Shown here piece after piece: positions 1 to 64,000 of a DNA stretch of 64,000 nt. Position 1 is the stretch's first letter. The number at the start of each line of letters is the position of its first letter. A model generated the notes under the pieces. The model saw only the letters and a program-made list of their open reading frames with translations. It was not told where the DNA came from and searched no databases. Source of the DNA: Candidatus Multivoradales bacterium (GTDB taxonomy: Bacteria > Acidobacteriota > Thermoanaerobaculia > Multivoradales > J023); NCBI GenBank assembly GCA_965248925.1, contig CBDFLE010000006.1, positions 3,401,040 through 3,465,039 on the forward strand, written 5' to 3'. A program made the position numbers and the translations under genes.

Positions 1-2
1 AC

Positions 3-188
3 ACCTATTTGAGTGCCTTGGTGAGTGCGCCGGGGGATGGCCATGCCGCTCAGGCCAGCCAAGTGTGGCTGTCACCGCAGGAGCTGGCGGTATTGCACGA
101 TCAACCCTTCCACATTCTCGGTGAGCACTTCGAGATGATCCTTGATCGGGGCACCCATCGCCGGCTGCTCGATTTCTTGCTGGAATGA
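3..188 (+). CDS. 3' end (C-terminal ~61 codons) of a gene that starts upstream of the window; product unknown
   Basis: Frame 0 is open from the window edge to TGA at 186-188 (…LSPQELAVLHDQPFHILGEHFEMILDRGTHRRLLDFLLE*). GC-rich third positions. The stop overlaps ATG 185 of the next ORF. No domain recognised. Confidence 0.3.
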   Translation, partial: TYLSALVSAPGDGHAAQASQVWLSPQELAVLHDQPFHILGEHFEMILDRGTHRRLLDFLLE

Positions 189-223
189 CAGCGGGCGGGC
201 CTGACGGTGATTGTGAGACTGCA

Positions 224-649
224 ATGAACAGGACTTCTTTAACCATCGTAGGTTCGCTATTGGCGGCCGCAGTCGGCTTGCAGGGCTGCGCACCAGGCCC
301 ATCGCCCAGCGAGTCGCTGGCGATATCCGAGGCTTTTCTGGACCAGATTGCCGCTGAATTTGGGCCGTTTCCGATAGCTATCGACGAAGAAGTCGAGATG
401 GTGGCGGTAGATGGCCGGCCGGCGATGCTGGTCTACAACTATCGGCTGGTCGACATGGAGGCTTCTGAGATCGATGCTAACGCCCTGATTCAATGGACAC
501 AGCCGGCTGTGGTCTTGGAGGTCTGTGGTGCGTCGGAAACCCGTGACAACCTGTTGCACAAGGGTGTCACCTTGCGCTACATCTACCATGACAAGAATCT
601 GAAGCCGGTCGCTTCTTTCGATGTAACTGAGGCCACTTGCGGGCTTTAG
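224..649 (+). CDS. hypothetical lipoprotein
   Basis: MNRTSLTIVGSLLAAAVGLQGC: signal peptide with lipobox L-Q-G-C. Start chosen at ATG 224; ATG 185 is an alternative. Confidence 0.55.
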   Translation: MNRTSLTIVGSLLAAAVGLQGCAPGPSPSESLAISEAFLDQIAAEFGPFPIAIDEEVEMVAVDGRPAMLVYNYRLVDMEASEIDANALIQWTQPAVVLEVCGASETRDNLLHKGVTLRYIYHDKNLKPVASFDVTEATCGL

Positions 650-681
650 TGTTCCCTCCTCAGATCAAGTGTCTAACCGTG

Positions 682-2061
682 ATGAACTATGCAGCTGATG
701 TAGAACCCCAAGAATCTGACACTGCCGTGCCAGGCATCACCACACCGGCAGCGACGCCGGTCCCGGCCGAAGTGCTGCCGGTAGACCTCGGCGAGCGTAA
801 GGGTTCGATCGACTTGCTGCGCGGAGTCGCCCTCTGCGGCATCTTGTTGATGAATATTTATGCCTTTTCGATGCCCTTTCAGGCCTACGACAACCCGCCG
901 ATCTACGGTGGTACCGGTGCGCTCGACATCGGCACTTGGTTGTTCAATCACCTCTTCTCAGAACTCAAATTCATGACCATATTCTCGGCCCTCTTCGGCG
1001 CCGGCATGGTGTTAATGGCCGAACGAGCGGCGGCGCTTGGTCGCCGCTTTGCCGGAGTCTGGTATCGCCGTCAAGCATTGTTGATGTTGATCGGCATGAT
1101 GCACGGCTACTTGCTGTGGTTTGGCGACATCCTGTTTCACTATGGCTTGTGCGGCATGTTGCTCTATCCCTTGCGCCGCGCTTCGGCGAAGAATTTGATC
1201 ACTCTCGGCTTGGTGACTCTATCGGTGGCACCATTGCTCAACACCGGCATCGGCTTAGCGATGGGCTATGTCCGGAATCAAGGGAAGGCTGTAGAAGCGC
1301 GCGCGGAGGCGGGCCTTGAATTGGACGCTGAAGAGCAGCTGACCCTTGAGCGTTGGCGCGAGATGGCGATCTTTCTCCAGCCGGATGCGGCGGAGATCGA
1401 GCGTTCGGTCGAGGTTCATCACGGCGGTTGGTGGGGGATTGCCAAGGAACGCTCGGAGCTGGTGTTAACCATGCAGACCTTCATCACTCTGACCTTGATC
1501 CTGTGGCGGGCCACTGGTGTCATGTTGATCGGCATGGGGCTGATGAAACTCGGTATTTTGTCGGCCGAGCGTTCGCGCCTCTTTTATGGCCGGGCGATGT
1601 TGTGGGGTTATGGCCTGGGCCTGCCGCTGGTGGCGATCGGTGCTTGGGACCATTGGTCGCACAATTTTGACAGCTTGCGCCTGATGGCAGTTGGCGCTCA
1701 TTTCAACTATTACGGCAGCCTCGGAGTGGCGCTCGGGCATGTCGGGTTGGTGATGCTCTTCTGGCAGAGTGGAGTCGCCATCTGGTTGCGCCGCCGCCTC
1801 CAAGCGGTGGGCCGCATGGCGTTTACCAACTACTTGATGCAGACCGTGGTGTGCACCACGCTGTTCTATGGCTACGGTTTCGATCTTTTTGGTCGCTTCA
1901 GCCGTTTCGAGCAGATGGGCTTCGTGCTCGGGGTGTGGCTGCTGCAACTGCTGTGGAGCCCCTGGTGGCTGGCGCGTTTCCGCTTCGGTCCAGCGGAGTG
2001 GGCCTGGCGCTCACTGACCTATCGCCAGCGGCAGCCGATGTTGCGCGAGAGGGCCGGCTGA
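682..2061 (+). CDS. DUF418/YeiB-like polytopic membrane protein
   Basis: Motif 'ERKGSIDLLRGVALCGILLMNIYAF' is typical of the DUF418 N-terminus, followed by ~10 hydrophobic segments. Start ambiguous between 637 and 682. Confidence 0.65.
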   Translation: MNYAADVEPQESDTAVPGITTPAATPVPAEVLPVDLGERKGSIDLLRGVALCGILLMNIYAFSMPFQAYDNPPIYGGTGALDIGTWLFNHLFSELKFMTIFSALFGAGMVLMAERAAALGRRFAGVWYRRQALLMLIGMMHGYLLWFGDILFHYGLCGMLLYPLRRASAKNLITLGLVTLSVAPLLNTGIGLAMGYVRNQGKAVEARAEAGLELDAEEQLTLERWREMAIFLQPDAAEIERSVEVHHGGWWGIAKERSELVLTMQTFITLTLILWRATGVMLIGMGLMKLGILSAERSRLFYGRAMLWGYGLGLPLVAIGAWDHWSHNFDSLRLMAVGAHFNYYGSLGVALGHVGLVMLFWQSGVAIWLRRRLQAVGRMAFTNYLMQTVVCTTLFYGYGFDLFGRFSRFEQMGFVLGVWLLQLLWSPWWLARFRFGPAEWAWRSLTYRQRQPMLRERAG

Positions 2062-2161
2062 GCAGCGCGAGCAGCTCTTCCCCGTCCCGCAGGGACGTTA
2101 TCGTCAACCCCTCGCTGAGCAGGCCGAAGTCCACCATCGTCTCAGTTGGTGTCGACTGCGA

Positions 2162-2407
2162 TCACCCGCCATGGCCCTCGTAGATCATTGCCCTAATCGT
2201 GTCCCAATCGCCTTCGTGAATGTCCGGCTGCAGGCCATCGCCGCTGCAGCTAGCATCGCGCAAGTGGAACGCTGGCGTATGCCTACGCGATTGTACGACG
2301 AGGCGCAAGCCCTCTTCGATCAACGTGCGTAGAGTCGTCTGGTCGCGATTCGCGATTTGTTTCGCGGTAGCGAGCAGCGGGTCGGAGATCTCTACGGTCG
2401 TCTTCAT
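2162..2407 (-). CDS. ribbon-helix-helix antitoxin-like protein (VapB/PSK-like); orphan, no PIN toxin adjacent
   Basis: MKTTVEISDPLLATAKQIANRDQTTLRTLIEEGLRLVV resembles RHH antitoxins of the Rv0623/PSK type. The C-terminal 'IYEGHGG' is reminiscent of the GYDERG tail. Convergent with the DUF418 gene. Confidence 0.35.
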   Translation of the reverse strand: MKTTVEISDPLLATAKQIANRDQTTLRTLIEEGLRLVVQSRRHTPAFHLRDASCSGDGLQPDIHEGDWDTIRAMIYEGHGG

Positions 2408-2645
2408 ATGGGTAACCATATCATTGGACCCGTAGACGAATAGACTAGGTGGAATCTAGACCCGATCGTTGCATCAGATCGCCCCTCAGACGGCGGGTTT
2501 GAGCACCCAAAGTTAACCCAGGAACTAAGAGTCCCTCCGAAGGGCTTGCCTTTCACTCCGTCTGCCCCGGCTCTGTCACAATTCGCCTTCAGATCCGCAT
2601 CAGCGGGTCATCACTGCTCTGCTCTGGCCTGCTCTACTGGAAATC

Positions 2646-5600
2646 ATGAAACGAGATACCACCCAAGCCCCCCTAGGACGTCTGGCGGCGTCCAACTCCC
2701 ACCTGCGGCCGCGATTTCTGTTCACCTGTGGCCTGCTATTGGTCCTCGCCCCTGGCTTGCTGGCGGCGCCTGGGCCTGAGTTGCAGATCTTGTCGATCAC
2801 CCCCAGTGGCGACGATGTGCCGGCGGAGCGGCAGATCGTCGTCCAGTTCGACCGGCCGATGGTGCCGCTGGGGCGGATGGAGCGGGATAGCAGTGAGGTG
2901 CCGATCGAGATCTCCCCGGCGCTCGACTGTGAGTGGCGCTGGCTGAACAACGCTGCCCTCTCTTGCCGGCTGCAGGAGAACGGTGCTTTGGTACCGGCGA
3001 CTCGCTACCGGCTGGTAGTGGCGCCGACTCTGGAGGCGCTCGATGGAGCGCGGTTGGCAGCGCCTCAGGAGCACCGCTTCTCGACCCGGCGGCCGCGGGT
3101 GGTGCGGGCTCGGTTTCTCACCTGGGAGGGGCCGGGTAGCCCGTCGATGCAGCTGACTTTTAACCATCCACCGGACAGCGCTGCGGTGGCCGAGCATGTC
3201 TATTTCAGCTTTGGCAACGGTAGGCGGGTGGCGGCTCGGGTGGAGCTGCGGCAGCCTGACAGTGATCCGACCCAGGATCGCTACCGGGTGCTCAGGCCAG
3301 TCGAGGTGCTACCCCTCGATCACCAGGTGCGGCTGCGGGTCGAGCCTGGTTTGCGTTCTTGGGCCGGCCCCGAGCCAGGGGTCGAGGATCGGGTGGTGGT
3401 CGAATTCTCGACTTTTCCAGCAGCTCGGTTTCTTGGGGTTCGTTGTCGCGATAATCAACTGCGGGATATCGGCTGGGGGCGGGCCGCGGGCGTTTGCAAC
3501 CCGCTCGAGGATGTGCGGCTGGTGTTTTCTTCGCCGATGCTGGTCGATGCCTTGCGCGACCAGCTGCTGATCGAGCCCGACCTGGCCGGCGAGCGGGAGG
3601 ACTATGACCCGTGGGAGAAAGTCTATCGCTACTCGCGGCTGCGCGGCCCCCGGCATGCGGGGCAGGTCTACGAGTACAGCCTGCCAGAGGTGCTGCGGGC
3701 GCGCTCGATCTATCGGCTACGAGGCTCGGCCGAGGCTTTGCGCGATGAGTTCGGGCGCCCGCTGGTGAGCGATTTCGACCACCGCTTCGAGACTTCGGAT
3801 CGGCCGCCGCGGTTTGTTCTCACCCACCCCCTGTCGGTGCTTGAACGGCAGGTCGAAACCCATGTGCCGGTGGTGGTGACCAACCTCGAACAGCTGTCGC
3901 TGGCGGTTCACGGCGTCACCCCGCGCGGTGCGGTCGATCGTACGTTCAAGATTTCGGTGGCCGATGCTCAGAACGTCGCTTTCGCCATGCCGCTGCCGGT
4001 GCGCGAGTGGCTCGATGACGATTCGGGCGCGGTGTTTGCGACCCTCAGCTCGGTACCTGGAGTGAAGGGCTCGGCACGGCATTTCTTTTCACAGGTCACC
4101 CCTTTCTCGGTGCACGCCAAGATCGGCTATCACAACTCTCTGATTTGGGTGACGGATCTGGCCACCGGTCTGCCAGTGGAAGGGGCCAAGGTGCGGATCT
4201 TTGCCGCCGGCACCGAGCAGATGCCGGCAGCGCCGGTAAGCCGCAGCGAAGCGTTGACCGGAGTCGCTGGCTTGGCCTGGCTCGATGGCACCGACAAGCT
4301 CGATCCGAAGCAGGGTCTCAACGGCTATCTGCGCCTGCCTCACGGATTTGATTCCCGGCCTCTGCTGTGGGTGCGGGTCGATCACCAAGGGGAAATGGCC
4401 TTGCTGCCAGTGGACGGGGAGTTCGCGGTGCGGGCCCTGGGCCATGGCGATAGCTGGATTCCCAGTTGGCAACGGCCGCAGTACGGACACGTTCGCGCCT
4501 GGGGGACTACCGCCCAGGGGGTCTACCGGTTGGGCGACAACTTGCAATTCAAGATCTGGGTGCGCGACCAGGGCAATCTGCGGCTGGTGCCGCCTCCGGC
4601 CACCATCTACAGCCTGCGTATCGTCGATCCGACCGGCAAAGAGGTACATCGGGTCGACGACATCGAGCTCAGTGCTTTCGGCGGACTCGACGGTGAATTC
4701 CGCTTGCCCGAGAATGCCGCCGTGGGCTGGTATGACTTCGAGCTGCAGGCGGCTGCCTTGCCTGACTCGCTCTTTCCACTACGGGTATTGGTGGCTGATT
4801 TCACTCCGGCGCCGTTCCGGGTCAGCTCGGACTTGAATGGCGAGCTGTTCCGCGCTGGCGATCAACTCGAGGTTGCCACTCGGGCTCGGCTGCACTCCGG
4901 CGGGCCTTATCTGGAAGCGCAAACCCGAGTCACCCTGGCCTTGGCCACCTCGCCTCTGCCGTTGGCCACGGCGGCTCAGGGCTTTACTTTCGCCACCGGC
5001 CATCAAAGGCGCCGCACTTTGCACCAACGGGCTGGCACCCTCGATGATCGCGGCGATCTGCTACAACAATTCACTATTCCCGAGAGTGACGTGGTCCACG
5101 GTCGTCTGACGGTGGAGAGCGCGGTGCGAGATGACCGTGGCAAGTACGTTGTCGGCCGCAGCTCAGCGCGTTTTGTCGGTCGCGATCGCTACGTCGGTAT
5201 CCGTCTGCAGGATTGGATTCTCAAAGGTGGTCAGGTGGCCGAGGTGCTGGCTTTGGTGGTCGACGAACACGGCCAGCCAGTGGCCGGTAGCGAGGTGACG
5301 ACCCAGGTGCAGTATCGGCAGACCACCGCTTCGCGGGTGAAGGGAGCTGGCAATGCTTACCTGACCCGCTACCACCACGCCTGGGTCGAGGTGGCGAACT
5401 GCCGGATGACCGCGGCTGAAGACCCGGTCAGCTGTCGTTTCACCCCTGAGAAGGCGGGCCTCTACCGCCTCACCCAGAGCATTTATGATCGTCAAGGGCG
5501 GCGTCATTCGAGTACGACGACGCGTTGGGCAAGCGGTGCCGGGCAGGTGATTTGGGAGGCGCCAGCGGGGCACCAGATGTCGATCATCGCCGATCGCCAA

Positions 5601-8420
5601 GACTATAAGGTGGGTGATACCGCCCGTTTCCTGGTGCAGAATCCCTTTCCTGGCGCCCAAGCTTTGGTTACCGTCGAGCGTCTCGGGGTGCAAGACAGCT
5701 GGACCAAGGTGCTGGAGCGATCGGCCGAGGTTATCGAGTTGCCGATCACCGCCGATCACCTGCCGGGGTTCTACTTCTCGGTGGTGGTCAGCTCACCGCG
5801 GGTCGAGGCGCCGTTGGGGGCCGGTGAGGTCGATCTCGGCAAGCCGGCTTTCCGCATGGGCTACGCCCGCATCGAGGTGCGCGATCCAGCCAAGGAGATC
5901 GCCGTCGAGGTGCGTCCTGAGCGCCCACTCTATCGGCCGCGAGAAAAGGTGCGGGTGGAACTCATCGCCCAGCCCCGCATTCCCTTCACCGAAGAGCCCG
6001 CGCCGGCGATCGAACTGGCGGTGGCGGTGCTTGATGAGGCGGTGTTCGACCTGATTGCCAGCGGCAGTAAGTACTTCGATCCCTACGCCGGTTTCTACCA
6101 GCTCGACCCCCTCGATCTGGCCAACTACAACCTGCTGACCCGGCTGGTGGGGATTCAGAAATTCGAGAAGAAGGGTGCCAATGCCGGCGGCGGGGGCGGG
6201 GGCGCCGACCTGCGTTCGCTATTTGAATTCGTCAGTTATTGGAATCCGTCGATCGAAGCCGACGCCCGAGGCCGGGCGACCATCGAGTTCGAGGTGCCCG
6301 ACAACCTCACCGGCTGGCGGGTGCTGGCGATGGCGGTCACTCCGGGCGATCGGATGGGGCTGGGGGAAGGACAATTCGCGGTCAATCTGCCGATCGAGCT
6401 GCGCCCCACCCTGCCTAACCAGGTGGTAGAGGGAGACACCTTCGAGGCCAGCTTCACGGTGATGAATCGAACTGACACGGCCCAGCGTCTGCATCTCAAG
6501 GCGACCGTCGAGGGACCTGCGGAATCTGCCGGTATCGTCGACTTGCAGCTTGATGCGCCGCCTTACAAACGCCTACCGGTGAGTTTTCCGGTGCAGGCGA
6601 CTGGCGTTGGTGAAATTGTGCTCGAGGTCGTGGCTAGCGGCGGTGGCGAGCGTGACAGCTTGCGCTTGCGCTTGCCGGTGGGTCGGCGGATGGCGCTCGA
6701 GACCGCCGCCACCTATGGCACCACCACCGACTCGACGGTCAGCGAGCAGGTGGCTTTCCCAGTGTCCATGCGCAGCGATGTTGGATCTCTCAGCCTGGTT
6801 GCCGGTCCGGCGGTTATCGGTGGTCTCGACAGTGCCTTCAGCTACCTGCGCGACTATCCCTACAGCTGTTGGGAGCAACGCCTGACCAAAGCGGTGATGG
6901 CGATGCACTTCGCCGAGCTACGTTCGTACCTGGCCGAGGACGCTTCGTGGCCGGGGCATCAGCAGCTACCGCGCCGCACCTTGGAGTGGGCGACCAACTT
7001 TCAAGCGCCGAACGGTGGCATGGTTTATTACGTGCCCAAGGATCGCTACGTTAGTCCCTATCTATCGGCCTACACCGGGTTGGCTTTCGCTTGGTTGGCC
7101 AAGGCCGGCCATCCGCTGCCCCAAGGGGTGGTCGAGCGTCTCGATGCCTATCTCGAGCGTCTCTTACGCCGCGATGTGCTGCCCGGTTTTTACAGTGAGG
7201 GGATGGCTTCTAGTGTGCGCGCGGTGGCGCTGGCGGTGTTGGCCGAGCGCGGCAAGATTACCGCCGCTGACCTGCAACGCTACCGCCGTCATCTGCCGCA
7301 GATGAGCCTGTTCGGCAAGGCGCATTATTTGCTCGCTGCCCACAAGCTCGGGGGCAACGCGGAACTCGAAAATGAGGTCCGCAACGCCATCCTCGCCCAC
7401 AGCGATCAGACGGGTGGCAAGATAGTGTTCGCTGAAGCCGTCGACACCCGTTACCAGCGCATCTTACACTCCGCCGGGCGCACCCACTGTGCTGTGCTGA
7501 GCGCGCTGGTACAGCAGCAAGGCGAGGCGCCTGGCGGTACGGGAATCGGTGATATGCCCTTCCGCTTGACCCGCTGGATCTCGCAGCAGAGGCAGCGCCG
7601 AGATCGTTGGGAAAACACCCAGGAGAACGTCTTCTGCACCCGTGCTCTGAGCGACTACAGCCAGGTCTACGAGGATGTCGAGCCACGGATGAAGGTGACG
7701 GTCGAGTTCGATGGCGAGAGACTCGGCAAGATGCGTTTCGATGACTTGCGCGATGCTCAGCAGCAGGTCGAACGGCCACTGCGCGCTGGTGACGCGGGTA
7801 GCCAGGCGAGCCTGCTGATCAAGAAGCGGGGGCCGGGGCGCTTGTACTACGCCGCCCGCTTGGCCTATTCGCCGGCCGAATTGAAGCCAGAGCCGATCGA
7901 CGCCGGTTTGGTGGTGCGGCGCGAATACAGTGTCGAGCGCGACGCCAAGTGGCACTTGCTCAGCGACCCAATGCGGGTTCGTCGCGGCGAGTTGCTGCGG
8001 GTCGATCTTTACTTGTCGCTGCCAGCGGCGCGAAATTTCGTGGTCGTCGACGACCCAATTCCGGGGGGATTGGAACCGGTCAACACCGACTTGGCGACTT
8101 CTTCCACCGTCGATGCTGCCAAAGCAAACTATCGCCGGAGCGACGCTTCCTGGTGGTTCACGCAGAACAATTGGTACGGCTTCGGCTACTCGCGGTGGAG
8201 CTTCTACCACTCCGAACTACGCCATCACGCGGCGCGTTTCTACTCGGACTACCTGCCGGCTGGCAATTACCACCTGTCCTACGTCGCGCAGGCGATCGCA
8301 TCAGGTGAGTTTCAGGCTTTGCCCACCCATGCCGAGGAGATGTACGACCCCGATGTCTTCGGTCAGGGGGTGCCGGCGCGGTTGCTGGTCGCGCCTGCTG
8401 ACGGGGAGGTGTCGCCGTGA
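2646..8420 (+). CDS. yfhM: bacterial alpha-2-macroglobulin family protein (YfhM/ECAM-like), thioester motif intact
   Basis: 1924 aa with an N-terminal signal peptide. 'YPYSCWEQ' matches the CxEQ thioester site of ECAM (CLEQ). Sits immediately upstream of pbpC with an ATGA start/stop overlap, as in the E. coli yfhM-pbpC operon. Confidence 0.85.
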   Translation: MKRDTTQAPLGRLAASNSHLRPRFLFTCGLLLVLAPGLLAAPGPELQILSITPSGDDVPAERQIVVQFDRPMVPLGRMERDSSEVPIEISPALDCEWRWLNNAALSCRLQENGALVPATRYRLVVAPTLEALDGARLAAPQEHRFSTRRPRVVRARFLTWEGPGSPSMQLTFNHPPDSAAVAEHVYFSFGNGRRVAARVELRQPDSDPTQDRYRVLRPVEVLPLDHQVRLRVEPGLRSWAGPEPGVEDRVVVEFSTFPAARFLGVRCRDNQLRDIGWGRAAGVCNPLEDVRLVFSSPMLVDALRDQLLIEPDLAGEREDYDPWEKVYRYSRLRGPRHAGQVYEYSLPEVLRARSIYRLRGSAEALRDEFGRPLVSDFDHRFETSDRPPRFVLTHPLSVLERQVETHVPVVVTNLEQLSLAVHGVTPRGAVDRTFKISVADAQNVAFAMPLPVREWLDDDSGAVFATLSSVPGVKGSARHFFSQVTPFSVHAKIGYHNSLIWVTDLATGLPVEGAKVRIFAAGTEQMPAAPVSRSEALTGVAGLAWLDGTDKLDPKQGLNGYLRLPHGFDSRPLLWVRVDHQGEMALLPVDGEFAVRALGHGDSWIPSWQRPQYGHVRAWGTTAQGVYRLGDNLQFKIWVRDQGNLRLVPPPATIYSLRIVDPTGKEVHRVDDIELSAFGGLDGEFRLPENAAVGWYDFELQAAALPDSLFPLRVLVADFTPAPFRVSSDLNGELFRAGDQLEVATRARLHSGGPYLEAQTRVTLALATSPLPLATAAQGFTFATGHQRRRTLHQRAGTLDDRGDLLQQFTIPESDVVHGRLTVESAVRDDRGKYVVGRSSARFVGRDRYVGIRLQDWILKGGQVAEVLALVVDEHGQPVAGSEVTTQVQYRQTTASRVKGAGNAYLTRYHHAWVEVANCRMTAAEDPVSCRFTPEKAGLYRLTQSIYDRQGRRHSSTTTRWASGAGQVIWEAPAGHQMSIIADRQDYKVGDTARFLVQNPFPGAQALVTVERLGVQDSWTKVLERSAEVIELPITADHLPGFYFSVVVSSPRVEAPLGAGEVDLGKPAFRMGYARIEVRDPAKEIAVEVRPERPLYRPREKVRVELIAQPRIPFTEEPAPAIELAVAVLDEAVFDLIASGSKYFDPYAGFYQLDPLDLANYNLLTRLVGIQKFEKKGANAGGGGGGADLRSLFEFVSYWNPSIEADARGRATIEFEVPDNLTGWRVLAMAVTPGDRMGLGEGQFAVNLPIELRPTLPNQVVEGDTFEASFTVMNRTDTAQRLHLKATVEGPAESAGIVDLQLDAPPYKRLPVSFPVQATGVGEIVLEVVASGGGERDSLRLRLPVGRRMALETAATYGTTTDSTVSEQVAFPVSMRSDVGSLSLVAGPAVIGGLDSAFSYLRDYPYSCWEQRLTKAVMAMHFAELRSYLAEDASWPGHQQLPRRTLEWATNFQAPNGGMVYYVPKDRYVSPYLSAYTGLAFAWLAKAGHPLPQGVVERLDAYLERLLRRDVLPGFYSEGMASSVRAVALAVLAERGKITAADLQRYRRHLPQMSLFGKAHYLLAAHKLGGNAELENEVRNAILAHSDQTGGKIVFAEAVDTRYQRILHSAGRTHCAVLSALVQQQGEAPGGTGIGDMPFRLTRWISQQRQRRDRWENTQENVFCTRALSDYSQVYEDVEPRMKVTVEFDGERLGKMRFDDLRDAQQQVERPLRAGDAGSQASLLIKKRGPGRLYYAARLAYSPAELKPEPIDAGLVVRREYSVERDAKWHLLSDPMRVRRGELLRVDLYLSLPAARNFVVVDDPIPGGLEPVNTDLATSSTVDAAKANYRRSDASWWFTQNNWYGFGYSRWSFYHSELRHHAARFYSDYLPAGNYHLSYVAQAIASGEFQALPTHAEEMYDPDVFGQGVPARLLVAPADGEVSP

Positions 8421-10681
8421 GCCGCTGGCGAGCACTGTGGCGAGCACTGTGGCGAGCACTGAGGGTTCGGCTGGCCAACTGGCCTTGGAGGCGAATTGTG
8501 GTGGCTTGCACGATGTTGCTGGGCTGTGCCGCCTCAGGGCTGACCGCGCTGACCCTTGCCAACCTGCGACCGGCCCCTGCTAGCTTGCCGCCGCGAAGCG
8601 AGCACACGGCTCCGCCACCGCTGCTCGATCGTCATGGCGAGCCCCTGACCCGGAGTCGCGAAGGGCGTTGGAATCTGCCGGACAGCCGTGCTTACCACCG
8701 CTTTCCGCAGTTGTTGATCGATGCTTTTGTGCTGGCCGAAGACCAGCGCTTCTTCGATCATCGCGGGGTCGATTGGCGGGCGCGGGCCCATGCCATGGTG
8801 CAGAACCTAAGCGCTCGGCGGCTAGTGCGCGGTGCCAGCACCATCACTGAGCAGAGTGTGCGGATCGCCTATCCGCGACCGCGCACCGTTTGGTCACGCT
8901 GGCTTGAGAGTTTTGAAGCCGGTCGCTTGGAAAGGCGATTCGACAAAGTCGAGATCCTCGAGTTTTATCTCAATCAAGTGCCCTATGCGCGCCAGCGGCG
9001 GGGTGTGTCCGAGGCGGCACGGGCTTATTTCGATCGCGATCTCGACACCCTGTCGGTCAAAGAGACGCTGGCTTTGGCGGTGCTGGTGCGCAGCCCTTCG
9101 CGGCTCGATCCAGAACGCGGTAGTCGGCAGATTCAGGTGCCGATCGAGCGCCTGGCGCGACGCATGCACGCGGCCGGCCTGCTCGCCGCTCACGAACTCG
9201 ACGAGATCCAACGCATGCCGCTGCTGGTGGTGCGGCCCCAGCCTCTGGTCGACGCCGCTCATTTCGTTCGCTGGCTGCGACCGCGCTTGCCGGATTCACC
9301 AAGTGGCGGCCGACGCACCACCCTCGACGCAAATTTGCAGCGGCAAGTCCAGGCCATCCTCGATCACCGCCTGGACGAGCTCGGTGAGCGGCGGGTGAGC
9401 GATGGGGCGGTGCTGGTGGTGGACCATCAGAGCGACGAGATTCTCGCCTGGGTAAACGGTGGCGGCTTCGCCAAAGCAGTTGCCGGCCAGGTTGACAAAG
9501 TGCTGGCCTCGCGGCAGCCGGGCTCGACCCTCAAGCCTTTTGTCTATGCCACCGCCTTGGAGAGCGGCTGGACCGCCGCCACGGTGATCAACGACGCGCC
9601 TCTGGTTGGTGTGGTTGGCCATGGCATGCACGAGTTTCGCAACTACAGCCGGAATTTCTACGGCCCTTTGCGGGTGCGCCAGGCGCTGGCCAATTCGCTC
9701 AACGTGCCGGCGGTCAAGGCGCTGGCCTTCGCCGGTCGTGGGCGTACCCTAGAGCGCTTGCGTGAGCTCGGTTTCGAGACTCTGAGTGAACATCCGGATT
9801 TCTATGGCGATGGTCTGGCCCTGGGCACGGGTGAGGTGAGTCTCTACTCTTTGGTGGGGGCCTACGCGGCGCTGGCGCGGGGTGGTGAGTCCCGGCCCCT
9901 GGGTGGTTTGGCCGAAGGGCCGGTAGGTGTGGGGCGGCGGGTGTTCTCGGGCGAGGTGGCCAGTCTGATCGGTTCGATTTTGTCTGACTCCAAGGCTCGG
10001 CAGCTGGAATTTGGTAACGGTTCGGTGCTCGATCTGCCGATCGAGACGGCGGTCAAGACCGGCACTTCCACCGACTACCGCGACGCTTGGGCGGTGGGTT
10101 TTTCGCACCGCTACACGATCGGCGTGTGGATGGGAAATGTGGATGGCCAGCCGATGGCGGAAGTCACCGGTTCGACCGGCCCTGGACTGGTGTTGCGGGC
10201 GGCCTTTGCCGAGGTCCATCGGCACCAGCAGCCGCGGTCCTTAAAGCTCAGCCGCCGTCTGGCTTTGCATTCCATCTGCCGCCAAAGTGGCGCTCGGCCG
10301 GTGGCCAGCTGCCCGACGGCGGTCGAGTGGTTCCGCCCCGGGCGTCAGCCGCTGGCCAGCTGTGACTCGCACGCGGCGGTCCCGGGCCCGATTTCCGCGG
10401 CGACCGAAATCCGCCTCGCAAGTCCGACGCCGGGCCTACATCTGGCGCTCGACCCACGCATTCCTGATTCTCTCGAGAGATTTCCCTTGCGCCTGGCCGA
10501 CAGCGCCGGGGTGCGGCAAGTGGACTGGATCGTCGATGGCCGAATCGCCTCGGTGACCCGCGGTGAGAGCGAGTACCTGTGGCCTTTGGAACGCGGTTCG
10601 CACAGCGCTCGGGCTCGGGTCTGGTTGCGCAGTGGGGGGCAGCCACAGGAAACGGCACAGGTGAATTTTCACGTCCGCTAG
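8417..10681 (+). CDS. pbpC: penicillin-binding protein 1C (bifunctional glycosyltransferase/transpeptidase)
   Basis: GT51 motifs 'RFFDHRGVD' and 'GASTITEQSVR'. Transpeptidase motifs 'STLKP' (SxxK) and 'KTGTS' (KTG). C-terminal PbpC-specific domain. Translationally coupled to the A2M gene. Confidence 0.88.
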   Translation: MSRWRALWRALWRALRVRLANWPWRRIVVACTMLLGCAASGLTALTLANLRPAPASLPPRSEHTAPPPLLDRHGEPLTRSREGRWNLPDSRAYHRFPQLLIDAFVLAEDQRFFDHRGVDWRARAHAMVQNLSARRLVRGASTITEQSVRIAYPRPRTVWSRWLESFEAGRLERRFDKVEILEFYLNQVPYARQRRGVSEAARAYFDRDLDTLSVKETLALAVLVRSPSRLDPERGSRQIQVPIERLARRMHAAGLLAAHELDEIQRMPLLVVRPQPLVDAAHFVRWLRPRLPDSPSGGRRTTLDANLQRQVQAILDHRLDELGERRVSDGAVLVVDHQSDEILAWVNGGGFAKAVAGQVDKVLASRQPGSTLKPFVYATALESGWTAATVINDAPLVGVVGHGMHEFRNYSRNFYGPLRVRQALANSLNVPAVKALAFAGRGRTLERLRELGFETLSEHPDFYGDGLALGTGEVSLYSLVGAYAALARGGESRPLGGLAEGPVGVGRRVFSGEVASLIGSILSDSKARQLEFGNGSVLDLPIETAVKTGTSTDYRDAWAVGFSHRYTIGVWMGNVDGQPMAEVTGSTGPGLVLRAAFAEVHRHQQPRSLKLSRRLALHSICRQSGARPVASCPTAVEWFRPGRQPLASCDSHAAVPGPISAATEIRLASPTPGLHLALDPRIPDSLERFPLRLADSAGVRQVDWIVDGRIASVTRGESEYLWPLERGSHSARARVWLRSGGQPQETAQVNFHVR
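8421..8460 (+). repeat. 12-bp in-frame tandem repeat (ggcgagcactgt x ~3) encoding (RALW)x3 at the PbpC N-terminus
   Basis: Direct reading: gagccgctggcgagcactgtggcgagcactgtggcgagcactgag. Confidence 0.8.
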
Positions 10682-10810
10682 AGCAAACACTGCTGGCATC
10701 ACACCTCGCTAAGCGATAAGGTCAATGCCTCGTTCGTGCTGGCGCAACATTGTTCCCCGTCCCTGCCTATTGGGACACAAGGCGGGCTTATGCCCGTTTG
10801 GAGGAGGCGC

Positions 10811-11815
10811 ATGCCAGAATTGAGGAGCGAGTCCGAAGTCAACAGTTCAATCGTCGAGCAGGGGGTCAGCAAAGCCGTCTCGACGCCCATCGAAGTCAGC
10901 CTGTCGTTCGCCAGCGATGATTTGTCGAAGCCGCGCTGGAGCTTCGTTCGTCCAGAGGTGTTTGAGTTCGAGGACTACTTGTCGATGGGACCGATGTGGG
11001 CCGCCACAGAGGCCGAACAAGCCTACGAGCTGACGATCCATTTGCTGGACCCGAAAGTGCAGTTCGTATCTGCCGACCTATTTAATTCGACCGACGGTCT
11101 GGATCCGGTGAAGTTCTCTATCGGTCCGAGCCGCGCCGAGGTGGGTTGGCCGGGGCTCTCCGTGAACGGTTGGCAACGCTGGGTGTATCGGCTTTGGGTG
11201 CATAGGGAAGGGGTCAAGGATATGCCGGTGCACCTTGCCTTCAGTGCTTCAGACCTGGTTGCCCGGAGTCAGATCATTGCCCGCATTGCTCGCGGCGTAG
11301 GGCAACATGATGGTGGGGCAACCGGTATGGACGAGCCAGCGACAGAGACTCCAACCTTGGCCACCAAGGTTACGGTGGCCGGAGAATCCGTGCTCTTTCC
11401 CACTTGGTACGACTACTCGGGATTGGATTTGCCCGCCGGTCTCAACCTTGAGCCATTGATTGTCTTCAAGGTCCTCGATCAGGATTTCAAATTCCAGTTC
11501 GAAAACCCCCAAGGCTTGTTTGTCGGCACTGATTCAACCGCTTGCAATCGTGGCGGCGTCACGGTGCCTCCTGTGTCGCTGATCTGGGAAGGGGTCGATC
11601 CACCACCGGTCGGCCCCTGTCCGAACGCGGCCGGGTTCGTCAACAGCACGCTGCGCGATGTCAAGACACTGGCCCGCGTACTGTGGCACGAGCCTAGCGA
11701 GGGAGAGGTCAGGCGAACCTCGAGCTTCTTCTTCAGCTTCTCGAGTTTGGACAGTCCCGATCTGGTGCGGCCGATAGATCCGACCATCGTTCACGATCCG
11801 GAATTGCCGCCGTAG
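10811..11815 (+). CDS. hypothetical protein (334 aa), no recognisable domain
   Basis: Strong RBS GGAGGAGG 5 nt before ATG 10811. Long ORF with coding-like periodicity. No signal peptide or motif recognised. Confidence 0.5.
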   Translation: MPELRSESEVNSSIVEQGVSKAVSTPIEVSLSFASDDLSKPRWSFVRPEVFEFEDYLSMGPMWAATEAEQAYELTIHLLDPKVQFVSADLFNSTDGLDPVKFSIGPSRAEVGWPGLSVNGWQRWVYRLWVHREGVKDMPVHLAFSASDLVARSQIIARIARGVGQHDGGATGMDEPATETPTLATKVTVAGESVLFPTWYDYSGLDLPAGLNLEPLIVFKVLDQDFKFQFENPQGLFVGTDSTACNRGGVTVPPVSLIWEGVDPPPVGPCPNAAGFVNSTLRDVKTLARVLWHEPSEGEVRRTSSFFFSFSSLDSPDLVRPIDPTIVHDPELPP

Positions 11816-11819
11816 AGGC

Positions 11820-14800
11820 TTATCTGGATCCCTCGGTGGGGTTGTCGGATCGGAGACGCTGGCGTAGCTCAGGGTGGTCGCGCAGCGAGTCGAACCACGG
11901 TAGATCGAAGGCTCGGGCCGGGTATCCTTGGTCGAGCGCACGGGTGGCGTTGACCAATGCTGCGGTGCGGTCGCCCACCAGCGTATAGACCAGGGATGCC
12001 TCGAAGGCAACTAGACGACTCTCCGGCTCGAGTCTGAGGGCTTCCTGGACCGCTTCGACGGCTTGGCGCGATTGACCGAGCTGGGCCAGCACCTGGGCTT
12101 TGACGGTGAGCTGCTGGGCGTCGTTGGCGGTACTGGTCCTGAGCCGTTCAAGTACCTGGAGGTAAATCTCGTGGGCGCCGGAGTGATCGCCGAGAAGCTG
12201 TTTTACATCGGCTTGATTGAGTTGGTAATAGGGGTTTCCAGGTGCCAGCTCAGCCGCTTTGTCGAAAGCTGTTCTGGCTTCGTCCAAACGGCCCAGGAGC
12301 AGTTGGGCAAAACCCAGATTGGCCCAATCGGTCGATTTCGGTGAGCTGACGAGCAGCTCTTGGTAGAGGCCGATGGCGCGCTGCGGATTGCGCATTAGCT
12401 CGAGATTGGCCAGAAAGGAGAGGCCGTTGCGGCTGCCGGGTGCCCGTTCCAGATAGGCCTCGATCTGCTCTCGCGCTCGTTCGACATGGCCAAGACTAGA
12501 GGCTAGCAAGGCGTAGTTGAAGTGCAGTCCAGCCGATGGCCGACGGTTGACCGCCTCTTGGTAAAGTTCCAGAGCCGCATTGGTCTGGCCGCGACGCCGT
12601 AGCCAACTTGCGCGCAAGCCAAGAGTCTCGGGTTGGGAGGGCCGCAAGACTTCGAGCTGGTTCAGGGTATCGTCGGCGGCTTCCAATCGACCGATGGAGA
12701 TCTCGCTGCGCGCCCGTGCCCGCAGCAAGTCGATATCGTCTGGCACCAGCCGCTGACCGCGGTCGAGGAGGTCGAACAAATGCTCCACCAGGGCCGGATC
12801 GTGAGTTTCGTGAAGAATCCTGCGAGCCAGTTCGGCCTCCAGCAGATAGGCGTCGAGAAAGCTCGGCGCGCGTTGGCGGATCTCGGCTAGTTGGTCGATG
12901 TCGGCCAGCTCGGGGGGGCGCTTGCCGAGGGCGAAGTCGCGTTCTAGCCGGAGGAACAAGGCATAGTCCGCCGCTTCGATTTGCAAGTCGAATCCGGTGC
13001 CGCGGGGTGGATACTGGGGGTAGGCTCGGCGCAACAGCGCCGCCAGCGCGCGACTGGCGGCCAAAGGCCGGTCAGCAGGGATCTCTACTTGTTCGCTCCA
13101 CACCACTTCACCTTCTGCCGCCAGCAGTCGCACGACCTCGACTCGGCAGGTAGTGGCCGCACAGGTAAACGATGAACTCAGCGCCTCATCAGCCGCCAGT
13201 GCCCGGGCGACCGCCGCCGGTGGGCCGTTGAGGGCGTCGATCTCGGCGCGGCTCTTGGGCGAGAGGCCCTGGAGACCCACCACCGCCCGGTCGAGAGCGC
13301 CGCGGATGACGAAGGCTTGCCGTTCGCCGATCTCAGTCCCTAACTGGGCCGTGGAACTGGGCTGGAGTACTACCACCCAGCGCGGTTCCGGAGCGCCGCG
13401 CAGCTGCCATCCCCAGGCCGCCAACAGCGCTACTCCGACCCCGGCCACCAAGCCGGCCAGCAACCAGTAGCGACGATAGGGTTGGGCCGTTTTGGGATCG
13501 ACCATGGTGGTCGAGCTCCACACTCCAACCGCGGTGCCGTCGGCAGACGATGGTGGTACAGGCGGACGATCTTCAGGCCCTACTTCACAGAGTTCCAGCG
13601 GTTCGTCGAGACCCTTGAGCTGGTAGAGCCCGTGGCTGATCCAGAACAGGGACTGGTCAATCTCGTCGTCGGCATAGGCACGTTGAGCGAGGTCGAAGGC
13701 ACCTCGGGTGAGTAGGGTCTGGCCGGCTTCGGCAAGGGCCATCACCCGTGCCGTGGTGGCTTTGGCGAGGCCTTCGACCTCTAGAGGCTTGGCCCCTTGG
13801 CGAACTTCGTCGGGCGGATTCTCGCGCAGAAAGACCTCTCCCAGGTGGGCGGCCACCCGCGCTTGGAATTCGACCCCGTAGTGCCGTGAGAGATCGGCCA
13901 GAGCGGCGTGGTAGGCGAGGGCGAAACGCACGGCCTCGACCGGTCGACCGAAGAGCAGCAGAAAACCATCACTCTTGTCGATTTCACGACCGTCGTAGCG
14001 GTTTAGCAGGGCTCGGGTATGGCGATCGTGGAGTTCGTTGAGCTCCATTGCTTGGCGATCGCCCAAGGCACTCACCAGTTCGGTGCTGTGTACCAGGTCG
14101 GTCAATAGCAGAGTGCGGATGCTCTTGGTCGAGGAACTCGGTGGCAATCTGGTGGTCACCGGGCCTGTGGCGGCACGGGCGATCACTTCGAGCTGCTCAG
14201 CCACCAGCCCGGCACTGGATGGGCGTCGCTGCGGATCTTTGCGCATCAGCTGTTCGATCAAGTCACTCAGCGCCGCGGGCAAGATCACTAGCTCGTTGGG
14301 TGAGCGCGGGCGGTGTTCGAGCACCCGGGCCAAGGTGGAGGCGTCATTGCTGCCCAAGAACGGCGACTGGCCGGCCAGCATTTCGTAGAGCAAGACGCCG
14401 AAGGAAAACAGGTCTGAGCGTTCGTCGACCTGATTGCCGCGGGCTTGCTCGGGCGACATCGCGCGATAGGTGCCGGGTAGGGCACCTTCTTGGGTCAGCT
14501 GCTCCTCTGACATTTCGCTCAGCAGCAGGCGGGCGATGCCGAAGTCCGTGATTTTGGCGCCAGCGTCTTCGTCGAGGAGGATATTTTCGCTCTTCAAATC
14601 GCGATGGATCACCCCGTGGCGGTGGGCATAGGCCAGGCCCCGAGCCACCGCAATGGCGATCTCCAACCCTTCTTCGACCGGCAGCGCGCCGCGTTCGTCG
14701 AGCAGCTGGCGTAGGCTGGGGCCGGCGATGTGCTCCATCACGATGTGCTGCTCGTCGCCCTCGGTGAGCAGGTCGAAGATCTGCACGATCGCCGGGTGGG

Positions 14801-15002
14801 CGAGACCCGCCGCCAGCCGAGCTTCCCGCTTGAAGCGCGCTCGGCGCAGCGTGGTATCGCCACCCTCGGTGTGGATTCGCTTGATCGCCACCCGCCGTTC
14901 GAGCCGCGGATCGTAGGCCAGCAAGACCTCTCCCATGCCCCCTGAGCCCAGGCGGCTGAGGACGCGGTACGGACCAAGGGTTTCGGCGGCGTCGCGGTTC
15001 AC
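11820..15002 (-). CDS. Ser/Thr protein kinase fused to a class-III nucleotidyl cyclase-like domain, a TM segment and C-terminal TPR repeats
   Basis: Kinase motifs GSGGMGEV, VAIK, HRDLKSENILL, DFG and SPE. Next comes 'LLLTDLVHST…DKSDGFLLLFG' (CHD cyclase metal-binding Asp pattern), then one TM helix (YWLLAGLVAGVGVALLAAWGW), then TPR-like repeats. Confidence 0.85.
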   Translation of the reverse strand: MNRDAAETLGPYRVLSRLGSGGMGEVLLAYDPRLERRVAIKRIHTEGGDTTLRRARFKREARLAAGLAHPAIVQIFDLLTEGDEQHIVMEHIAGPSLRQLLDERGALPVEEGLEIAIAVARGLAYAHRHGVIHRDLKSENILLDEDAGAKITDFGIARLLLSEMSEEQLTQEGALPGTYRAMSPEQARGNQVDERSDLFSFGVLLYEMLAGQSPFLGSNDASTLARVLEHRPRSPNELVILPAALSDLIEQLMRKDPQRRPSSAGLVAEQLEVIARAATGPVTTRLPPSSSTKSIRTLLLTDLVHSTELVSALGDRQAMELNELHDRHTRALLNRYDGREIDKSDGFLLLFGRPVEAVRFALAYHAALADLSRHYGVEFQARVAAHLGEVFLRENPPDEVRQGAKPLEVEGLAKATTARVMALAEAGQTLLTRGAFDLAQRAYADDEIDQSLFWISHGLYQLKGLDEPLELCEVGPEDRPPVPPSSADGTAVGVWSSTTMVDPKTAQPYRRYWLLAGLVAGVGVALLAAWGWQLRGAPEPRWVVVLQPSSTAQLGTEIGERQAFVIRGALDRAVVGLQGLSPKSRAEIDALNGPPAAVARALAADEALSSSFTCAATTCRVEVVRLLAAEGEVVWSEQVEIPADRPLAASRALAALLRRAYPQYPPRGTGFDLQIEAADYALFLRLERDFALGKRPPELADIDQLAEIRQRAPSFLDAYLLEAELARRILHETHDPALVEHLFDLLDRGQRLVPDDIDLLRARARSEISIGRLEAADDTLNQLEVLRPSQPETLGLRASWLRRRGQTNAALELYQEAVNRRPSAGLHFNYALLASSLGHVERAREQIEAYLERAPGSRNGLSFLANLELMRNPQRAIGLYQELLVSSPKSTDWANLGFAQLLLGRLDEARTAFDKAAELAPGNPYYQLNQADVKQLLGDHSGAHEIYLQVLERLRTSTANDAQQLTVKAQVLAQLGQSRQAVEAVQEALRLEPESRLVAFEASLVYTLVGDRTAALVNATRALDQGYPARAFDLPWFDSLRDHPELRQRLRSDNPTEGSR

Positions 15003-15432
15003 GGTAAATCTGGCTCCTTGAGATTGGAACCATTCTAGTGATCCTTGGCGTCTGGCGGGGGAGGGATGCGGGCCGAAGCCACTCAGCCGTTTCTGGTGCT
15101 AGGGATGATGAAGCGGCAGAGGCTCAGGCGCTGCTGCCGGATGTCTCCGTGGATTTCGATGGTCCACAGGTACTTGCCCGCAGCAGCCTGTTCGGTCTCG
15201 CGCAGCAGCTTGGCGTGTTGCTCATTGCTTTCCGGTGAGTGAGTTCCTGGGCGGTGGGCTTTGAGTGTCGGTGGTGATGGCTGCCGGCCGAGGTGTCCAG
15301 GGAATCGCGGTTCACAACACCACAGTTTCACTTCCACGAGCATTCAATCGGTGATGAGGACTCTGGCACAGGTGAGTTTCCCGCTCTATCAAACGGCGGT
15401 GCCTGGCGCCCAGCCGGTCCTCTTCGATACCT

Positions 15433-15909
15433 TCACTGGCGATGGTGATCGGACAGACAAGGGGTGCTGCCGCTGAGGCTCAGCCGGCCGGTCTTGAGGC
15501 CGATCGACATCTCACCATAGTAGTTGTCGAAGTTAGTAGAGATCCAAGGCAGTGCAGAGTGCGGGTGGTGACGAACTTCCAAACCCATTTGGCGCCAAAG
15601 TTCTTCGACTCGCGCCAAAGCGGCCAGTGGCTCGGCGTTGTCGCCGAGTTCTGCTTGCAGGGTCAGTCGAGTGGTCGAGCTGGTGGTCAGGCCGCCATCG
15701 GCGCCGGTGCAGGTAGTGGTCTTGTAGGGGGGCTGCTGTGTCTCGACATTCCGAACGTCGTCGAGCGAGTTCAGCGCCTGTTGCAGGAAGCTCTGTAGAC
15801 GGTCGACGGCGGTGTCGCGGTCTGGAGGAGTGGACATGGTGGCGCAAGCTCCGCTAGTGAGGACCAGAATTAAGAAGATCGTGCGGCTGAGCGTTATCGG
15901 TCGTCGCAT
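15433..15909 (-). CDS. hypothetical lipoprotein (candidate immunity/partner of the upstream hydrolase)
   Basis: MRRPITLSRTIFLILVLTSGAC: signal peptide with lipobox L-T-S-G-A-C. Starts 22 bp after the stop of the hydrolase gene on the same strand. Confidence 0.6.
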   Translation of the reverse strand: MRRPITLSRTIFLILVLTSGACATMSTPPDRDTAVDRLQSFLQQALNSLDDVRNVETQQPPYKTTTCTGADGGLTTSSTTRLTLQAELGDNAEPLAALARVEELWRQMGLEVRHHPHSALPWISTNFDNYYGEMSIGLKTGRLSLSGSTPCLSDHHRQ

Positions 15910-15931
15910 GGCTGGGTTCAGTAGTGAAAGT

Positions 15932-17320
15932 TCAGTCGATATTCAGCTGAATGCTTGCCAGGTTGTGCAGCGATTGGTCGGTGAAGTATTGCCCGTGGCC
16001 CTTGGCAGCGCCGGTATCGAAGCTCATCGCACCGAAGCCGGCATTCGAAGGATCGGGGCCAAGGACCCAGCCAGGTGTAAGGCCGATGATATCGGCCTTT
16101 GCCTTAGCGGCGTAGATCTCGGTGCTGGCGGCGAAGCCGAGTTCTGCGGCGGTCGGTGCGCCAACTCCGGGGCTGCCGACGAAGACGATCGACTCGGCGT
16201 CGAGCCCCTGACCTCCCGACATGCCGGTGACCAACGAACCATAGCTGTGGCCGATCACCGTCAGGTGTGGATCGTGGGGCAGGGTCAGTTCGAGTCCTGC
16301 AACGAAGCGTGGCAGAGCGACGGCGGCAACCCGTGCCGCCGATTTCGAAGTAGCGTCTGGGATCAGTCGGTCGGGAGTGTCGTAACCGAGCCAGGAGATC
16401 GAAGCGACCTCCTGCTCCGGGCGGCCGAGCTGGTGGCTGAGTTCGGCGGCTTTGCTTTGCAGATTGGCGGCGAACTGCTCCAGCCCACCGTTGTTCTTCA
16501 CCCCCTGGTAGTTGTTCAGGTCGTTGGTGATGCCGGGCACGATGATCGCCACATGATCGGCGAGGTCGAGGTTGCCCTTGACCTCGGCGATGCGCCCATC
16601 GCCGGAGGGATCGAAGAGCAGGAAATCCCGATCCGGGTCGGTCCAACTCTGCCGCACCTCGATCTTGTCGCCGAGCCGTTTGGAGAGCCGGCTCTGGCCG
16701 TCGAGGATCTGCTGTTGCTGCGGTTCCAGATGCGCCCGGCTCGAGAACCGCTCGATCCAGGTGTTGGCCTGGCGCAACTGGTCGTTGAAGTGTGGCAAGA
16801 CCTCGTCGAGATGGTCTTGAATAAGCACCTTGTTGGCCTGATACCGAAGCTCGTAAGGGGCGCCATCTAGCGCGCCGACGATTTCGGGATGGCGATCGGT
16901 GAAGCCGACTTGCTGTTCCTGGCTCAAGCCGTCGAAGAACGACTTGGCGTCCGTTGGAGCGACATGGCCGGTGTCGACCGGAGCACCCGCCGTGGGAGGT
17001 AGGGCGGTGGGGATCTGACCCAGAAAATCTAACTGCGGCTTGGCGAAGCCGAGTTCCCAAGCGGTTTGCAGCGGAGTGAACCTGCCGCTGGTGACCGCTG
17101 TCGAGCTTGGCATTTGGGAGGCGGGGGAACTCAGCGGGTCGTTCAGCTGATCGAACAGGCTGGTGGTGGCACGCTCGAAGGTAACGGCCGGCTCGGCGGC
17201 TTGTCCGCTGCCGGCGGCCGCCGGGCTTTCACCGGCTGAGGAGTCAAAAGGTTCGCTGGCCGAAGTGTCGTCGGTGGAGGCGACGCTGTGCGGCTCGGGG
17301 GTAGGCGCATCGATCTGCAT
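15932..17320 (-). CDS. alpha/beta hydrolase (DUF1023/Abhydrolase_8-like) with a low-complexity N-terminus
   Basis: GxSxG nucleophile elbow 'VIGHSYGSL'. The first ~120 residues are Pro/Ser/Ala-rich. RBS GGAGG 5 nt before ATG 17320. Confidence 0.7.
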   Translation of the reverse strand: MQIDAPTPEPHSVASTDDTSASEPFDSSAGESPAAAGSGQAAEPAVTFERATTSLFDQLNDPLSSPASQMPSSTAVTSGRFTPLQTAWELGFAKPQLDFLGQIPTALPPTAGAPVDTGHVAPTDAKSFFDGLSQEQQVGFTDRHPEIVGALDGAPYELRYQANKVLIQDHLDEVLPHFNDQLRQANTWIERFSSRAHLEPQQQQILDGQSRLSKRLGDKIEVRQSWTDPDRDFLLFDPSGDGRIAEVKGNLDLADHVAIIVPGITNDLNNYQGVKNNGGLEQFAANLQSKAAELSHQLGRPEQEVASISWLGYDTPDRLIPDATSKSAARVAAVALPRFVAGLELTLPHDPHLTVIGHSYGSLVTGMSGGQGLDAESIVFVGSPGVGAPTAAELGFAASTEIYAAKAKADIIGLTPGWVLGPDPSNAGFGAMSFDTGAAKGHGQYFTDQSLHNLASIQLNID

Positions 17321-18347
17321 GAGACCTCCAGGTTGTGAATTCGTGATGCAGTCTCAGGTCACCGGGCTCTGGCCGCGGTTTGGCCCGCGGGTTCAGCCTT
17401 TGTTGGAAGTGTACGGACTCAGGAGTAGAAGGTTCTGGCCGGCCCATCCTCAGATGGAGTAACGGCTTCTGGACTCGGAACGGACCCATCAGGGTGGGGT
17501 ATTGGCCGTCGCTCTGGGTCGGTGCTCGCTGGCGGAAATAGTAGTCTTGGTGCGTGATACCAGATTTTGCCTGAGACTATTTGAGGAAACCGCAACGAAT
17601 CGCTGACCCAGCCTCTGCGGCAGATCAGCGAGGCGATCAACGACTTTCCCCTTGGAAATGGTGGCAGGTGATGCACTGGCCGGCGCAGTGATAGTCAGTT
17701 GCTGGGTGTCGACTGTAAGCGCACCGAGTTCCCGCGGATGACGCCGCCGATCCGCATTGCGATCGAAAACCTCCCTCGGGGCCCGAAGTGGCTGGTGACC
17801 GTACACCGGCTGGATTATTAGTTCTTGGGTTAGCAGGCCGAACCCGTCTGACCCAACCTGCAGGCGACCGGCGCACCTCAGTCCAATGGCGGCGCCAGTC
17901 ACTTCTGAGGTGGTAGGTCTTCGCTGATCAAGGCTGAGAAGCCGACTGAGACGTGGCAGGGCGAGGACATACCTGGACGCTGAGATTCAACCAATCGGGT
18001 TGTCGCGGGAGTTGGCAGTCGTTTCTCGGCCGCCCGCCTTGGCCGGTTTTGGCAGAGCGAAATCGAAACGGAAGTTTCTGCTATCCGCATGGGGGATTCC
18101 CTGATCGACTTGCGCTGTAGCCGATGTAACTCACCACGCTGTCCAGAACGCAGCAGCGCAACTCGCGAGAGTGGAGTGTCGGCTGCGATGTCTGCAAGCG
18201 ACTACTCGGACTAGTGAGAGTGGCTTGGCAGGAGCATCTCACACTAGACTAAACTCCTGGCGCCTGCCGCCCGTTGAGGCTGTTCTGACCCGAGTCGCCG
18301 TACTAATCGAGACGGGATTTCCGGCCAACGGTCCCGGTAACAGCATC

Positions 18348-18800
18348 ATGCCGATCGTGAACGAACTCGCGAGTGTCTCGAAAGCACTGGTGAGCTGTTC
18401 TGAGAGACTGGCAGATGCCCGCGACGGGCAGGCCGATCTGCGGACTCTGACCGCCACCCTAGCAGCGCGGTGCGATACGGCCCTCAATGTATGCACCGCG
18501 AACTTCCGCGAGCATCTTCTGGAGGCAGCTACGGAGAACCGCGCATTGAAGCAATCTGTGAGTAAGAAGTTGGCGACGCAAAACGGAGCCATCGAGGGGC
18601 TGGACAAGAAGTTGGATGGCGTCTCGGATGCCCTTGCTTTCGTGGGTCAAGATACGCGGGATCTTTGCCAGGGTATCGAGGTGCTGGGTCTGGTTGGTGA
18701 ATCCCAAGCCAACCGAAATGCTGCTGAGAGGATGAGGGAGTTCTTTGTGGGGTCCGACCTGAGAGTTGATCTGTCCTGCAGAAAGAGGGGCACCGGCTGA
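18348..18800 (+). CDS. hypothetical coiled-coil protein in a lower-GC patch (alternative start 18171)
   Basis: Open frame of 209 codons. Third-position GC is clearly lower than in neighbouring genes. No RBS recognised. Confidence 0.3.
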   Translation: MPIVNELASVSKALVSCSERLADARDGQADLRTLTATLAARCDTALNVCTANFREHLLEAATENRALKQSVSKKLATQNGAIEGLDKKLDGVSDALAFVGQDTRDLCQGIEVLGLVGESQANRNAAERMREFFVGSDLRVDLSCRKRGTG

Positions 18801-18849
18801 GGCGCTGCTACGCGCCTGCAGCCGAGCCAGGCCGAGGAGTCGGGTCGTC

Positions 18850-20238
18850 TCAGAGGAAGCGGTGTACGATCGGGCAGTTGATGATGATGCCCGAGGAGCC
18901 GTATTCGGTGCCGCCGGGGCCGGTGACGAAGCCGAATTCGACGAAGCTCAAGATTTGGAATTCGTCGATCAGCCGGGCACGGTAACCGGCATCGATTGCC
19001 TCTTGGGTCCATTCGCCGAGGTTGAGGTCCCACAGTGGGCTGTAGTCACCTGCAACGGTCGGAATGCCGCCGAGGGTGTTGAACGGCGGTGCGCCATCAG
19101 TGACTGCCGCTTCGAAGCCCTGGCGGTGTGGATTGTCGCAACCGCGGGGGCCGTTGGTGAAGCCGAAGATCCGCTCGACCGCGCTGAACAGGCTGTCGTC
19201 GTTGCCCACCGTAATGTCCTCGAGGCCCGGAGCATAGGTCGCCCCTTCGAGCGCCGCCGCGAGCGGCAGATTGGTTTCGGTGGAGAGATAGAGCACCGGC
19301 CGGCCGAAACTCTGACCCGGCACCAAGTCGAGGGTCACGTCGCCGGCGAAGGGCCGGATCTGCGCTACCGAGTCGTGGACTTTGGCATAGTCGACGTCGC
19401 CATTGGCCAGCCGCAGGGCGTTGGCCGGCGTCCCGAAGGCGATCACCGGCAGGTTGTAGATGTGGCCCCCGGCGTTCTCGATCCGCACCAGCGGGGTGTA
19501 GAAGCTATCGCCCACCGAGCCGGGCTGGGCGACGACCGGAGGAAACGGCGTCGGCTCGGCGGCCGCCACCACCTCGCGCACCGGTGAGAAATCGACCGTA
19601 CCCGCTTCGAAGATCAGCTCACCATCCGCCCCTAGGGTCGCGTTGCGAACACCCCGGCCGGTTTCGGCAAAAGCCAGCTTGGCTGAGAAGTTGATCCCCA
19701 GCGACTCGGCATTGGCGGCATCGGTGGTGTCGGTGGCGATAAAGAACACCGGCTCGTTGGTTCCCGCCATCCGACCGCGATAAAGGGGTAGCTGGATGGT
19801 CCGCCGCCGGGTGTCGAGCTGACCCGAGGTCAGCAGCTGGACCGGGCCCACCAGCGATGGGTTGGCGGTCGGACTCGGCACCCCGAAGTAAGTTTCCGGA
19901 ACGTTGGCGCCGATCGCCGGCGACGACGGCTCGATCCGGCAACCGGGCTGCGGCACAACTTCTTCGTCGACCTCTTCGGTTTCGCTGGTTTGGAAGAAGC
20001 TATCGGCACTCTTGGCCACCGCGCCGATTTCGGCCTGGGCCAGTCCGCGAAGCTTGAACTGGGGCAGATCACCGCCGGCAATCGCCTCCGCCATCGCTGC
20101 CTTGTCCAGCGGTGGCGAATCGGTCAGCTGCAGTGCCCTACCGGAGCCCTGGGCGAAAGCGGTCGCCGGCAGCAGTAACGCCGTGCAGGCGATCGAGACA
20201 AAGAAGAGGTTCTTGAGCGAACGAATTGGTAGGGTCAT
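18850..20238 (-). CDS. secreted hypothetical protein (462 aa)
   Basis: N-terminal signal peptide MTLPIRSLKNLFFVSIACTALLLPATAFAQ. RBS GGAGA upstream. No catalytic motif recognised. Confidence 0.7.
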   Translation of the reverse strand: MTLPIRSLKNLFFVSIACTALLLPATAFAQGSGRALQLTDSPPLDKAAMAEAIAGGDLPQFKLRGLAQAEIGAVAKSADSFFQTSETEEVDEEVVPQPGCRIEPSSPAIGANVPETYFGVPSPTANPSLVGPVQLLTSGQLDTRRRTIQLPLYRGRMAGTNEPVFFIATDTTDAANAESLGINFSAKLAFAETGRGVRNATLGADGELIFEAGTVDFSPVREVVAAAEPTPFPPVVAQPGSVGDSFYTPLVRIENAGGHIYNLPVIAFGTPANALRLANGDVDYAKVHDSVAQIRPFAGDVTLDLVPGQSFGRPVLYLSTETNLPLAAALEGATYAPGLEDITVGNDDSLFSAVERIFGFTNGPRGCDNPHRQGFEAAVTDGAPPFNTLGGIPTVAGDYSPLWDLNLGEWTQEAIDAGYRARLIDEFQILSFVEFGFVTGPGGTEYGSSGIIINCPIVHRFL

Positions 20239-20395
20239 TGAATTCTCCGAGCTAGTTTGAGTAGATCATTTGGACTCAGAGCCGACCTCGGCCCTGCGAT
20301 TCGCCACCCTAGAGAGCACAGCTCACGAAACCATGGCGAAACCTTCACCAACGATCACTTTTCGGTAACCCTTGATCAACACTGGTTCCCACGAG

Positions 20396-20429
20396 CCACG
20401 GTATTTCGTGGAGTCACGAAATACCGTGG
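20396..20429 (+). promoter_or_regulatory. 15-bp inverted repeat (CCACGGTATTTCGTGG-agt-CACGAAATACCGTGG), candidate enhancer/UAS for the downstream sigma-54 promoter
   Basis: Read directly. The arms are reverse complements (15/16). The centre lies ~115 bp upstream of the -24/-12 element. Confidence 0.4.
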
Positions 20430-20519
20430 GGGAACAGCTCAAGCCACGGCCCTGGCATACACCTACGGATTTCGCCTCAAACTACTCATTGGAAAAGGGT
20501 TGCCTCTCCTATGGCGCAG

Positions 20520-20536
20520 CTGGCACCGGCCTTGCT
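20520..20536 (+). promoter_or_regulatory. sigma-54 (-24/-12) promoter cTGGCACcggccTTGCt
   Basis: Matches TGGCAC-N5-TTGC with correct GG…GC spacing. Lies ~78 bp upstream of the grx start. A sigma-54 activator gene sits downstream in the same operon. Confidence 0.45.
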
Positions 20537-20613
20537 GTGCTCTCCTTGCGTTCACTACCGAACGCTCACAATTTGCAGCCCGGTGGAACTTACCGACCGA
20601 AAGGAAAAAAACC

Positions 20614-20865
20614 ATGAGTCATCCCAATCAGCCAGCCACCGTGTACTCCACCACCTGGTGCCCGGACTGTCACCGTGCCAAGGCATTCTTGAAATCCAAC
20701 CAAATCGACTATCGCGAGATCGATATCGAAGCTACCCCCGGCGCCGGCGATCTGATCGCCGAGCACAACGATGGCAAACAGGTGGTGCCGACTCTCGAGA
20801 TCGACGGCCGGTTCTATGGCAATCCGTCTTTACAGGAACTCGGCCAGCTGTTCGGCGTGAGCTGA
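20614..20865 (+). CDS. glutaredoxin-like protein (NrdH/mycoredoxin-type, CPDC active site)
   Basis: MSHPNQPATVYSTTWCPDCHRAKAFL… fits an ~83 aa thioredoxin fold. RBS AAGGAAAAAA upstream. Confidence 0.8.
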   Translation: MSHPNQPATVYSTTWCPDCHRAKAFLKSNQIDYREIDIEATPGAGDLIAEHNDGKQVVPTLEIDGRFYGNPSLQELGQLFGVS

Positions 20866-20920
20866 GCTGGCAGGCGCCGCCGCCCGAGTTCAAAATCAAC
20901 TAGCCCAAAGGAGGCTTCCC

Positions 20921-21948
20921 GTGTCCATTCCAATCGCAGAAACCAAGGTCGACTTCGAGGCGCTCAACTTGAGCGCTGCCGAGCACCGCCGGGTGATCAT
21001 CGTTGGTAGCGGCCCGGCGGGCTATACCGCTGCCCTCTACGCCGCTCGGGCCAGTCTCGATGTGCTGGTCCTGCGTGGCGCCGAGCCCGGTGGCCAGCTG
21101 ACCACCACTCCCGAAGTCGAGAACTACCCGGGCTTTGCCGAAGGGATCGGCGGCTTCGAGCTGATGGACCAGATCGAAGCTCAAGCCAAGCGCTTCGGTG
21201 CCGAGGTGCGCTACGGCACGGTAACGGCTGCCGATCTCGAGCAGCGGCCCTTTCGCTTGCAGGTCGACGGCAGCCAAGTCCTGCTGGCCGATGCGGTGAT
21301 TCTCTCCACCGGCGCCTCGGCACGCTACCTGGGGCTCGACAACGAGAAGCGCCTGCTGGGCCGCGGGGTCTCGGCTTGCGCCACCTGCGACGGCGCCTTC
21401 TTCCGCGACCTTGAGGTGGCGGTGGTCGGCGGCGGTGACACCGCCCTCGAAGAAGCACTATTTCTGACCCGCCTGGCCAGTCGGGTGCATCTGATCCATC
21501 GCCGTGGCGAGCTGCGCGGCTCGAAAATTCTGCAGCAGCGGCTGCTGAGCAACCCGAAGATCGAAGTTCACTGGCACCGCCGGGTCCAGGACATTCTCGG
21601 TCAGGAGCGGACCTCGGGACTGCTGCTCGAAGATCCGCGCGGCGGCACGGAGGTCGAAGAGCTTGCCGTCGACGGGGTCTTCATCGCCATCGGCCACCGG
21701 CCCAACACCGACCTGGTCAGCGGCCAACTGAAGCTCGACGGGCAAGGCTACCTGGTCACCGAAGCCGACAGCGCCCGCACTTCCCGCGCCGGCGTCTTCG
21801 CCTGCGGCGATGTTCAGGACCCGGTCTACCGCCAGGCGATCACCGCCGCCGCCAGTGGCTGTATGGCCGCCCTCGATGCCGAGCGCTGGCTGGCCGTTGA
21901 GCAGCCTGAAGCAACAAGTTCCGCGATCGATCGGGTTACGGTCGCGGC

Positions 21949-21952
<4 letters not shown>
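20921..21952 (+). CDS. trxB: thioredoxin-disulfide reductase
   Basis: FAD site [15 protein letters not shown], redox-active CATCDG, NADPH site [14 protein letters not shown]. Confidence 0.9.
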
Positions 21953-23478
<1,526 letters not shown>

Positions 23479-23655
23479 CCACCAGGACCGCGCCCTATCT
23501 GGCGTGGTTCGAGCAGCCCCAGCCCGCCCTGAACCCTAGAGCCTGCAGGCCGTACTCACCTGGCAGGAGCCCACAACATGAACGCTGAATGGCCGTAACA
23601 TCCCGCCAGCCAGGTCCGTCAACCCAACCGCAGCCAGCCGCCGTTCGGGCGTCGC

Positions 23656-25260
23656 GTGATCGGCCTGATGGCGCTGCTCAGTCTGTTCCTAGTGCCGGCG
23701 GCCGATGCCGACTCCACCGCCCTCGACCGTGCCTTCGAACGGTTCTGGGCGGCCGAGAAGCGGGGTGCGATGAGCCGCGCCAGCGAAGGGATTCTTGCCC
23801 TCGAGCCGGATTTTGCAGACCTCTTGGCGCGCCTGGAGGCCGGTCGCCCGTACTCGGATCGGGTCAAGACTGGTCGCCTGCTGCGCAGCCGCTTGACCCA
23901 CTTTCACTATCTGCTGTTGGTGCCATCGAGCTATGATCCGGCGCGGCGCTACCCACTGCGCTTCTACCTCCATGGCGGCGTCAACCGGCCCGCACCCAGG
24001 CGCCGCGATGGCTCCTGGTGGCGGGGCGACCCCGAGGCGACTGACGAGGATCATCTGGTGGTCGTACCGGTGGCTTGGAACGAGGCCATGTGGTGGCACC
24101 AAAACCAGGCGGAGAGCCTGCCTGCCATTCTCCAGGCGGTTCGCCGGGAGTACAACGTGGACGAGAACCGCACTTCGCTGCTCGGCATCTCGGACGGCGG
24201 TACCGGCGCCTATTTTCATGCCCTTACCGGCCCCACCCCGTGGGCTACCTTCGTGTCGTTGATCGGCCACGCCCGAGTGCTGGCCAACCCGACCCTGGGG
24301 GTCAACAGCCAGTTGTACAGCAGCAACCTGGCCGGGAGAGCAATCTACGCCGTCAACGGTGGCAAGGACCCCCTCTATCCGACCGCTGTCGTCGAGCCAA
24401 TGATGCGTCATTTCGCTGCCCTCGGCGCCGAGGTGGTGTTCCGCCCTAAGCCTCAGGCCGGTCACGATCTGAGCTGGCTGAGCGAAGAGCAACAAGCGAT
24501 CGAGAGCTTCTTGAACAGCCATCCACGCGATCCCCTGCCAGACCGCCTTTCCTGGGAAACCGACAATGTCAAACGCCGCGGTCGCTACCACTGGCTGCGG
24601 ATCACCGAGCTGGGCTCGACCCAAGGCGACAGCGAGCTGCCGGATCCGGATGTTTTTCCCAACCTCCCCCAGCTCAACCTCGGCTTCCTGCCCGTGCGGC
24701 AGGAGTCGAGCCTTCCCGGGGTTCTGGTGGCCTCGGTCGAACGCCGCTCAGCGTCTGCCCGGGCCGGCATCAAGCCAGGGGACCGCCTGTTGCGGGTGGG
24801 CGAAACGCCCGTCGCCGATCTGCAAGCGCTGGCGACGGAGCTCGACCGACAGGGCAACTTTGGACAGACCCTCGACCTAACCATCGATCGCCAGGGCCGG
24901 CAGTTGCAACTCACCCTGCAACTGCCGGCAGCACCGCGGGGTCAAGCGCCAGCGCAGATCTTTCCCAGAAAGCGACCCACCGGCCGGGTCGATGTGGTGC
25001 GCAACGGCTCGCACATCGCAGCTCTCAGCCGTGGTGTTCGCCGCTTCAAGCTGCTCTTGTCACCAAGGCAATTCGACCTTGCCCAGCCCATCCGAGTAAC
25101 GGTCAACGGCCGCGTGGCTTTCCACGGCCAAGTGGTGATCGATCCCGCCACCTTATTGAGACTAGCTGTGATCGACCAGGACCGCACCCAGCTCTACGCT
25201 GCCGAGTTGGAAATCGAGGTGCCGTCGATCCCGCCACCGCGGCCTGCTTCCTCCCACTGA
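23656..25260 (+). CDS. secreted alpha/beta-hydrolase (esterase) with a C-terminal PDZ domain
   Basis: Signal peptide. GxSxG 'GISDGG' with downstream D ('GGKDP') and H ('AGHDL'). PDZ-like 'GIKPGDRLLRVGETPV'. Confidence 0.7.
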   Translation: MIGLMALLSLFLVPAADADSTALDRAFERFWAAEKRGAMSRASEGILALEPDFADLLARLEAGRPYSDRVKTGRLLRSRLTHFHYLLLVPSSYDPARRYPLRFYLHGGVNRPAPRRRDGSWWRGDPEATDEDHLVVVPVAWNEAMWWHQNQAESLPAILQAVRREYNVDENRTSLLGISDGGTGAYFHALTGPTPWATFVSLIGHARVLANPTLGVNSQLYSSNLAGRAIYAVNGGKDPLYPTAVVEPMMRHFAALGAEVVFRPKPQAGHDLSWLSEEQQAIESFLNSHPRDPLPDRLSWETDNVKRRGRYHWLRITELGSTQGDSELPDPDVFPNLPQLNLGFLPVRQESSLPGVLVASVERRSASARAGIKPGDRLLRVGETPVADLQALATELDRQGNFGQTLDLTIDRQGRQLQLTLQLPAAPRGQAPAQIFPRKRPTGRVDVVRNGSHIAALSRGVRRFKLLLSPRQFDLAQPIRVTVNGRVAFHGQVVIDPATLLRLAVIDQDRTQLYAAELEIEVPSIPPPRPASSH

Positions 25261-25506
25261 TACATTAGCGGTTGGCACAGGCGTTAGCGCAAGGCGCTAC
25301 CGGCGCTCTCACTTCCGGCGACGCAGATCCGCCCCTCAATTTGCGGCCAAGTACTTGCATGGCCGGCGGCCGCCAGAACTTGAAGCGCCAGATGCCAGTT
25401 AGTCGCGGTCGCACTCACGGTTGCCACCGGTCACGAACAACTGCTGGTCGAAAGCCTGCATCGCCGTCGCGATCTTCTAATGGTGGCGTTCTGGCGGCTG
25501 GTCACT

Positions 25507-28500
25507 TCAAGGCTGATCCCTGGGCTTGCTGGCTTTTTGCGCTCCCGCCAAGCCACCCGTATCGATCTTGCGCAACGCCGCCAGCAGATCTTTCAACATA
25601 TCGAGATTCTTGAGCGTCTTATCTAGCTCATGCCGCAGCCGTTTGGCCTGGTTGCCGTCGGCGGCTTTGAGGGATTTGGCGAGGGCTTGGACGGCGGGCA
25701 GCAGGCTACTGTCGACGTTGCTGACCATGCGGGTGAGGATCTCGAGCACTCCACTGCCAAGGGTTTGAATGACTTGACCGCCTCGGGGGGCTGCTGCGAT
25801 CGGCGTTTTGCGGACTGCGCTTTGTAAAGCGCTGCCGAGACCTTTGAGGCCGTGGTCGAGGAGTCTCTGAATTTCTTTCAGGTCGACCGCTGGCGGGATT
25901 GGGGCGGGTACTTGGGTCTCTGGGGCCGGCCGCTGGCTGACCTCGGCCAGGGCGGTCAAAGTGTTGTCGAGTTTCTTGATCCAGGGTTCGAGGGCGCTGC
26001 TGAGGTCTGGCCCGGTGGATTCGGCCGCGGGTTGGGCGGCTTGGGCGGCGGCCTGGTCGAGGGTGCGAGCCAGGCTTCCTAGCTGCTCGGACATCAGGCT
26101 TAGCTGGCCGACAACGCGGCTGGTGGGGTCGTCGTCACCGCCCATCGCTTGCACGCGGGCGAAGCCGCGTTTGATTTCTTCCCAGCGTTTGCTCTGTTCC
26201 GGAGTGAGGTGGCCGCGCAGCTCGGCTAGCTTCAGCAAGTTGGCTTCGGCGCCAGAGGTCAGGGTTTGGGCCTCGCCTTGGTAGTGATCGTCGATCAACG
26301 CTTCGAGTTCGGCTTGGTTCATTACCGGCACGACCTTTTCGGCCAGTTTGTTCATGTTGCGATAGCTGCCCTGGAGTTGAAATTTGGGCTCGGTGCGGTA
26401 GGCGTCGTCTTGGGCGGCGGAGTCGATATATTGACGGTTGACCGCTAGCAGCACCTCTCGTACTCGCAGAAGTTTGCTCAGCACGCTGAGCACTTCTTCG
26501 AGCTCGACGGCGGAGTAGGGGTGGTCGAGCTGATCGGGAGTTGTCGCGCTATCACCGCCGGCCATCCGCACTAGTTTGGCAATGTCGCCGCGCTCGCGAC
26601 TGCCCAAGGGCGCTAGCACGGGGTTGGAGGTCAGGGCGTTCTCAAGGAAGCTGAGGGCAAACAGATCACCTTTGCCCGCCAGGACGTCGCCCAGGTTGTA
26701 AACATCGGCGCGGTTGGCCAGCATGTCGGGAATCTGGAATTTATCTCCGGACTCGGTGTAGGGATTGCCCGCCATGGTGATGGCGAAGCGTTTGCCACGC
26801 AGGTCGTAAGTGCGGGCGCGGTCGCGCCACACTCCTTCCATGCGACGCTGGGCGTCGCAGAGGGAAATAAACTTTTGCAATAACTCGGGGTGGGTGTGCT
26901 GGATGTCGTCGAGGTAAAGCAGTACGTTGTTGCCCATCTCTAGGGCGAAGCTGATCTTCTCGACTTCTTGGCGCGCGGTGGCATTGGGCGCTTCGGCCGG
27001 GTCGAGGGAGGTGACGCCGTGGCCCAGGGCCGGGCCGTTTATCTTTACAAATACCAGGCCGAGGCGGTTGGCGATGTACTCCATTAGCGTTGTCTTGCCA
27101 TAGCCCGGTGGCGAGATCAGCAGCAGCAGGCCCATCTGGTCGGTGCGTTTGTCCTCGCCGGTGGCGCCGAGCTGCTTGGCCAGGTTGTCGCCCACTAGCG
27201 GCAGGTAGACATCATTAATCAGCTGGTTGCGGACGAAGGCGCTCATTACTCGGGGGCGGAACTCGTCGAGGCGCAGCCGCTGTTTTTCTTCTTCTAGCAG
27301 GCGGTGGCGGAGTTCCTGGAAGCGGCGGAAGCCGGGGATATGCTGGTCGCGGAAGACGGCGGTGCGGGCCAGCAGCTCGTCGAGGCGCAAGGGCAGGCAG
27401 CGCCTCTTTATGCGCGGATGTTGGCCCAGCAGACCCTCGACGGTGGCGCTCTGCTGGGCGACCGAACTGTGGCGTTCGAGGTTGCCGTCGGTGAGCAGGG
27501 CAGTGACCGCTTCGTCGAGGGCGGGCGCCTGCTCAGCGAGTTTCGGGTCATTGGCGATCAGTGCCCCTAGCCAGGCAGTGGCTAGCTGGCGGCGCTCAGC
27601 CAGGGCGTCGCCGAGAGCTTCGAGATCGGTCAGCAAGCCCTTTTTTCCCTTGCCGAGCTCGCCTTGCAGTGCTTCGATCAAGCCTTGGGCGTCAGCGCTG
27701 AGCACGAAGCTCGGCCGCTCGACGCCGAGCACGGCGAAGAGGTAGGCGCCAGCGGTGTGGGCGTCGGCCTGGGCTAGCTCTAGGCGGTGGTCTTGGTGGA
27801 AGGTGGCAATGGCGGCGGCCAGCTCGCGGGTCAGTTCGCCGATCGCCGGGCTGTGGCGCAGAGTCTCGCGCAGCCGGGTCAGGCTGCGGGCGCGGCGATG
27901 CCAGCCGGCGGTTCTGGGATCGGCGCCCAGCTCGGCCCAGAAGAGGGCGGCGGCGGCACGAGGGCTGGCGGCAAAACGCAGCAGGCCGGCGGCGGCGCGT
28001 AGCTCGACCAGATGTTCGAGGATCCGCGCCGCGTCGTGATCGTGGACGCCGCGCTCGTAGCCCTCGTCGTAGCGTTGTCCGGCCAGTCGGCGCACCAACT
28101 CTAGTAAGCCGCCCTCTTGCAAGCGCGCCTCGCTGAGACTGTGCAGGTCGATTTCACCATCGCCCTGTTCGGCAGCGCGCAGGATCTCGCTGGCCAGGTA
28201 CTCGCCGCGGTAGACCTGGTCGTTCTCGGAGATCAAGAGCTGGTGCCAGTAGTCGCGAGCGTCGTCGATTGCCGGGTCGTCGATGGGGGCGTGGAAATCG
28301 GTGCCGGTGAGGTAGAAGGCCATCGACTCGCCGCGGGGTACCAGGGTGAGGTCGAAGGGTTGGGTGTTGACACTGAAACGGTGCCGGCCGAGCTTGATGA
28401 CGGTGGCGCCGTCTTCGAAGATGTCGCGCCGGTCGCGCATCGCCCGCGCGGCGTCTTCGCGCGCCGACTTGAGCTTCGAGGCGAGTTCTTCGGCGCGCAC

Positions 28501-31014
28501 ACTCTCGCCGAGCCCACGCAGCCGTTCGCCCAGGTCGCGCAGCTTCTCTACCATCGCGTCGCTGGCGAAGTAGGCGTTGAGCTGATCGGTGCTCTCGAAG
28601 CTGGCGCCGCGCCGGGTCACGCCGCTGAGAATGCGTTCGGCCGCCGCCAGCAAGCGCCCGGCTTGGCGTTGGCGCTGGTCGAGCAGGGTTTGCTTGCGTG
28701 AACTGAAGGCCTCGTAGACCTCTTCGCGCTTGGTCGCCAGCTCGTCCGTGAACTCGTCGAGTTCGCCGAAGCGGCTCTCCAGCTCTTCCAGCTGAAGCAT
28801 CAACTTGGCCAGCTGAGCGTCGCATTTCTCCGGTGTGCCGGCCAGACCGAGAGCGCCGGTGACCGCCTGGGCGAAGAGTTTGAACTGGGCGCCGAACTCG
28901 GCCTTGCCCTCCTCGGTGCGCAGCTCGCGGTGGCGGTTCTCGACCAACGCCCGAGCCCGGTTGAGCGTCGCCAGCACCTCGGAGATGGACTCTAGGATCT
29001 GGGTACGGACGGTGGCATCGTCGATGTCGAGCCCGCTGACCACTTCGGTGAGCAACTCCTGGTTGGCGCTGATCTGCGCCAGTTCGGTGGTGATTTGCTC
29101 GACTTCGCTGGCCTTGGTGGCGGTCTCGCCTTGTTCGGCGAGTTCGGCCAGCCGCTGGTGGTAGGGGGCCAAAGCGTCGTCGGCGAGGAGGAACTCGGTG
29201 GCTCTACCGGAGAGGGTTTCGATTTCTTCCAGCACCCGGGCTTCGAGACCAGCGATGCGCTGCAAATCGGCGTAGCGCACCTCCTGCAAGGAAATCAGGT
29301 GGCCGCGTTGGCGGCGTAGGCCGGCCAATGCCTCGACAAAGGGATCAATGCTGTCGATGGCGCTATGGCGCAGCTCGGACCACAGAGCCTCGAGGGTGCT
29401 TTCTGCCTCGTCCACCGCTGCTCGCGCCTGGCGCCGCAGGGCTTCGACCTTCTCGAATTCGTCGATGATCAGCTCGGCGCTGGCTCGTAGCTCGCCCAGC
29501 GGGGTGCCGAGGTCGCCGACTTCCTGGTGGCCGTACCAGTAGTAGTTGTCGGCAGCACGGGTGGCGGCGGCGATCAGCTCTTCGTAGATCGCCGCGCTGG
29601 GCTGCTGTTCGTCGACCATGCGGCGCAAGCTGAAGGCGTCGCTAATGCCGCGCACCAACTCGGCGTTGCCGACTTTGTCCAGGAACGAACCACTGGCTGG
29701 TGCCGCCGCGGCGTGCTCGTCGCTGGTGAAGGGGGTCTGCCAGATCTGCATCGGGTGAACCCGAGTGGGTTCGTCGGAGTCAGCGCGGAACACCACTAGC
29801 CGGCCGTCGCTGAAGAGGGAGTAGCCGTGGCAGTGGATCGGATTCTGCACTTCTTTGCGGATCAGGTTGTAGGGCAGCAGGATCGAACGTCCTTCCTGGC
29901 GCTCGTGAAAGACGTAGAGCACATCTTCGCCGTTGGGTGATCGAACTCGGCGCAGAAACTCCATGTCGGCGACTTCGCCATCGAAGGCTTTGACCTCGCC
30001 GCTCTGTAAGGTGTAGCCGCCCGGAAAAACGATGCCGTGGTCCTCGGGCAGTTGCTGGCAGGCCTGGCCGATGGCGTCGAGCCGCACCACTGTCTGAGTG
30101 CGGGTGTTGAACACCAAGTAGCGGTGCTCGGCCTCTTTGTAAGGCAGCACCTCGATCAGGATCAGCACCCCGAGCTGGGCCCAGCGGACGGTGGCGTCGG
30201 CCAGCGATTGGTTGGGCTCGTCGACCGGTTCACGGTAGATGCCGCGGCCGTCCTCGGTGTTGTCTTCGACCTTCACTGTCAAGTCGCCGCCGACGGTTTC
30301 GACGAACACTAAGTCGAGGATCGAGATGTGTGGATGGCGACCGAGGACGTGGTCGTCGCGGCTGGTTTCGGTCCACTCGAAGTCGTGGGCTGGTGGGAAG
30401 AGGTGATCGCGCTCGCCACGGTTGTCGAGGTAGGTGACCTCGCCTGCCGGGCTCACCGCCCAGCGGAATGCCTTGAGGTCGCCAGCTCCTGCGCCGATTT
30501 GGAACACCGCCACGATGCGCCCCCCGCTGCGCATCAACTGCAAGAGGCGAGTGTCTTTGTAGTAGCGGTAGAGTTCGTGGAACTCTCCTACGAAGCGCTT
30601 TTCGGCGAGGAAATTACCGGGCTCGTCGGTGGCCACCGGTTGGAAGGCAAAGCCATCTTCAGTGGCGGCGAAGCGGTAGAGGCTGAAGACATCGTCGATG
30701 CGGGTGTCCCGCTTCAGGCCGATGAAGACGTTGTAGCCGAAGAGCAGCAGCTCGCCGACCTCGATGATGTCGCGCGGCACCGAGTTGTTGTCGGTGCGGA
30801 TGCGCTCGTTACCGATGACCTCCAGCTCGCTGCCGCCGAAAAGCTCAGTGCGCTGCTGATTGAGCTGGCCGGCCCGTTCACCGAGCCGGCTGGCGTGCTC
30901 CTCGAGCCGGGCGCGGAGGATCTCGTAGGTGCCCTGGTCGAGGCGCGGCGCGGCGTCCTCAGCTGCCCCGTCGGTCGCTGGTGTTGCCGCCGTGGGTGTC
31001 TTTTCCTCACTCAT
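25507..31014 (-). CDS. giant (1835 aa) coiled-coil protein with an embedded MoxR/AAA_5-type ATPase module; function unknown
   Basis: Walker A 'LLISPPGYGKTTL'. Walker B-like 'VLLYLDDIQH'. AAA_5-like 'RFAITMAGNPY…PDMLANRADVY' at ~aa 1290-1450. Long heptad-like helical regions (aa ~480-1250 and the C-terminus). Immediately downstream of the flotillin gene with a 10 bp gap. Confidence 0.8.
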   Translation of the reverse strand: MSEEKTPTAATPATDGAAEDAAPRLDQGTYEILRARLEEHASRLGERAGQLNQQRTELFGGSELEVIGNERIRTDNNSVPRDIIEVGELLLFGYNVFIGLKRDTRIDDVFSLYRFAATEDGFAFQPVATDEPGNFLAEKRFVGEFHELYRYYKDTRLLQLMRSGGRIVAVFQIGAGAGDLKAFRWAVSPAGEVTYLDNRGERDHLFPPAHDFEWTETSRDDHVLGRHPHISILDLVFVETVGGDLTVKVEDNTEDGRGIYREPVDEPNQSLADATVRWAQLGVLILIEVLPYKEAEHRYLVFNTRTQTVVRLDAIGQACQQLPEDHGIVFPGGYTLQSGEVKAFDGEVADMEFLRRVRSPNGEDVLYVFHERQEGRSILLPYNLIRKEVQNPIHCHGYSLFSDGRLVVFRADSDEPTRVHPMQIWQTPFTSDEHAAAAPASGSFLDKVGNAELVRGISDAFSLRRMVDEQQPSAAIYEELIAAATRAADNYYWYGHQEVGDLGTPLGELRASAELIIDEFEKVEALRRQARAAVDEAESTLEALWSELRHSAIDSIDPFVEALAGLRRQRGHLISLQEVRYADLQRIAGLEARVLEEIETLSGRATEFLLADDALAPYHQRLAELAEQGETATKASEVEQITTELAQISANQELLTEVVSGLDIDDATVRTQILESISEVLATLNRARALVENRHRELRTEEGKAEFGAQFKLFAQAVTGALGLAGTPEKCDAQLAKLMLQLEELESRFGELDEFTDELATKREEVYEAFSSRKQTLLDQRQRQAGRLLAAAERILSGVTRRGASFESTDQLNAYFASDAMVEKLRDLGERLRGLGESVRAEELASKLKSAREDAARAMRDRRDIFEDGATVIKLGRHRFSVNTQPFDLTLVPRGESMAFYLTGTDFHAPIDDPAIDDARDYWHQLLISENDQVYRGEYLASEILRAAEQGDGEIDLHSLSEARLQEGGLLELVRRLAGQRYDEGYERGVHDHDAARILEHLVELRAAAGLLRFAASPRAAAALFWAELGADPRTAGWHRRARSLTRLRETLRHSPAIGELTRELAAAIATFHQDHRLELAQADAHTAGAYLFAVLGVERPSFVLSADAQGLIEALQGELGKGKKGLLTDLEALGDALAERRQLATAWLGALIANDPKLAEQAPALDEAVTALLTDGNLERHSSVAQQSATVEGLLGQHPRIKRRCLPLRLDELLARTAVFRDQHIPGFRRFQELRHRLLEEEKQRLRLDEFRPRVMSAFVRNQLINDVYLPLVGDNLAKQLGATGEDKRTDQMGLLLLISPPGYGKTTLMEYIANRLGLVFVKINGPALGHGVTSLDPAEAPNATARQEVEKISFALEMGNNVLLYLDDIQHTHPELLQKFISLCDAQRRMEGVWRDRARTYDLRGKRFAITMAGNPYTESGDKFQIPDMLANRADVYNLGDVLAGKGDLFALSFLENALTSNPVLAPLGSRERGDIAKLVRMAGGDSATTPDQLDHPYSAVELEEVLSVLSKLLRVREVLLAVNRQYIDSAAQDDAYRTEPKFQLQGSYRNMNKLAEKVVPVMNQAELEALIDDHYQGEAQTLTSGAEANLLKLAELRGHLTPEQSKRWEEIKRGFARVQAMGGDDDPTSRVVGQLSLMSEQLGSLARTLDQAAAQAAQPAAESTGPDLSSALEPWIKKLDNTLTALAEVSQRPAPETQVPAPIPPAVDLKEIQRLLDHGLKGLGSALQSAVRKTPIAAAPRGGQVIQTLGSGVLEILTRMVSNVDSSLLPAVQALAKSLKAADGNQAKRLRHELDKTLKNLDMLKDLLAALRKIDTGGLAGAQKASKPRDQP

Positions 31015-31024
31015 GGCGCCCTCC

Positions 31025-32977
31025 TCAGGAGTCGCCGAGATCTGTCAGCTTGGCACTGCCGAGCCCCAGCTTTTGGGCGACTTCGGCCAACTCGCCGAGC
31101 TTCGCCTTTTGCTCGCCACCGCTAGTTGCCATCAGCTTCATCAACAACGCGGAAACGGTGAGGTTCTGCACCTCGCCGGGGGAGATAGCAGCGTTGGACA
31201 GCACATCCTTGAGATCGGCGGTTAGGCTTCTATCGCCCTGCAAGTAGTCGCGGAAAGCGGTCTGCACGGTACCGCTCTTGGAGACGAAGCCGTCGACCGC
31301 GCGGCCTGCCGACATGGCACCCACCAGGCGATCGAAGAACACGCTCTCACCACCGACGATATCGATCTTGGCGTTTTCCAAGCCCTTGGAGATGATTTCG
31401 GCTTGAGCCTCGGCGATCTGCCGTTGGTTGTCGATCGCCGACAGTTCGATCTCTTTGCCGGCGGCGAGGCGCAGGCGATATTCCTCGTGCTCGCGGCTGG
31501 CGCCGTCGAGAGCTTTCATTGCCGCCGCCTTCTCGGTCAAACCGGCAGCTTCGCCTTTGAGCTTTTCTTCGATGGCGGTGGCTTCGGCGAGCCCGTGCTC
31601 GCGCAGCACCCGCGCCTTGGCCAGGCCCATCTTCTCGGTGGCTTCGGCGTCGCGATCTTTGACTTCCACCGCTGCCAGGCCGGCGGCGGCGGTTTCCGCC
31701 TGGATGCCCTCGGCGAGGCGGATTTTGCCCTTGGCTAGGCGTTCGGTGGCTTGCAGCTCGGCGTCGGCCATCACCAGCAGTTCGCGGGCTTTGAACTCGG
31801 CTGCTTTCTCGGCTGCCTCAGCGGCCTTGATGTCTTTGACCAGCAACTCCTGGGCGGCGCCCTCGGCGGTGATGATGGTGGCTTGCTTGGTGCGATCGGC
31901 CTCCTCGACCATGCGCAGCCGTTTGATCTCTTCTTCCTTCTCGGCGACAGTGCAGTCCACCGCCACCCGCTCGCGGATGACGTTGGCGATTTCCCGTTTC
32001 TCGTACTCGACCTCTTTGTCTTTGGCGATGCGTTGCAGCTCGGTCTCGCGCTCGCGGGCGATGACCTCGATCAAGCGGTCCTTCTCGACCCGCTCGGTTT
32101 CTACCGCCACCACCCGCTCGCGGTTCTTGGCCGCGACCTGGACCTCGCGGTCTAGATTTTCCTGCTGCACCGCCACGATCTCTTCGGTCTTCAGCCGTGC
32201 TTGCTCGGCTTTGAGCTGCTCTTCGGCCTGCACTTTCAAGGTCTCGGCTTGCTCGCGGGCTTGCACCGTCTGGATCTCGCGCTGCTGCCGGGCCAGGGCC
32301 TCGGCCTTCTGGCGCTCGAGTTCGAAGATCGCCTCGGCGGCTTCGACATCCTGCTTGGTGATCTGTTTCTTTTCGGTATTCTGGAACTCGTTGGTGCGGA
32401 CGTGTTCGATCGAAGTCAGCTCGGTGATTTTGCGGATTCCCTGGGCATCGAGAATGTTGAATTCGTCGAGCTGCCGTAGCGGTGTCTGCTCGAGGTAGTC
32501 GATGGCAGCGTCTTCCAAGGAGTAACCGTTCAGGTCGGTGCCGATCAAATCGATGATCTGGTCGCGGAACTCGTTGCGCATGGTGTAGAGGTCAACGAAA
32601 TCAAGCTGCTTGCCAACCGTCTTGAGGGCTTCTGAGAATTTGGCCGAGAAGAGCTGCTCCATGGTCTGTTGGTCGGAAGCGCGCTCGCAGCCGATCGCCT
32701 GCGCCACTTTGATGACATCGTCGACGGTCTTATTGACCCGCACAAAAAAAGTAACTTTGATGTCGGCGCGGATGTTGTCGCGGCAGATCAGACCTTCCGT
32801 TCCGCGGCGATCGATTTCGATCGTCTTGACCGAGATATCCATCATTTCCGCTTTATGGACCACCGGCCAGACCATGCGGCCGGTGAAGCTCACGTTGACG
32901 CTCTCCGAACCCACGCGGCTGACGATCAGCGCGCGACCCTGTTTGACTTTGATGATTCCGAATCCCAAAAGTGGCAT
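31025..32977 (-). CDS. flotillin / SPFH (band-7) family protein (YqiK-like)
   Basis: N-terminus 'MPLLGFGIIKVKQGRALIVSRVG…' plus a PHB domain, followed by a long Ala/Glu-rich coiled-coil (EAxxA repeats) and a C-terminal tail. Confidence 0.85.
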   Translation of the reverse strand: MPLLGFGIIKVKQGRALIVSRVGSESVNVSFTGRMVWPVVHKAEMMDISVKTIEIDRRGTEGLICRDNIRADIKVTFFVRVNKTVDDVIKVAQAIGCERASDQQTMEQLFSAKFSEALKTVGKQLDFVDLYTMRNEFRDQIIDLIGTDLNGYSLEDAAIDYLEQTPLRQLDEFNILDAQGIRKITELTSIEHVRTNEFQNTEKKQITKQDVEAAEAIFELERQKAEALARQQREIQTVQAREQAETLKVQAEEQLKAEQARLKTEEIVAVQQENLDREVQVAAKNRERVVAVETERVEKDRLIEVIARERETELQRIAKDKEVEYEKREIANVIRERVAVDCTVAEKEEEIKRLRMVEEADRTKQATIITAEGAAQELLVKDIKAAEAAEKAAEFKARELLVMADAELQATERLAKGKIRLAEGIQAETAAAGLAAVEVKDRDAEATEKMGLAKARVLREHGLAEATAIEEKLKGEAAGLTEKAAAMKALDGASREHEEYRLRLAAGKEIELSAIDNQRQIAEAQAEIISKGLENAKIDIVGGESVFFDRLVGAMSAGRAVDGFVSKSGTVQTAFRDYLQGDRSLTADLKDVLSNAAISPGEVQNLTVSALLMKLMATSGGEQKAKLGELAEVAQKLGLGSAKLTDLGDS

Positions 32978-33077
32978 CTGCGTCTCCTCTAGGCTGTGGT
33001 CGCTACCGGGCTATAGTTCGGTCCGAGAAGCGGGGTAAAGACTCAAGTGAAGTGCTGTTCCTGGGCGGCAGCCGTGA

Positions 33078-33854
33078 TTAGGTAGTTTCACTTTCGCCAT
33101 CATCTCTCAGTTGATCGCGAGCGGCGGTGACCAGGAAGACTTCACGATCCTTGTCATAGTCGAAAATCAAGGCTTGGCTGTTGCGGCGCAACTCGTTTGG
33201 CAGCCGGGCGCGCACCTGGAGCAACAGCGAAGCACCGTCATCGTGCAACTCTGCTTGGCCGAAGTTCTCATCGACCCGCTGGGTAGTGACCCGGCACAGC
33301 CGACCCACCAGTTCCCGGCGTCGCCGTGCCGGTGCCGGCACCATCAGCTTGCGCACCGGTTTGATCGCCACGGCGGTGGCCGTTACCGCCAGGGTGATCG
33401 CAGCGGCGGTCACCACCAGGGCCAAGACAGCGCCCTTCAACGCCAGCTGTTTCATCTGTGGCAACAGCTCCATGCCAGCATAAGTGAACAACCAGGCAAA
33501 GAAAATCAAGAGGCTGAAGGTGATTGAAACTGGCACCTCGCCAATCCCTAGCATGCCCATCAACCCGTGGTGCGAAGAACCGCCGTGAGCGCCATCTGCG
33601 CCGTCGGCAACCTCTCCCAGGCCTGCACCGAGACTCTCTCCCAAACCCTCTCCAAGAGCTTCGGCGGCACCCTCCGCAATCCCCTCGACTGCCCCTTCGG
33701 CGGCTCCCTCCAGGCCCTCCAACATGTCGAAGTTGAGACCGGTGAAGAAAGAGAGCAACCAGTAGAGGCTAATCAAGATCAGCAAAACGCTGAAGATCGC
33801 CGTCGGCAATGAGAAGGCGGCGTCGATGAATTCGCTGAGTGATTCGGGCATCAT
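33078..33854 (-). CDS. NfeD/YqiJ-like membrane protein (flotillin partner)
   Basis: N-terminal TM helices, a Gly/Ala/Glu-rich linker and a C-terminal OB-like soluble domain. Sits upstream of the flotillin gene as in yqiJ-yqiK. Confidence 0.65.
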   Translation of the reverse strand: MMPESLSEFIDAAFSLPTAIFSVLLILISLYWLLSFFTGLNFDMLEGLEGAAEGAVEGIAEGAAEALGEGLGESLGAGLGEVADGADGAHGGSSHHGLMGMLGIGEVPVSITFSLLIFFAWLFTYAGMELLPQMKQLALKGAVLALVVTAAAITLAVTATAVAIKPVRKLMVPAPARRRRELVGRLCRVTTQRVDENFGQAELHDDGASLLLQVRARLPNELRRNSQALIFDYDKDREVFLVTAARDQLRDDGESETT

Positions 33855-34064
33855 GATGTGGTGGCCGCCGCATGCCGGACCTCGAAGCAGGACTCGACCG
33901 AGTGGGACGATGGTCGCCGCGGCCTTGATCGACCGAATCTCAGTTCGCGAACCGGCTTGGTTTGAAGTACGGGGAACCGAACCGGGCTATTCGCCGGCTG
34001 GACGAGGAGCAGCGCGGGGATGGCGATGGCTGCCGCTCCTGCGCTGGTGATCAACCTCTGCTCC

Positions 34065-36344
34065 TCAGTAGCCCCACTCTGGCCACAGGGCTTCGGTGCC
34101 GGTGACCTTGCCCAGGCCCTCACAGTACATCCGCATGGTTTCCACCAGACCGGGCTCGAGCACATGCTTGCCCTCGGCAGTGCGGCGGAAAAGGTGTTTC
34201 CAGGTCTCCAGCGTGCCCAGCTCGATCTGACGGCCGCGGAGCTGGTCGGTCAGCCGCCCCAGGCGATAAAGCAGCGCCACCGTACCGCAGGTGGTGAAAT
34301 ACGAACCAGCTTTCAGGGAGTCGATCCACTCTGCGAGATCGGTGGCGCTGGTGAAGCGGTGTACCGAGTCTGCGAGTTCCGGGGAAGGTTCGGTGGCGCA
34401 GCTGACCAAGGCATGGGGCCGCAGGTCGAGGAAGCCGTTGTTGCTGATCACCCAATCGCGGATGACGGCGATCTCAAGGTTGAGCGGTTCGGCGACTTGG
34501 GCCAAAGTGCGGTGTAGGTCGCCGGAGTTGCTCATCGCGAGGTCTAGTGGCGCCAAGTAGGGGCCGACCAGGAGTCGATTGGCATCGCTGTCCGGTTGCT
34601 GATAGACGATGGGCGTACCTAATGAGGTGATCGTTTGAATGTAGTCGCGGATTGCGTCGGTGACCTGTTTGAGGAAATGGTCGCGGCCGGGTCGATCACT
34701 TTCGGTCGCTGGAGCCTCGAGGCCGAGCAGGCGGCCGGTCGCGGCGGGGCTGTCGATTTCGCAAAGTTGGCCGAAGAGGTTTGCCAGCCGGCTGGGATCG
34801 AGATCTTCGAGATTCTCGAAGCAGGGTAGCGCGGTGTGCTGCCAGAAGAAGCTCTCGAGGTCCGTCGCTGCCTCGTTCAGCAGTCCATCGTCAAACTCAT
34901 CGAGGTGCCGGGCGAGGTCCAGCAGCCGCAGCAGCAACATCAGCAGGCCGAGTTCATGCAGCCGTGCTTGGTGGGTCGACGAGCCCAAAGCCTGGAAAGC
35001 CTGCGGGCAGAAGGTCCCCAGATGGGCGCGTTCGAGTTCAGGAGTATTTGCTAGCAAGCGCAGGGCGAAAGCGGCGTTCTCAGTCTCTTCGTAGTACGAG
35101 ATCTTGTCTTGGAACCAATCGCGGCGACGCTCGGTGCCAAATACCGCGTGGCGCACCAGCACGACAGCGAGTTCTTCCGGGATCGCCACCTTCATGACGT
35201 TGTAGAGGGCAACGCAGTTGGCGACCGAGAATAGGCCGTTCTCGCCTGAGCGTACCGCGGCGTCGACCCGCAGCTCGCGGCCGGCGCCAAAGTTCAAGCG
35301 TTGAAGGGCGGTGCCATCGATGGGCACCTGTGCGGTGGGGTAGAGGCGGATCTTGCCGCTCTCCAAATCGCTCGCAGGCAGCACTGGCTGGTCGCTATTG
35401 GCGATCGACGATAGGCCCCGATGCACCGCCCGGCCCAGCGCTAGTTGGCAGTTGAAGTCCACTGTATCGATGCCGATCGCCGCGGCGGTCACCAGAGCGT
35501 CGAAACCGTTGTCCAGATACAACTGGGTGAGGTCGTCGGCGAAGAACTTCTTGTCGACCAGCTTCTTGCCCAGGGCGCTGTGGGCAAAGCCCAGACGAAT
35601 CTCAGGGACGACACCATCGACCCGGTACATGCCACCGACCGCGGTAGTGTGGGCGATCACCACATAGCGGGCATGCTGCTGCTGGATCTCGGCCAGGCCG
35701 CTGACAAAACGATGCAGGTATTGCGTCTTGATGCGCTGCGGGACTCGGTGGTCGACAACGTTCTCAGTGGCGATCAGCCGATCGATCACCCCCAGGGTGT
35801 AGGTGGCCACGGAGGGCAGCGGAATTGCCACCACCACAGCGTGCAGCAGGTGGTCGTCGAGGCCGCGGACGAACTCCAGGAAGGGTTGGGGCTGGGCCAG
35901 GAAGTAGCTGACCATGGACCTCTCTAAGTCGAAACGGTCTCCTTGCTCAAGTCGCGCCGCCTGTAGGTTCTGAACCAAGTTCTCCGGCAATGCCAAATGC
36001 AGCAGCGAGAAATGCAGGTCGATACAGCTGTCGACTCGGTAGTGCTGTCGGGGCTCGATTTCTTCGACCGTGGTCAGCCTTCCCATGGCTAGACGCAGCC
36101 GTTGCGCGAACAGATCGATCTCCTCGGTGGTTGAGCCGGTGGCATGGACCTCGACCCGCAGTTGCTGCGGCCTGAAGCGCTTCGAGCGCAGGCTCAACCG
36201 GCAGAGTTCGAGGATGGTCGCCCCACCCACCGCGCCGGTACCACCGAAGATCACCAGGCGGATCGGCTCGTCTTCGCCACCGGGTAAGAGGCGATGTGCA
36301 AGCAGGTGTTCCAGGGATTCGAACTCGTGATACAGCGTCCGCAT
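34065..36344 (-). CDS. hypothetical 759-aa protein with an N-terminal NAD(P)-binding Rossmann motif
   Basis: 'LVIFGGTGAVGGATI' is a GxGxxG dinucleotide-binding fingerprint. The rest is unrecognised. Lies 68 bp downstream of the NACHT gene on the same strand. Confidence 0.65.
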   Translation of the reverse strand: MRTLYHEFESLEHLLAHRLLPGGEDEPIRLVIFGGTGAVGGATILELCRLSLRSKRFRPQQLRVEVHATGSTTEEIDLFAQRLRLAMGRLTTVEEIEPRQHYRVDSCIDLHFSLLHLALPENLVQNLQAARLEQGDRFDLERSMVSYFLAQPQPFLEFVRGLDDHLLHAVVVAIPLPSVATYTLGVIDRLIATENVVDHRVPQRIKTQYLHRFVSGLAEIQQQHARYVVIAHTTAVGGMYRVDGVVPEIRLGFAHSALGKKLVDKKFFADDLTQLYLDNGFDALVTAAAIGIDTVDFNCQLALGRAVHRGLSSIANSDQPVLPASDLESGKIRLYPTAQVPIDGTALQRLNFGAGRELRVDAAVRSGENGLFSVANCVALYNVMKVAIPEELAVVLVRHAVFGTERRRDWFQDKISYYEETENAAFALRLLANTPELERAHLGTFCPQAFQALGSSTHQARLHELGLLMLLLRLLDLARHLDEFDDGLLNEAATDLESFFWQHTALPCFENLEDLDPSRLANLFGQLCEIDSPAATGRLLGLEAPATESDRPGRDHFLKQVTDAIRDYIQTITSLGTPIVYQQPDSDANRLLVGPYLAPLDLAMSNSGDLHRTLAQVAEPLNLEIAVIRDWVISNNGFLDLRPHALVSCATEPSPELADSVHRFTSATDLAEWIDSLKAGSYFTTCGTVALLYRLGRLTDQLRGRQIELGTLETWKHLFRRTAEGKHVLEPGLVETMRMYCEGLGKVTGTEALWPEWGY

Positions 36345-36412
36345 TATGTGTTCCCATTCTAGTATCGAGTTTGATGCCGATCATAGCCGCAGAGGGGGAT
36401 CTTGAGAAGGGT

Positions 36413-38929
36413 TCAGGGTAGCGAAGACGGACCTTGCCTCGGTGATGGGTACCGTGACGAGCGGTGCGCTGAGCGCTCTTCTACAGAACCTCGCGCCAGG
36501 TGTTCCATCAAATAGCGATGAGCAAAGATGTAACCACCGCCCACCCGGCGTAGTAAGCCGCTGCGGCATTGGTCTTCGAGGAAGTTCACCAGCCTGGCCG
36601 GTACTTTGCCGCGCAGCCGCAGCAGGGCGCGCAAGGAGAGGTGTTTCAGCAGGTCGAAGCCACCGAACCAAAGACTTCCCAAGCCGCCCGCGATCGCGGG
36701 TAGGGTGACTTTCATCTCGCCGAGGCGGACCGCCAGGCGCAGGGGTTGGCCATGCCAGCTCTGTAGCCCGCGCGCTAGCAGGCCGGCGGAGAGAACCGCC
36801 CCAGCCAACAGCAGGCCGCCGACTAGGGCATTGCGGGCTGACAGCCAAATGCCTTGGTTGGGTCGAACAGAGCGCTCGACCCGGCGGCCCAGAAGGCCGA
36901 GCCAGACGGCGCCGAAACAACCTAGCACCAGCATCGCGTGCAGGAATTCCCAGGCCCAGGAGCCTGGTGCGGCGGCGCTGTCAGGGTGGAGGAGATTCAG
37001 CCAGGCGATCACCAAGAGGCGCAGAATCGCTCCCACCAGGGCGCCGAGCAGCGCCCCGCGCAGCGCCTCACGCCACGACCAGACCAATGCCTCGACGGTG
37101 GCGATGTCGCGCTCGGGTCCGCGGTGCCAGCCGTTCAGGCCGAAGATCAGCAGGAAGCACAGGCCGGGTCCCAAGATCGCTGAGAGCGGAATGGTGCCGT
37201 CCAAAGTATTCGACACTTGGCTAGAGATCGCCACCACCAGCAAGACAGAGGCGAGGAGATAGATCGCGGCCGCCCAGCGTCGCCCCGTCAACTGGAGCCG
37301 CCACCAGAGGCTGTCGAGGACGGCGATTGCCAAGCCTCCCAGGACGCCGGTGATCAGCGGCGCTAGCGGAAGCCTGTCGGGGAACCTCTGCCAGTAGACC
37401 ACTAGCCAACAAGTTGCCATCATCAAGCTGGCGGCGAGCCGCGAGATCGCCAGGTAGACCAGCCGTTCCCCGGTACTGTCTAACCAGCTGGGTTGCAAAC
37501 ACTCCAAGTGCAGGATCGACTGGTTGTGATCGAGCATGCTGCGCGCCAACCAGCCGAGCCCGGCGGGCTGGCGGGTGACGCTCTCGCCCCTGCTGTCGCG
37601 GTGTTCAATCAGCCTGTCGATGAAGAGACCGACTAGGGTACGGCGTTCGTCTTCGAGGTCAAGAGGGGAAGATTGGTTGGATCTTTCGACGTAGGCACGG
37701 CTGATCCAGCGCAACATCAGCGGCGAGTCGAGCAGCTCTAGGCGGGGTGAGTCGGGCCGGGTCAATTCGCTGAGGTCGGCACCGGGGTGGTGGGCGCGCA
37801 GAAAATCGATGGCCTGTCGGCTGTCGATGGGTTCTAGCCCCACCGCCGCGCCGAGCCGCAAGGGTCGGTCCGCGCCGTCTTTGCAGGTTGTCGCCAGCCG
37901 GTACTCGGCGCTGCGGCAGGTCAAGGCGACCGCCGCGAAGCCCTGTTGGTTACGAAAGCGGTTGATCGCTTCGACCGACCGCCGTCGGCTGTCGGCGGCC
38001 ACCTCATCGAGACCGTCCAGTAAGAGCATCAGGTGATTGGCGAGCAGCCAGCGGCGGCCGACCGCGGCTGGCACCTGGTAGCGCATGCCGAGCTCTTCGA
38101 CCACCCAGTCGAGCAGCTCACCGCGGCGCCAGGAAGCCAAGCGCAGGACCACCGGGATGGGTTCTGCGAGATCCCCCCGCGCTTGGGCGATGGCGTGCCG
38201 AGCAAGCATTAGCAGGGCGGTGGTTTTTCCGCTGCCGGGTTCGCCGAGGATCAGCAGGGCGCGGCCTGAGTCTTCGAACAGCTGCGGCAACTCGCTAATT
38301 TCTGAACTTTCGCCGACCTCCTGCTCACTCAGTTTCAGCCGCCAGGGCTGAAAGACGGCTCGCGCCAGCCGCCGCATGCGCAAGTCGAGGCTGGGAGTGA
38401 CCAGCGTTTCCTTGAGCAGGCTAACGATCCAGAAGCGCTCGACCTTGTCGAGCAGGATGAGTTGTTGCTGGCGCTCACGCCGATGTTCGCGGCGGCGTTC
38501 GCCACCGTGGCGGCGTTCCTCAGCGAGGTCGTTGGAGAGCACGTTGTCGGCTTGGGAGTCGCTGACCCGCTGGGGAGAAGTGTCGGTGTTGCTTGCTGGT
38601 GCTGGCTGGACCCGTGCCACCAGCCGGTAGCCGCGTTTGGGTACGGTCTGGATGTATTTCGGCTGACGAGCGTCGTCGCCGAAGGCCCTGCGCAACTCCC
38701 AGATGCAGTGAGTCAGCACCGCCTCGCCGACAAACGAATCGCCCCACACCGCGCTTAGCAGTTCCTCCCGTGAGCGGACTCGGCCCTCTTCTTCAATCAA
38801 CTCCAGCAGCAGGGCAGCAGACTTTGGATGCAGGCGTTGTTGGCGATCACCTAGCGTGCCGTAGTCGGTCGACAGCTCTCCAGCGGCGGGGTCAAAGCGC
38901 CAGGTTCCGACAAGAATTTCGCTCGACAA
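36413..38929 (-). CDS. STAND-type regulator: N-terminal OmpR/CadC-type winged-helix DNA-binding domain + NACHT NTPase + C-terminal ~8-TM domain
   Basis: wHTH 'ELLSAVWGDSFVGEAVLTHCIWELRRAF…VPKRGYRL'. NACHT Walker A 'GEPGSGKTT' and Walker B 'LLLLDGLDEV'. Multiple hydrophobic helices in the last ~400 aa. Confidence 0.8.
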   Translation of the reverse strand: MSSEILVGTWRFDPAAGELSTDYGTLGDRQQRLHPKSAALLLELIEEEGRVRSREELLSAVWGDSFVGEAVLTHCIWELRRAFGDDARQPKYIQTVPKRGYRLVARVQPAPASNTDTSPQRVSDSQADNVLSNDLAEERRHGGERRREHRRERQQQLILLDKVERFWIVSLLKETLVTPSLDLRMRRLARAVFQPWRLKLSEQEVGESSEISELPQLFEDSGRALLILGEPGSGKTTALLMLARHAIAQARGDLAEPIPVVLRLASWRRGELLDWVVEELGMRYQVPAAVGRRWLLANHLMLLLDGLDEVAADSRRRSVEAINRFRNQQGFAAVALTCRSAEYRLATTCKDGADRPLRLGAAVGLEPIDSRQAIDFLRAHHPGADLSELTRPDSPRLELLDSPLMLRWISRAYVERSNQSSPLDLEDERRTLVGLFIDRLIEHRDSRGESVTRQPAGLGWLARSMLDHNQSILHLECLQPSWLDSTGERLVYLAISRLAASLMMATCWLVVYWQRFPDRLPLAPLITGVLGGLAIAVLDSLWWRLQLTGRRWAAAIYLLASVLLVVAISSQVSNTLDGTIPLSAILGPGLCFLLIFGLNGWHRGPERDIATVEALVWSWREALRGALLGALVGAILRLLVIAWLNLLHPDSAAAPGSWAWEFLHAMLVLGCFGAVWLGLLGRRVERSVRPNQGIWLSARNALVGGLLLAGAVLSAGLLARGLQSWHGQPLRLAVRLGEMKVTLPAIAGGLGSLWFGGFDLLKHLSLRALLRLRGKVPARLVNFLEDQCRSGLLRRVGGGYIFAHRYLMEHLARGSVEERSAHRSSRYPSPRQGPSSLP

Positions 38930-39163
38930 GATCCACTACCACTCGGTCGCTCATCTGCTTAGGAAGATAAATAAGCTACCACGGGTCATAGCGAGCAAGG
39001 GGTTTGGGGGCTGCTCTTGGTGGTCCAGATATTCCTCAGATGTTGTTCAGAGGACTTTCTGGTCGCCTTGGTTTCCAATTTGAGGCATCCGGTCGCCCGG
39101 CCCGTGGCTTGGCGATCACCCACCCAACGAGGACCCGCTCGCAGGGTCGAATTCAGGAGGTAC

Positions 39164-39454
39164 ATGATGTCCGGAACGATGATCAACGGCTTTGTCAACA
39201 ACCAAGGTGTCGCTGCAACCGGCGACAAATACACATCCGCTCTACTGTCGCCCACCAATCCCTACATGGTGGCCGTGACCTTTAAGAACTCGTTCAGCGC
39301 CAGCAAGCCGCCGATTGGCGTGGCGACGCCGAATGGCAACAGCAACGGTCAGACCTGTTCGATTCAGGTGGCCAACACCAGCCTGACTTTCCAGGCCGAA
39401 GAACCGACGCCCTTCTCTTTCATCGTCACCGACAAGGGACTGGGCTACTACTGA
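39164..39454 (+). CDS. small hypothetical protein (96 aa), beta-rich, no signal peptide
   Basis: Near-perfect RBS AGGAGG 6 nt upstream of ATG. No homologous family recognised. Confidence 0.55.
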   Translation: MMSGTMINGFVNNQGVAATGDKYTSALLSPTNPYMVAVTFKNSFSASKPPIGVATPNGNSNGQTCSIQVANTSLTFQAEEPTPFSFIVTDKGLGYY

Positions 39455-39598
39455 TCCGGGAGGCGGTGGGGCGACCGGGACCCGAGAAGTTCCCGGTCAC
39501 CCCTGCCTTGCTTGCCGGCCAAACCCGCGCGGTCGTAATTTCGTAGCCAGGGAGATGAAGAGCCGCTCATCGACCCGCCGCAATCCTGGAGCCTGAAG

Positions 39599-41017
39599 AT
39601 GCCGATCGCCGCCTGGTTGTTGTTTGCCTCCCTGCAGTTCACCGTTACTGATCCAGTGGCCGAGCCTCCCGCCGAGGGGCGCACGTTCGTCGTGGGCGAG
39701 TTGGTCGAAGGGGTCGAATGTCGCAGCGATCCGAGCCAGACTTACACCCTCTATCTACCCTCGGCCTACACCCATGAGCAGCGCTGGCCGGCGCTTTTGA
39801 TTCTCGACCCTCGCGGCCGTTCGAAGATTGCCGCCGAGCTTTTCCGCCAGGCCGCCGAAGACTACGGCTGGATCTTGATGAGTTCCAACGACACTCGCAG
39901 CGACGGGCCGATGGAGCCCAACGTCAAAGCGCTGGCGGCCCTGTGGCCAGAAGTCCACCGACGCTTCGCCACCGACCCCCAACGGATCTACTCCAGCGGT
40001 TTTTCCGGCGGGGCGATGTTGAGTTGGGATCTGGCGCGGCAGGTGGGTGGTATTGCTGGGGTGATCGCCGCCGGGGGCCGTTTTCAGGGCAGTGAATTCC
40101 AGACCGAGTTGGATTTCCCCAGTTGGGGTGCGGTCGGCACCACCGACTTCAACTACTCCGAGATGCGGCGGGTACATCAGCTCTTCGACCATTGGGGCGC
40201 TCCCGAGCGACTCGAAGTATTCAAGGGAAGACATAGTTGGATGCCGCCCGAGTTAGCCCGGCAAGCGATCGAATGGATGGAGCTGCAAGCGATGAAGCAA
40301 GACCTACGGCCCCGCGACCCGGCCCTGGTCGAGCGCCTCTACGCCGCCGACTTGGATGCTGCCGAGGCCCTGCTGGCCGCCGGCGAGGAGCTAGCCGCGG
40401 CCCGCCGCTTCGCAGCCGTCGCCGCCACTTTCGAGGGCCTACGACCTGTCGAGCAAGTCACCACTCGTGCGACTGAACTCGATCGCCGGCCAGCGGTCAA
40501 GAAAGCGCGCCGTGATGAGAAGCGTTGGGATGCCTACGAACTCAAGCACCGCGACCGCCTCACCCTGGCCATCGGCCACCTGCGCCAGGCCGAGGAGCCG
40601 GTGCTCGCCGCTCGCTTTGCCGCCGAGTTGGGCATCCCCGAGTTGCGCCAGAAGATTGCCCGCGGCGGCTACCAGGCGGTGATGGCGCAGCGGGTGCTGG
40701 AGACTATCTTCACCAACACCTCCTTCTACCTGATGCGCGACTTCTTCCAGGCTGGCGACTACCGCGCCGGGGCGACCGTGCTAGAGGTCGCCGTTGGCAT
40801 CCACCCTGAGCGCCGGGACCTCTGGTACAACCTGGCCTGCGCCCGTGCCCGGAGCGGTCGCCCCGAGCCGGCCATCGACGCTCTTGAGCAGGCCATCGAG
40901 CGGGGGTTTGTTCATCAGAGCCATATTGAGCGGGATGCGGATCTCAAGTCACTGCGGGGGCGGGCGCGGTATCGGCAGCTGATCGATGGGTTGGAGTCAG
41001 CGGGAGGCGGTGATTAG
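39599..41017 (+). CDS. esterase (LpqC/PHB-depolymerase-like alpha/beta hydrolase) with C-terminal TPR repeats
   Basis: 'YTLYLPSAY…WPALLILDPRG' and GxSxG 'GFSGGAML'. TPR-like helices in the last ~200 aa. Confidence 0.7.
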   Translation: MPIAAWLLFASLQFTVTDPVAEPPAEGRTFVVGELVEGVECRSDPSQTYTLYLPSAYTHEQRWPALLILDPRGRSKIAAELFRQAAEDYGWILMSSNDTRSDGPMEPNVKALAALWPEVHRRFATDPQRIYSSGFSGGAMLSWDLARQVGGIAGVIAAGGRFQGSEFQTELDFPSWGAVGTTDFNYSEMRRVHQLFDHWGAPERLEVFKGRHSWMPPELARQAIEWMELQAMKQDLRPRDPALVERLYAADLDAAEALLAAGEELAAARRFAAVAATFEGLRPVEQVTTRATELDRRPAVKKARRDEKRWDAYELKHRDRLTLAIGHLRQAEEPVLAARFAAELGIPELRQKIARGGYQAVMAQRVLETIFTNTSFYLMRDFFQAGDYRAGATVLEVAVGIHPERRDLWYNLACARARSGRPEPAIDALEQAIERGFVHQSHIERDADLKSLRGRARYRQLIDGLESAGGGD

Positions 41018-41646
41018 ATCAGACGCCACTCTTTCAATATTGATATAACCGTTGGCAAGGGCTTCAGCCAAAGCCACTCCACCCGCAGCCAGAATCCCTC
41101 GAGCACGGTGCTGTGAAAGACCCCGTCGGCGTCGACGGGTTGTAGCACAAAGATCGCGGCATCGTCTCGGCGATAAAATTCGGCTTGCTGGCGCAGGGGG
41201 TCAAGGAGCCAGTACTCCTGCACTCCACCTTGCTCGTATTCGTAAAACTTGTCGCCCCGGTCGCGGGCTCGGCTGTCGCGGCTGACGATCTCAACGGCGA
41301 TGTCGGCCGGGCCGGCCAGGTGAGAGTTGCGTAAGCGGTCGGCGTGCTTCTGGCTGAGGAAGAGCACGTCTGGCTCTCTACCGGGGAGATCCGGCGCCGT
41401 CTTCATCTGAAACGGGGCAGGTCGTACTTGCCCAAGTTGCCGGTCTTGGGCGAAGACTCGCAGCAGGGCGGTCAAAAAGGCGACCAAATCTTGATGTGCA
41501 TCAGAAGCGGGCGACAAAACTATGACCTCCCCATCAATCCACTCAGCGTGGACATACTCATCCGCCTGAGCGAGGAATTCCTCATAAGTGACTCTGCACT
41601 CGGAAACAGGGTCTTGCAGATTTTTCAGAGCTTGTGCCACAGTCAA
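41014..41646 (-). CDS. Uma2-family (DUF820) putative restriction-endonuclease-like protein
   Basis: Characteristic 'ADIAVEIVSRDS…D…E…K' PD-(D/E)xK-like core and 'EYWLLDP' tail. Confidence 0.8.
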   Translation of the reverse strand: MTVAQALKNLQDPVSECRVTYEEFLAQADEYVHAEWIDGEVIVLSPASDAHQDLVAFLTALLRVFAQDRQLGQVRPAPFQMKTAPDLPGREPDVLFLSQKHADRLRNSHLAGPADIAVEIVSRDSRARDRGDKFYEYEQGGVQEYWLLDPLRQQAEFYRRDDAAIFVLQPVDADGVFHSTVLEGFWLRVEWLWLKPLPTVISILKEWRLI

Positions 41647-41704
41647 ATTCCACTACGGTCGAGGCTCTATCCTAGCCGATCGTGGCCGCAGGCCCGCCTT
41701 TTCC

Positions 41705-42919
41705 TCAATTCACCCAACTGCCCGCGACCGCCTCCACCGGCTGGTTGGCTCGCCGCCCGGCGAGAATGTCTACCGCTTCGGACAAGCCGTCCAGGGTCAG
41801 CTCGAGCATCGGGAAGACGCTGCGCACCAGCCGGGCGCTGGGGGCGTTCCAGACTCGGGGAGGTTCGGGATTGAGCCATACGGAGCTGGGGCATTTCTGG
41901 CGGATGCGCTGGAGCCAGTCCAGGCCGGTGACTCTGTTGTGCTGGAAAAGGTCGATGGCGCCGCCGACGTGGGTGAGTTCGAAAGGGCTCATCCAGGCGT
42001 CGCCGACCATGATGACTGACCAGCCGTGGTCGATGCGCTTGAGCACCTCGGCAGTGGGCTCGCCGCGGCGGTGGTACATGTCGGTGTAGAGGTGCTCGTA
42101 GACGCAGTTGTGAAACAGGCGGATTTCGAGTTTCTTGAAGTGGTTGGCGGCGTGGGCGGCGCTGAATAAACGCTCGCTGAGGTTGGCGTGGGGGTCCATC
42201 GAGCCGCCGACATCGATCAGCAGCAGCAATTTGAAGCGGTTCTTGCGCTCGGGGCCGAAGATCAGGTCGAGCTCGCCGCCGTTGCGGGCGCAATCGTCGA
42301 TGGTGGCGTCGAGGTCGAGGATTTCGGGTCCCTCGCTCTTGTCCAGGCGGCGCAGGCGGCGCAGTGCCATGCCGATCTGGCGGGTGTCGAGCACCCGGTC
42401 GCTGCGCAGGTTCTTGAAGCGTCGTTGGTCGGCTACTTGCACCGCCGAACGGCCACCACCGCCACCGCCTATGCGAATGCCCGCCGGGTTGCTGCCGCCG
42501 TGGCCAAAGGGCGAAGTGCCGCCGGTGCCGATCCAGCGGTCGCCGCCGTCGTGGCGCTCTTTCTGTTCTGCCAAGCGCTCCTTGAATTTGTCGCGTAACT
42601 CCTCGAAGTCAAGGGCTTTGAGCGCCGCCAGCTCGTCGTCGCTGAGCTTCCGGGGCAGCTCTGGATTGGCCAGCCATTGGAGCAGCTCCTTATCGATCTC
42701 GAAATGGGCTTCGAGGCCGCGGAAGTGGCTGGCGAAGGCGCGGTCGTAGAGGTCGTATTGGGTTTCCCGCTTGACCAGCAGCGCTCGTGCCAGATGGTAG
42801 AAGGCGCCCAGGTCGGCCCGCACATGGCCGGCGGCCAGAGCCCGCATCAGGGTTAGCCATTCGGTCACGCTGACTTTCAGCCCGTGGCCGCGTAGGTGGT
42901 AGAAGAAGTCGGTGAACAT
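41705..42919 (-). CDS. VWA domain protein (CoxE-like partner of MoxR ATPase)
   Basis: MIDAS-like 'LLLIDVGGSMD'. Lies directly downstream of the MoxR gene with a 14 bp gap. Confidence 0.8.
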   Translation of the reverse strand: MFTDFFYHLRGHGLKVSVTEWLTLMRALAAGHVRADLGAFYHLARALLVKRETQYDLYDRAFASHFRGLEAHFEIDKELLQWLANPELPRKLSDDELAALKALDFEELRDKFKERLAEQKERHDGGDRWIGTGGTSPFGHGGSNPAGIRIGGGGGGRSAVQVADQRRFKNLRSDRVLDTRQIGMALRRLRRLDKSEGPEILDLDATIDDCARNGGELDLIFGPERKNRFKLLLLIDVGGSMDPHANLSERLFSAAHAANHFKKLEIRLFHNCVYEHLYTDMYHRRGEPTAEVLKRIDHGWSVIMVGDAWMSPFELTHVGGAIDLFQHNRVTGLDWLQRIRQKCPSSVWLNPEPPRVWNAPSARLVRSVFPMLELTLDGLSEAVDILAGRRANQPVEAVAGSWVN

Positions 42920-42933
42920 GGCTGCTTGGCTGT

Positions 42934-43776
42934 TCAGTGCAGGTGCCGGGCGCGGGTCGCTCCGCGGCGTCGGCCATGCACCGCGTCGAGGTCTTGCTCG
43001 CGCTTGAGCAGCACGCCGAGGAAGGGTAGTTCTTGCTCCATTTTCTCGGCTGCGATGCCGGCTCGGCGCAGCGCCGCGATCCAGTCGATCAGTTCGCTGG
43101 TGGAGGGGCGCTTGCGTACTTCGGGCTGGTCGCGCAGCCAGTAGAATGCGATCAGTACCTGGCGCAGCAGCTCTTCTTCGACCTTGGGGTGATGGACGCG
43201 GACGATCTCTTCCATCAGTTCTTGATCGGGGAAGGCGATGTAGTGGAAGACGCAGCGCCGGAGGAAGGCGTCGGGTAGCTCTTTTTCGTTGTTTGAGGTG
43301 ACCACCACCACCGGCCGTTTTTGGGCGGTGACGATGTCGCCGGTCTCTTCGACCTGGTAGCTCATCCGATCGAGCTCGTGCAGCAAGTCGTTGGGGAATT
43401 CCAGGTCGGCTTTGTCGATCTCGTCGATCAGCAGCACCACCCGCGCAGCGGAGAGCAGGGAACGGCCCAGGGGGCCGGGCTTGATGTACTGGCGGATGTC
43501 GGAGATGTCGCTGTCGCCGAAGCGGGAGTCGTTGAGCCGCTGGACGGTGTCGTAGACGTAGAGGCCGTCGCGGGCCTTACTGGTCGATTTGACGTTCCAG
43601 GCGATCAGTTCGAGGCCGAGATCTTCGGCTATTGCCTCGGCCAGCACGGTCTTGCCGGTGCCGGGCTCTCCCTTGATCAGCAGCGGTTTTTCCAGCGCCA
43701 CGGCAACGTTGACCGCGTCGCGCAGCGCGGGCGAAGCGAGGTAGGAATCGGTGCCGGTGAATTGTTCGAAGGACAT
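42934..43776 (-). CDS. MoxR-family AAA+ ATPase
   Basis: Walker A 'GEPGTGKTVLAEAIA', Walker B 'VLLIDEIDKA', CbbQ/MoxR-like C-terminus. Confidence 0.9.
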   Translation of the reverse strand: MSFEQFTGTDSYLASPALRDAVNVAVALEKPLLIKGEPGTGKTVLAEAIAEDLGLELIAWNVKSTSKARDGLYVYDTVQRLNDSRFGDSDISDIRQYIKPGPLGRSLLSAARVVLLIDEIDKADLEFPNDLLHELDRMSYQVEETGDIVTAQKRPVVVVTSNNEKELPDAFLRRCVFHYIAFPDQELMEEIVRVHHPKVEEELLRQVLIAFYWLRDQPEVRKRPSTSELIDWIAALRRAGIAAEKMEQELPFLGVLLKREQDLDAVHGRRRGATRARHLH

Positions 43777-43839
43777 GCAGCGGCACTGTACCAGTCCGTT
43801 GGCTGAGGATTGAATAGCGCCGTGCCTCAGCGATAGGCT

Positions 43840-45333
43840 ATGCCCATGCGGACTCTGCGCTCGGTACTGTGGTTACTGTTGCTCTTTTCCCTGTTGGTCG
43901 CCGGAGTTTGGTTGACCCGCCATCCCGATGCCGAACTCGTCCACCGGGCTCGGCAATGGCCGCTGGTCGGACCGCTGGCGATGGCATTTCAGCGTGCCTA
44001 CCTGCCACCGCCAGCGCCGGCGCCGCTTCCTCCGGCGGCGGCTGAGAGTTCTACCCCCGGGTCCATCGACCCGCGCGCCGCTAACCCGCGGCAGGTCGAG
44101 CCACGGCGCTTTCCCCCGGACCATCCGCGAGTCTGGGGGCTCAAGGGTATGGAACTCAAACGGCAGCCGACGACCGCCGCCGAGACCGTGCTGACTCTGC
44201 CGGCCAATGTGCGGCTGCCGAAGCTCGACCAGCAGGGCAGCTGGTATCAGGTCTATCGCCAAGGTTTCACCGGCTGGGTGCTGCTCGAGAATTACGACGA
44301 GCAGGCCGAGGTGCCGTTCGGCAACGCGCCCCTGGCTCCGGGGCCGCTGCAGCCCCGTGACGCCGACCCCGAGCAGTTGGCCAGCGCCCGCGAGCTGCTC
44401 GGGCCTACCGGCCGTGAGCTGCCCATGGGGCCCTACACTCTCTACACCGATGTCCTCGATGAGACTCTGATCAGCTACCTCGCTGGACTGGCGGAGCAGC
44501 TCGATGGGGTCTATGCGGCGCGCTACGGTCGTCAGCCGTTGGCTACGCCGCGAGCGGCGCTGGTGCTCTACCGGGGCGAGGGCGGCTACCGTCTGCTCAA
44601 GCGACGTTCTGGCAAGTTGGCTGGCTTGCACGCCGCCGGTCATGCCTCGGGGGGCATGGCGGCGACCTTCGTGGGCCGGCGTTCGGCGGCGCAGGTCGGG
44701 ATCACGGTGGTGCATGAGCTGGTACATCTGGTCAATCGCCGCGCTCTCGGCCCGGCCTTGCCGCCTTGGCTCGACGAAGGGCTGGCCGATGGCCTCGCTC
44801 TCTCTCGGGTCAACAGCGCCGGTGCGTTGCAGCCCGAGCAACTCGGTGGTGAGATTCTGGAGAATGCTGAGCGCCGGACCTTCACCGAAGGAATGTCGTC
44901 CCTGTGGCTAGTCGAGCAGCGTCGGCGGGATGGCCGCCTGCCGCGGCTGAGCACTTTGCTGCGGTTGGATTGGGATAGCTTCGTCGGTGACGAGATCGCC
45001 CTGCACTATGCTTCCAGCGCGCTGTGGCTGCGTTTTCTGCTCGATGGCGAGGGGGGGCGCCGGGCAGCGGCGCTGCGGCGCTTTCTCGATGCCGTGGCTG
45101 CGGGTGGACCCGCCTCCGCCGATCGCCTGCGGCAGGCCATCGCCGAGCCGTGGCCAACGCTGGAAGTCAGCTACCGACGCTGGGTCGAGGAGCTGGCGAT
45201 CGAGCACGGTGTGGCCGCTCTGCAATCGGCTCTTCTGGTCTGCTGTCGGTTCGGGGTGCCTTTTGCTACCATGCCTGAATCTTGGTGGCCACCTGGACGT
45301 GGGCCGGGCCAATTCAGTGGAGAGGCTGGCTAG
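43840..45333 (+). CDS. membrane-anchored putative zinc metallopeptidase (DUF1570-like; HExxH…EG)
   Basis: N-terminal TM anchor and an SH3b-like segment. 'VVHELVHLVN' HExxH motif with downstream 'WLDEGLADG'. Confidence 0.55.
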   Translation: MPMRTLRSVLWLLLLFSLLVAGVWLTRHPDAELVHRARQWPLVGPLAMAFQRAYLPPPAPAPLPPAAAESSTPGSIDPRAANPRQVEPRRFPPDHPRVWGLKGMELKRQPTTAAETVLTLPANVRLPKLDQQGSWYQVYRQGFTGWVLLENYDEQAEVPFGNAPLAPGPLQPRDADPEQLASARELLGPTGRELPMGPYTLYTDVLDETLISYLAGLAEQLDGVYAARYGRQPLATPRAALVLYRGEGGYRLLKRRSGKLAGLHAAGHASGGMAATFVGRRSAAQVGITVVHELVHLVNRRALGPALPPWLDEGLADGLALSRVNSAGALQPEQLGGEILENAERRTFTEGMSSLWLVEQRRRDGRLPRLSTLLRLDWDSFVGDEIALHYASSALWLRFLLDGEGGRRAAALRRFLDAVAAGGPASADRLRQAIAEPWPTLEVSYRRWVEELAIEHGVAALQSALLVCCRFGVPFATMPESWWPPGRGPGQFSGEAG

Positions 45334-45420
45334 TGAGCCGCCAGTGAGCAAGGTGGCCAGCGAACAAGCTGGCGCCGCGACAACCGCCACCGGTTCTGGT
45401 GGCTGGGAAACTCAAAAAGC

Positions 45421-46989
45421 ATGAAAGTGAACAAGGCGACACTCGGGGTGTGGGCCGCCGTGCTGCTCGGCGGCTGTCTCAGTGAGCCGCCACCGCCGCG
45501 CTTGCCAGCGGGTACCGATATCGTGCTGATCACCGTCGATACGTTGCGGGCGGATCGCCTCGGCGCCTATGGCCACCCGGCCGCGCGGACGCCGAACATC
45601 GACCAGTTGGCGGCTGCAGGGAGGGTCTTTCATCAGGCGACGACCCCCTTTCCCCGCACCACCCCGGCGCTGGCCTCGTTGCTCAGTGGGCTGTGGCCGC
45701 AGCATCATGGTTCGCGAGAAGTGGGCCAGCGGCCGAAGAAGGTGCCGCTGATCTCGGAGCTGCTGCAAGCCCAGGGCTATTTCACCGTCGGGGTCAGCGC
45801 CAATGGCGCCGCCGGCCGACATCAGCAGATGGACCGCGGCTTTGATCTCTTTCTCGACCACCAGGATTTGAAGTCGGGCCGCGCCTCACAGGTTACCCAC
45901 CAGACCGCCGAGTTGCTCGATCAAGTGCCGACCGAGCAGCCGCTGTTCCTCTGGGTGCATTACATCGACCCCCACTTTCCCTACCTGCCGCCACAGGCCT
46001 GGGTGCCGGAAGGGGTCGAGCCTTGCCTCGCCCTGATGCGCGAGCAGCGCCAGACCGTCGGCCGGATCATCAGCAATCGGGATGGCATCGCCGCCGCGGT
46101 GCGCGACGATTGCCTGCGGCTTTACGATGCCGAGTTGGCCTACACCGACGACCACTTGGGCGGGCTGCTCGCAGCCCTCGATGGAGTGAGCAGATTGAAG
46201 GATACGCTGCTGATCTTCACCGCCGACCACGGCGACAACCAGGGCGAGCAAGGGCTGTACTTTCAGCACGGTCCGAATGTCGACGACGCCAGCCTGGTGG
46301 TGCCGCTGATCATTCGCGGACCAGGCATCGAGCCCGGCGCCGACCACGAGGTAGTGCGGCTGGAGGATATCCCCCCCACCTTGCTGAGCTTGCTCGGAGT
46401 ACCCGCGGAAGACTGGCCGCTCTTCGACGGCGAAGACTTCGCGGCTCGCCTGGGCTCACCCTCGGCCCGGCGGCGGCCTGATCAGCGGTTGGCTTTGGCG
46501 GAGAGCGGCAGCTCGCTGATGGTCGAGTCGCACGGCTATCTGCATTCCGGCCGGGCGCACAAGTTCTCTTGCTTGAACGCCCGCCAATATGCACTGTGCA
46601 GCCAAGTCGGGGAAGAGCCCAAGCTGTACGATCATGTGGCCGATCCTGATCTCGAACACGATCTCTCGGCTGAGCTGCCGGCGGTGGTCAGGCGGCTCAG
46701 TGAGGCACGTCAGCTGTGGCCACCGGAGCACGCCCGCGAGCGCACCGCTCGCACGCCGCGTTTCAAACTGGTCGAACGGCCGTTGCTGCAAGGCGGCCAC
46801 CGCCGCTTTCTCTACGATCTGCAGGCCGATCCCGCCGCTGAGCACGATGTGCTGGGTCAGCATCCGGAGGTCGCCCGACGCCTCGGTACCGCGCTCGATG
46901 CCTGGGCCGTCGACTTGCCGATGCACCAGGTACCGGAACGCGACGAGGAAGAGATCGAGGCATTGCGCGCCCTGGGCTACATTCACTGA
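45421..46989 (+). CDS. sulfatase-like hydrolase/transferase lipoprotein (alkaline-phosphatase superfamily; Thr in place of the formylglycine Cys)
   Basis: Lipobox LLGGC. 'DIVLITVDTLRADRLGAYG' metal-binding core. The CxPxR position reads 'TTPAL', so this is not a formylglycine sulfatase but more like an LtaS/EptA-type transferase. Confidence 0.8.
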   Translation: MKVNKATLGVWAAVLLGGCLSEPPPPRLPAGTDIVLITVDTLRADRLGAYGHPAARTPNIDQLAAAGRVFHQATTPFPRTTPALASLLSGLWPQHHGSREVGQRPKKVPLISELLQAQGYFTVGVSANGAAGRHQQMDRGFDLFLDHQDLKSGRASQVTHQTAELLDQVPTEQPLFLWVHYIDPHFPYLPPQAWVPEGVEPCLALMREQRQTVGRIISNRDGIAAAVRDDCLRLYDAELAYTDDHLGGLLAALDGVSRLKDTLLIFTADHGDNQGEQGLYFQHGPNVDDASLVVPLIIRGPGIEPGADHEVVRLEDIPPTLLSLLGVPAEDWPLFDGEDFAARLGSPSARRRPDQRLALAESGSSLMVESHGYLHSGRAHKFSCLNARQYALCSQVGEEPKLYDHVADPDLEHDLSAELPAVVRRLSEARQLWPPEHARERTARTPRFKLVERPLLQGGHRRFLYDLQADPAAEHDVLGQHPEVARRLGTALDAWAVDLPMHQVPERDEEEIEALRALGYIH

Positions 46990-47075
46990 GCAAATGTTAA
47001 GCAAGCTCAGGGTGGATTCAAAATGCGACTAGAGCATAGAATATTCTTCTACTGTCCGTGGAGAAACCGAATCTG

Positions 47076-47852
47076 ATGTCCGTTGCCACCGCCAAACCTC
47101 AGCTGTCGATCGTCATTCCGGTGGTCGACGAGGCTGAGAACATCGCCTCGGTGTTCGCTGAGCTGCAAGGCAAGCTGGCGCGTCATGGTGGCTATGAGGT
47201 GGTATTTGTCGACGACGGCAGCCGCGATTCGACGGTCGAAGAGATCCAACAGCTGATCGCTGAGCACCCCCATGTGCGGCTGGTGCGCCATCGCGGCAAC
47301 TGCGGCAAGAGCGCGGCGCTAATCACTGGTGCCACCGCCGCGCGGGCCGATTGGGTGGTCAACATGGATGGCGACGGCCAGAACGATCCTGACGACCTAT
47401 GGCGCCTGGTCGAAGCCTCGCGCCGCGCCGATGCCCCGGCCGATCTGCTGCTGGTGGCCGGACAGAGGCGCAAGCGCAACGACACCCGGTTGAAGCAAAT
47501 TTCCTCTAGAGTCGCCAATCGCGTGCGTCGTGGGATCACCGGCGATCCCACTCCCGATGCCGCTTGCGGTTTGAAGCTCTACCGCCGCGATGTCTTCTTG
47601 CAGTTGCCGCGTTTCGACAACATGCACCGCTTTCTCTCGGCGCTCTTTCTGCGCCACGGTGGCAGTGTGGTGTCGGTTCTGGTGGAGGATCGGCCACGGG
47701 CCGCGGGCCAATCGAAGTACGGCTTTTTCGACCGCCTGTGGGTCGGCATTGCCGATCTCTTCGGGGTGATGTGGCTGCAACGCCGGCGGTTGCGCGCCGA
47801 CTTGCTCGACGACCAAGACTTGTCCGCCGATGAGACGGAGCATTGCCGATGA
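47076..47852 (+). CDS. family-2 glycosyltransferase (polyprenol-phosphate sugar transferase, ArnC/DPM1-like)
   Basis: 'LSIVIPVVDEAENI', 'VFVDDGSRD' (DxD-type) and 'VNMDGDGQNDP' motifs. Start could instead be GTG 47058. Confidence 0.85.
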   Translation: MSVATAKPQLSIVIPVVDEAENIASVFAELQGKLARHGGYEVVFVDDGSRDSTVEEIQQLIAEHPHVRLVRHRGNCGKSAALITGATAARADWVVNMDGDGQNDPDDLWRLVEASRRADAPADLLLVAGQRRKRNDTRLKQISSRVANRVRRGITGDPTPDAACGLKLYRRDVFLQLPRFDNMHRFLSALFLRHGGSVVSVLVEDRPRAAGQSKYGFFDRLWVGIADLFGVMWLQRRRLRADLLDDQDLSADETEHCR

Positions 47853-48136
47853 AAATGGAAACCATCTGGCTACTGGTCGGCTTCGCCGGTCAGGGCTGTT
47901 TCTTCATGCGCTTTCTGGTGCAGTGGATCTCCAGTGAGCGGCAGCAGAAGAGCGTCATCCCGGTGGCGTTCTGGTACTTCAGCATTTTCGGCGCGCTGAT
48001 CATCCTGGCTTATGCCATCCATCGTGGCGACCCGGTCTTTATCGTCGGTCAAACTACCGGCTTGCTGATCTACACCCGCAATCTAATGTTGCTCAGCCGC
48101 GAAAAGCAGAAAAAGGGCGCCGCCGCTGGGCAGTAG
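47843..48136 (+). CDS. LAB_N-type small membrane protein (lipid-A-biosynthesis N-terminal domain family)
   Basis: 'VIPVAFWYFSIFGALIILAYAIHRGDPVFIVGQ' matches the LAB_N pattern. Overlaps the GT2 stop. Confidence 0.65.
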   Translation: MPMKMETIWLLVGFAGQGCFFMRFLVQWISSERQQKSVIPVAFWYFSIFGALIILAYAIHRGDPVFIVGQTTGLLIYTRNLMLLSREKQKKGAAAGQ

Positions 48137-49870
48137 CTACTCGCCGCTGGCGACCAGCAGCCGCAGCTTCTCGGGCAGGCGCAGGGGGCGGTAGACCTGC
48201 TGCCATTCGAGCCTGCCATAGGCCTTGAGCCGGCCGCTGGCGATGCCCGCGGGGGTAGCGGCGACGTAGCCTTCCCAGCCAGTCTTCATTGCCCCCCTGC
48301 CTTTGCTCTTGGCCACGGAAGGACGGTGGATGCCGGTGATCAACTCGCCACGCACCCGACCCTCGTTGTCGATCAGCAAGACTTCGGCGACCCGCCCCTC
48401 GGGCGCCCAGGCCCAGCCCTTGAGGCGTAGCAGGCGGCCGCTGCCCACCTTGACCACTTCGCTGATGTAGCCCTGTAGCTGGAGGCCGGGTTTGGGCACC
48501 AGCCGGGTGGGATCTACCGTCCGTGGTTCGGGCGGCGCGAGCTGACGATCAAAGGGAACATGGCCAGTGGCGCGGAGGAAGGGCTCGACCTCCCAGACCT
48601 GCTGTGGGCTAGGGGTCATCGAGCGCTGGATCAGCGCATCGTCGTGGTAGCCGCGGCGCAGTGATAGGGCAGTCACCGGTTGCCGCGAGGCGCGGTTGAC
48701 GAAGGCGTCGAGGGTTTGCAGGCCGCGGCGGTAGTGGTTCAGCTCCAGGCCACCGACGATCAGCACGAAAGCCGTCGTCGTGGCCATCGCCAGTCGTGGA
48801 TGGCGCTGCCTGAGGGCGTGCAGCAGCAGCGCCGCCAGCACCAACAAGCCGATCCAATACAGACCCGGAAGGGAGGCGTAGCGCGAGGCCAGAGCCTGCG
48901 CCTCTCCCTTGCCAGAGCGGCCGATCGCCGTTCCCAGGGCGCTGGCAAAGGCGTAGATCTGCAACATCACGAAGGGCACTGCTAGTCGTCGCAGGGCGCG
49001 ATCTCCCCAGACCCACAGCAGTCCGAGGCCCACCGGCCAGGCGGCCAGCGCCGCCCAGCCGAGCCAGATGGCGCGATGCGGCTGGGTGGTGAACAGCGAG
49101 CCCATGTAGATCCCCAGATAGCGCCAGAGAGTGCCGAAGTCGGAGGTGTTGGGCTCGGGGTGGGCCGGCATCACCTTGAAGCGCAGGAAAACCACCAGAT
49201 AGACCGCCACGGCTGCAAGCGCCAGCAGGGCGAGCTGGCGGCGATCGCGGCGCAAGGCGATGGCACCGACCAAGAGGGCGGGCCACATCGCCAGGCTAGT
49301 GCTGTAGGACAGTGCTCCCACCAGACCCATGGCGGTGATTGCCAGCAGCGGCTTCAGCTGGCCAGCGTCGGTGCGCCGTACCAGGACGGTGATCGACAGC
49401 ACCGCCAAGGCATTGGCCAAGAACCACTGGGTGCCGCTGAAGGCCATGGCGACGTTGTGGGCCGCCACCGGGGTGAAGGCTAGGGAAGCAACGATAAACG
49501 CCAGGCCGGCGTGCTCCCAAGGCGAGCCCCTGAGCGGTGGCGGCAGCAGTCGATAGAGGCAGCCCGCCACCAACGCCATCAAGGCCAAAGTGAACAACGC
49601 CAGGGTGCGATTGGTGCCGGCGAAGAGGTAGGTGTTGAGGACGTAGATCAGGGTCGGGAAAGTGGCTCGGTGCTCGTTCGACTTGACCGTCAACCAGGTG
49701 CCGAGGTCATGGGTCAGATGATCACCGTCGAGCACTCGGGCGAGGATGCCGTAGTAGTCGTTGTTTTGCAGCGTGCCGAAGCTCGGCCAGTGGAGCAGAT
49801 AGACCAGTGGCGGCAGGATCAGCGCGGCCCACACGAAGGCCTTGCGCAGGGCTGGAGAGGAGAGGCTCAT
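48137..49870 (-). CDS. polytopic membrane protein, probable GT-C-fold glycosyltransferase (ArnT/PMT-like), function unproven
   Basis: >10 predicted TM helices followed by a ~150-aa soluble C-terminal domain. Start chosen at MSLSSP (49870); the ORF extends to 50089. Confidence 0.55.
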   Translation of the reverse strand: MSLSSPALRKAFVWAALILPPLVYLLHWPSFGTLQNNDYYGILARVLDGDHLTHDLGTWLTVKSNEHRATFPTLIYVLNTYLFAGTNRTLALFTLALMALVAGCLYRLLPPPLRGSPWEHAGLAFIVASLAFTPVAAHNVAMAFSGTQWFLANALAVLSITVLVRRTDAGQLKPLLAITAMGLVGALSYSTSLAMWPALLVGAIALRRDRRQLALLALAAVAVYLVVFLRFKVMPAHPEPNTSDFGTLWRYLGIYMGSLFTTQPHRAIWLGWAALAAWPVGLGLLWVWGDRALRRLAVPFVMLQIYAFASALGTAIGRSGKGEAQALASRYASLPGLYWIGLLVLAALLLHALRQRHPRLAMATTTAFVLIVGGLELNHYRRGLQTLDAFVNRASRQPVTALSLRRGYHDDALIQRSMTPSPQQVWEVEPFLRATGHVPFDRQLAPPEPRTVDPTRLVPKPGLQLQGYISEVVKVGSGRLLRLKGWAWAPEGRVAEVLLIDNEGRVRGELITGIHRPSVAKSKGRGAMKTGWEGYVAATPAGIASGRLKAYGRLEWQQVYRPLRLPEKLRLLVASGE

Positions 49871-49892
49871 GGCGGCAAGCGACTCGTTGGGC

Positions 49893-50603
49893 TCAGCTGC
49901 TGGCCGAAGGTGCCGGTTGGGCCTCGGCGGCGAGTGGCTCGACCTCTCGCCACTCGGCGCCGCCATCGACGAAATGCTCTTTCTTCCAGATCGGAACTTC
50001 GTGTTTGAGCCGTTCCAGAGCCTCGCGGCTGGCGCTATAGGCCGCTTCGCGGTGAGGTGAGGCGGCGACGATGACGACGCTGGTATCACCCGCCCGCACC
50101 TCGCCCAGCCGGTGGACGATCGCCACTCGCAAATCGTCGCCGGCCGCTTCGCTCTCGCTGACGATGCGCTCGATGGCTTTGGTGGCCATCGAGCGATAGG
50201 CGCTGTAGCCCAGGTGGCTTACCGGTCGTCCTTGGTGGCTGTCGCGGACGACGCCGTGAAAGGTCAGGAGGGCGCCGCGCCGTGCTGAGCGGACCTGGGC
50301 CTCGACCGCCGCACTATCGATCGGGCCATCGATCAACACCGCGGCAGCGGGTTCGCCGGAGCCGCCTGAGACTGGCGGTAGCAGGGCCACTTCACAGCCC
50401 TCTTCGAGGGCCGGATCATCCCGCACCAGCTGGCCGTCGATGGCTACCGCCAGCCGCGGCCAGATGGCCTCGAACTCGCGGTGGCGGCGGCGCAGTTCGG
50501 TGGCTACGGCGCTCAGCCGAGAGTCCCGCGGCAGCTCTAGTTCGAACTCTTCATGACCGAGTAGGTCGCCAGCGGTGGCGAAGGCCACGACACGGATTTT
50601 CAT
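49893..50603 (-). CDS. molybdopterin synthase MoaD-MoaE fusion protein
   Basis: N-terminal ~80 aa MoaD/ThiS-like ending 'LLPPVSGG'. C-terminal MoaE-like 'LLTFHGVVRD…SPHREAAY…VPIWKKE'. Confidence 0.8.
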   Translation of the reverse strand: MKIRVVAFATAGDLLGHEEFELELPRDSRLSAVATELRRRHREFEAIWPRLAVAIDGQLVRDDPALEEGCEVALLPPVSGGSGEPAAAVLIDGPIDSAAVEAQVRSARRGALLTFHGVVRDSHQGRPVSHLGYSAYRSMATKAIERIVSESEAAGDDLRVAIVHRLGEVRAGDTSVVIVAASPHREAAYSASREALERLKHEVPIWKKEHFVDGGAEWREVEPLAAEAQPAPSASS

Positions 50604-50687
50604 GGTCGGAATGCTAGCAGGTTGTCCCCCCGTTCGCCTTGGTTGGCTTGCGGGTGATGGCGCGGTGGCAGCGGTTTTCTCGCGTAC

Positions 50688-52169
50688 TCAGCTCGCGGTC
50701 TTGGGGCGGGCGAAGTAGAGCTTGCGGCTGCCGCCCAAGATCTCCAAGGTGTCGAGAACTTGCCAGCGTGCGGTGAGCAGGCGCTCGAAAACTTCAAGTT
50801 CGTAGTCCCGATAGATGTCCGGCTTGTTGCGCAGCAGCCGTTTGACCATCGGATCGTTCTTGGCGACGAACTCGATCACCAACTCGGCGCCGAGCCCGTG
50901 CAGCCAGTCGAGGACCTCGCCCAAGGGCAGATGGGCGCTGATCACCAGATGGTGGATCAGCGCCAGGGCGAGCACTAAATCGGGCTGTCGGCGTTGGTCG
51001 AGGGCACGGCGCTCGCGACCGCGCCAGCCGCGGGCCGGCGAGAGGTCGGCAAGGTTGCAATAGAGTGGCAAGATGTTGTCGGGACCGTCGGTCGACAGCG
51101 CCCGATACATACGCTCTACTGCCAGGTGATCGCCGTCGAGGGCTACCACGTAGTCAGCGTGGCGAGCGACGATGCGGCTGTAGTCGCCGGTGTTGGCGCC
51201 CAGATCCCAGGCCAGCTGCCGCCTTTTACCTGCGGCGGCGCGCTCGACGAAGTCGGCCTTTTTCCGTCGCTCGGACTCGTCGTAGCTGTTGTCGCTGGCG
51301 TAGCCGCCCCATTCCGAGGCGCCGCGCCGCCAGCGCAGCTTGCCGATCAGCCGTTGCAAGCGGGTGACATTGGCGGTAATGACCTCTTTCTTGAAGGCGG
51401 TTTTCTTCAGCTCTGCGCGCACCGACTGATCGCCAGCGGCATTGTGCGCCTGCAACTTGGCTTGCAGATAGACATCGGCCAAGACTCCGGGGCGCAGGCG
51501 GTCGCGGAGTGAGAACAGACGGTTAGCTTGTTCGGGGGTGATGCCATCGATGGCGCCACGCAGCCAGGGTTGGAAGGGCAAGTCACGGTGGGCGGTGAGT
51601 AGCAGCGGGAATAGGAACAGCTGGCAGAACTGCAAATAACCGACCCAGGGCTCGCCGGGTTGCCAGGGCTCGAAGGAGGCGATGTCGATGAAAGTTGGCC
51701 GCCGGCCGACGAATTGGATGTTGTAAGCGCTCGCGTCTTTGAGCGTCAAATCCTCGGCCAGCGCCTCTCGTAGCAGCTCCAGCTGGAGCAAGGCGCCATC
51801 GCGCAGCATGCTGAAACACCACTCGTAGGGATAGGAGAGGAAAGGAATCTTGGCGTGCTCGAGGACTCCTGTCCAGCGCTCGATGCCCGCCGGGGTGACG
51901 GTCTGCAACACCGCCGGGTCGAGTTTGGCTTCGCGGGTCTCGACCAGCTTGCCGGCGGCCACCGCGCGGGTGAATAGACCGCTCTTGGCCAGTACCCGCC
52001 AAGCCGCCCAGGCGTCGGCGCTCAGCGCTCGGTAGATCTTGTCTTGGTGATGAAAAACCCGGCCCTGGCGGTCACGGAAGGAACCGCCGTCCAGCTGCGC
52101 GCTGCTGGGCTGAGGGGCGCTGGGGCGAGAATCGGTCAATCGGGCACCGTCAGGAGCCAGGTTCGTCAT
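50688..52169 (-). CDS. class-I SAM-dependent methyltransferase with a large N-terminal domain
   Basis: Motif-I-like 'AWDLGANTGDYSRIVA' and 'YVVALDGD'. Confidence 0.65.
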   Translation of the reverse strand: MTNLAPDGARLTDSRPSAPQPSSAQLDGGSFRDRQGRVFHHQDKIYRALSADAWAAWRVLAKSGLFTRAVAAGKLVETREAKLDPAVLQTVTPAGIERWTGVLEHAKIPFLSYPYEWCFSMLRDGALLQLELLREALAEDLTLKDASAYNIQFVGRRPTFIDIASFEPWQPGEPWVGYLQFCQLFLFPLLLTAHRDLPFQPWLRGAIDGITPEQANRLFSLRDRLRPGVLADVYLQAKLQAHNAAGDQSVRAELKKTAFKKEVITANVTRLQRLIGKLRWRRGASEWGGYASDNSYDESERRKKADFVERAAAGKRRQLAWDLGANTGDYSRIVARHADYVVALDGDHLAVERMYRALSTDGPDNILPLYCNLADLSPARGWRGRERRALDQRRQPDLVLALALIHHLVISAHLPLGEVLDWLHGLGAELVIEFVAKNDPMVKRLLRNKPDIYRDYELEVFERLLTARWQVLDTLEILGGSRKLYFARPKTAS

Positions 52170-52362
52170 GCTCGGTCTTCTTGATCCCGAATAGGCTCAG
52201 TAGCTTGCTCCAATAGAGCTTGAGCAGCACCGCAATTCCAGCGACTCCGCCGAGAATCATCTGCACCACCATGCTGCCCGACGCTGGATCTAGATAGGCG
52301 TGGGCCGAGGGCGCCAGGAGAATCGATAACAGGGCAAAGAGCGTCAGCAAGGGGCGACACAT
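52150..52362 (-). CDS. small membrane protein (70 aa), hypothetical
   Basis: Two hydrophobic helices. Overlaps the methyltransferase start by 20 nt. Confidence 0.35.
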   Translation of the reverse strand: MCRPLLTLFALLSILLAPSAHAYLDPASGSMVVQMILGGVAGIAVLLKLYWSKLLSLFGIKKTEHDEPGS

Positions 52363-52420
52363 GGGTGGATCTCCAGGCAGCTAGCGAGTTGGGGATGACC
52401 AGTTGGGGATAGCGACGGCT

Positions 52421-52457
52421 CGACAGTGGATCGACAGTGGATCGACAGTGGATCGAC
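52421..52457. repeat. 11-bp tandem repeat (cgacagtggat x3.3) carrying helically phased GATC sites, in a divergent promoter region
   Basis: Direct reading: cgacagtggatcgacagtggatcgacagtggatcgactg. Confidence 0.8.
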
Positions 52458-52561
52458 TGTTTTTCGGTCTAGTGGTGATCTTCGCACCCGCTGCCAAACG
52501 GTGTCAACAAGCCCCGGTGGGTTGGCGCAGAGCCTATAATCCACCCCCTAGGAGGAATCGC

Positions 52562-54226
52562 TTGAATATCTTGGCCGACAACTTGAAGCGCGACGAACGC
52601 ACCGCCCGCTGGCTGGCGGAGTGGCATGAGGCAATCGATTCCCTGAACGAAGAAGCCGCGACCATCCGCCAAGGCGGCGGTGAGCGGCGCCAAGCGCGGC
52701 AACAGGCCAAGGGCAAGATGCTGGTGCGCGAGCGGGTGGCGGCAGTGTGCGATGCTGATTCGACATTTCTCGAACTCGGTCTGTGGGCGGGTTGGGGGAT
52801 GTACGAAGAGCACGGCGGCGCGCCGGCTGGTGGGGTGGTCGTCGGCCTGGGTCGCATTCACGGCCGCGAGGTGATGGTGGTGGCCAACGACGCCACGGTG
52901 AAGGCCGGCGCCTGGTTTCCGATCACCTGCAAGAAGATCCTGCGCGCCCAGGAGATCGCTTTGGAGAACCGGCTGCCGCTGGTCTATTTGGTCGACTCGG
53001 CCGGGGTCTACCTGCCATTGCAAGACGAGGTCTTCGCCGACCGCGACCATTTTGGCCGGGTGTTCTACAACAACGCCCGCCTGTCGGCCGAGGGCATCTT
53101 CCAGGTGGCGGCGATCCTCGGCTCCTGCGTTGCCGGCGGTGCTTATCTGCCAGTGATGAGCGACGAGTCGCATATCGTCGAAGGCACCGGCTCGATCTTC
53201 CTCGCCGGCTCCCATCTGGTACGGGCGGCGATCGGCGAGCAGATCGACAATCAAGACCTTGGTGGCGCCGCAGTGCAGGCCGACATCTCTGGGGTGGTCG
53301 ATCATCGCCATCCTGACGAGCAGACCTGCCTGGCGGCGGTGCGGCGCAACTTCGAGCGCCTCGGCGAGGCCGAGCGCGGGCCCTTCGTGCGCCGTGAGCC
53401 TTGCGCGCCCCTCTACCCGGTCGAGGAGATCTGCCGGGTGCTGCCGATCGCTCGCTCCCGTCCCTACGACACCCGCGATCTGCTGGCCCGCTTGCTCGAT
53501 GGCAGTGAGTTCGACGAGTTCAAAGCGACCTATGGCCAGACCATCGTCTGTGGCACCGGTTTCATCGATGGCTGGGCGGTCGGGGTGGTGGCCAACCAAC
53601 GCGCCGTGGTCAAGCGTCGCACCGGTTTGGAAGCGCAAGAGCAGGAGTTGCAGATCGGCGGCGTGATCTACTCAGACTCCGCCAACAAAGCAGCTCGTTT
53701 CGTGCAGCTCTGCAACCAGAAGAAAATTCCTCTGTTGTTCGTCCAAGATGTTACCGGATTCATGGTGGGTAGCCGTGCTGAGCGCGGTGGGATTATCAAA
53801 GACGGTGCCAAGTTGGTCAACGCGGTGGCCAACTCGGTGGTGCCCAAAATCACCTTATTCGTCGGCAACTCCTACGGCGCCGGCAACTACGCCATGTGCG
53901 GCAAAGCCTTCGGTGCGCGCTTCCTCTACGCCTGGCCGTCGGCGGCGATCGCGGTGATGGGTGGTGCGCAGGCTTCGAAAACCTTGCTCGGTATTCAACT
54001 CAAGAATCGCGGCGACGAGGTGACCGAAGGCGAGAAGCAGGCACTGCTAGAGCGCATCCAAAGCCGCTTTGCCGAGGCCGCCCAGGCCCGCTACGCCGCC
54101 AGCCGGCTGTGGATCGACGACATCATCCGCCCCCAGGACACCCGCCAAGTGCTAGCTCGCAGCTTGGCAGCGGTGGCCGCCAACTCCCGCCTGGCGGATT
54201 TCAAGACCGGCGTCTTGCAGACCTGA
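52562..54226 (+). CDS. acyl-CoA carboxylase carboxyltransferase (beta) subunit (PccB/MccB-like)
   Basis: Carboxyl-transferase domain hallmarks throughout. Start taken at TTG 52562 with GGAGGA 6 nt upstream; the ATG-initiated ORF starts at 52403. Confidence 0.85.
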   Translation: MNILADNLKRDERTARWLAEWHEAIDSLNEEAATIRQGGGERRQARQQAKGKMLVRERVAAVCDADSTFLELGLWAGWGMYEEHGGAPAGGVVVGLGRIHGREVMVVANDATVKAGAWFPITCKKILRAQEIALENRLPLVYLVDSAGVYLPLQDEVFADRDHFGRVFYNNARLSAEGIFQVAAILGSCVAGGAYLPVMSDESHIVEGTGSIFLAGSHLVRAAIGEQIDNQDLGGAAVQADISGVVDHRHPDEQTCLAAVRRNFERLGEAERGPFVRREPCAPLYPVEEICRVLPIARSRPYDTRDLLARLLDGSEFDEFKATYGQTIVCGTGFIDGWAVGVVANQRAVVKRRTGLEAQEQELQIGGVIYSDSANKAARFVQLCNQKKIPLLFVQDVTGFMVGSRAERGGIIKDGAKLVNAVANSVVPKITLFVGNSYGAGNYAMCGKAFGARFLYAWPSAAIAVMGGAQASKTLLGIQLKNRGDEVTEGEKQALLERIQSRFAEAAQARYAASRLWIDDIIRPQDTRQVLARSLAAVAANSRLADFKTGVLQT

Positions 54227-54250
54227 TTCGGATCAGAGCCCCGAAAGACC

Positions 54251-54808
54251 GTGAACAAGAACTTTCAGAAGGTCACGAAAGTGGAAGGCGCTCGGTGCCA
54301 GTTGGAGACCGCGGCGCAGTTGTTCTTTGACTCTGGAGACCTGCTTTCAATTCACACTCTTGTGGGAGCCGCTTCGGGAGTGCTTCAGGATATTGCGACA
54401 CAGCGCCAACTAGAGCCACTTCTACTCGATAAGCTCGTCGGAGACCTTCCGGGTGCGCTACAAGGGGAAGTGCGGCGGGCTCTGAGATCTCAGCAGAACT
54501 TCTTGAAGCATGCGGATAAGGACGGAGAAGATAGTAGTTTTGATTTTTCGAAGGGCATCACTCCGATAATGCTTTTTAACGCAATTGCGGATCTAGAGAG
54601 AAGTGACGATGATATATCTCTTGTTCTCAGAGCTTTTAAATATTGGTTTTGTGTCAACAACTATAAGGGAGGTGTTTTATCGTATTCTAAATCCTGGATC
54701 GATTGCTTCGACTTGAAATTCGGAAACTTGCACAGTTTGTCGAAGAGAGAATTCTTAGAGGGGTTCTTGGACCACAGTCAGCCAGGAGATGGCAAGGTGT
54801 CCACTTGA
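54251..54808 (+). CDS. hypothetical protein in an AT-rich patch (possibly foreign)
   Basis: The second half of the ORF is conspicuously AT-rich relative to the window. No domain recognised. Confidence 0.45.
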   Translation: MNKNFQKVTKVEGARCQLETAAQLFFDSGDLLSIHTLVGAASGVLQDIATQRQLEPLLLDKLVGDLPGALQGEVRRALRSQQNFLKHADKDGEDSSFDFSKGITPIMLFNAIADLERSDDDISLVLRAFKYWFCVNNYKGGVLSYSKSWIDCFDLKFGNLHSLSKREFLEGFLDHSQPGDGKVST

Positions 54809-54867
54809 GCGGTTCGCCGAGTTCGCTCAGGATGAGCGATGGTAAGGACAAAGATACTATTAAAGCC

Positions 54868-55223
54868 TCATGCTTCTTGCGCCACCTCCGGCGCAGAACC
54901 TTCGACCCACCGCCGCCAGCTGAACTTGACATCTTCGAGGATGTAGTAAGCCGCCAGCACCAGCAGTACGACGAAGGTGAAGAAGAGCAAGCCGAAGGCG
55001 ATGGATGTGTCCATCGGGATCCGGAACTGAGCCTCGACGCGCTTCTCGAGCAGCAGCGGCACGATGCCGACGAAGGCGGTCAGGACGATCGGCCGGAAGC
55101 GTTTTTTGCTGGCGTCGCGAATGGCGCTGGCCAACGGTGAGCCGCACGGGTAGGCGAGGTTGACGAAATCGACCATCACCAAGCTGTCGTTGACTACTAC
55201 GCCGGTGAAAGCGGGCCGTGCTA
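54868..55223 (-). pseudogene. 3' remnant (last ~115 codons) of an RND efflux transporter (AcrB/CzcA family)
   Basis: 'VVNDSLVMVDFVN…RFRPIVLTAFVGIVPLLL…' equals an RND C-terminal TM11-12 region. The frame is closed by a stop immediately upstream, with no N-terminal 900+ aa present. Confidence 0.6.
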
Positions 55224-55238
55224 CTCACCGCGGACCAC

Positions 55239-55529
55239 CTACTTCGCGCCGAGGGCTCTGCTCTCGATCGCTCTGGCCAAAGAAAAGTGCCCTTCAGTCA
55301 GCTCAGAGGCTGAATCGCCGGGCAGCCGCGGACTCAGCGAGTCGTTCTTCAGGTGCAGCTCGATCGGCAGCTGCTGGTGTTCCGCCAGCTCCAGGCTTTC
55401 GCGCAGGAAGCGGACGGTTGCGGCCGAATCGACAAAGCGGTAATGACGAACGATGGCTTGCTCCGTCGCGGCAGACTGGCGCCAGTGGATCAGGCTCTTG
55501 AGGCCGAGTTGAATGCGTTCGGGTTTCAT
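55239..55529 (-). CDS. DCoH/pterin-4a-carbinolamine-dehydratase-like small protein (catalytic HHP not conserved)
   Basis: 'LIHW…IVRHYRFVDSAATVRFLRESLELAE…PIELHLKNDSL…ELTEGHFSLARAIE' follows the DCoH pattern. RBS GGAGGG before ATG 55529. The IS21 end lies 26 bp upstream. Confidence 0.4.
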   Translation of the reverse strand: MKPERIQLGLKSLIHWRQSAATEQAIVRHYRFVDSAATVRFLRESLELAEHQQLPIELHLKNDSLSPRLPGDSASELTEGHFSLARAIESRALGAK

Positions 55530-55909
55530 CGCGATCCCTCCTTCGAGGTGAGAGTGCCTATTCCGACGAAACTGACCAGCCATTCCGATCGAAACCGACC
55601 ACTTGTCGGAGCGAAGCGACGCTGGCGCTCTCCTCAGTTGTAAGTGTCCACTTTCGCTGTAGCTGGAGCCCTCCTTCCGGCTCTTCTTCTTGATTGATTG
55701 TATTCAAATAACCCGTCGTCGGGGCTGTGCGTAGCTGTGGGAAACGCAGGTTGGGGGGCAGGGGGGCGTTTTCCAAGCGGTTGTGGGAATCGCAGAGCGA
55801 TTTCCACAACCGCGGCAGCTTCCACAGTCCATCTTGGGTCGGGTCCGGATCGGGCCGCAGGCCCGCTGATGGGTCAGGATCGGCGATCGCTTCAGCATGC
55901 TCTTGGATC

Positions 55910-56674
55910 TCACCTTGCCTCTCGCTGGGCGGCCTTGCGAATACCGCCGGCTCTCTTCGCCCGCATGGAGTCACCGTCCACCGCGAGCTTGTAGGCGCCG
56001 TGGACAATGCGATCGAGGATGGCGTCGGCCAAGGTCGGATCGCCGATGACCTCGTACCAGCTCTCAACCGGTAGCTGGGAGGTCACCAGCGTGGAGCGGT
56101 TGCCGTAGCGGTCCTCAAGAATCTCGAGCAGGTCGCGCCGCTCGCTGGCCCCGATCGGCGCCAGCCCCCAGTCGTCGAGGATGAGCAGGTCTGTGCGAGC
56201 ATAGCTCTTGAGCAGCTTCTCGTAGCTACCATCACCCCGCGCGATGGCGAGCTGGCGAAACAGCCTCGGCACCCGCAGGTACAAAGCGGTGTAACCCTCC
56301 CGACATGCCTTGTGCGCGAAGGCGCAGGCGAGAAAGGTCTTGCCCACCCCGGCCTTGCCGGTGATCAGCACGTTGAGATGCTCGGCGATCCACTGGCACG
56401 AGGCCAGGCGCAGGATCTGGCCTTTGTCCAGGCCCCTCTTGGCTCGCCAGTCGATGTCTTCGATGGCCGCCTGCTCGCGCAGCTTGGCTTTTCGCAACCG
56501 CGCTATCAAGCGGCGGCTGGATCGCTCGGTCGCTTCGCGCTCGACCAGCAGCCCGAGGCGCTCTTCGAAGGAGAGCTCTGAGACATCGACCATCGACAGC
56601 TGCTCCTCAAAGGCTTTGGCCATACCGTGGAGCTTGAGCGCGGCGAGTTGATCGAGCGTCGCGTGCCTCAGCAT
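55910..56674 (-). CDS. istB: IS21-family helper ATPase IstB
   Basis: 'GKAGVGKTFLACAFAHKACREG' Walker A. Start overlaps the istA stop (ATGCTGA). Confidence 0.9.
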   Translation of the reverse strand: MLRHATLDQLAALKLHGMAKAFEEQLSMVDVSELSFEERLGLLVEREATERSSRRLIARLRKAKLREQAAIEDIDWRAKRGLDKGQILRLASCQWIAEHLNVLITGKAGVGKTFLACAFAHKACREGYTALYLRVPRLFRQLAIARGDGSYEKLLKSYARTDLLILDDWGLAPIGASERRDLLEILEDRYGNRSTLVTSQLPVESWYEVIGDPTLADAILDRIVHGAYKLAVDGDSMRAKRAGGIRKAAQREAR

Positions 56675-58242
56675 GGCGGCGTCTCCTCGCGGCGCGCGGC
56701 ACTGTAGTAGCTGGCGCCGCGGACGTTGCGGTGCTCGATCGGCGCCGTCACTTCGGTGGGCTCGGGCGCTGCTTGCTGGTCCAGGCCGCTCTTCAGGATC
56801 GACTTCACGCTCTTGTAGGACAGGCCGTGAATGGCGAGCGCGCGGCGGCACGCAGCCTCCAAACGATTGGCACCATAGGTCTTGCCCAGGCGCATCAGCC
56901 CCAGACACGAGCGAAAGCCGTGCTGAGGATGGGAGCGGTTAAGCATGATGGTCTCCACCAGTTCGGCCGTCGCCTGGCCTGTTTTCGCCGCCCAGCTGAT
57001 CAGCCGTGTCGGTGTCCACTCCAGGTACGCCTGGTGCGCTTTGGGCATGTGCTCGCTCTGGGTCGTGTGCCGACCCCGACACCGATTGCGACGATGAGCA
57101 GCCACACGCTTGCCGCGATCGAGCACCTCCACCAGTTGCGCCGTCGCCCGCAGATCGAGCTGCTTCTTGATCAGCTGGTACGGCACACTGTAATAGTGGC
57201 CCTCGAACTCGACGTGGTAGTCCGGGGCAACGCGTACCTTCTTCCATTCGGCAAGCTCGTAGGGCTGGAGCGGCAAAGCACCCAGAGCAGGACGATCGAC
57301 CTGCTCGAACAGCGCTCGGCGCGAGACGCCCAACACCTTCAGCGGACGGTCGTTAAGCTCGACCAGAAGCTTCGCGATGCTCTCGTTGAGCTCTCGCAGG
57401 CTGAAGAACTGCTGGTTACGCAGCCGGGCCAGAATCCAGCGCTCCACTTGCAATACACCGTTTTCGACCTTCGCCTTGTCTTGGGGCTTCCTCACCCGCG
57501 CCGGCACCACCGCCACGCCGTAGTGCTCGGCCAACTCCGCGTAGGTGCGATTGATCTCCGGCTCGTAGCGGCACGGGCTGGTCACGCCGCTCTTCAGATT
57601 GTCCGGCACCACCAGCTCGCTCACCCCGCCCAGAGCCGCGAAGGTCCGCACATGAGAGCCGATCCAGTCCTCCAGGCCCTGGCTCCACGTTGATTCGGCA
57701 TAGGTGTAGTTGCTCGCCCCCAGCACCGCCACGAAGATCTGCGCTTCGCGCGCTTTGCCAGTCGCCGGGTCGATCACCCTCACGGTCTGTCCGGCATAGT
57801 CGACGAACAGCTTCTCGCCCGCCCGGTAGGCTTGGCGCAGGCACACATCCAGGCGCCCTTCCCAGATCCGGTACAGCTGACAGAAGCGGCTGAGACCGTA
57901 GCCGTCAGGATGGTCCTCCCGGTACTCCTGCCACAGCAGCGACAGGGTTACGCACTTCTTCTTCAGCTCGCCATGCACCTTGGTCCAGTCGGGCAAGGCT
58001 CGCTGACCACCCCTCCGAAGCGGCTGCGGCCGAGGGTACAGGCGTTGCTCCAGCTCAGCGTCGCTCAAAGCTGCTACTTGCTCCCAGCTCAGGCCTTCAA
58101 CCTTGGCTCGCAGCAGGTAGTTGCACACCGTCACGTGGCCCAGCCGAACCGACCGTCCGATCTGGCGGTGCGACAGGCCATGCTGCCATTTCAGTCTCAG
58201 TACCTCGCGTATCTTGCGCATCGATGTCCTCACTCTCGGCAT
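56668..58242 (-). CDS. istA: IS21-family transposase IstA
   Basis: N-terminal HTH 'MRKIREVLRLKWQHGLSHRQIGRS' and DDE integrase core. 524 aa. Confidence 0.9.
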   Translation of the reverse strand: MPRVRTSMRKIREVLRLKWQHGLSHRQIGRSVRLGHVTVCNYLLRAKVEGLSWEQVAALSDAELEQRLYPRPQPLRRGGQRALPDWTKVHGELKKKCVTLSLLWQEYREDHPDGYGLSRFCQLYRIWEGRLDVCLRQAYRAGEKLFVDYAGQTVRVIDPATGKAREAQIFVAVLGASNYTYAESTWSQGLEDWIGSHVRTFAALGGVSELVVPDNLKSGVTSPCRYEPEINRTYAELAEHYGVAVVPARVRKPQDKAKVENGVLQVERWILARLRNQQFFSLRELNESIAKLLVELNDRPLKVLGVSRRALFEQVDRPALGALPLQPYELAEWKKVRVAPDYHVEFEGHYYSVPYQLIKKQLDLRATAQLVEVLDRGKRVAAHRRNRCRGRHTTQSEHMPKAHQAYLEWTPTRLISWAAKTGQATAELVETIMLNRSHPQHGFRSCLGLMRLGKTYGANRLEAACRRALAIHGLSYKSVKSILKSGLDQQAAPEPTEVTAPIEHRNVRGASYYSAARREETPPC

Positions 58243-58554
58243 CCAATCCTCCTTTCAAGGAGGCTGGAATACCCCAATTGTGAGGAGCGCGCTACCGTCG
58301 AACTCCGCCGTGGCCAGGATTCCGATCCAATCTGACCACCCATTCCGATCGACCCGGAAAAGTGGTCACTTTCGATCGGAATCGATGGTCAGATTCCGTT
58401 GGAATCACTGGTCACTTTCAATCGGAATCGGTGGTCGGATTCCGTCGGTGCAGGCAGTGAGAGATAGAAAAAGTACCTCCGGACCGGCGACAGCAATCTC
58501 CAGCCCGGAGGGGGGAGGGACGCGGGCACCCACCTTCAGTAGTTGCCCGCTCCC

Positions 58555-58827
58555 TCAAGAGGGATCGAGGGACCGCGCGAACTCAATCTCCTTCGCATCG
58601 ACCTGGACCGCCACCCGCGAACCACAGACAACGATGCCCGGCAGCAGGCCGGCCCGCTCGCCGAGGAACGACACCAACTCGACAAAATCCAGCGCTTCGC
58701 GCCAGCTGATGAAGGCGTAGTACTTGTGAATGAACGCCTCATCCCGTGCCGTGCGAAACCAGCCGGGAGGGGGGTTGGGAACTGGAGTTGAGCTGGAGGT
58801 CTTGCATGGCGATCTCGGCGTCAACAA
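58555..58827 (-). CDS. second DCoH-like small protein, paralogous to 55239-55529
   Basis: 'PGWF…AFIHKYYAFISWREALDFVELVSFLGERAGLLPGIVVCGSRVAVQVDAKEIEFA' aligns with the other DCoH-like ORF (HKYYAFIS ~ RHYRFVDS; FVELVSFLGERAGLLP ~ FLRESLELAEHQQLP). Confidence 0.35.
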   Translation of the reverse strand: MLTPRSPCKTSSSTPVPNPPPGWFRTARDEAFIHKYYAFISWREALDFVELVSFLGERAGLLPGIVVCGSRVAVQVDAKEIEFARSLDPS

Positions 58828-59122
58828 CCGGCCTTGAACGGCGGTCGTTCTTGCTGTCGAAATCCTCTGCTGTGGCGCCGCCTGAGTCAGCGGAGACTCT
58901 TTCCCAAGGTGGCCGTCAGCATTGGGAGTACCGGAATCCCAGGCTTCACTCCTGTGACCTAGATCGCAGTTTGAAGTCGCAATCTGGCTGCCCCCTTCTC
59001 ATTTTGGCAGCGCAATGTGGCGCTTGAGTCGCCAGGGTTCCCCCAACCGGGTCGGACAATCGGGTCATGCGGACTCGGTTTGTGCCAACCGGTAGAAGGA
59101 GTTAACTATGGGGAATTCAACT

Positions 59123-60181
59123 TCAGGTGGCGGGCGAAGCGAAGGGCCGAGACAGGGATGGGCAGATTTCGTCGCTTGCGGGTTTGCTGCAGGCAGATTG
59201 TTCCGGGGTGGTTGCTTTCTCTAGCAATGCTAGTGCCTTGCTGGCTTCGCGATCGATTTTGAGCTTCAGGAGGATAGGCAAGGCTTCGGCCAAGGCGCTC
59301 TTGACCTTTGAGTAGCGGCCTTGATCGTCGTAGAGGATTGCAAGATCCAGAGCCACTCCGGCACGAGAGCCGATATCGCCACAGCGCCGAAAACCTTCGC
59401 AGGCTAACGTCAGAAGGGCCTCTGCCTCGGTCGGAACACCCTCGGCACTGGCGACGAGACCGTCCACCCAATCCAGCGATGGGAAGACGGACAGGTCGGA
59501 GAGACTACCGGCAATCTTTTTGGCACGATCTACGGTCGAGCGAGCCAGCTCCTTCTGGCCATTCAGAGCCTGGGCAGTTGCCAACAACGAGAGGGCGGAG
59601 AGTTCCAGCCGACTCTCCGGCTTTCTCACCAGATCCTCAAGAGCCTCGCCTAACTCTCCGATCGCCTTGGAGTCACCGGAATAGCAAAGGATACGAGCGC
59701 GAGAGATACGCGCTTGGACGTATCGATGCAGGTTGTCTAACTCGCGGAAGATCGGCACCGCCAAGGCGGCTAGATCGAGTGCCTCCTGGAAACGTCGCTG
59801 ATCGAGGCGTAAGGCAGACCGATAGTCTAGGATCTCGGCCTTGACGAAAAGTGCGCTCTTTCCAGATCGATATCCCAACTCGATCTCCGCTTGATGGAAA
59901 GCCTGCTCGGCGCCGGGAAACTCCAGGGCCAGGCGACGGGCATTGCCGATCCAGGCCCCGGCTTGGGCGCGCAAGATGCGGGCGTCGTCTTCCAGAATCT
60001 CGGTACTGACATTGACACTGTCAAGTGCCATGAGCGCGATATCGACCCCTCGTTGGCGGTCCTTACGGCCCTCTTCTCGACTCTTGCGCAGCAGCACGTC
60101 GAAAAACGCTCTAGTGTGAAACGCAACGCGGCTCACCCGTTGCGCTGCCGATCCGGCGACTGTTCGGCAATCTCCCGCCAC
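59123..60181 (-). CDS. TPR-like helical-repeat protein, hypothetical (true start probably downstream of 60181)
   Basis: Repeated amphipathic helix pairs. Overlaps the AraC-type gene by 49 nt. Confidence 0.45.
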   Translation of the reverse strand: MAGDCRTVAGSAAQRVSRVAFHTRAFFDVLLRKSREEGRKDRQRGVDIALMALDSVNVSTEILEDDARILRAQAGAWIGNARRLALEFPGAEQAFHQAEIELGYRSGKSALFVKAEILDYRSALRLDQRRFQEALDLAALAVPIFRELDNLHRYVQARISRARILCYSGDSKAIGELGEALEDLVRKPESRLELSALSLLATAQALNGQKELARSTVDRAKKIAGSLSDLSVFPSLDWVDGLVASAEGVPTEAEALLTLACEGFRRCGDIGSRAGVALDLAILYDDQGRYSKVKSALAEALPILLKLKIDREASKALALLEKATTPEQSACSKPASDEICPSLSRPFASPAT

Positions 60182-60816
60182 AGCTCAGCGGCCATGATTC
60201 GTTCGTATTCACGCCCGTCATCGTACTCCACGCGGGGCTGGGATTCGTCGTCTGAATCGGCTGATCTGTGCCCCAGAGCCCGGGGGTAAATAGCTTGTAG
60301 ATACTGGCCGAGTTGCTGCTGCTCCTGCTCGTCGATCTGACCGAGCACCGCTCGGCGCAAGAACGCCTTGTCCAGGATCTTCTCTGGCGATACCTCGGGG
60401 GAGCGCGAACTTGCCTTCGCCAGCGCGCGGACGGCTGAAGGATGGGTGCCATCCCAGGTGCTGAAAGCTCGGGAGAAGCTCGCCGACCGACCATACCCGA
60501 CCAAATCAGAGATTTTCGCCACCGGCAAGTCTGTGTGCAGCAGCAGTCGTTTGGCGGTTTCTAGACGCTTGCCTCGGATGTAGTCCCCCAGCGGCACTCC
60601 CACCGATCTGGCAAACTCACCGCTCACCGACTTGTCCGAGATGCCACAGTCCCGCCGCAGTTGCTGGACATTCAAGCCGGGATCGAAGAGATACTCTTTC
60701 AGATGCGCCAGCAACTGCTGGGGCCTTCCTTTGGCCTCCGCCAAGTCACTTCTGATCTGCTCCAGACTGGCTTCGGCAGCGTCATTGAGCAAGTTGTGGT
60801 CTTGGTCGAGTCCCAT
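60133..60816 (-). CDS. AraC-family transcriptional regulator (N-terminal HTH_18 domain, short C-terminal extension)
   Basis: 'AKISDLVGYGRSASFSRAFSTWDGTHPSAVR' is a canonical AraC second HTH. Confidence 0.75.
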   Translation of the reverse strand: MGLDQDHNLLNDAAEASLEQIRSDLAEAKGRPQQLLAHLKEYLFDPGLNVQQLRRDCGISDKSVSGEFARSVGVPLGDYIRGKRLETAKRLLLHTDLPVAKISDLVGYGRSASFSRAFSTWDGTHPSAVRALAKASSRSPEVSPEKILDKAFLRRAVLGQIDEQEQQQLGQYLQAIYPRALGHRSADSDDESQPRVEYDDGREYERIMAAELWREIAEQSPDRQRNG

Positions 60817-61194
60817 GCTGCTCCTCCCCAGGATTGCGATATCTTTGCAGTTGCGCGACCTACCTTACCAGAAGCCTTGCCCTTCCAATCTGCGCTTTCG
60901 AGCCCTCTAGAGCGACGCCGGCCAGCCATCCTCCGTCGCTGCTCGACTTCTCATTTCGGCGTAGCATTTCGCCGGTGGCTTCTCATTCTGAATGTGCAAT
61001 GTGGCAGTTCGAGAGCTGGGTTCTCCATGCTTCGCCGCAGCAATCCCCTGGCTAGGGGAAGAGGCTAAGGGGGCCAATTCGTCGCTATCGCGGCTATGGA
61101 GAGGGTGGTTGAAATCTCCGCAGGTAGAGATATCTCTTCATTTCTGAGCACTATTATTCTTGACAACAACTCTTCAGCTCCCTATGGTTTTAAG

Positions 61195-62259
61195 ATGCCA
61201 CAGGCACTTCAGTCATTTTTGGGCGGATTGGTTACGGTGATCTTCGCGGGGCTGGGCGCGTCGGCAGTGGTGGCGGACGCACCCAGCTGGAAGCTCGCGC
61301 ACCGGGCGGAGCTAACACCAGACACAACAGGAATTGTCGTCTGGGACGAGCAGACCTTCGGTCTCTGGAATCCCGGCGCTGGCCGGGTTCAGCTGATGGC
61401 GCCGAGTGGTGAGCTGGGCGCGGTGGTGCAATTCGATCGGTTGCTGAGCCCAATCAAGAGCCAGGGTCCCCAGTTCCCGGATCCGCTGCTGCGAATTGGA
61501 CGTCGGGTCTACTGGTTGTCGCGGCCGACAGGGACCGTGGCGGTGTTCGACCCTACGGGATCTTTTGTCGAGTTGCTCGCAACTCCCGCCAGCGTAGTGA
61601 CCTCGATCGCTCGCGCAGACGACGGCAGTGTTGAGGTGTTCGGCTTCCGCCCAGAGTCACTCTATGCCGGGGCCGAGAAGTTCTCTAGCAGCGGTCGCCG
61701 GTCGGGATTCATCCCTTCGTGGTTGCAGGCACAGGTGACGACTTTGCCTACTTACCTGGAAACGCATCTGGCCCGTGTCGGCGGTAGCCGGTTCGAGGTC
61801 TTGGCGCATTTTCCCCATGCCCGGGTGACCCGAGGCGACTCCAGCCGCGTCGTCGACCTATTGGCGACTTGCCCGACCCACGAGTTCCGTATCCTTTTTG
61901 AGCAGCACTACGAAAAGCTGCGACAAACGCGGGGCTGGCCCGAACCTCTCGGTCCAGGATTCGACCCCGAAGGGCTCTTGTATATGGCTGCTCTGGAGTT
62001 GACCGAATTGCCGCAAGGGGTCTTGGCGTTGGTCAATGGGGGGTTTCTAGTTTTTCTGCCGAGTGATCTTGCCGCGTCAATCAGTTGCTTTAGAACGCCG
62101 ACATCCAACCCCACCGGCGGAGCGGTTTCACTCGCTTGGACTGGCCGAAGGCTCGGGTTGGTTCTAGTCGGGCCTGGCACCACGCCGGTCGTAGAGCTGT
62201 GGGATGTGGCTGATCACCAGGAGTTCTCTGGCGGTACTTTAGTTTTAGGAGAGAGGTAA
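61195..62259 (+). CDS. secreted hypothetical protein (alternative start 61096)
   Basis: Signal peptide MPQALQSFLGGLVTVIFAGLGASAVVA. No domain recognised. Confidence 0.55.
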   Translation: MPQALQSFLGGLVTVIFAGLGASAVVADAPSWKLAHRAELTPDTTGIVVWDEQTFGLWNPGAGRVQLMAPSGELGAVVQFDRLLSPIKSQGPQFPDPLLRIGRRVYWLSRPTGTVAVFDPTGSFVELLATPASVVTSIARADDGSVEVFGFRPESLYAGAEKFSSSGRRSGFIPSWLQAQVTTLPTYLETHLARVGGSRFEVLAHFPHARVTRGDSSRVVDLLATCPTHEFRILFEQHYEKLRQTRGWPEPLGPGFDPEGLLYMAALELTELPQGVLALVNGGFLVFLPSDLAASISCFRTPTSNPTGGAVSLAWTGRRLGLVLVGPGTTPVVELWDVADHQEFSGGTLVLGER

Positions 62260-62513
62260 TGAAACGTCTTCTAGCAATCACAGTGCTCATCATCGTCTTG
62301 TCTAGCATCTTTGTCAACGAGACCAATGGCTACATTTGGGACTGCGAGACTCCGACAGCTTGCCCTCACTGGGCTGCCTGCGAGGGAGACATTGTGTACG
62401 CCAGTGGGTGTGACTATCAGTGCTACTACTTCTTCCTTGGTGGATGGTTTCCGGCCGGTTCGGCCAGGTGCTCTTCCGGCGGCGCTGGACCCATACCAGA
62501 TGTCAAGTTTTGA
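62259..62513 (+). CDS. small secreted cysteine-rich protein (84 aa, 8 Cys)
   Basis: RBS GGAGAGAGG. Start overlaps the upstream stop (TAATG). Signal peptide MKRLLAITVLIIVLSSIFV. Mature ~60 aa with CxxxxxCxxxxxC…CxxxC pattern. Slightly lower GC. Confidence 0.6.
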   Translation: MKRLLAITVLIIVLSSIFVNETNGYIWDCETPTACPHWAACEGDIVYASGCDYQCYYFFLGGWFPAGSARCSSGGAGPIPDVKF

Positions 62514-62531
62514 CCCTGCTGATGGATGCAT

Positions 62532-64000
62532 GTGAAGCTAACCGATCAGGCAATCTTGCTGCTAGCTCTGGCATTGGCCTGCGGCTCTGCTCTTGCTGAG
62601 GATTGGCAGGACTTCGAGATCGCCCGTTGTCAGGTCGAGGCGGCGGCTGTAGTTGGACCGCTGCCGGGTTCCGAGACCGGCAAGTGGCGAACAGCGCAAC
62701 TCGGCGGAATCGGTGAAGTTCAGTGCTCCGGGCCGGATTTCGAGCCAGTCGATATCTGTCTCGGCGGTTCCGAGGTATGTCCCCTGGCGGCCGAGCCGGA
62801 GATCGATCTCATTGAGCTACGGCCCGCTAGTCAGCAGCGCTGGCGTTTGGCGGACGGGCAACAACCAACAGCCCTGACTGTCGAGTGGCGCCAAGAGGCG
62901 GCAGCGCGCTCCCACCGGCTAGCGAAACGTCGCGTGATGTCGACGGCGGCCAGCTTTTCCTTGCCGGTGGCCTGTGGCGAGGCTCGCATCCTTAGAATTC
63001 ACCGGCCGGGCTGCTCGCCCCACTCTTTCTACTTCGCGGGGGAGAGAAGAGCAACCGAGCTAGTCCTTCCATCTTGCCAGATTGGTGGCGAAATCTCCGG
63101 CTTGCTGCCGCGGGAGATCTTCGTTCCGCAGAGTTTTCGCCTGGCATCTGGCGAGCTTCTGCAAGTCGACAGCTCGGGTTGGTTCGCGGCTGCCGGGCTC
63201 GCTCCGGGTGAGCACTCGTTGCTACCGATCTATCGCGGTGGGGTCGCAGGGTCGCCAATTGAGGTCGTAGTCAAGACCGGTGAGACCCGCGAATTGCTGC
63301 CCCTACCCTTGCCACCGGTCGGAGCCCTGGACCTCGCTCTTGACCCAGCCCTCTGCGCCGAGACTCTCGGCATGAAAAGGCGGGTGGAGTTGGTGCGCTT
63401 GGTGCTGGCGGATGAGGGAAGGAGCGAAAGCTACGAGCCGCTGCACAGGCTGCCCTTGCCGAACGGAGCATGCCACCTGTGGCTCGAAGGGCTGTCGGTG
63501 GGTAGCTTTGATCTCCGCCTAACCGCCATTGGCAACGGGCAGCCGACCCAGCTTTCAAAGTCTTTTGACGTTTCAGTTGGTGAGGTGACCACTTTGCTAC
63601 TCGGCGACCAACCAGTGGTGGTTGCCGGCCGAGTGGTGACGGTGGACGACGAGCCGGTGCCTGACGTTGGGCTAGAGTTCGCCCGCCACAGCTCGGCGGA
63701 TCGGCTGCGGGTGCGCAGCGACGCCAATGGCGAGTTCGAGGCACGGCTGCCCGCGGCCGGCAACTACTCAGTGCTTGTCCTAACCACACCTTACCTGCCC
63801 ACCCACAGCCTGACTCGCACCTTCCCCCCCGGTCACCACCAGCTCACCATCGAGATCCCAGGTGGTGTTATTCACCTCAGCGTCGAGCGCGCCGACGGGG
63901 CCGAATTCGATTCACCTGTCGAGCTGCGATTCGATCCACTAGGTAGTAATGACCTCTTCGGCGGGTTTCTACTACCGGAAGAGGACAAGGAGATCGATCT
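62532..64000 (+). CDS. lipoprotein with carboxypeptidase-regulatory-like (CarbopepD_reg) beta-sandwich domain; 3'-truncated by window end
   Basis: GTG start, not in the ATG-based ORF track. Lipobox LALACGS. Open frame to the window end. 'VVVAGRVVTVDDEPVPDVGLEF…RVRSDANGEFEARLPAAGNYSV' is typical of CarbopepD_reg. Confidence 0.55.
   Translation, partial: MKLTDQAILLLALALACGSALAEDWQDFEIARCQVEAAAVVGPLPGSETGKWRTAQLGGIGEVQCSGPDFEPVDICLGGSEVCPLAAEPEIDLIELRPASQQRWRLADGQQPTALTVEWRQEAAARSHRLAKRRVMSTAASFSLPVACGEARILRIHRPGCSPHSFYFAGERRATELVLPSCQIGGEISGLLPREIFVPQSFRLASGELLQVDSSGWFAAAGLAPGEHSLLPIYRGGVAGSPIEVVVKTGETRELLPLPLPPVGALDLALDPALCAETLGMKRRVELVRLVLADEGRSESYEPLHRLPLPNGACHLWLEGLSVGSFDLRLTAIGNGQPTQLSKSFDVSVGEVTTLLLGDQPVVVAGRVVTVDDEPVPDVGLEFARHSSADRLRVRSDANGEFEARLPAAGNYSVLVLTTPYLPTHSLTRTFPPGHHQLTIEIPGGVIHLSVERADGAEFDSPVELRFDPLGSNDLFGGFLLPEEDKEID

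Follow-up and report, generated by a model that had tools for sequence, protein, structure and literature searches.

The locus analysed here raises the question of what a giant ATPase of 1835 amino acids does directly behind a pair of genes for a NfeD protein and a flotillin. In the window, i.e. the whole analysed stretch of 64,000 nucleotides, a list of open reading frames and their translations revealed three consecutive genes on the minus strand, which encode a YqiJ-type NfeD protein, a YqiK-type flotillin and the ATPase (Table 1). The flotillin stop codon TGA occupies positions 31027-31025, and the open reading frame coordinates agree exactly with a sequence-only reading, which had placed the large gene after flotillin on the same strand. 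Neither terminator-like sites between the three genes nor promoter-like sites in the two intergenic gaps were found on the minus strand, and nothing of this kind separates the giant gene from flotillin. The three genes are packed for co-translation.

Table 1. Positions of the three genes, their junctions and the domains of the ATPase in the window
Feature	Position	Strand	Details
YqiJ-type short NfeD membrane protein	33078..33854	-	258 aa
Spacer nfeD/flotillin, 100 bp	32978..33077	-	GGAGA 6 nt ahead of flotillin ATG
YqiK-type flotillin	31025..32977	-	650 aa
Junction flotillin/ATPase gene, 10 bp	31015..31024	-	Shine-Dalgarno GGAGG 31024-31020, 5 nt before ATG at 31014
Giant soluble ATPase	25507..31014	-	1835 aa
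Beta-propeller, residues 65-426	29737..30822	-	AlphaFold2 model, mean pLDDT 82
Long helical, coiled-coil-like region, residues 444-865	28420..29685	-	Pfam and AlphaFold2 model
Small beta domain (residues 872-910), then compact all-helical domain (~936-1250)	27265..28401	-	AlphaFold2 models
Single AAA+ module and lid, residues ~1290-1640	26095..27147	-	Pfam AAA_5/AAA, alignment, AlphaFold2 model
C-terminal tail, residues 1641-1835	25510..26094	-	alignment and AlphaFold2 model

The identification of the first two proteins needed profile methods, because the single-sequence Pfam scores were below the curated cut-offs, with 22.1 bits versus 23 for the NfeD protein and YqiJ_N, and 20.6 bits versus 23.6 for the flotillin and Band_7. 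Band_7 was matched by 7 of 28 flotillin orthologues, with a best E-value of 2.3e-12. Profile comparisons with hhalign aligned the flotillin family with E. coli YqiK over 387 columns (probability 99.9%, E 1.4e-31) and the NfeD family with E. coli YqiJ (probability 95.6%, E 1.1e-8), and this confirmed the proposed yqiJ/yqiK type of the pair. Searches of the PDB sequences with the NfeD profile, the flotillin protein and the flotillin profile yielded no useful matches. The NfeD protein contains three hydrophobic segments (hydropathy analysis, residues 8-42, 98-131 and 135-165), an acidic linker rich in Gly, Ala and Glu, and a C-terminal beta domain (residues ~180-245). It shares 27% identity over its full length with BacC of Pseudomonas aeruginosa (PA3730, E 1e-18), of which it is the orthologue, and the presence of an nfeD gene upstream of flotillin is conserved in related loci. 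In the flotillin, an SPFH/band-7 domain is followed by a long Ala/Glu-rich coiled coil and the flotillin C-terminal region. The protein is 47% identical over the full length to BacD (PA3729, PaFlo3), its orthologue. A comparison of N-termini revealed that almost all flotillin orthologues carry an N-terminal transmembrane helix, but the window protein, which begins with MPLLGFGIIKVKQG, showed no hydrophobic segment in the hydropathy analysis. An in-frame stop codon is present upstream of this gene, and no remnant of a transmembrane segment was found in the spacer to nfeD in any frame.

The ATPase was devoid of hydrophobic segments in the hydropathy analysis. Pfam models that matched it were PF12458 DUF3686 (E 1.4e-212), PF25472 DUF7902 and AAA/AAA_5. 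It is 50% identical to BacE (PA3728) over 1710 residues and is the orthologue of this protein, and its nearest relatives are encoded in Acidobacteriota MAGs (about 62% identity). The propeller, which is preceded by a helix (residues 29-59), is the core of DUF3686 (residues 44-492), and its Foldseek matches were only generic (paraoxonase, CyRPA, prolyl oligopeptidase, WD40/Kelch). In the adjacent helical region, which includes DUF7902 (residues 613-697), the helices are up to 58 residues long. The compact all-helical domain was modeled with pLDDT values mostly above 90 in a second AlphaFold2 model, while the C-terminal tail consists of poorly conserved low-confidence helices with Pro/Ala-rich linkers between them.

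The conservation of the AAA+ motifs was read from an alignment of 47 sequences of the ATPase family. Invariant or nearly so were the Walker A motif (SPPGYGKTT, residues 1301-1309, 27088-27114), the Walker B motif (LYLDD, 1366-1370, with Asp-Asp instead of Asp-Glu), sensor 1 (GNP, 1416-1418), a candidate arginine finger (R1435 in LANRAD) and a motif in the lid (GSYRNMNK, 1549-1556). The conservation of the Walker motifs, sensor 1 and the candidate arginine finger predicts that the protein is a competent ATPase. The nearest solved folds of the AAA+ core were RuvB, NorQ/CbbQ of the MoxR family, MCM and ClpB (E-values of about 1e-5 to 1e-4). Among the Pfam AAA models AAA_5 matched best (E 3.9e-7), while AAA and RuvB_N matched too, and a PDB sequence search with the ATPase matched p97-type ATPases, and these in the Walker A region only. 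The best Pfam model and the NorQ/CbbQ folds among the top matches would fit the MoxR family, but the window protein is seven times larger, RuvB scored at least as well, and no gene for a VWA partner was found nearby. The pattern GNP-x-E-x-G...P-x-x-L-x-x-R presumably resembles the sensor-1/arginine-finger region of MoxR proteins and is taken as a lead only.

Public annotations of the protein are "DNA repair ATPase", "AAA family ATPase" and "MoxR-like ATPase". A function as a DNA-repair ATPase is suggested by Pfam, which describes the family as "ATPase involved in DNA repair", by the NCBI name, by the RuvB chains that ranked first in the structural comparison of the AAA+ core, and by weak NCBIfam RuvB matches over about 45 residues. 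However, the similarity to RuvB covered only the generic AAA+ core and the Walker A region and reached 22 bits compared with a cut-off of 282, and NorQ, MCM and ClpB scored about as well. Moreover, Pfam and NCBIfam revealed neither a nuclease or helicase domain nor one for DNA binding, and the constant partners of the ATPase are a membrane protein with three segments and a flotillin instead of repair genes. No paper was found that supports the name, nor any on DUF3686/PF12458 or on a "DNA repair ATPase" with flotillin, and PA3728 was encountered in the literature only incidentally, in mutation lists. A role in DNA repair therefore has a vanishingly small likelihood, and the widespread annotation is without a basis that could be found.

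For a survey of gene order 80 related loci were fetched, 77 of which were assessable. In 70 of these, which represent at least seven phyla, the ATPase gene directly follows flotillin on the same strand, far more often than chance would allow. The giant gene is thus a conserved third member of the operon and not a chance neighbour, as the sequence-only reading had suspected. Between the flotillin stop codon and the point where the aligned ATPase sequence begins there were at most 400 bp in 55 of 67 loci, and the two genes overlap by 4 bp in nine loci. At least 5.5 kb separate them in Sorangium and Polyangiaceae. The genes around the module vary between lineages, and all-against-all clustering of the open reading frames from the 80 loci did not reveal a fourth conserved gene, i.e. 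none present in more than 11 loci. PspA is encoded upstream in ten proteobacterial loci, YjfI directly upstream in nine, and the copy on plasmid pQBR103 comes after yjfKLMC-like genes. The linkage to flotillin in 70 of 77 loci, compared with 10 of 80 for PspA, argues that flotillin/NfeD and not PspA is the obligate partner of the ATPase. The linkage within the three-gene core is far tighter and wider than that with PspA, which had first drawn attention to the core.

The survey and further searches also bear on the idea that the module is an anti-phage or conflict system, with flotillin and NfeD as the membrane effector and the large NTPase as the sensor. Conflict systems include large NTPases that carry propeller repeats, a gene for a STAND NTPase is located 2.6 kb upstream, and in eight proteobacterial loci the ATPase gene is followed by a PLD (HKD) gene. 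In addition, PADLOC yielded weak matches to LmuB (E 2.7e-5) and IetA (E 1.5e-4). These matches, however, did not extend beyond the coiled-coil region or the residues around Walker A, and none was obtained for flotillin or NfeD. The LmuB match spans ATPase residues 520-892 in the helical region, and generic coiled-coil similarity is its simplest reading. The STAND gene is not conserved beside the module in other loci, and the other flanking genes differ by lineage as well. The family was absent from 50,697 phage records and present in only 13 of 72,556 plasmid records, and most of these 13 are megaplasmids or chromids. In P. aeruginosa, where the ATPase cluster has 3222 member sequences, its position is fixed near genes for a RecJ-family protein and a M4 metalloprotease, with the order DUF2170, PspA_IM30, a 213-aa, a 688-aa and a 1746-aa DUF3686/AAA protein, PLDc_2, YaeQ, RecJ and Peptidase_M4. 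By the gene numbers of the PAO1 map we take these genes to be PA3732-PA3727, followed by PA3726, recJ and lasB. On the basis of the PADLOC, phage and plasmid searches both a defence function and a mobile-element origin were rejected, the former being very improbable.

The trio had been thought not to be a described system, but this turned out to be wrong. The same three components were described by Ravi et al. 2024 (mSystems, PMC11237479; preprint 2020), who found the module within CesT/Tir-PspA operons and also in widely distributed "abbreviated operons" without the CesT/Tir-PspA dyad. The survey of 80 loci reproduced this abbreviated form. Protein types, order and strand are the same in the window, which contains the 3TM YqiJ/YuaF-type component, the component with Band-7, coiled coil and flotillin regions, and the beta-propeller/AAA+ component (recognized by Pfam, the AlphaFold2 models, the fold matches and the identity to BacE), all adjacent on one strand with gaps of 100 and 10 bp. 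Unlike the published architecture, the window flotillin is without the N-terminal transmembrane segment; this was treated as a local variant and not as a reason to exclude the locus. The window trio is an abbreviated, PspA-less copy of a known conserved operon.

A second described relative is the bacABCDEF operon of P. aeruginosa (PA3732-PA3727; Mace 2008, PMC2587700; PMC10948618), in which BacC, BacD and BacE have the same order as the window proteins. Co-transcription of bacD-bacE and bacE-bacF was verified by RT-PCR in PA14, and all six Bac proteins were elevated together 6- to 13-fold in a bacA mutant (PMC10948618). In the bac operon these genes are preceded by those for BacA (YjfI/DUF2170) and BacB (PspA) and followed by that for BacF (PLD). 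The window has none of the three: a tblastn search of its entire sequence with BacA, BacB and BacF gave nothing significant, and no PspA gene was found in the 64 kb. The locus is therefore not a full CesT/Tir-PspA-flotillin operon of the bacABCDEF type, the extra genes of which were restricted to 8-10 proteobacterial loci. The biofilm, rhamnolipid, swarming and virulence phenotypes reported for P. aeruginosa belong to bacA and bacB mutants and not to bacE, and deletions of SPFH genes in PA14 had only mild phenotypes. The yqiJ-yqiK pair of E. coli is homologous to the first two window genes and has the same order, but yqiK of E. coli K-12 is not followed by a gene for a large ATPase.

As to the function, the module probably carries out remodelling powered by ATP at a scaffold of flotillin and NfeD under membrane stress. 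NfeD and flotillin would build an oligomeric SPFH scaffold at the cytoplasmic face of the inner membrane, and the ATPase, presumably a hexamer, would dock on it via its propeller and its long coiled-coil arm. ATP hydrolysis would then assemble, disassemble or reshape the scaffold when the membrane is stressed. Alternatively, the target could be polymers that work together with the scaffold, e.g. a PspA homologue encoded elsewhere. The ATPase would thereby act like Vps4 on ESCRT-III and not as a DNA-repair enzyme. The link to membrane stress is drawn from the PspA, YjfI and PLD genes next to the module in proteobacterial loci and from the yjfKLMC-like genes of pQBR103. Of the candidate roles named in the sequence-only reading, membrane remodelling fits best, while defence found no support. 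Several points speak against remodelling: the Asp-Asp in Walker B instead of the usual Asp-Glu makes the rate of hydrolysis uncertain, the loss of its membrane helix makes the route of the flotillin to the membrane in this organism uncertain, the bac phenotypes do not come from bacE, PspA is absent from the window, and the ATPase gene lies apart from flotillin in Sorangium and Polyangiaceae.

HflK/C-FtsH and ESCRT-III/Vps4 are functional analogies only, each with a membrane-associated oligomeric scaffold and an AAA+ hexamer. The window ATPase, in contrast, contains neither a protease nor a MIT domain, its AAA+ core is by best matches not of the classical FtsH/Vps4 type, and the N-terminal half with propeller and coiled coil has no counterpart in either system. 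The first analogy leads to membrane-protein quality control as another possible function. The scaffold would confine damaged or unfolded membrane proteins, the propeller would bind the client or an adaptor, and the AAA+ hexamer would extract or unfold clients, like FtsH in the HflK/C cage minus the protease domain; the substrate would be a client protein and not the scaffold. HflK/C-FtsH is a precedent for a SPFH cage around an AAA+ machine, propellers often serve as substrate-binding modules, and the unfoldases ClpB, ClpA and Skd3 are among the structural neighbours. FloA-NfeD of Staphylococcus aureus was reported to stabilise unfolded proteins. However, the closest matches of the AAA+ core are RuvB and NorQ/CbbQ and not classical unfoldases (the similarities are weak throughout, with E-values of about 1e-5), and the neighbourhood has no conserved protease or partner chaperone. 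Pfam detected no peptidase domain in the ATPase, which thus is not of the HflK/C-FtsH type. Taken together, quality control is a rather unlikely function of the module.

With regard to scaffold remodelling, it is possible, if somewhat doubtful, that the giant ATPase is dedicated to the remodelling of flotillin/NfeD assemblies, and of PspA polymers where these are linked, and that it is a bacterial counterpart of Vps4 for membrane scaffolds of the SPFH/ESCRT-III type. PspA belongs to the ESCRT-III superfamily. It has been credited in one paper with membrane fusion and fission on liposomes. A dedicated remodeller would explain the turnover of scaffolds that are ATP-independent, and the name "DNA repair ATPase" would be wrong on thousands of entries. 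The idea was already hinted at by Ravi et al. 2024 (PMC11237479), so that only its demonstration would be new. The ATPase is an obvious candidate for the assembly and turnover of bacterial flotillin scaffolds, and bacE (PA3728) of P. aeruginosa is a genetically tractable orthologue with which the mechanism could be tested. The locus is nothing new in kind, and its value lies in clean-up and in directing attention to the assembly and turnover of flotillin scaffolds.

The surroundings of the module contain several further features. Upstream of nfeD and on the same strand the window has an additional, lineage-specific gene for 759 aa, which distinguishes it from the operons of Ravi et al. A promoter-like site (36408-36380) is located ahead of this 759-aa gene. 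An open reading frame of 104 aa (33851-34165) overlaps the end of the 759-aa gene, has no family match and was judged to be spurious. An enhancer-binding protein gene is located about 2 kb past the 3'-end of the ATPase gene on the opposite strand, which prompted the consideration of sigma-54 control. Such control was rejected because, in contrast to the bac operon, for which a sigma-54 promoter was proposed, no -24/-12 match was present upstream of nfeD (minus strand, 33855-34064). Over the whole window -24/-12 matches occurred at chance level (73 observed versus 74 expected), and the single perfect site, at 20521-20535 on the plus strand, belongs to a different operon.

The three ORFs were found in direct succession on the minus strand where the sequence-only reading had placed them, and the 10-bp gap between the flotillin gene and the large ATPase gene was confirmed. 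The flotillin stop codon (31027-31025) is directly followed by a GGAGG sequence (31024-31020), and the ATG of the large gene (31014) begins 5 nt further on. The spacer between nfeD and the flotillin gene comprises 100 bp and includes a GGAGA ribosome-binding site. A terminator or a promoter separating the ATPase gene from flotillin had been named as an argument against co-transcription; in a consensus scan of the minus strand, no hairpin resembling a terminator was seen between the three genes, and neither the 10-bp nor the 100-bp gap contained a promoter-like site. The sole minus-strand promoter-like site was found further upstream of nfeD.

Features of the trio, its surroundings and the large ATPase
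Feature	Position	Strand	Description
Sigma-54 site TGGCACCGGCCTTGC	20521-20535	+	perfect -24/-12 consensus
Oxidoreductase gene	20921-21952	+	pyridine-nucleotide-disulphide oxidoreductase
Enhancer-binding-protein gene	21949-23478	+	GAF/sigma-54-activator/HTH_8
PDZ-domain protein gene	23656-25260	+	534 aa
Large ATPase gene	25507-31014	-	ORF, 1835 aa
Flotillin (yqiK-type) gene	31025-32977	-	ORF, 650 aa
NfeD-like (yqiJ-type) gene	33078-33854	-	ORF, 258 aa
759-aa ORF	34065-36344	-	N-terminal GxGxxG (Rossmann-like) motif
Promoter-like site	36408-36380	-	consensus scan
NACHT/STAND gene	36413-38929	-	838 aa
Helix	residues 29-59 of large protein		AlphaFold2 model
Beta-rich domain	residues 65-426		AlphaFold2 model
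Very long helices	residues 444-865		AlphaFold2 model
Small beta domain	residues 872-910		AlphaFold2 model
Compact helical domain	about residues 936-1250		AlphaFold2 model
One AAA+ module with lid	about residues 1290-1640		AlphaFold2 model
Poorly ordered helical tail	residues 1641-1835		AlphaFold2 model
Walker A SPPGYGKTT	residues 1301-1309		invariant or nearly so, 47-sequence alignment
Walker B LYLDD	residues 1366-1370		invariant or nearly so, 47-sequence alignment
Sensor-1 GNP	residues 1416-1418		invariant or nearly so, 47-sequence alignment
Candidate Arg finger	R1435		invariant or nearly so, 47-sequence alignment
Lid motif GSYRNMNK	residues 1549-1556		invariant or nearly so, 47-sequence alignment

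As single sequences, the flotillin and the NfeD-like protein stayed below the Pfam cut-offs (Band_7, 20.6 bits versus 23.6; YqiJ_N, 22.1 bits versus 23), and sequence searches of NCBIfam, PADLOC and the PDB yielded no match for either. Therefore, family profiles were built from orthologue alignments and compared with the Escherichia coli K-12 proteins (NC_000913.3). The flotillin profile matched YqiK with a probability of 99.9% (E 1.4e-31, 387 columns), and the profile of the small membrane protein matched YqiJ with 95.6% (E 1.1e-8) across the last two membrane segments and the C-terminal beta domain. Of the three window proteins, only the NfeD-like one contains hydrophobic segments, namely three. 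Profile matches and hydrophobic segments thus verified the yqiJ/yqiK-like label of the initial reading.

At E <= 1e-10 the ATPase family comprises more than 5,700 clusters, and nearly all members share the full-length architecture. Scanning a single genome for each species yielded 545 confirmed relatives, and 80 loci were kept, from Acidobacteriota, Myxococcota, Actinomycetota, Planctomycetota, Eremiobacterota, Gemmatimonadota (Longimicrobium) and Gamma- and Betaproteobacteria. In three of them the upstream sequence was too short for a judgement; tblastn with the window proteins located a flotillin orthologue directly upstream of the ATPase gene on the same strand in 70 of the remaining 77, usually preceded by an NfeD orthologue. 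In 55 of 67 loci, no more than 400 bp separate the flotillin stop codon from the point where the aligned ATPase sequence begins, and the two genes overlap by 4 bp in nine actinobacterial loci. All-against-all clustering of every ORF of the 80 loci revealed no fourth gene conserved in more than 11 of them, and therefore the core consists of exactly three genes in variable surroundings. Lack of conservation beside flotillin had been regarded as a finding that would speak against a three-component membrane-associated unit; the adjacency across several phyla showed that this proposal was sound.

The seven loci without an adjacent flotillin gene (L029, L032, L034, L035, L037, L054 and L061) all belong to Sorangium, Polyangiaceae or related Myxococcales. 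Two of these, L034 and L061, encode flotillin 5.5-6.4 kb upstream, which suggests that an insertion split the module. Eight loci (L060, L066, L069, L072, L076, L077, L078 and L080), mostly of Lysobacter-type or Lampropedia origin with L060 from a Myxococcota MAG, carry 0.4-2 kb of extra sequence between the two genes, which may encode an additional small gene. In a single locus, L051 (a metagenome-assembled chromosome), the NfeD orthologue (4876-5592) is on the strand opposite flotillin and the ATPase gene.

Proteobacterial loci have lineage-specific neighbours, i.e., genes for PspA-like and YjfI (DUF2170)-like proteins upstream and a phospholipase-D (HKD) gene downstream, and these pointed to two sets of publications. 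Ravi et al. (2024, mSystems; PMC11237479; preprint 2020) described operons that join a CesT/Tir-PspA dyad with three further components, and the arrangement in the window is one of those described. The same genes make up bacABCDEF, a biofilm-associated cluster of Pseudomonas aeruginosa (Mace et al., 2008, PMC2587700; PMC10948618). Thus the trio, not recognised as a described system from sequence alone, is already known: comparative genomics has defined it as a class, and an operon containing it has been studied experimentally. The window copy shows minor local variations, and its membership in this operon family is highly probable. The P. aeruginosa ATPase (1746 aa, 3222 member sequences) is encoded in the order DUF2170, PspA_IM30, a 213-aa protein, a 688-aa protein, ATPase, PLDc_2, YaeQ, RecJ and M4 metalloprotease. 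This stretch from DUF2170 to M4 presumably corresponds to PA3732 to PA3724 on the PAO1 map. Over their full length, BacC (NfeD-like), BacD (flotillin) and BacE (ATPase) are 27%, 47% and 50% identical to the window proteins. In strain PA14, RT-PCR products cross every bac junction including bacD-bacE, a bacA mutant shows a joint 6- to 13-fold rise of all six Bac proteins, and a sigma-54 promoter has been proposed (PMC10948618). In a 2026 survey covering the SPFH proteins of P. aeruginosa, BacD is listed as "PaFlo3" and its NfeD partner noted; the ATPase is not discussed.

The large protein matches PF12458 (DUF3686, "ATPase involved in DNA repair"; E 1.4e-212, residues 44-492), PF25472 (DUF7902; residues 613-697) and, around residues 1297-1420, AAA_5/AAA. 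Two AlphaFold2 models, computed with 46 homologues as input, had mean pLDDT values of 82 and 80. Foldseek searches of the PDB retrieved only generic beta-propellers for the N-terminal part (paraoxonase, CyRPA, prolyl oligopeptidase, WD40/Kelch), and RuvB, NorQ/CbbQ (MoxR family), MCM and ClpB for the ATPase module (E about 1e-5 to 1e-4). Motif conservation was assessed in a family alignment spanning about 45-65% identity. The predicted domain layout and the conserved catalytic motifs make it very probable that the protein is soluble and active as a single-ring AAA+ ATPase, to which a large appendage of propeller and coiled coil is attached. Walker B ends in Asp-Asp instead of the usual Asp-Glu (residues 1369-1370; window 26905-26910) in 47 of 47 aligned members, so this is a family trait, and it may indicate slow or regulated hydrolysis.

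The name "DNA repair" was traced to the Pfam description and NCBI naming. Pfam revealed no DNA-related domain in the large protein, the likeness to RuvB is confined to the generic AAA+ core (22 bits versus a cut-off of 282), and no published support for the name was found in the literature. A role in defence, which the sequence-only reading had considered, was not borne out either: PADLOC matched nothing beyond the coiled coil and the Walker A stretch, no family member turned up among 50,697 phage records, just 13 of 72,556 plasmid records (mainly megaplasmids or chromids) contained one, and the P. aeruginosa gene has a fixed chromosomal position.

In Proteobacteria the trio is genetically linked to genes for membrane stress, either of the yjf type or for PspA, a member of the ESCRT-III superfamily. 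Published work has shown that SPFH proteins assemble on membranes into large rings or cages, that NfeD partners co-assemble with them (e.g., QmcA-YbbJ), that FtsH, an AAA+ protease, resides inside HflK/C cages, and that PspA remodels membranes. Flotillin and NfeD could form a scaffold on the cytoplasmic membrane face, on which an ATPase hexamer would dock via its propeller and coiled-coil arm; under membrane stress, ATP would drive assembly, disassembly or reshaping of the scaffold or of PspA polymers. This mechanism is put forward tentatively, at somewhat less than even chances; the combined statement of operon-family membership and remodelling was considered more probable than not. The main rival is that the ATPase extracts client proteins for quality control. 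The scaffold is favoured as the target because the constant partner is flotillin/NfeD (directly upstream in 70/77 loci), and not PspA (10/80), a chaperone or a protease. The biochemical role of the ATPase is worth testing with P. aeruginosa bacE.

On the 425-kb plasmid pQBR103 of Pseudomonas fluorescens SBW25 (locus L083, 86458-103335) the trio directly follows yjfKLMC-like genes (DUF2491, DUF350, DUF1190 and glutathionylspermidine-synthase family) and precedes an MvaT/MvaU H-NS-like gene. One plasmid thereby unites two PspA-associated operon types that were kept separate by Ravi et al.

Compared with bacABCDEF, the window copy is an abbreviated form without the PspA dyad and PLD; no PspA, DUF2170 or PLD gene was found anywhere in the 64-kb window. 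In contrast to the bac operon with its proposed sigma-54 promoter (PMC10948618), no sigma-54 -24/-12 match was found upstream of nfeD. The window flotillin, which starts with MPLLGFGIIKVKQG, lacks the N-terminal membrane helix of roughly 25 residues that almost every one of about 70 orthologues carries, and retains just the helix tail (MPLLGFGII). An in-frame stop codon lies just upstream of its start, and the spacer (32978-33077) contains no helix remnant in any frame, showing that this is a real local deletion and not a mis-called start. Perhaps this flotillin attaches to the membrane through NfeD.

The 759-aa ORF precedes nfeD in the same orientation, with 210 bp in between. It had no match in Pfam, NCBIfam or the PDB, and synteny was seen only in the closest relative, the Acidobacteriota MAG locus L003 (2578-4860, 51% identity). 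With the promoter-like site immediately before it, this ORF may in this lineage be the first gene of a four-gene transcript. The 838-aa protein fuses an N-terminal OmpR/CadC-type winged-helix DNA-binding domain to a NACHT/STAND NTPase and partially matches the NACHT region of antiphage EruA (54 bits versus a cut-off of 1000); the adjacency of its gene to the trio is not conserved in other genomes. The same is true for the PDZ-domain gene, which runs towards the ATPase gene and stops 246 bp short of the 3' end of the latter. Beyond that end, on the opposite strand, the oxidoreductase and enhancer-binding-protein genes, which overlap by 4 bp and have the sigma-54 site about 390 bp upstream, probably form a separate sigma-54-dependent operon.
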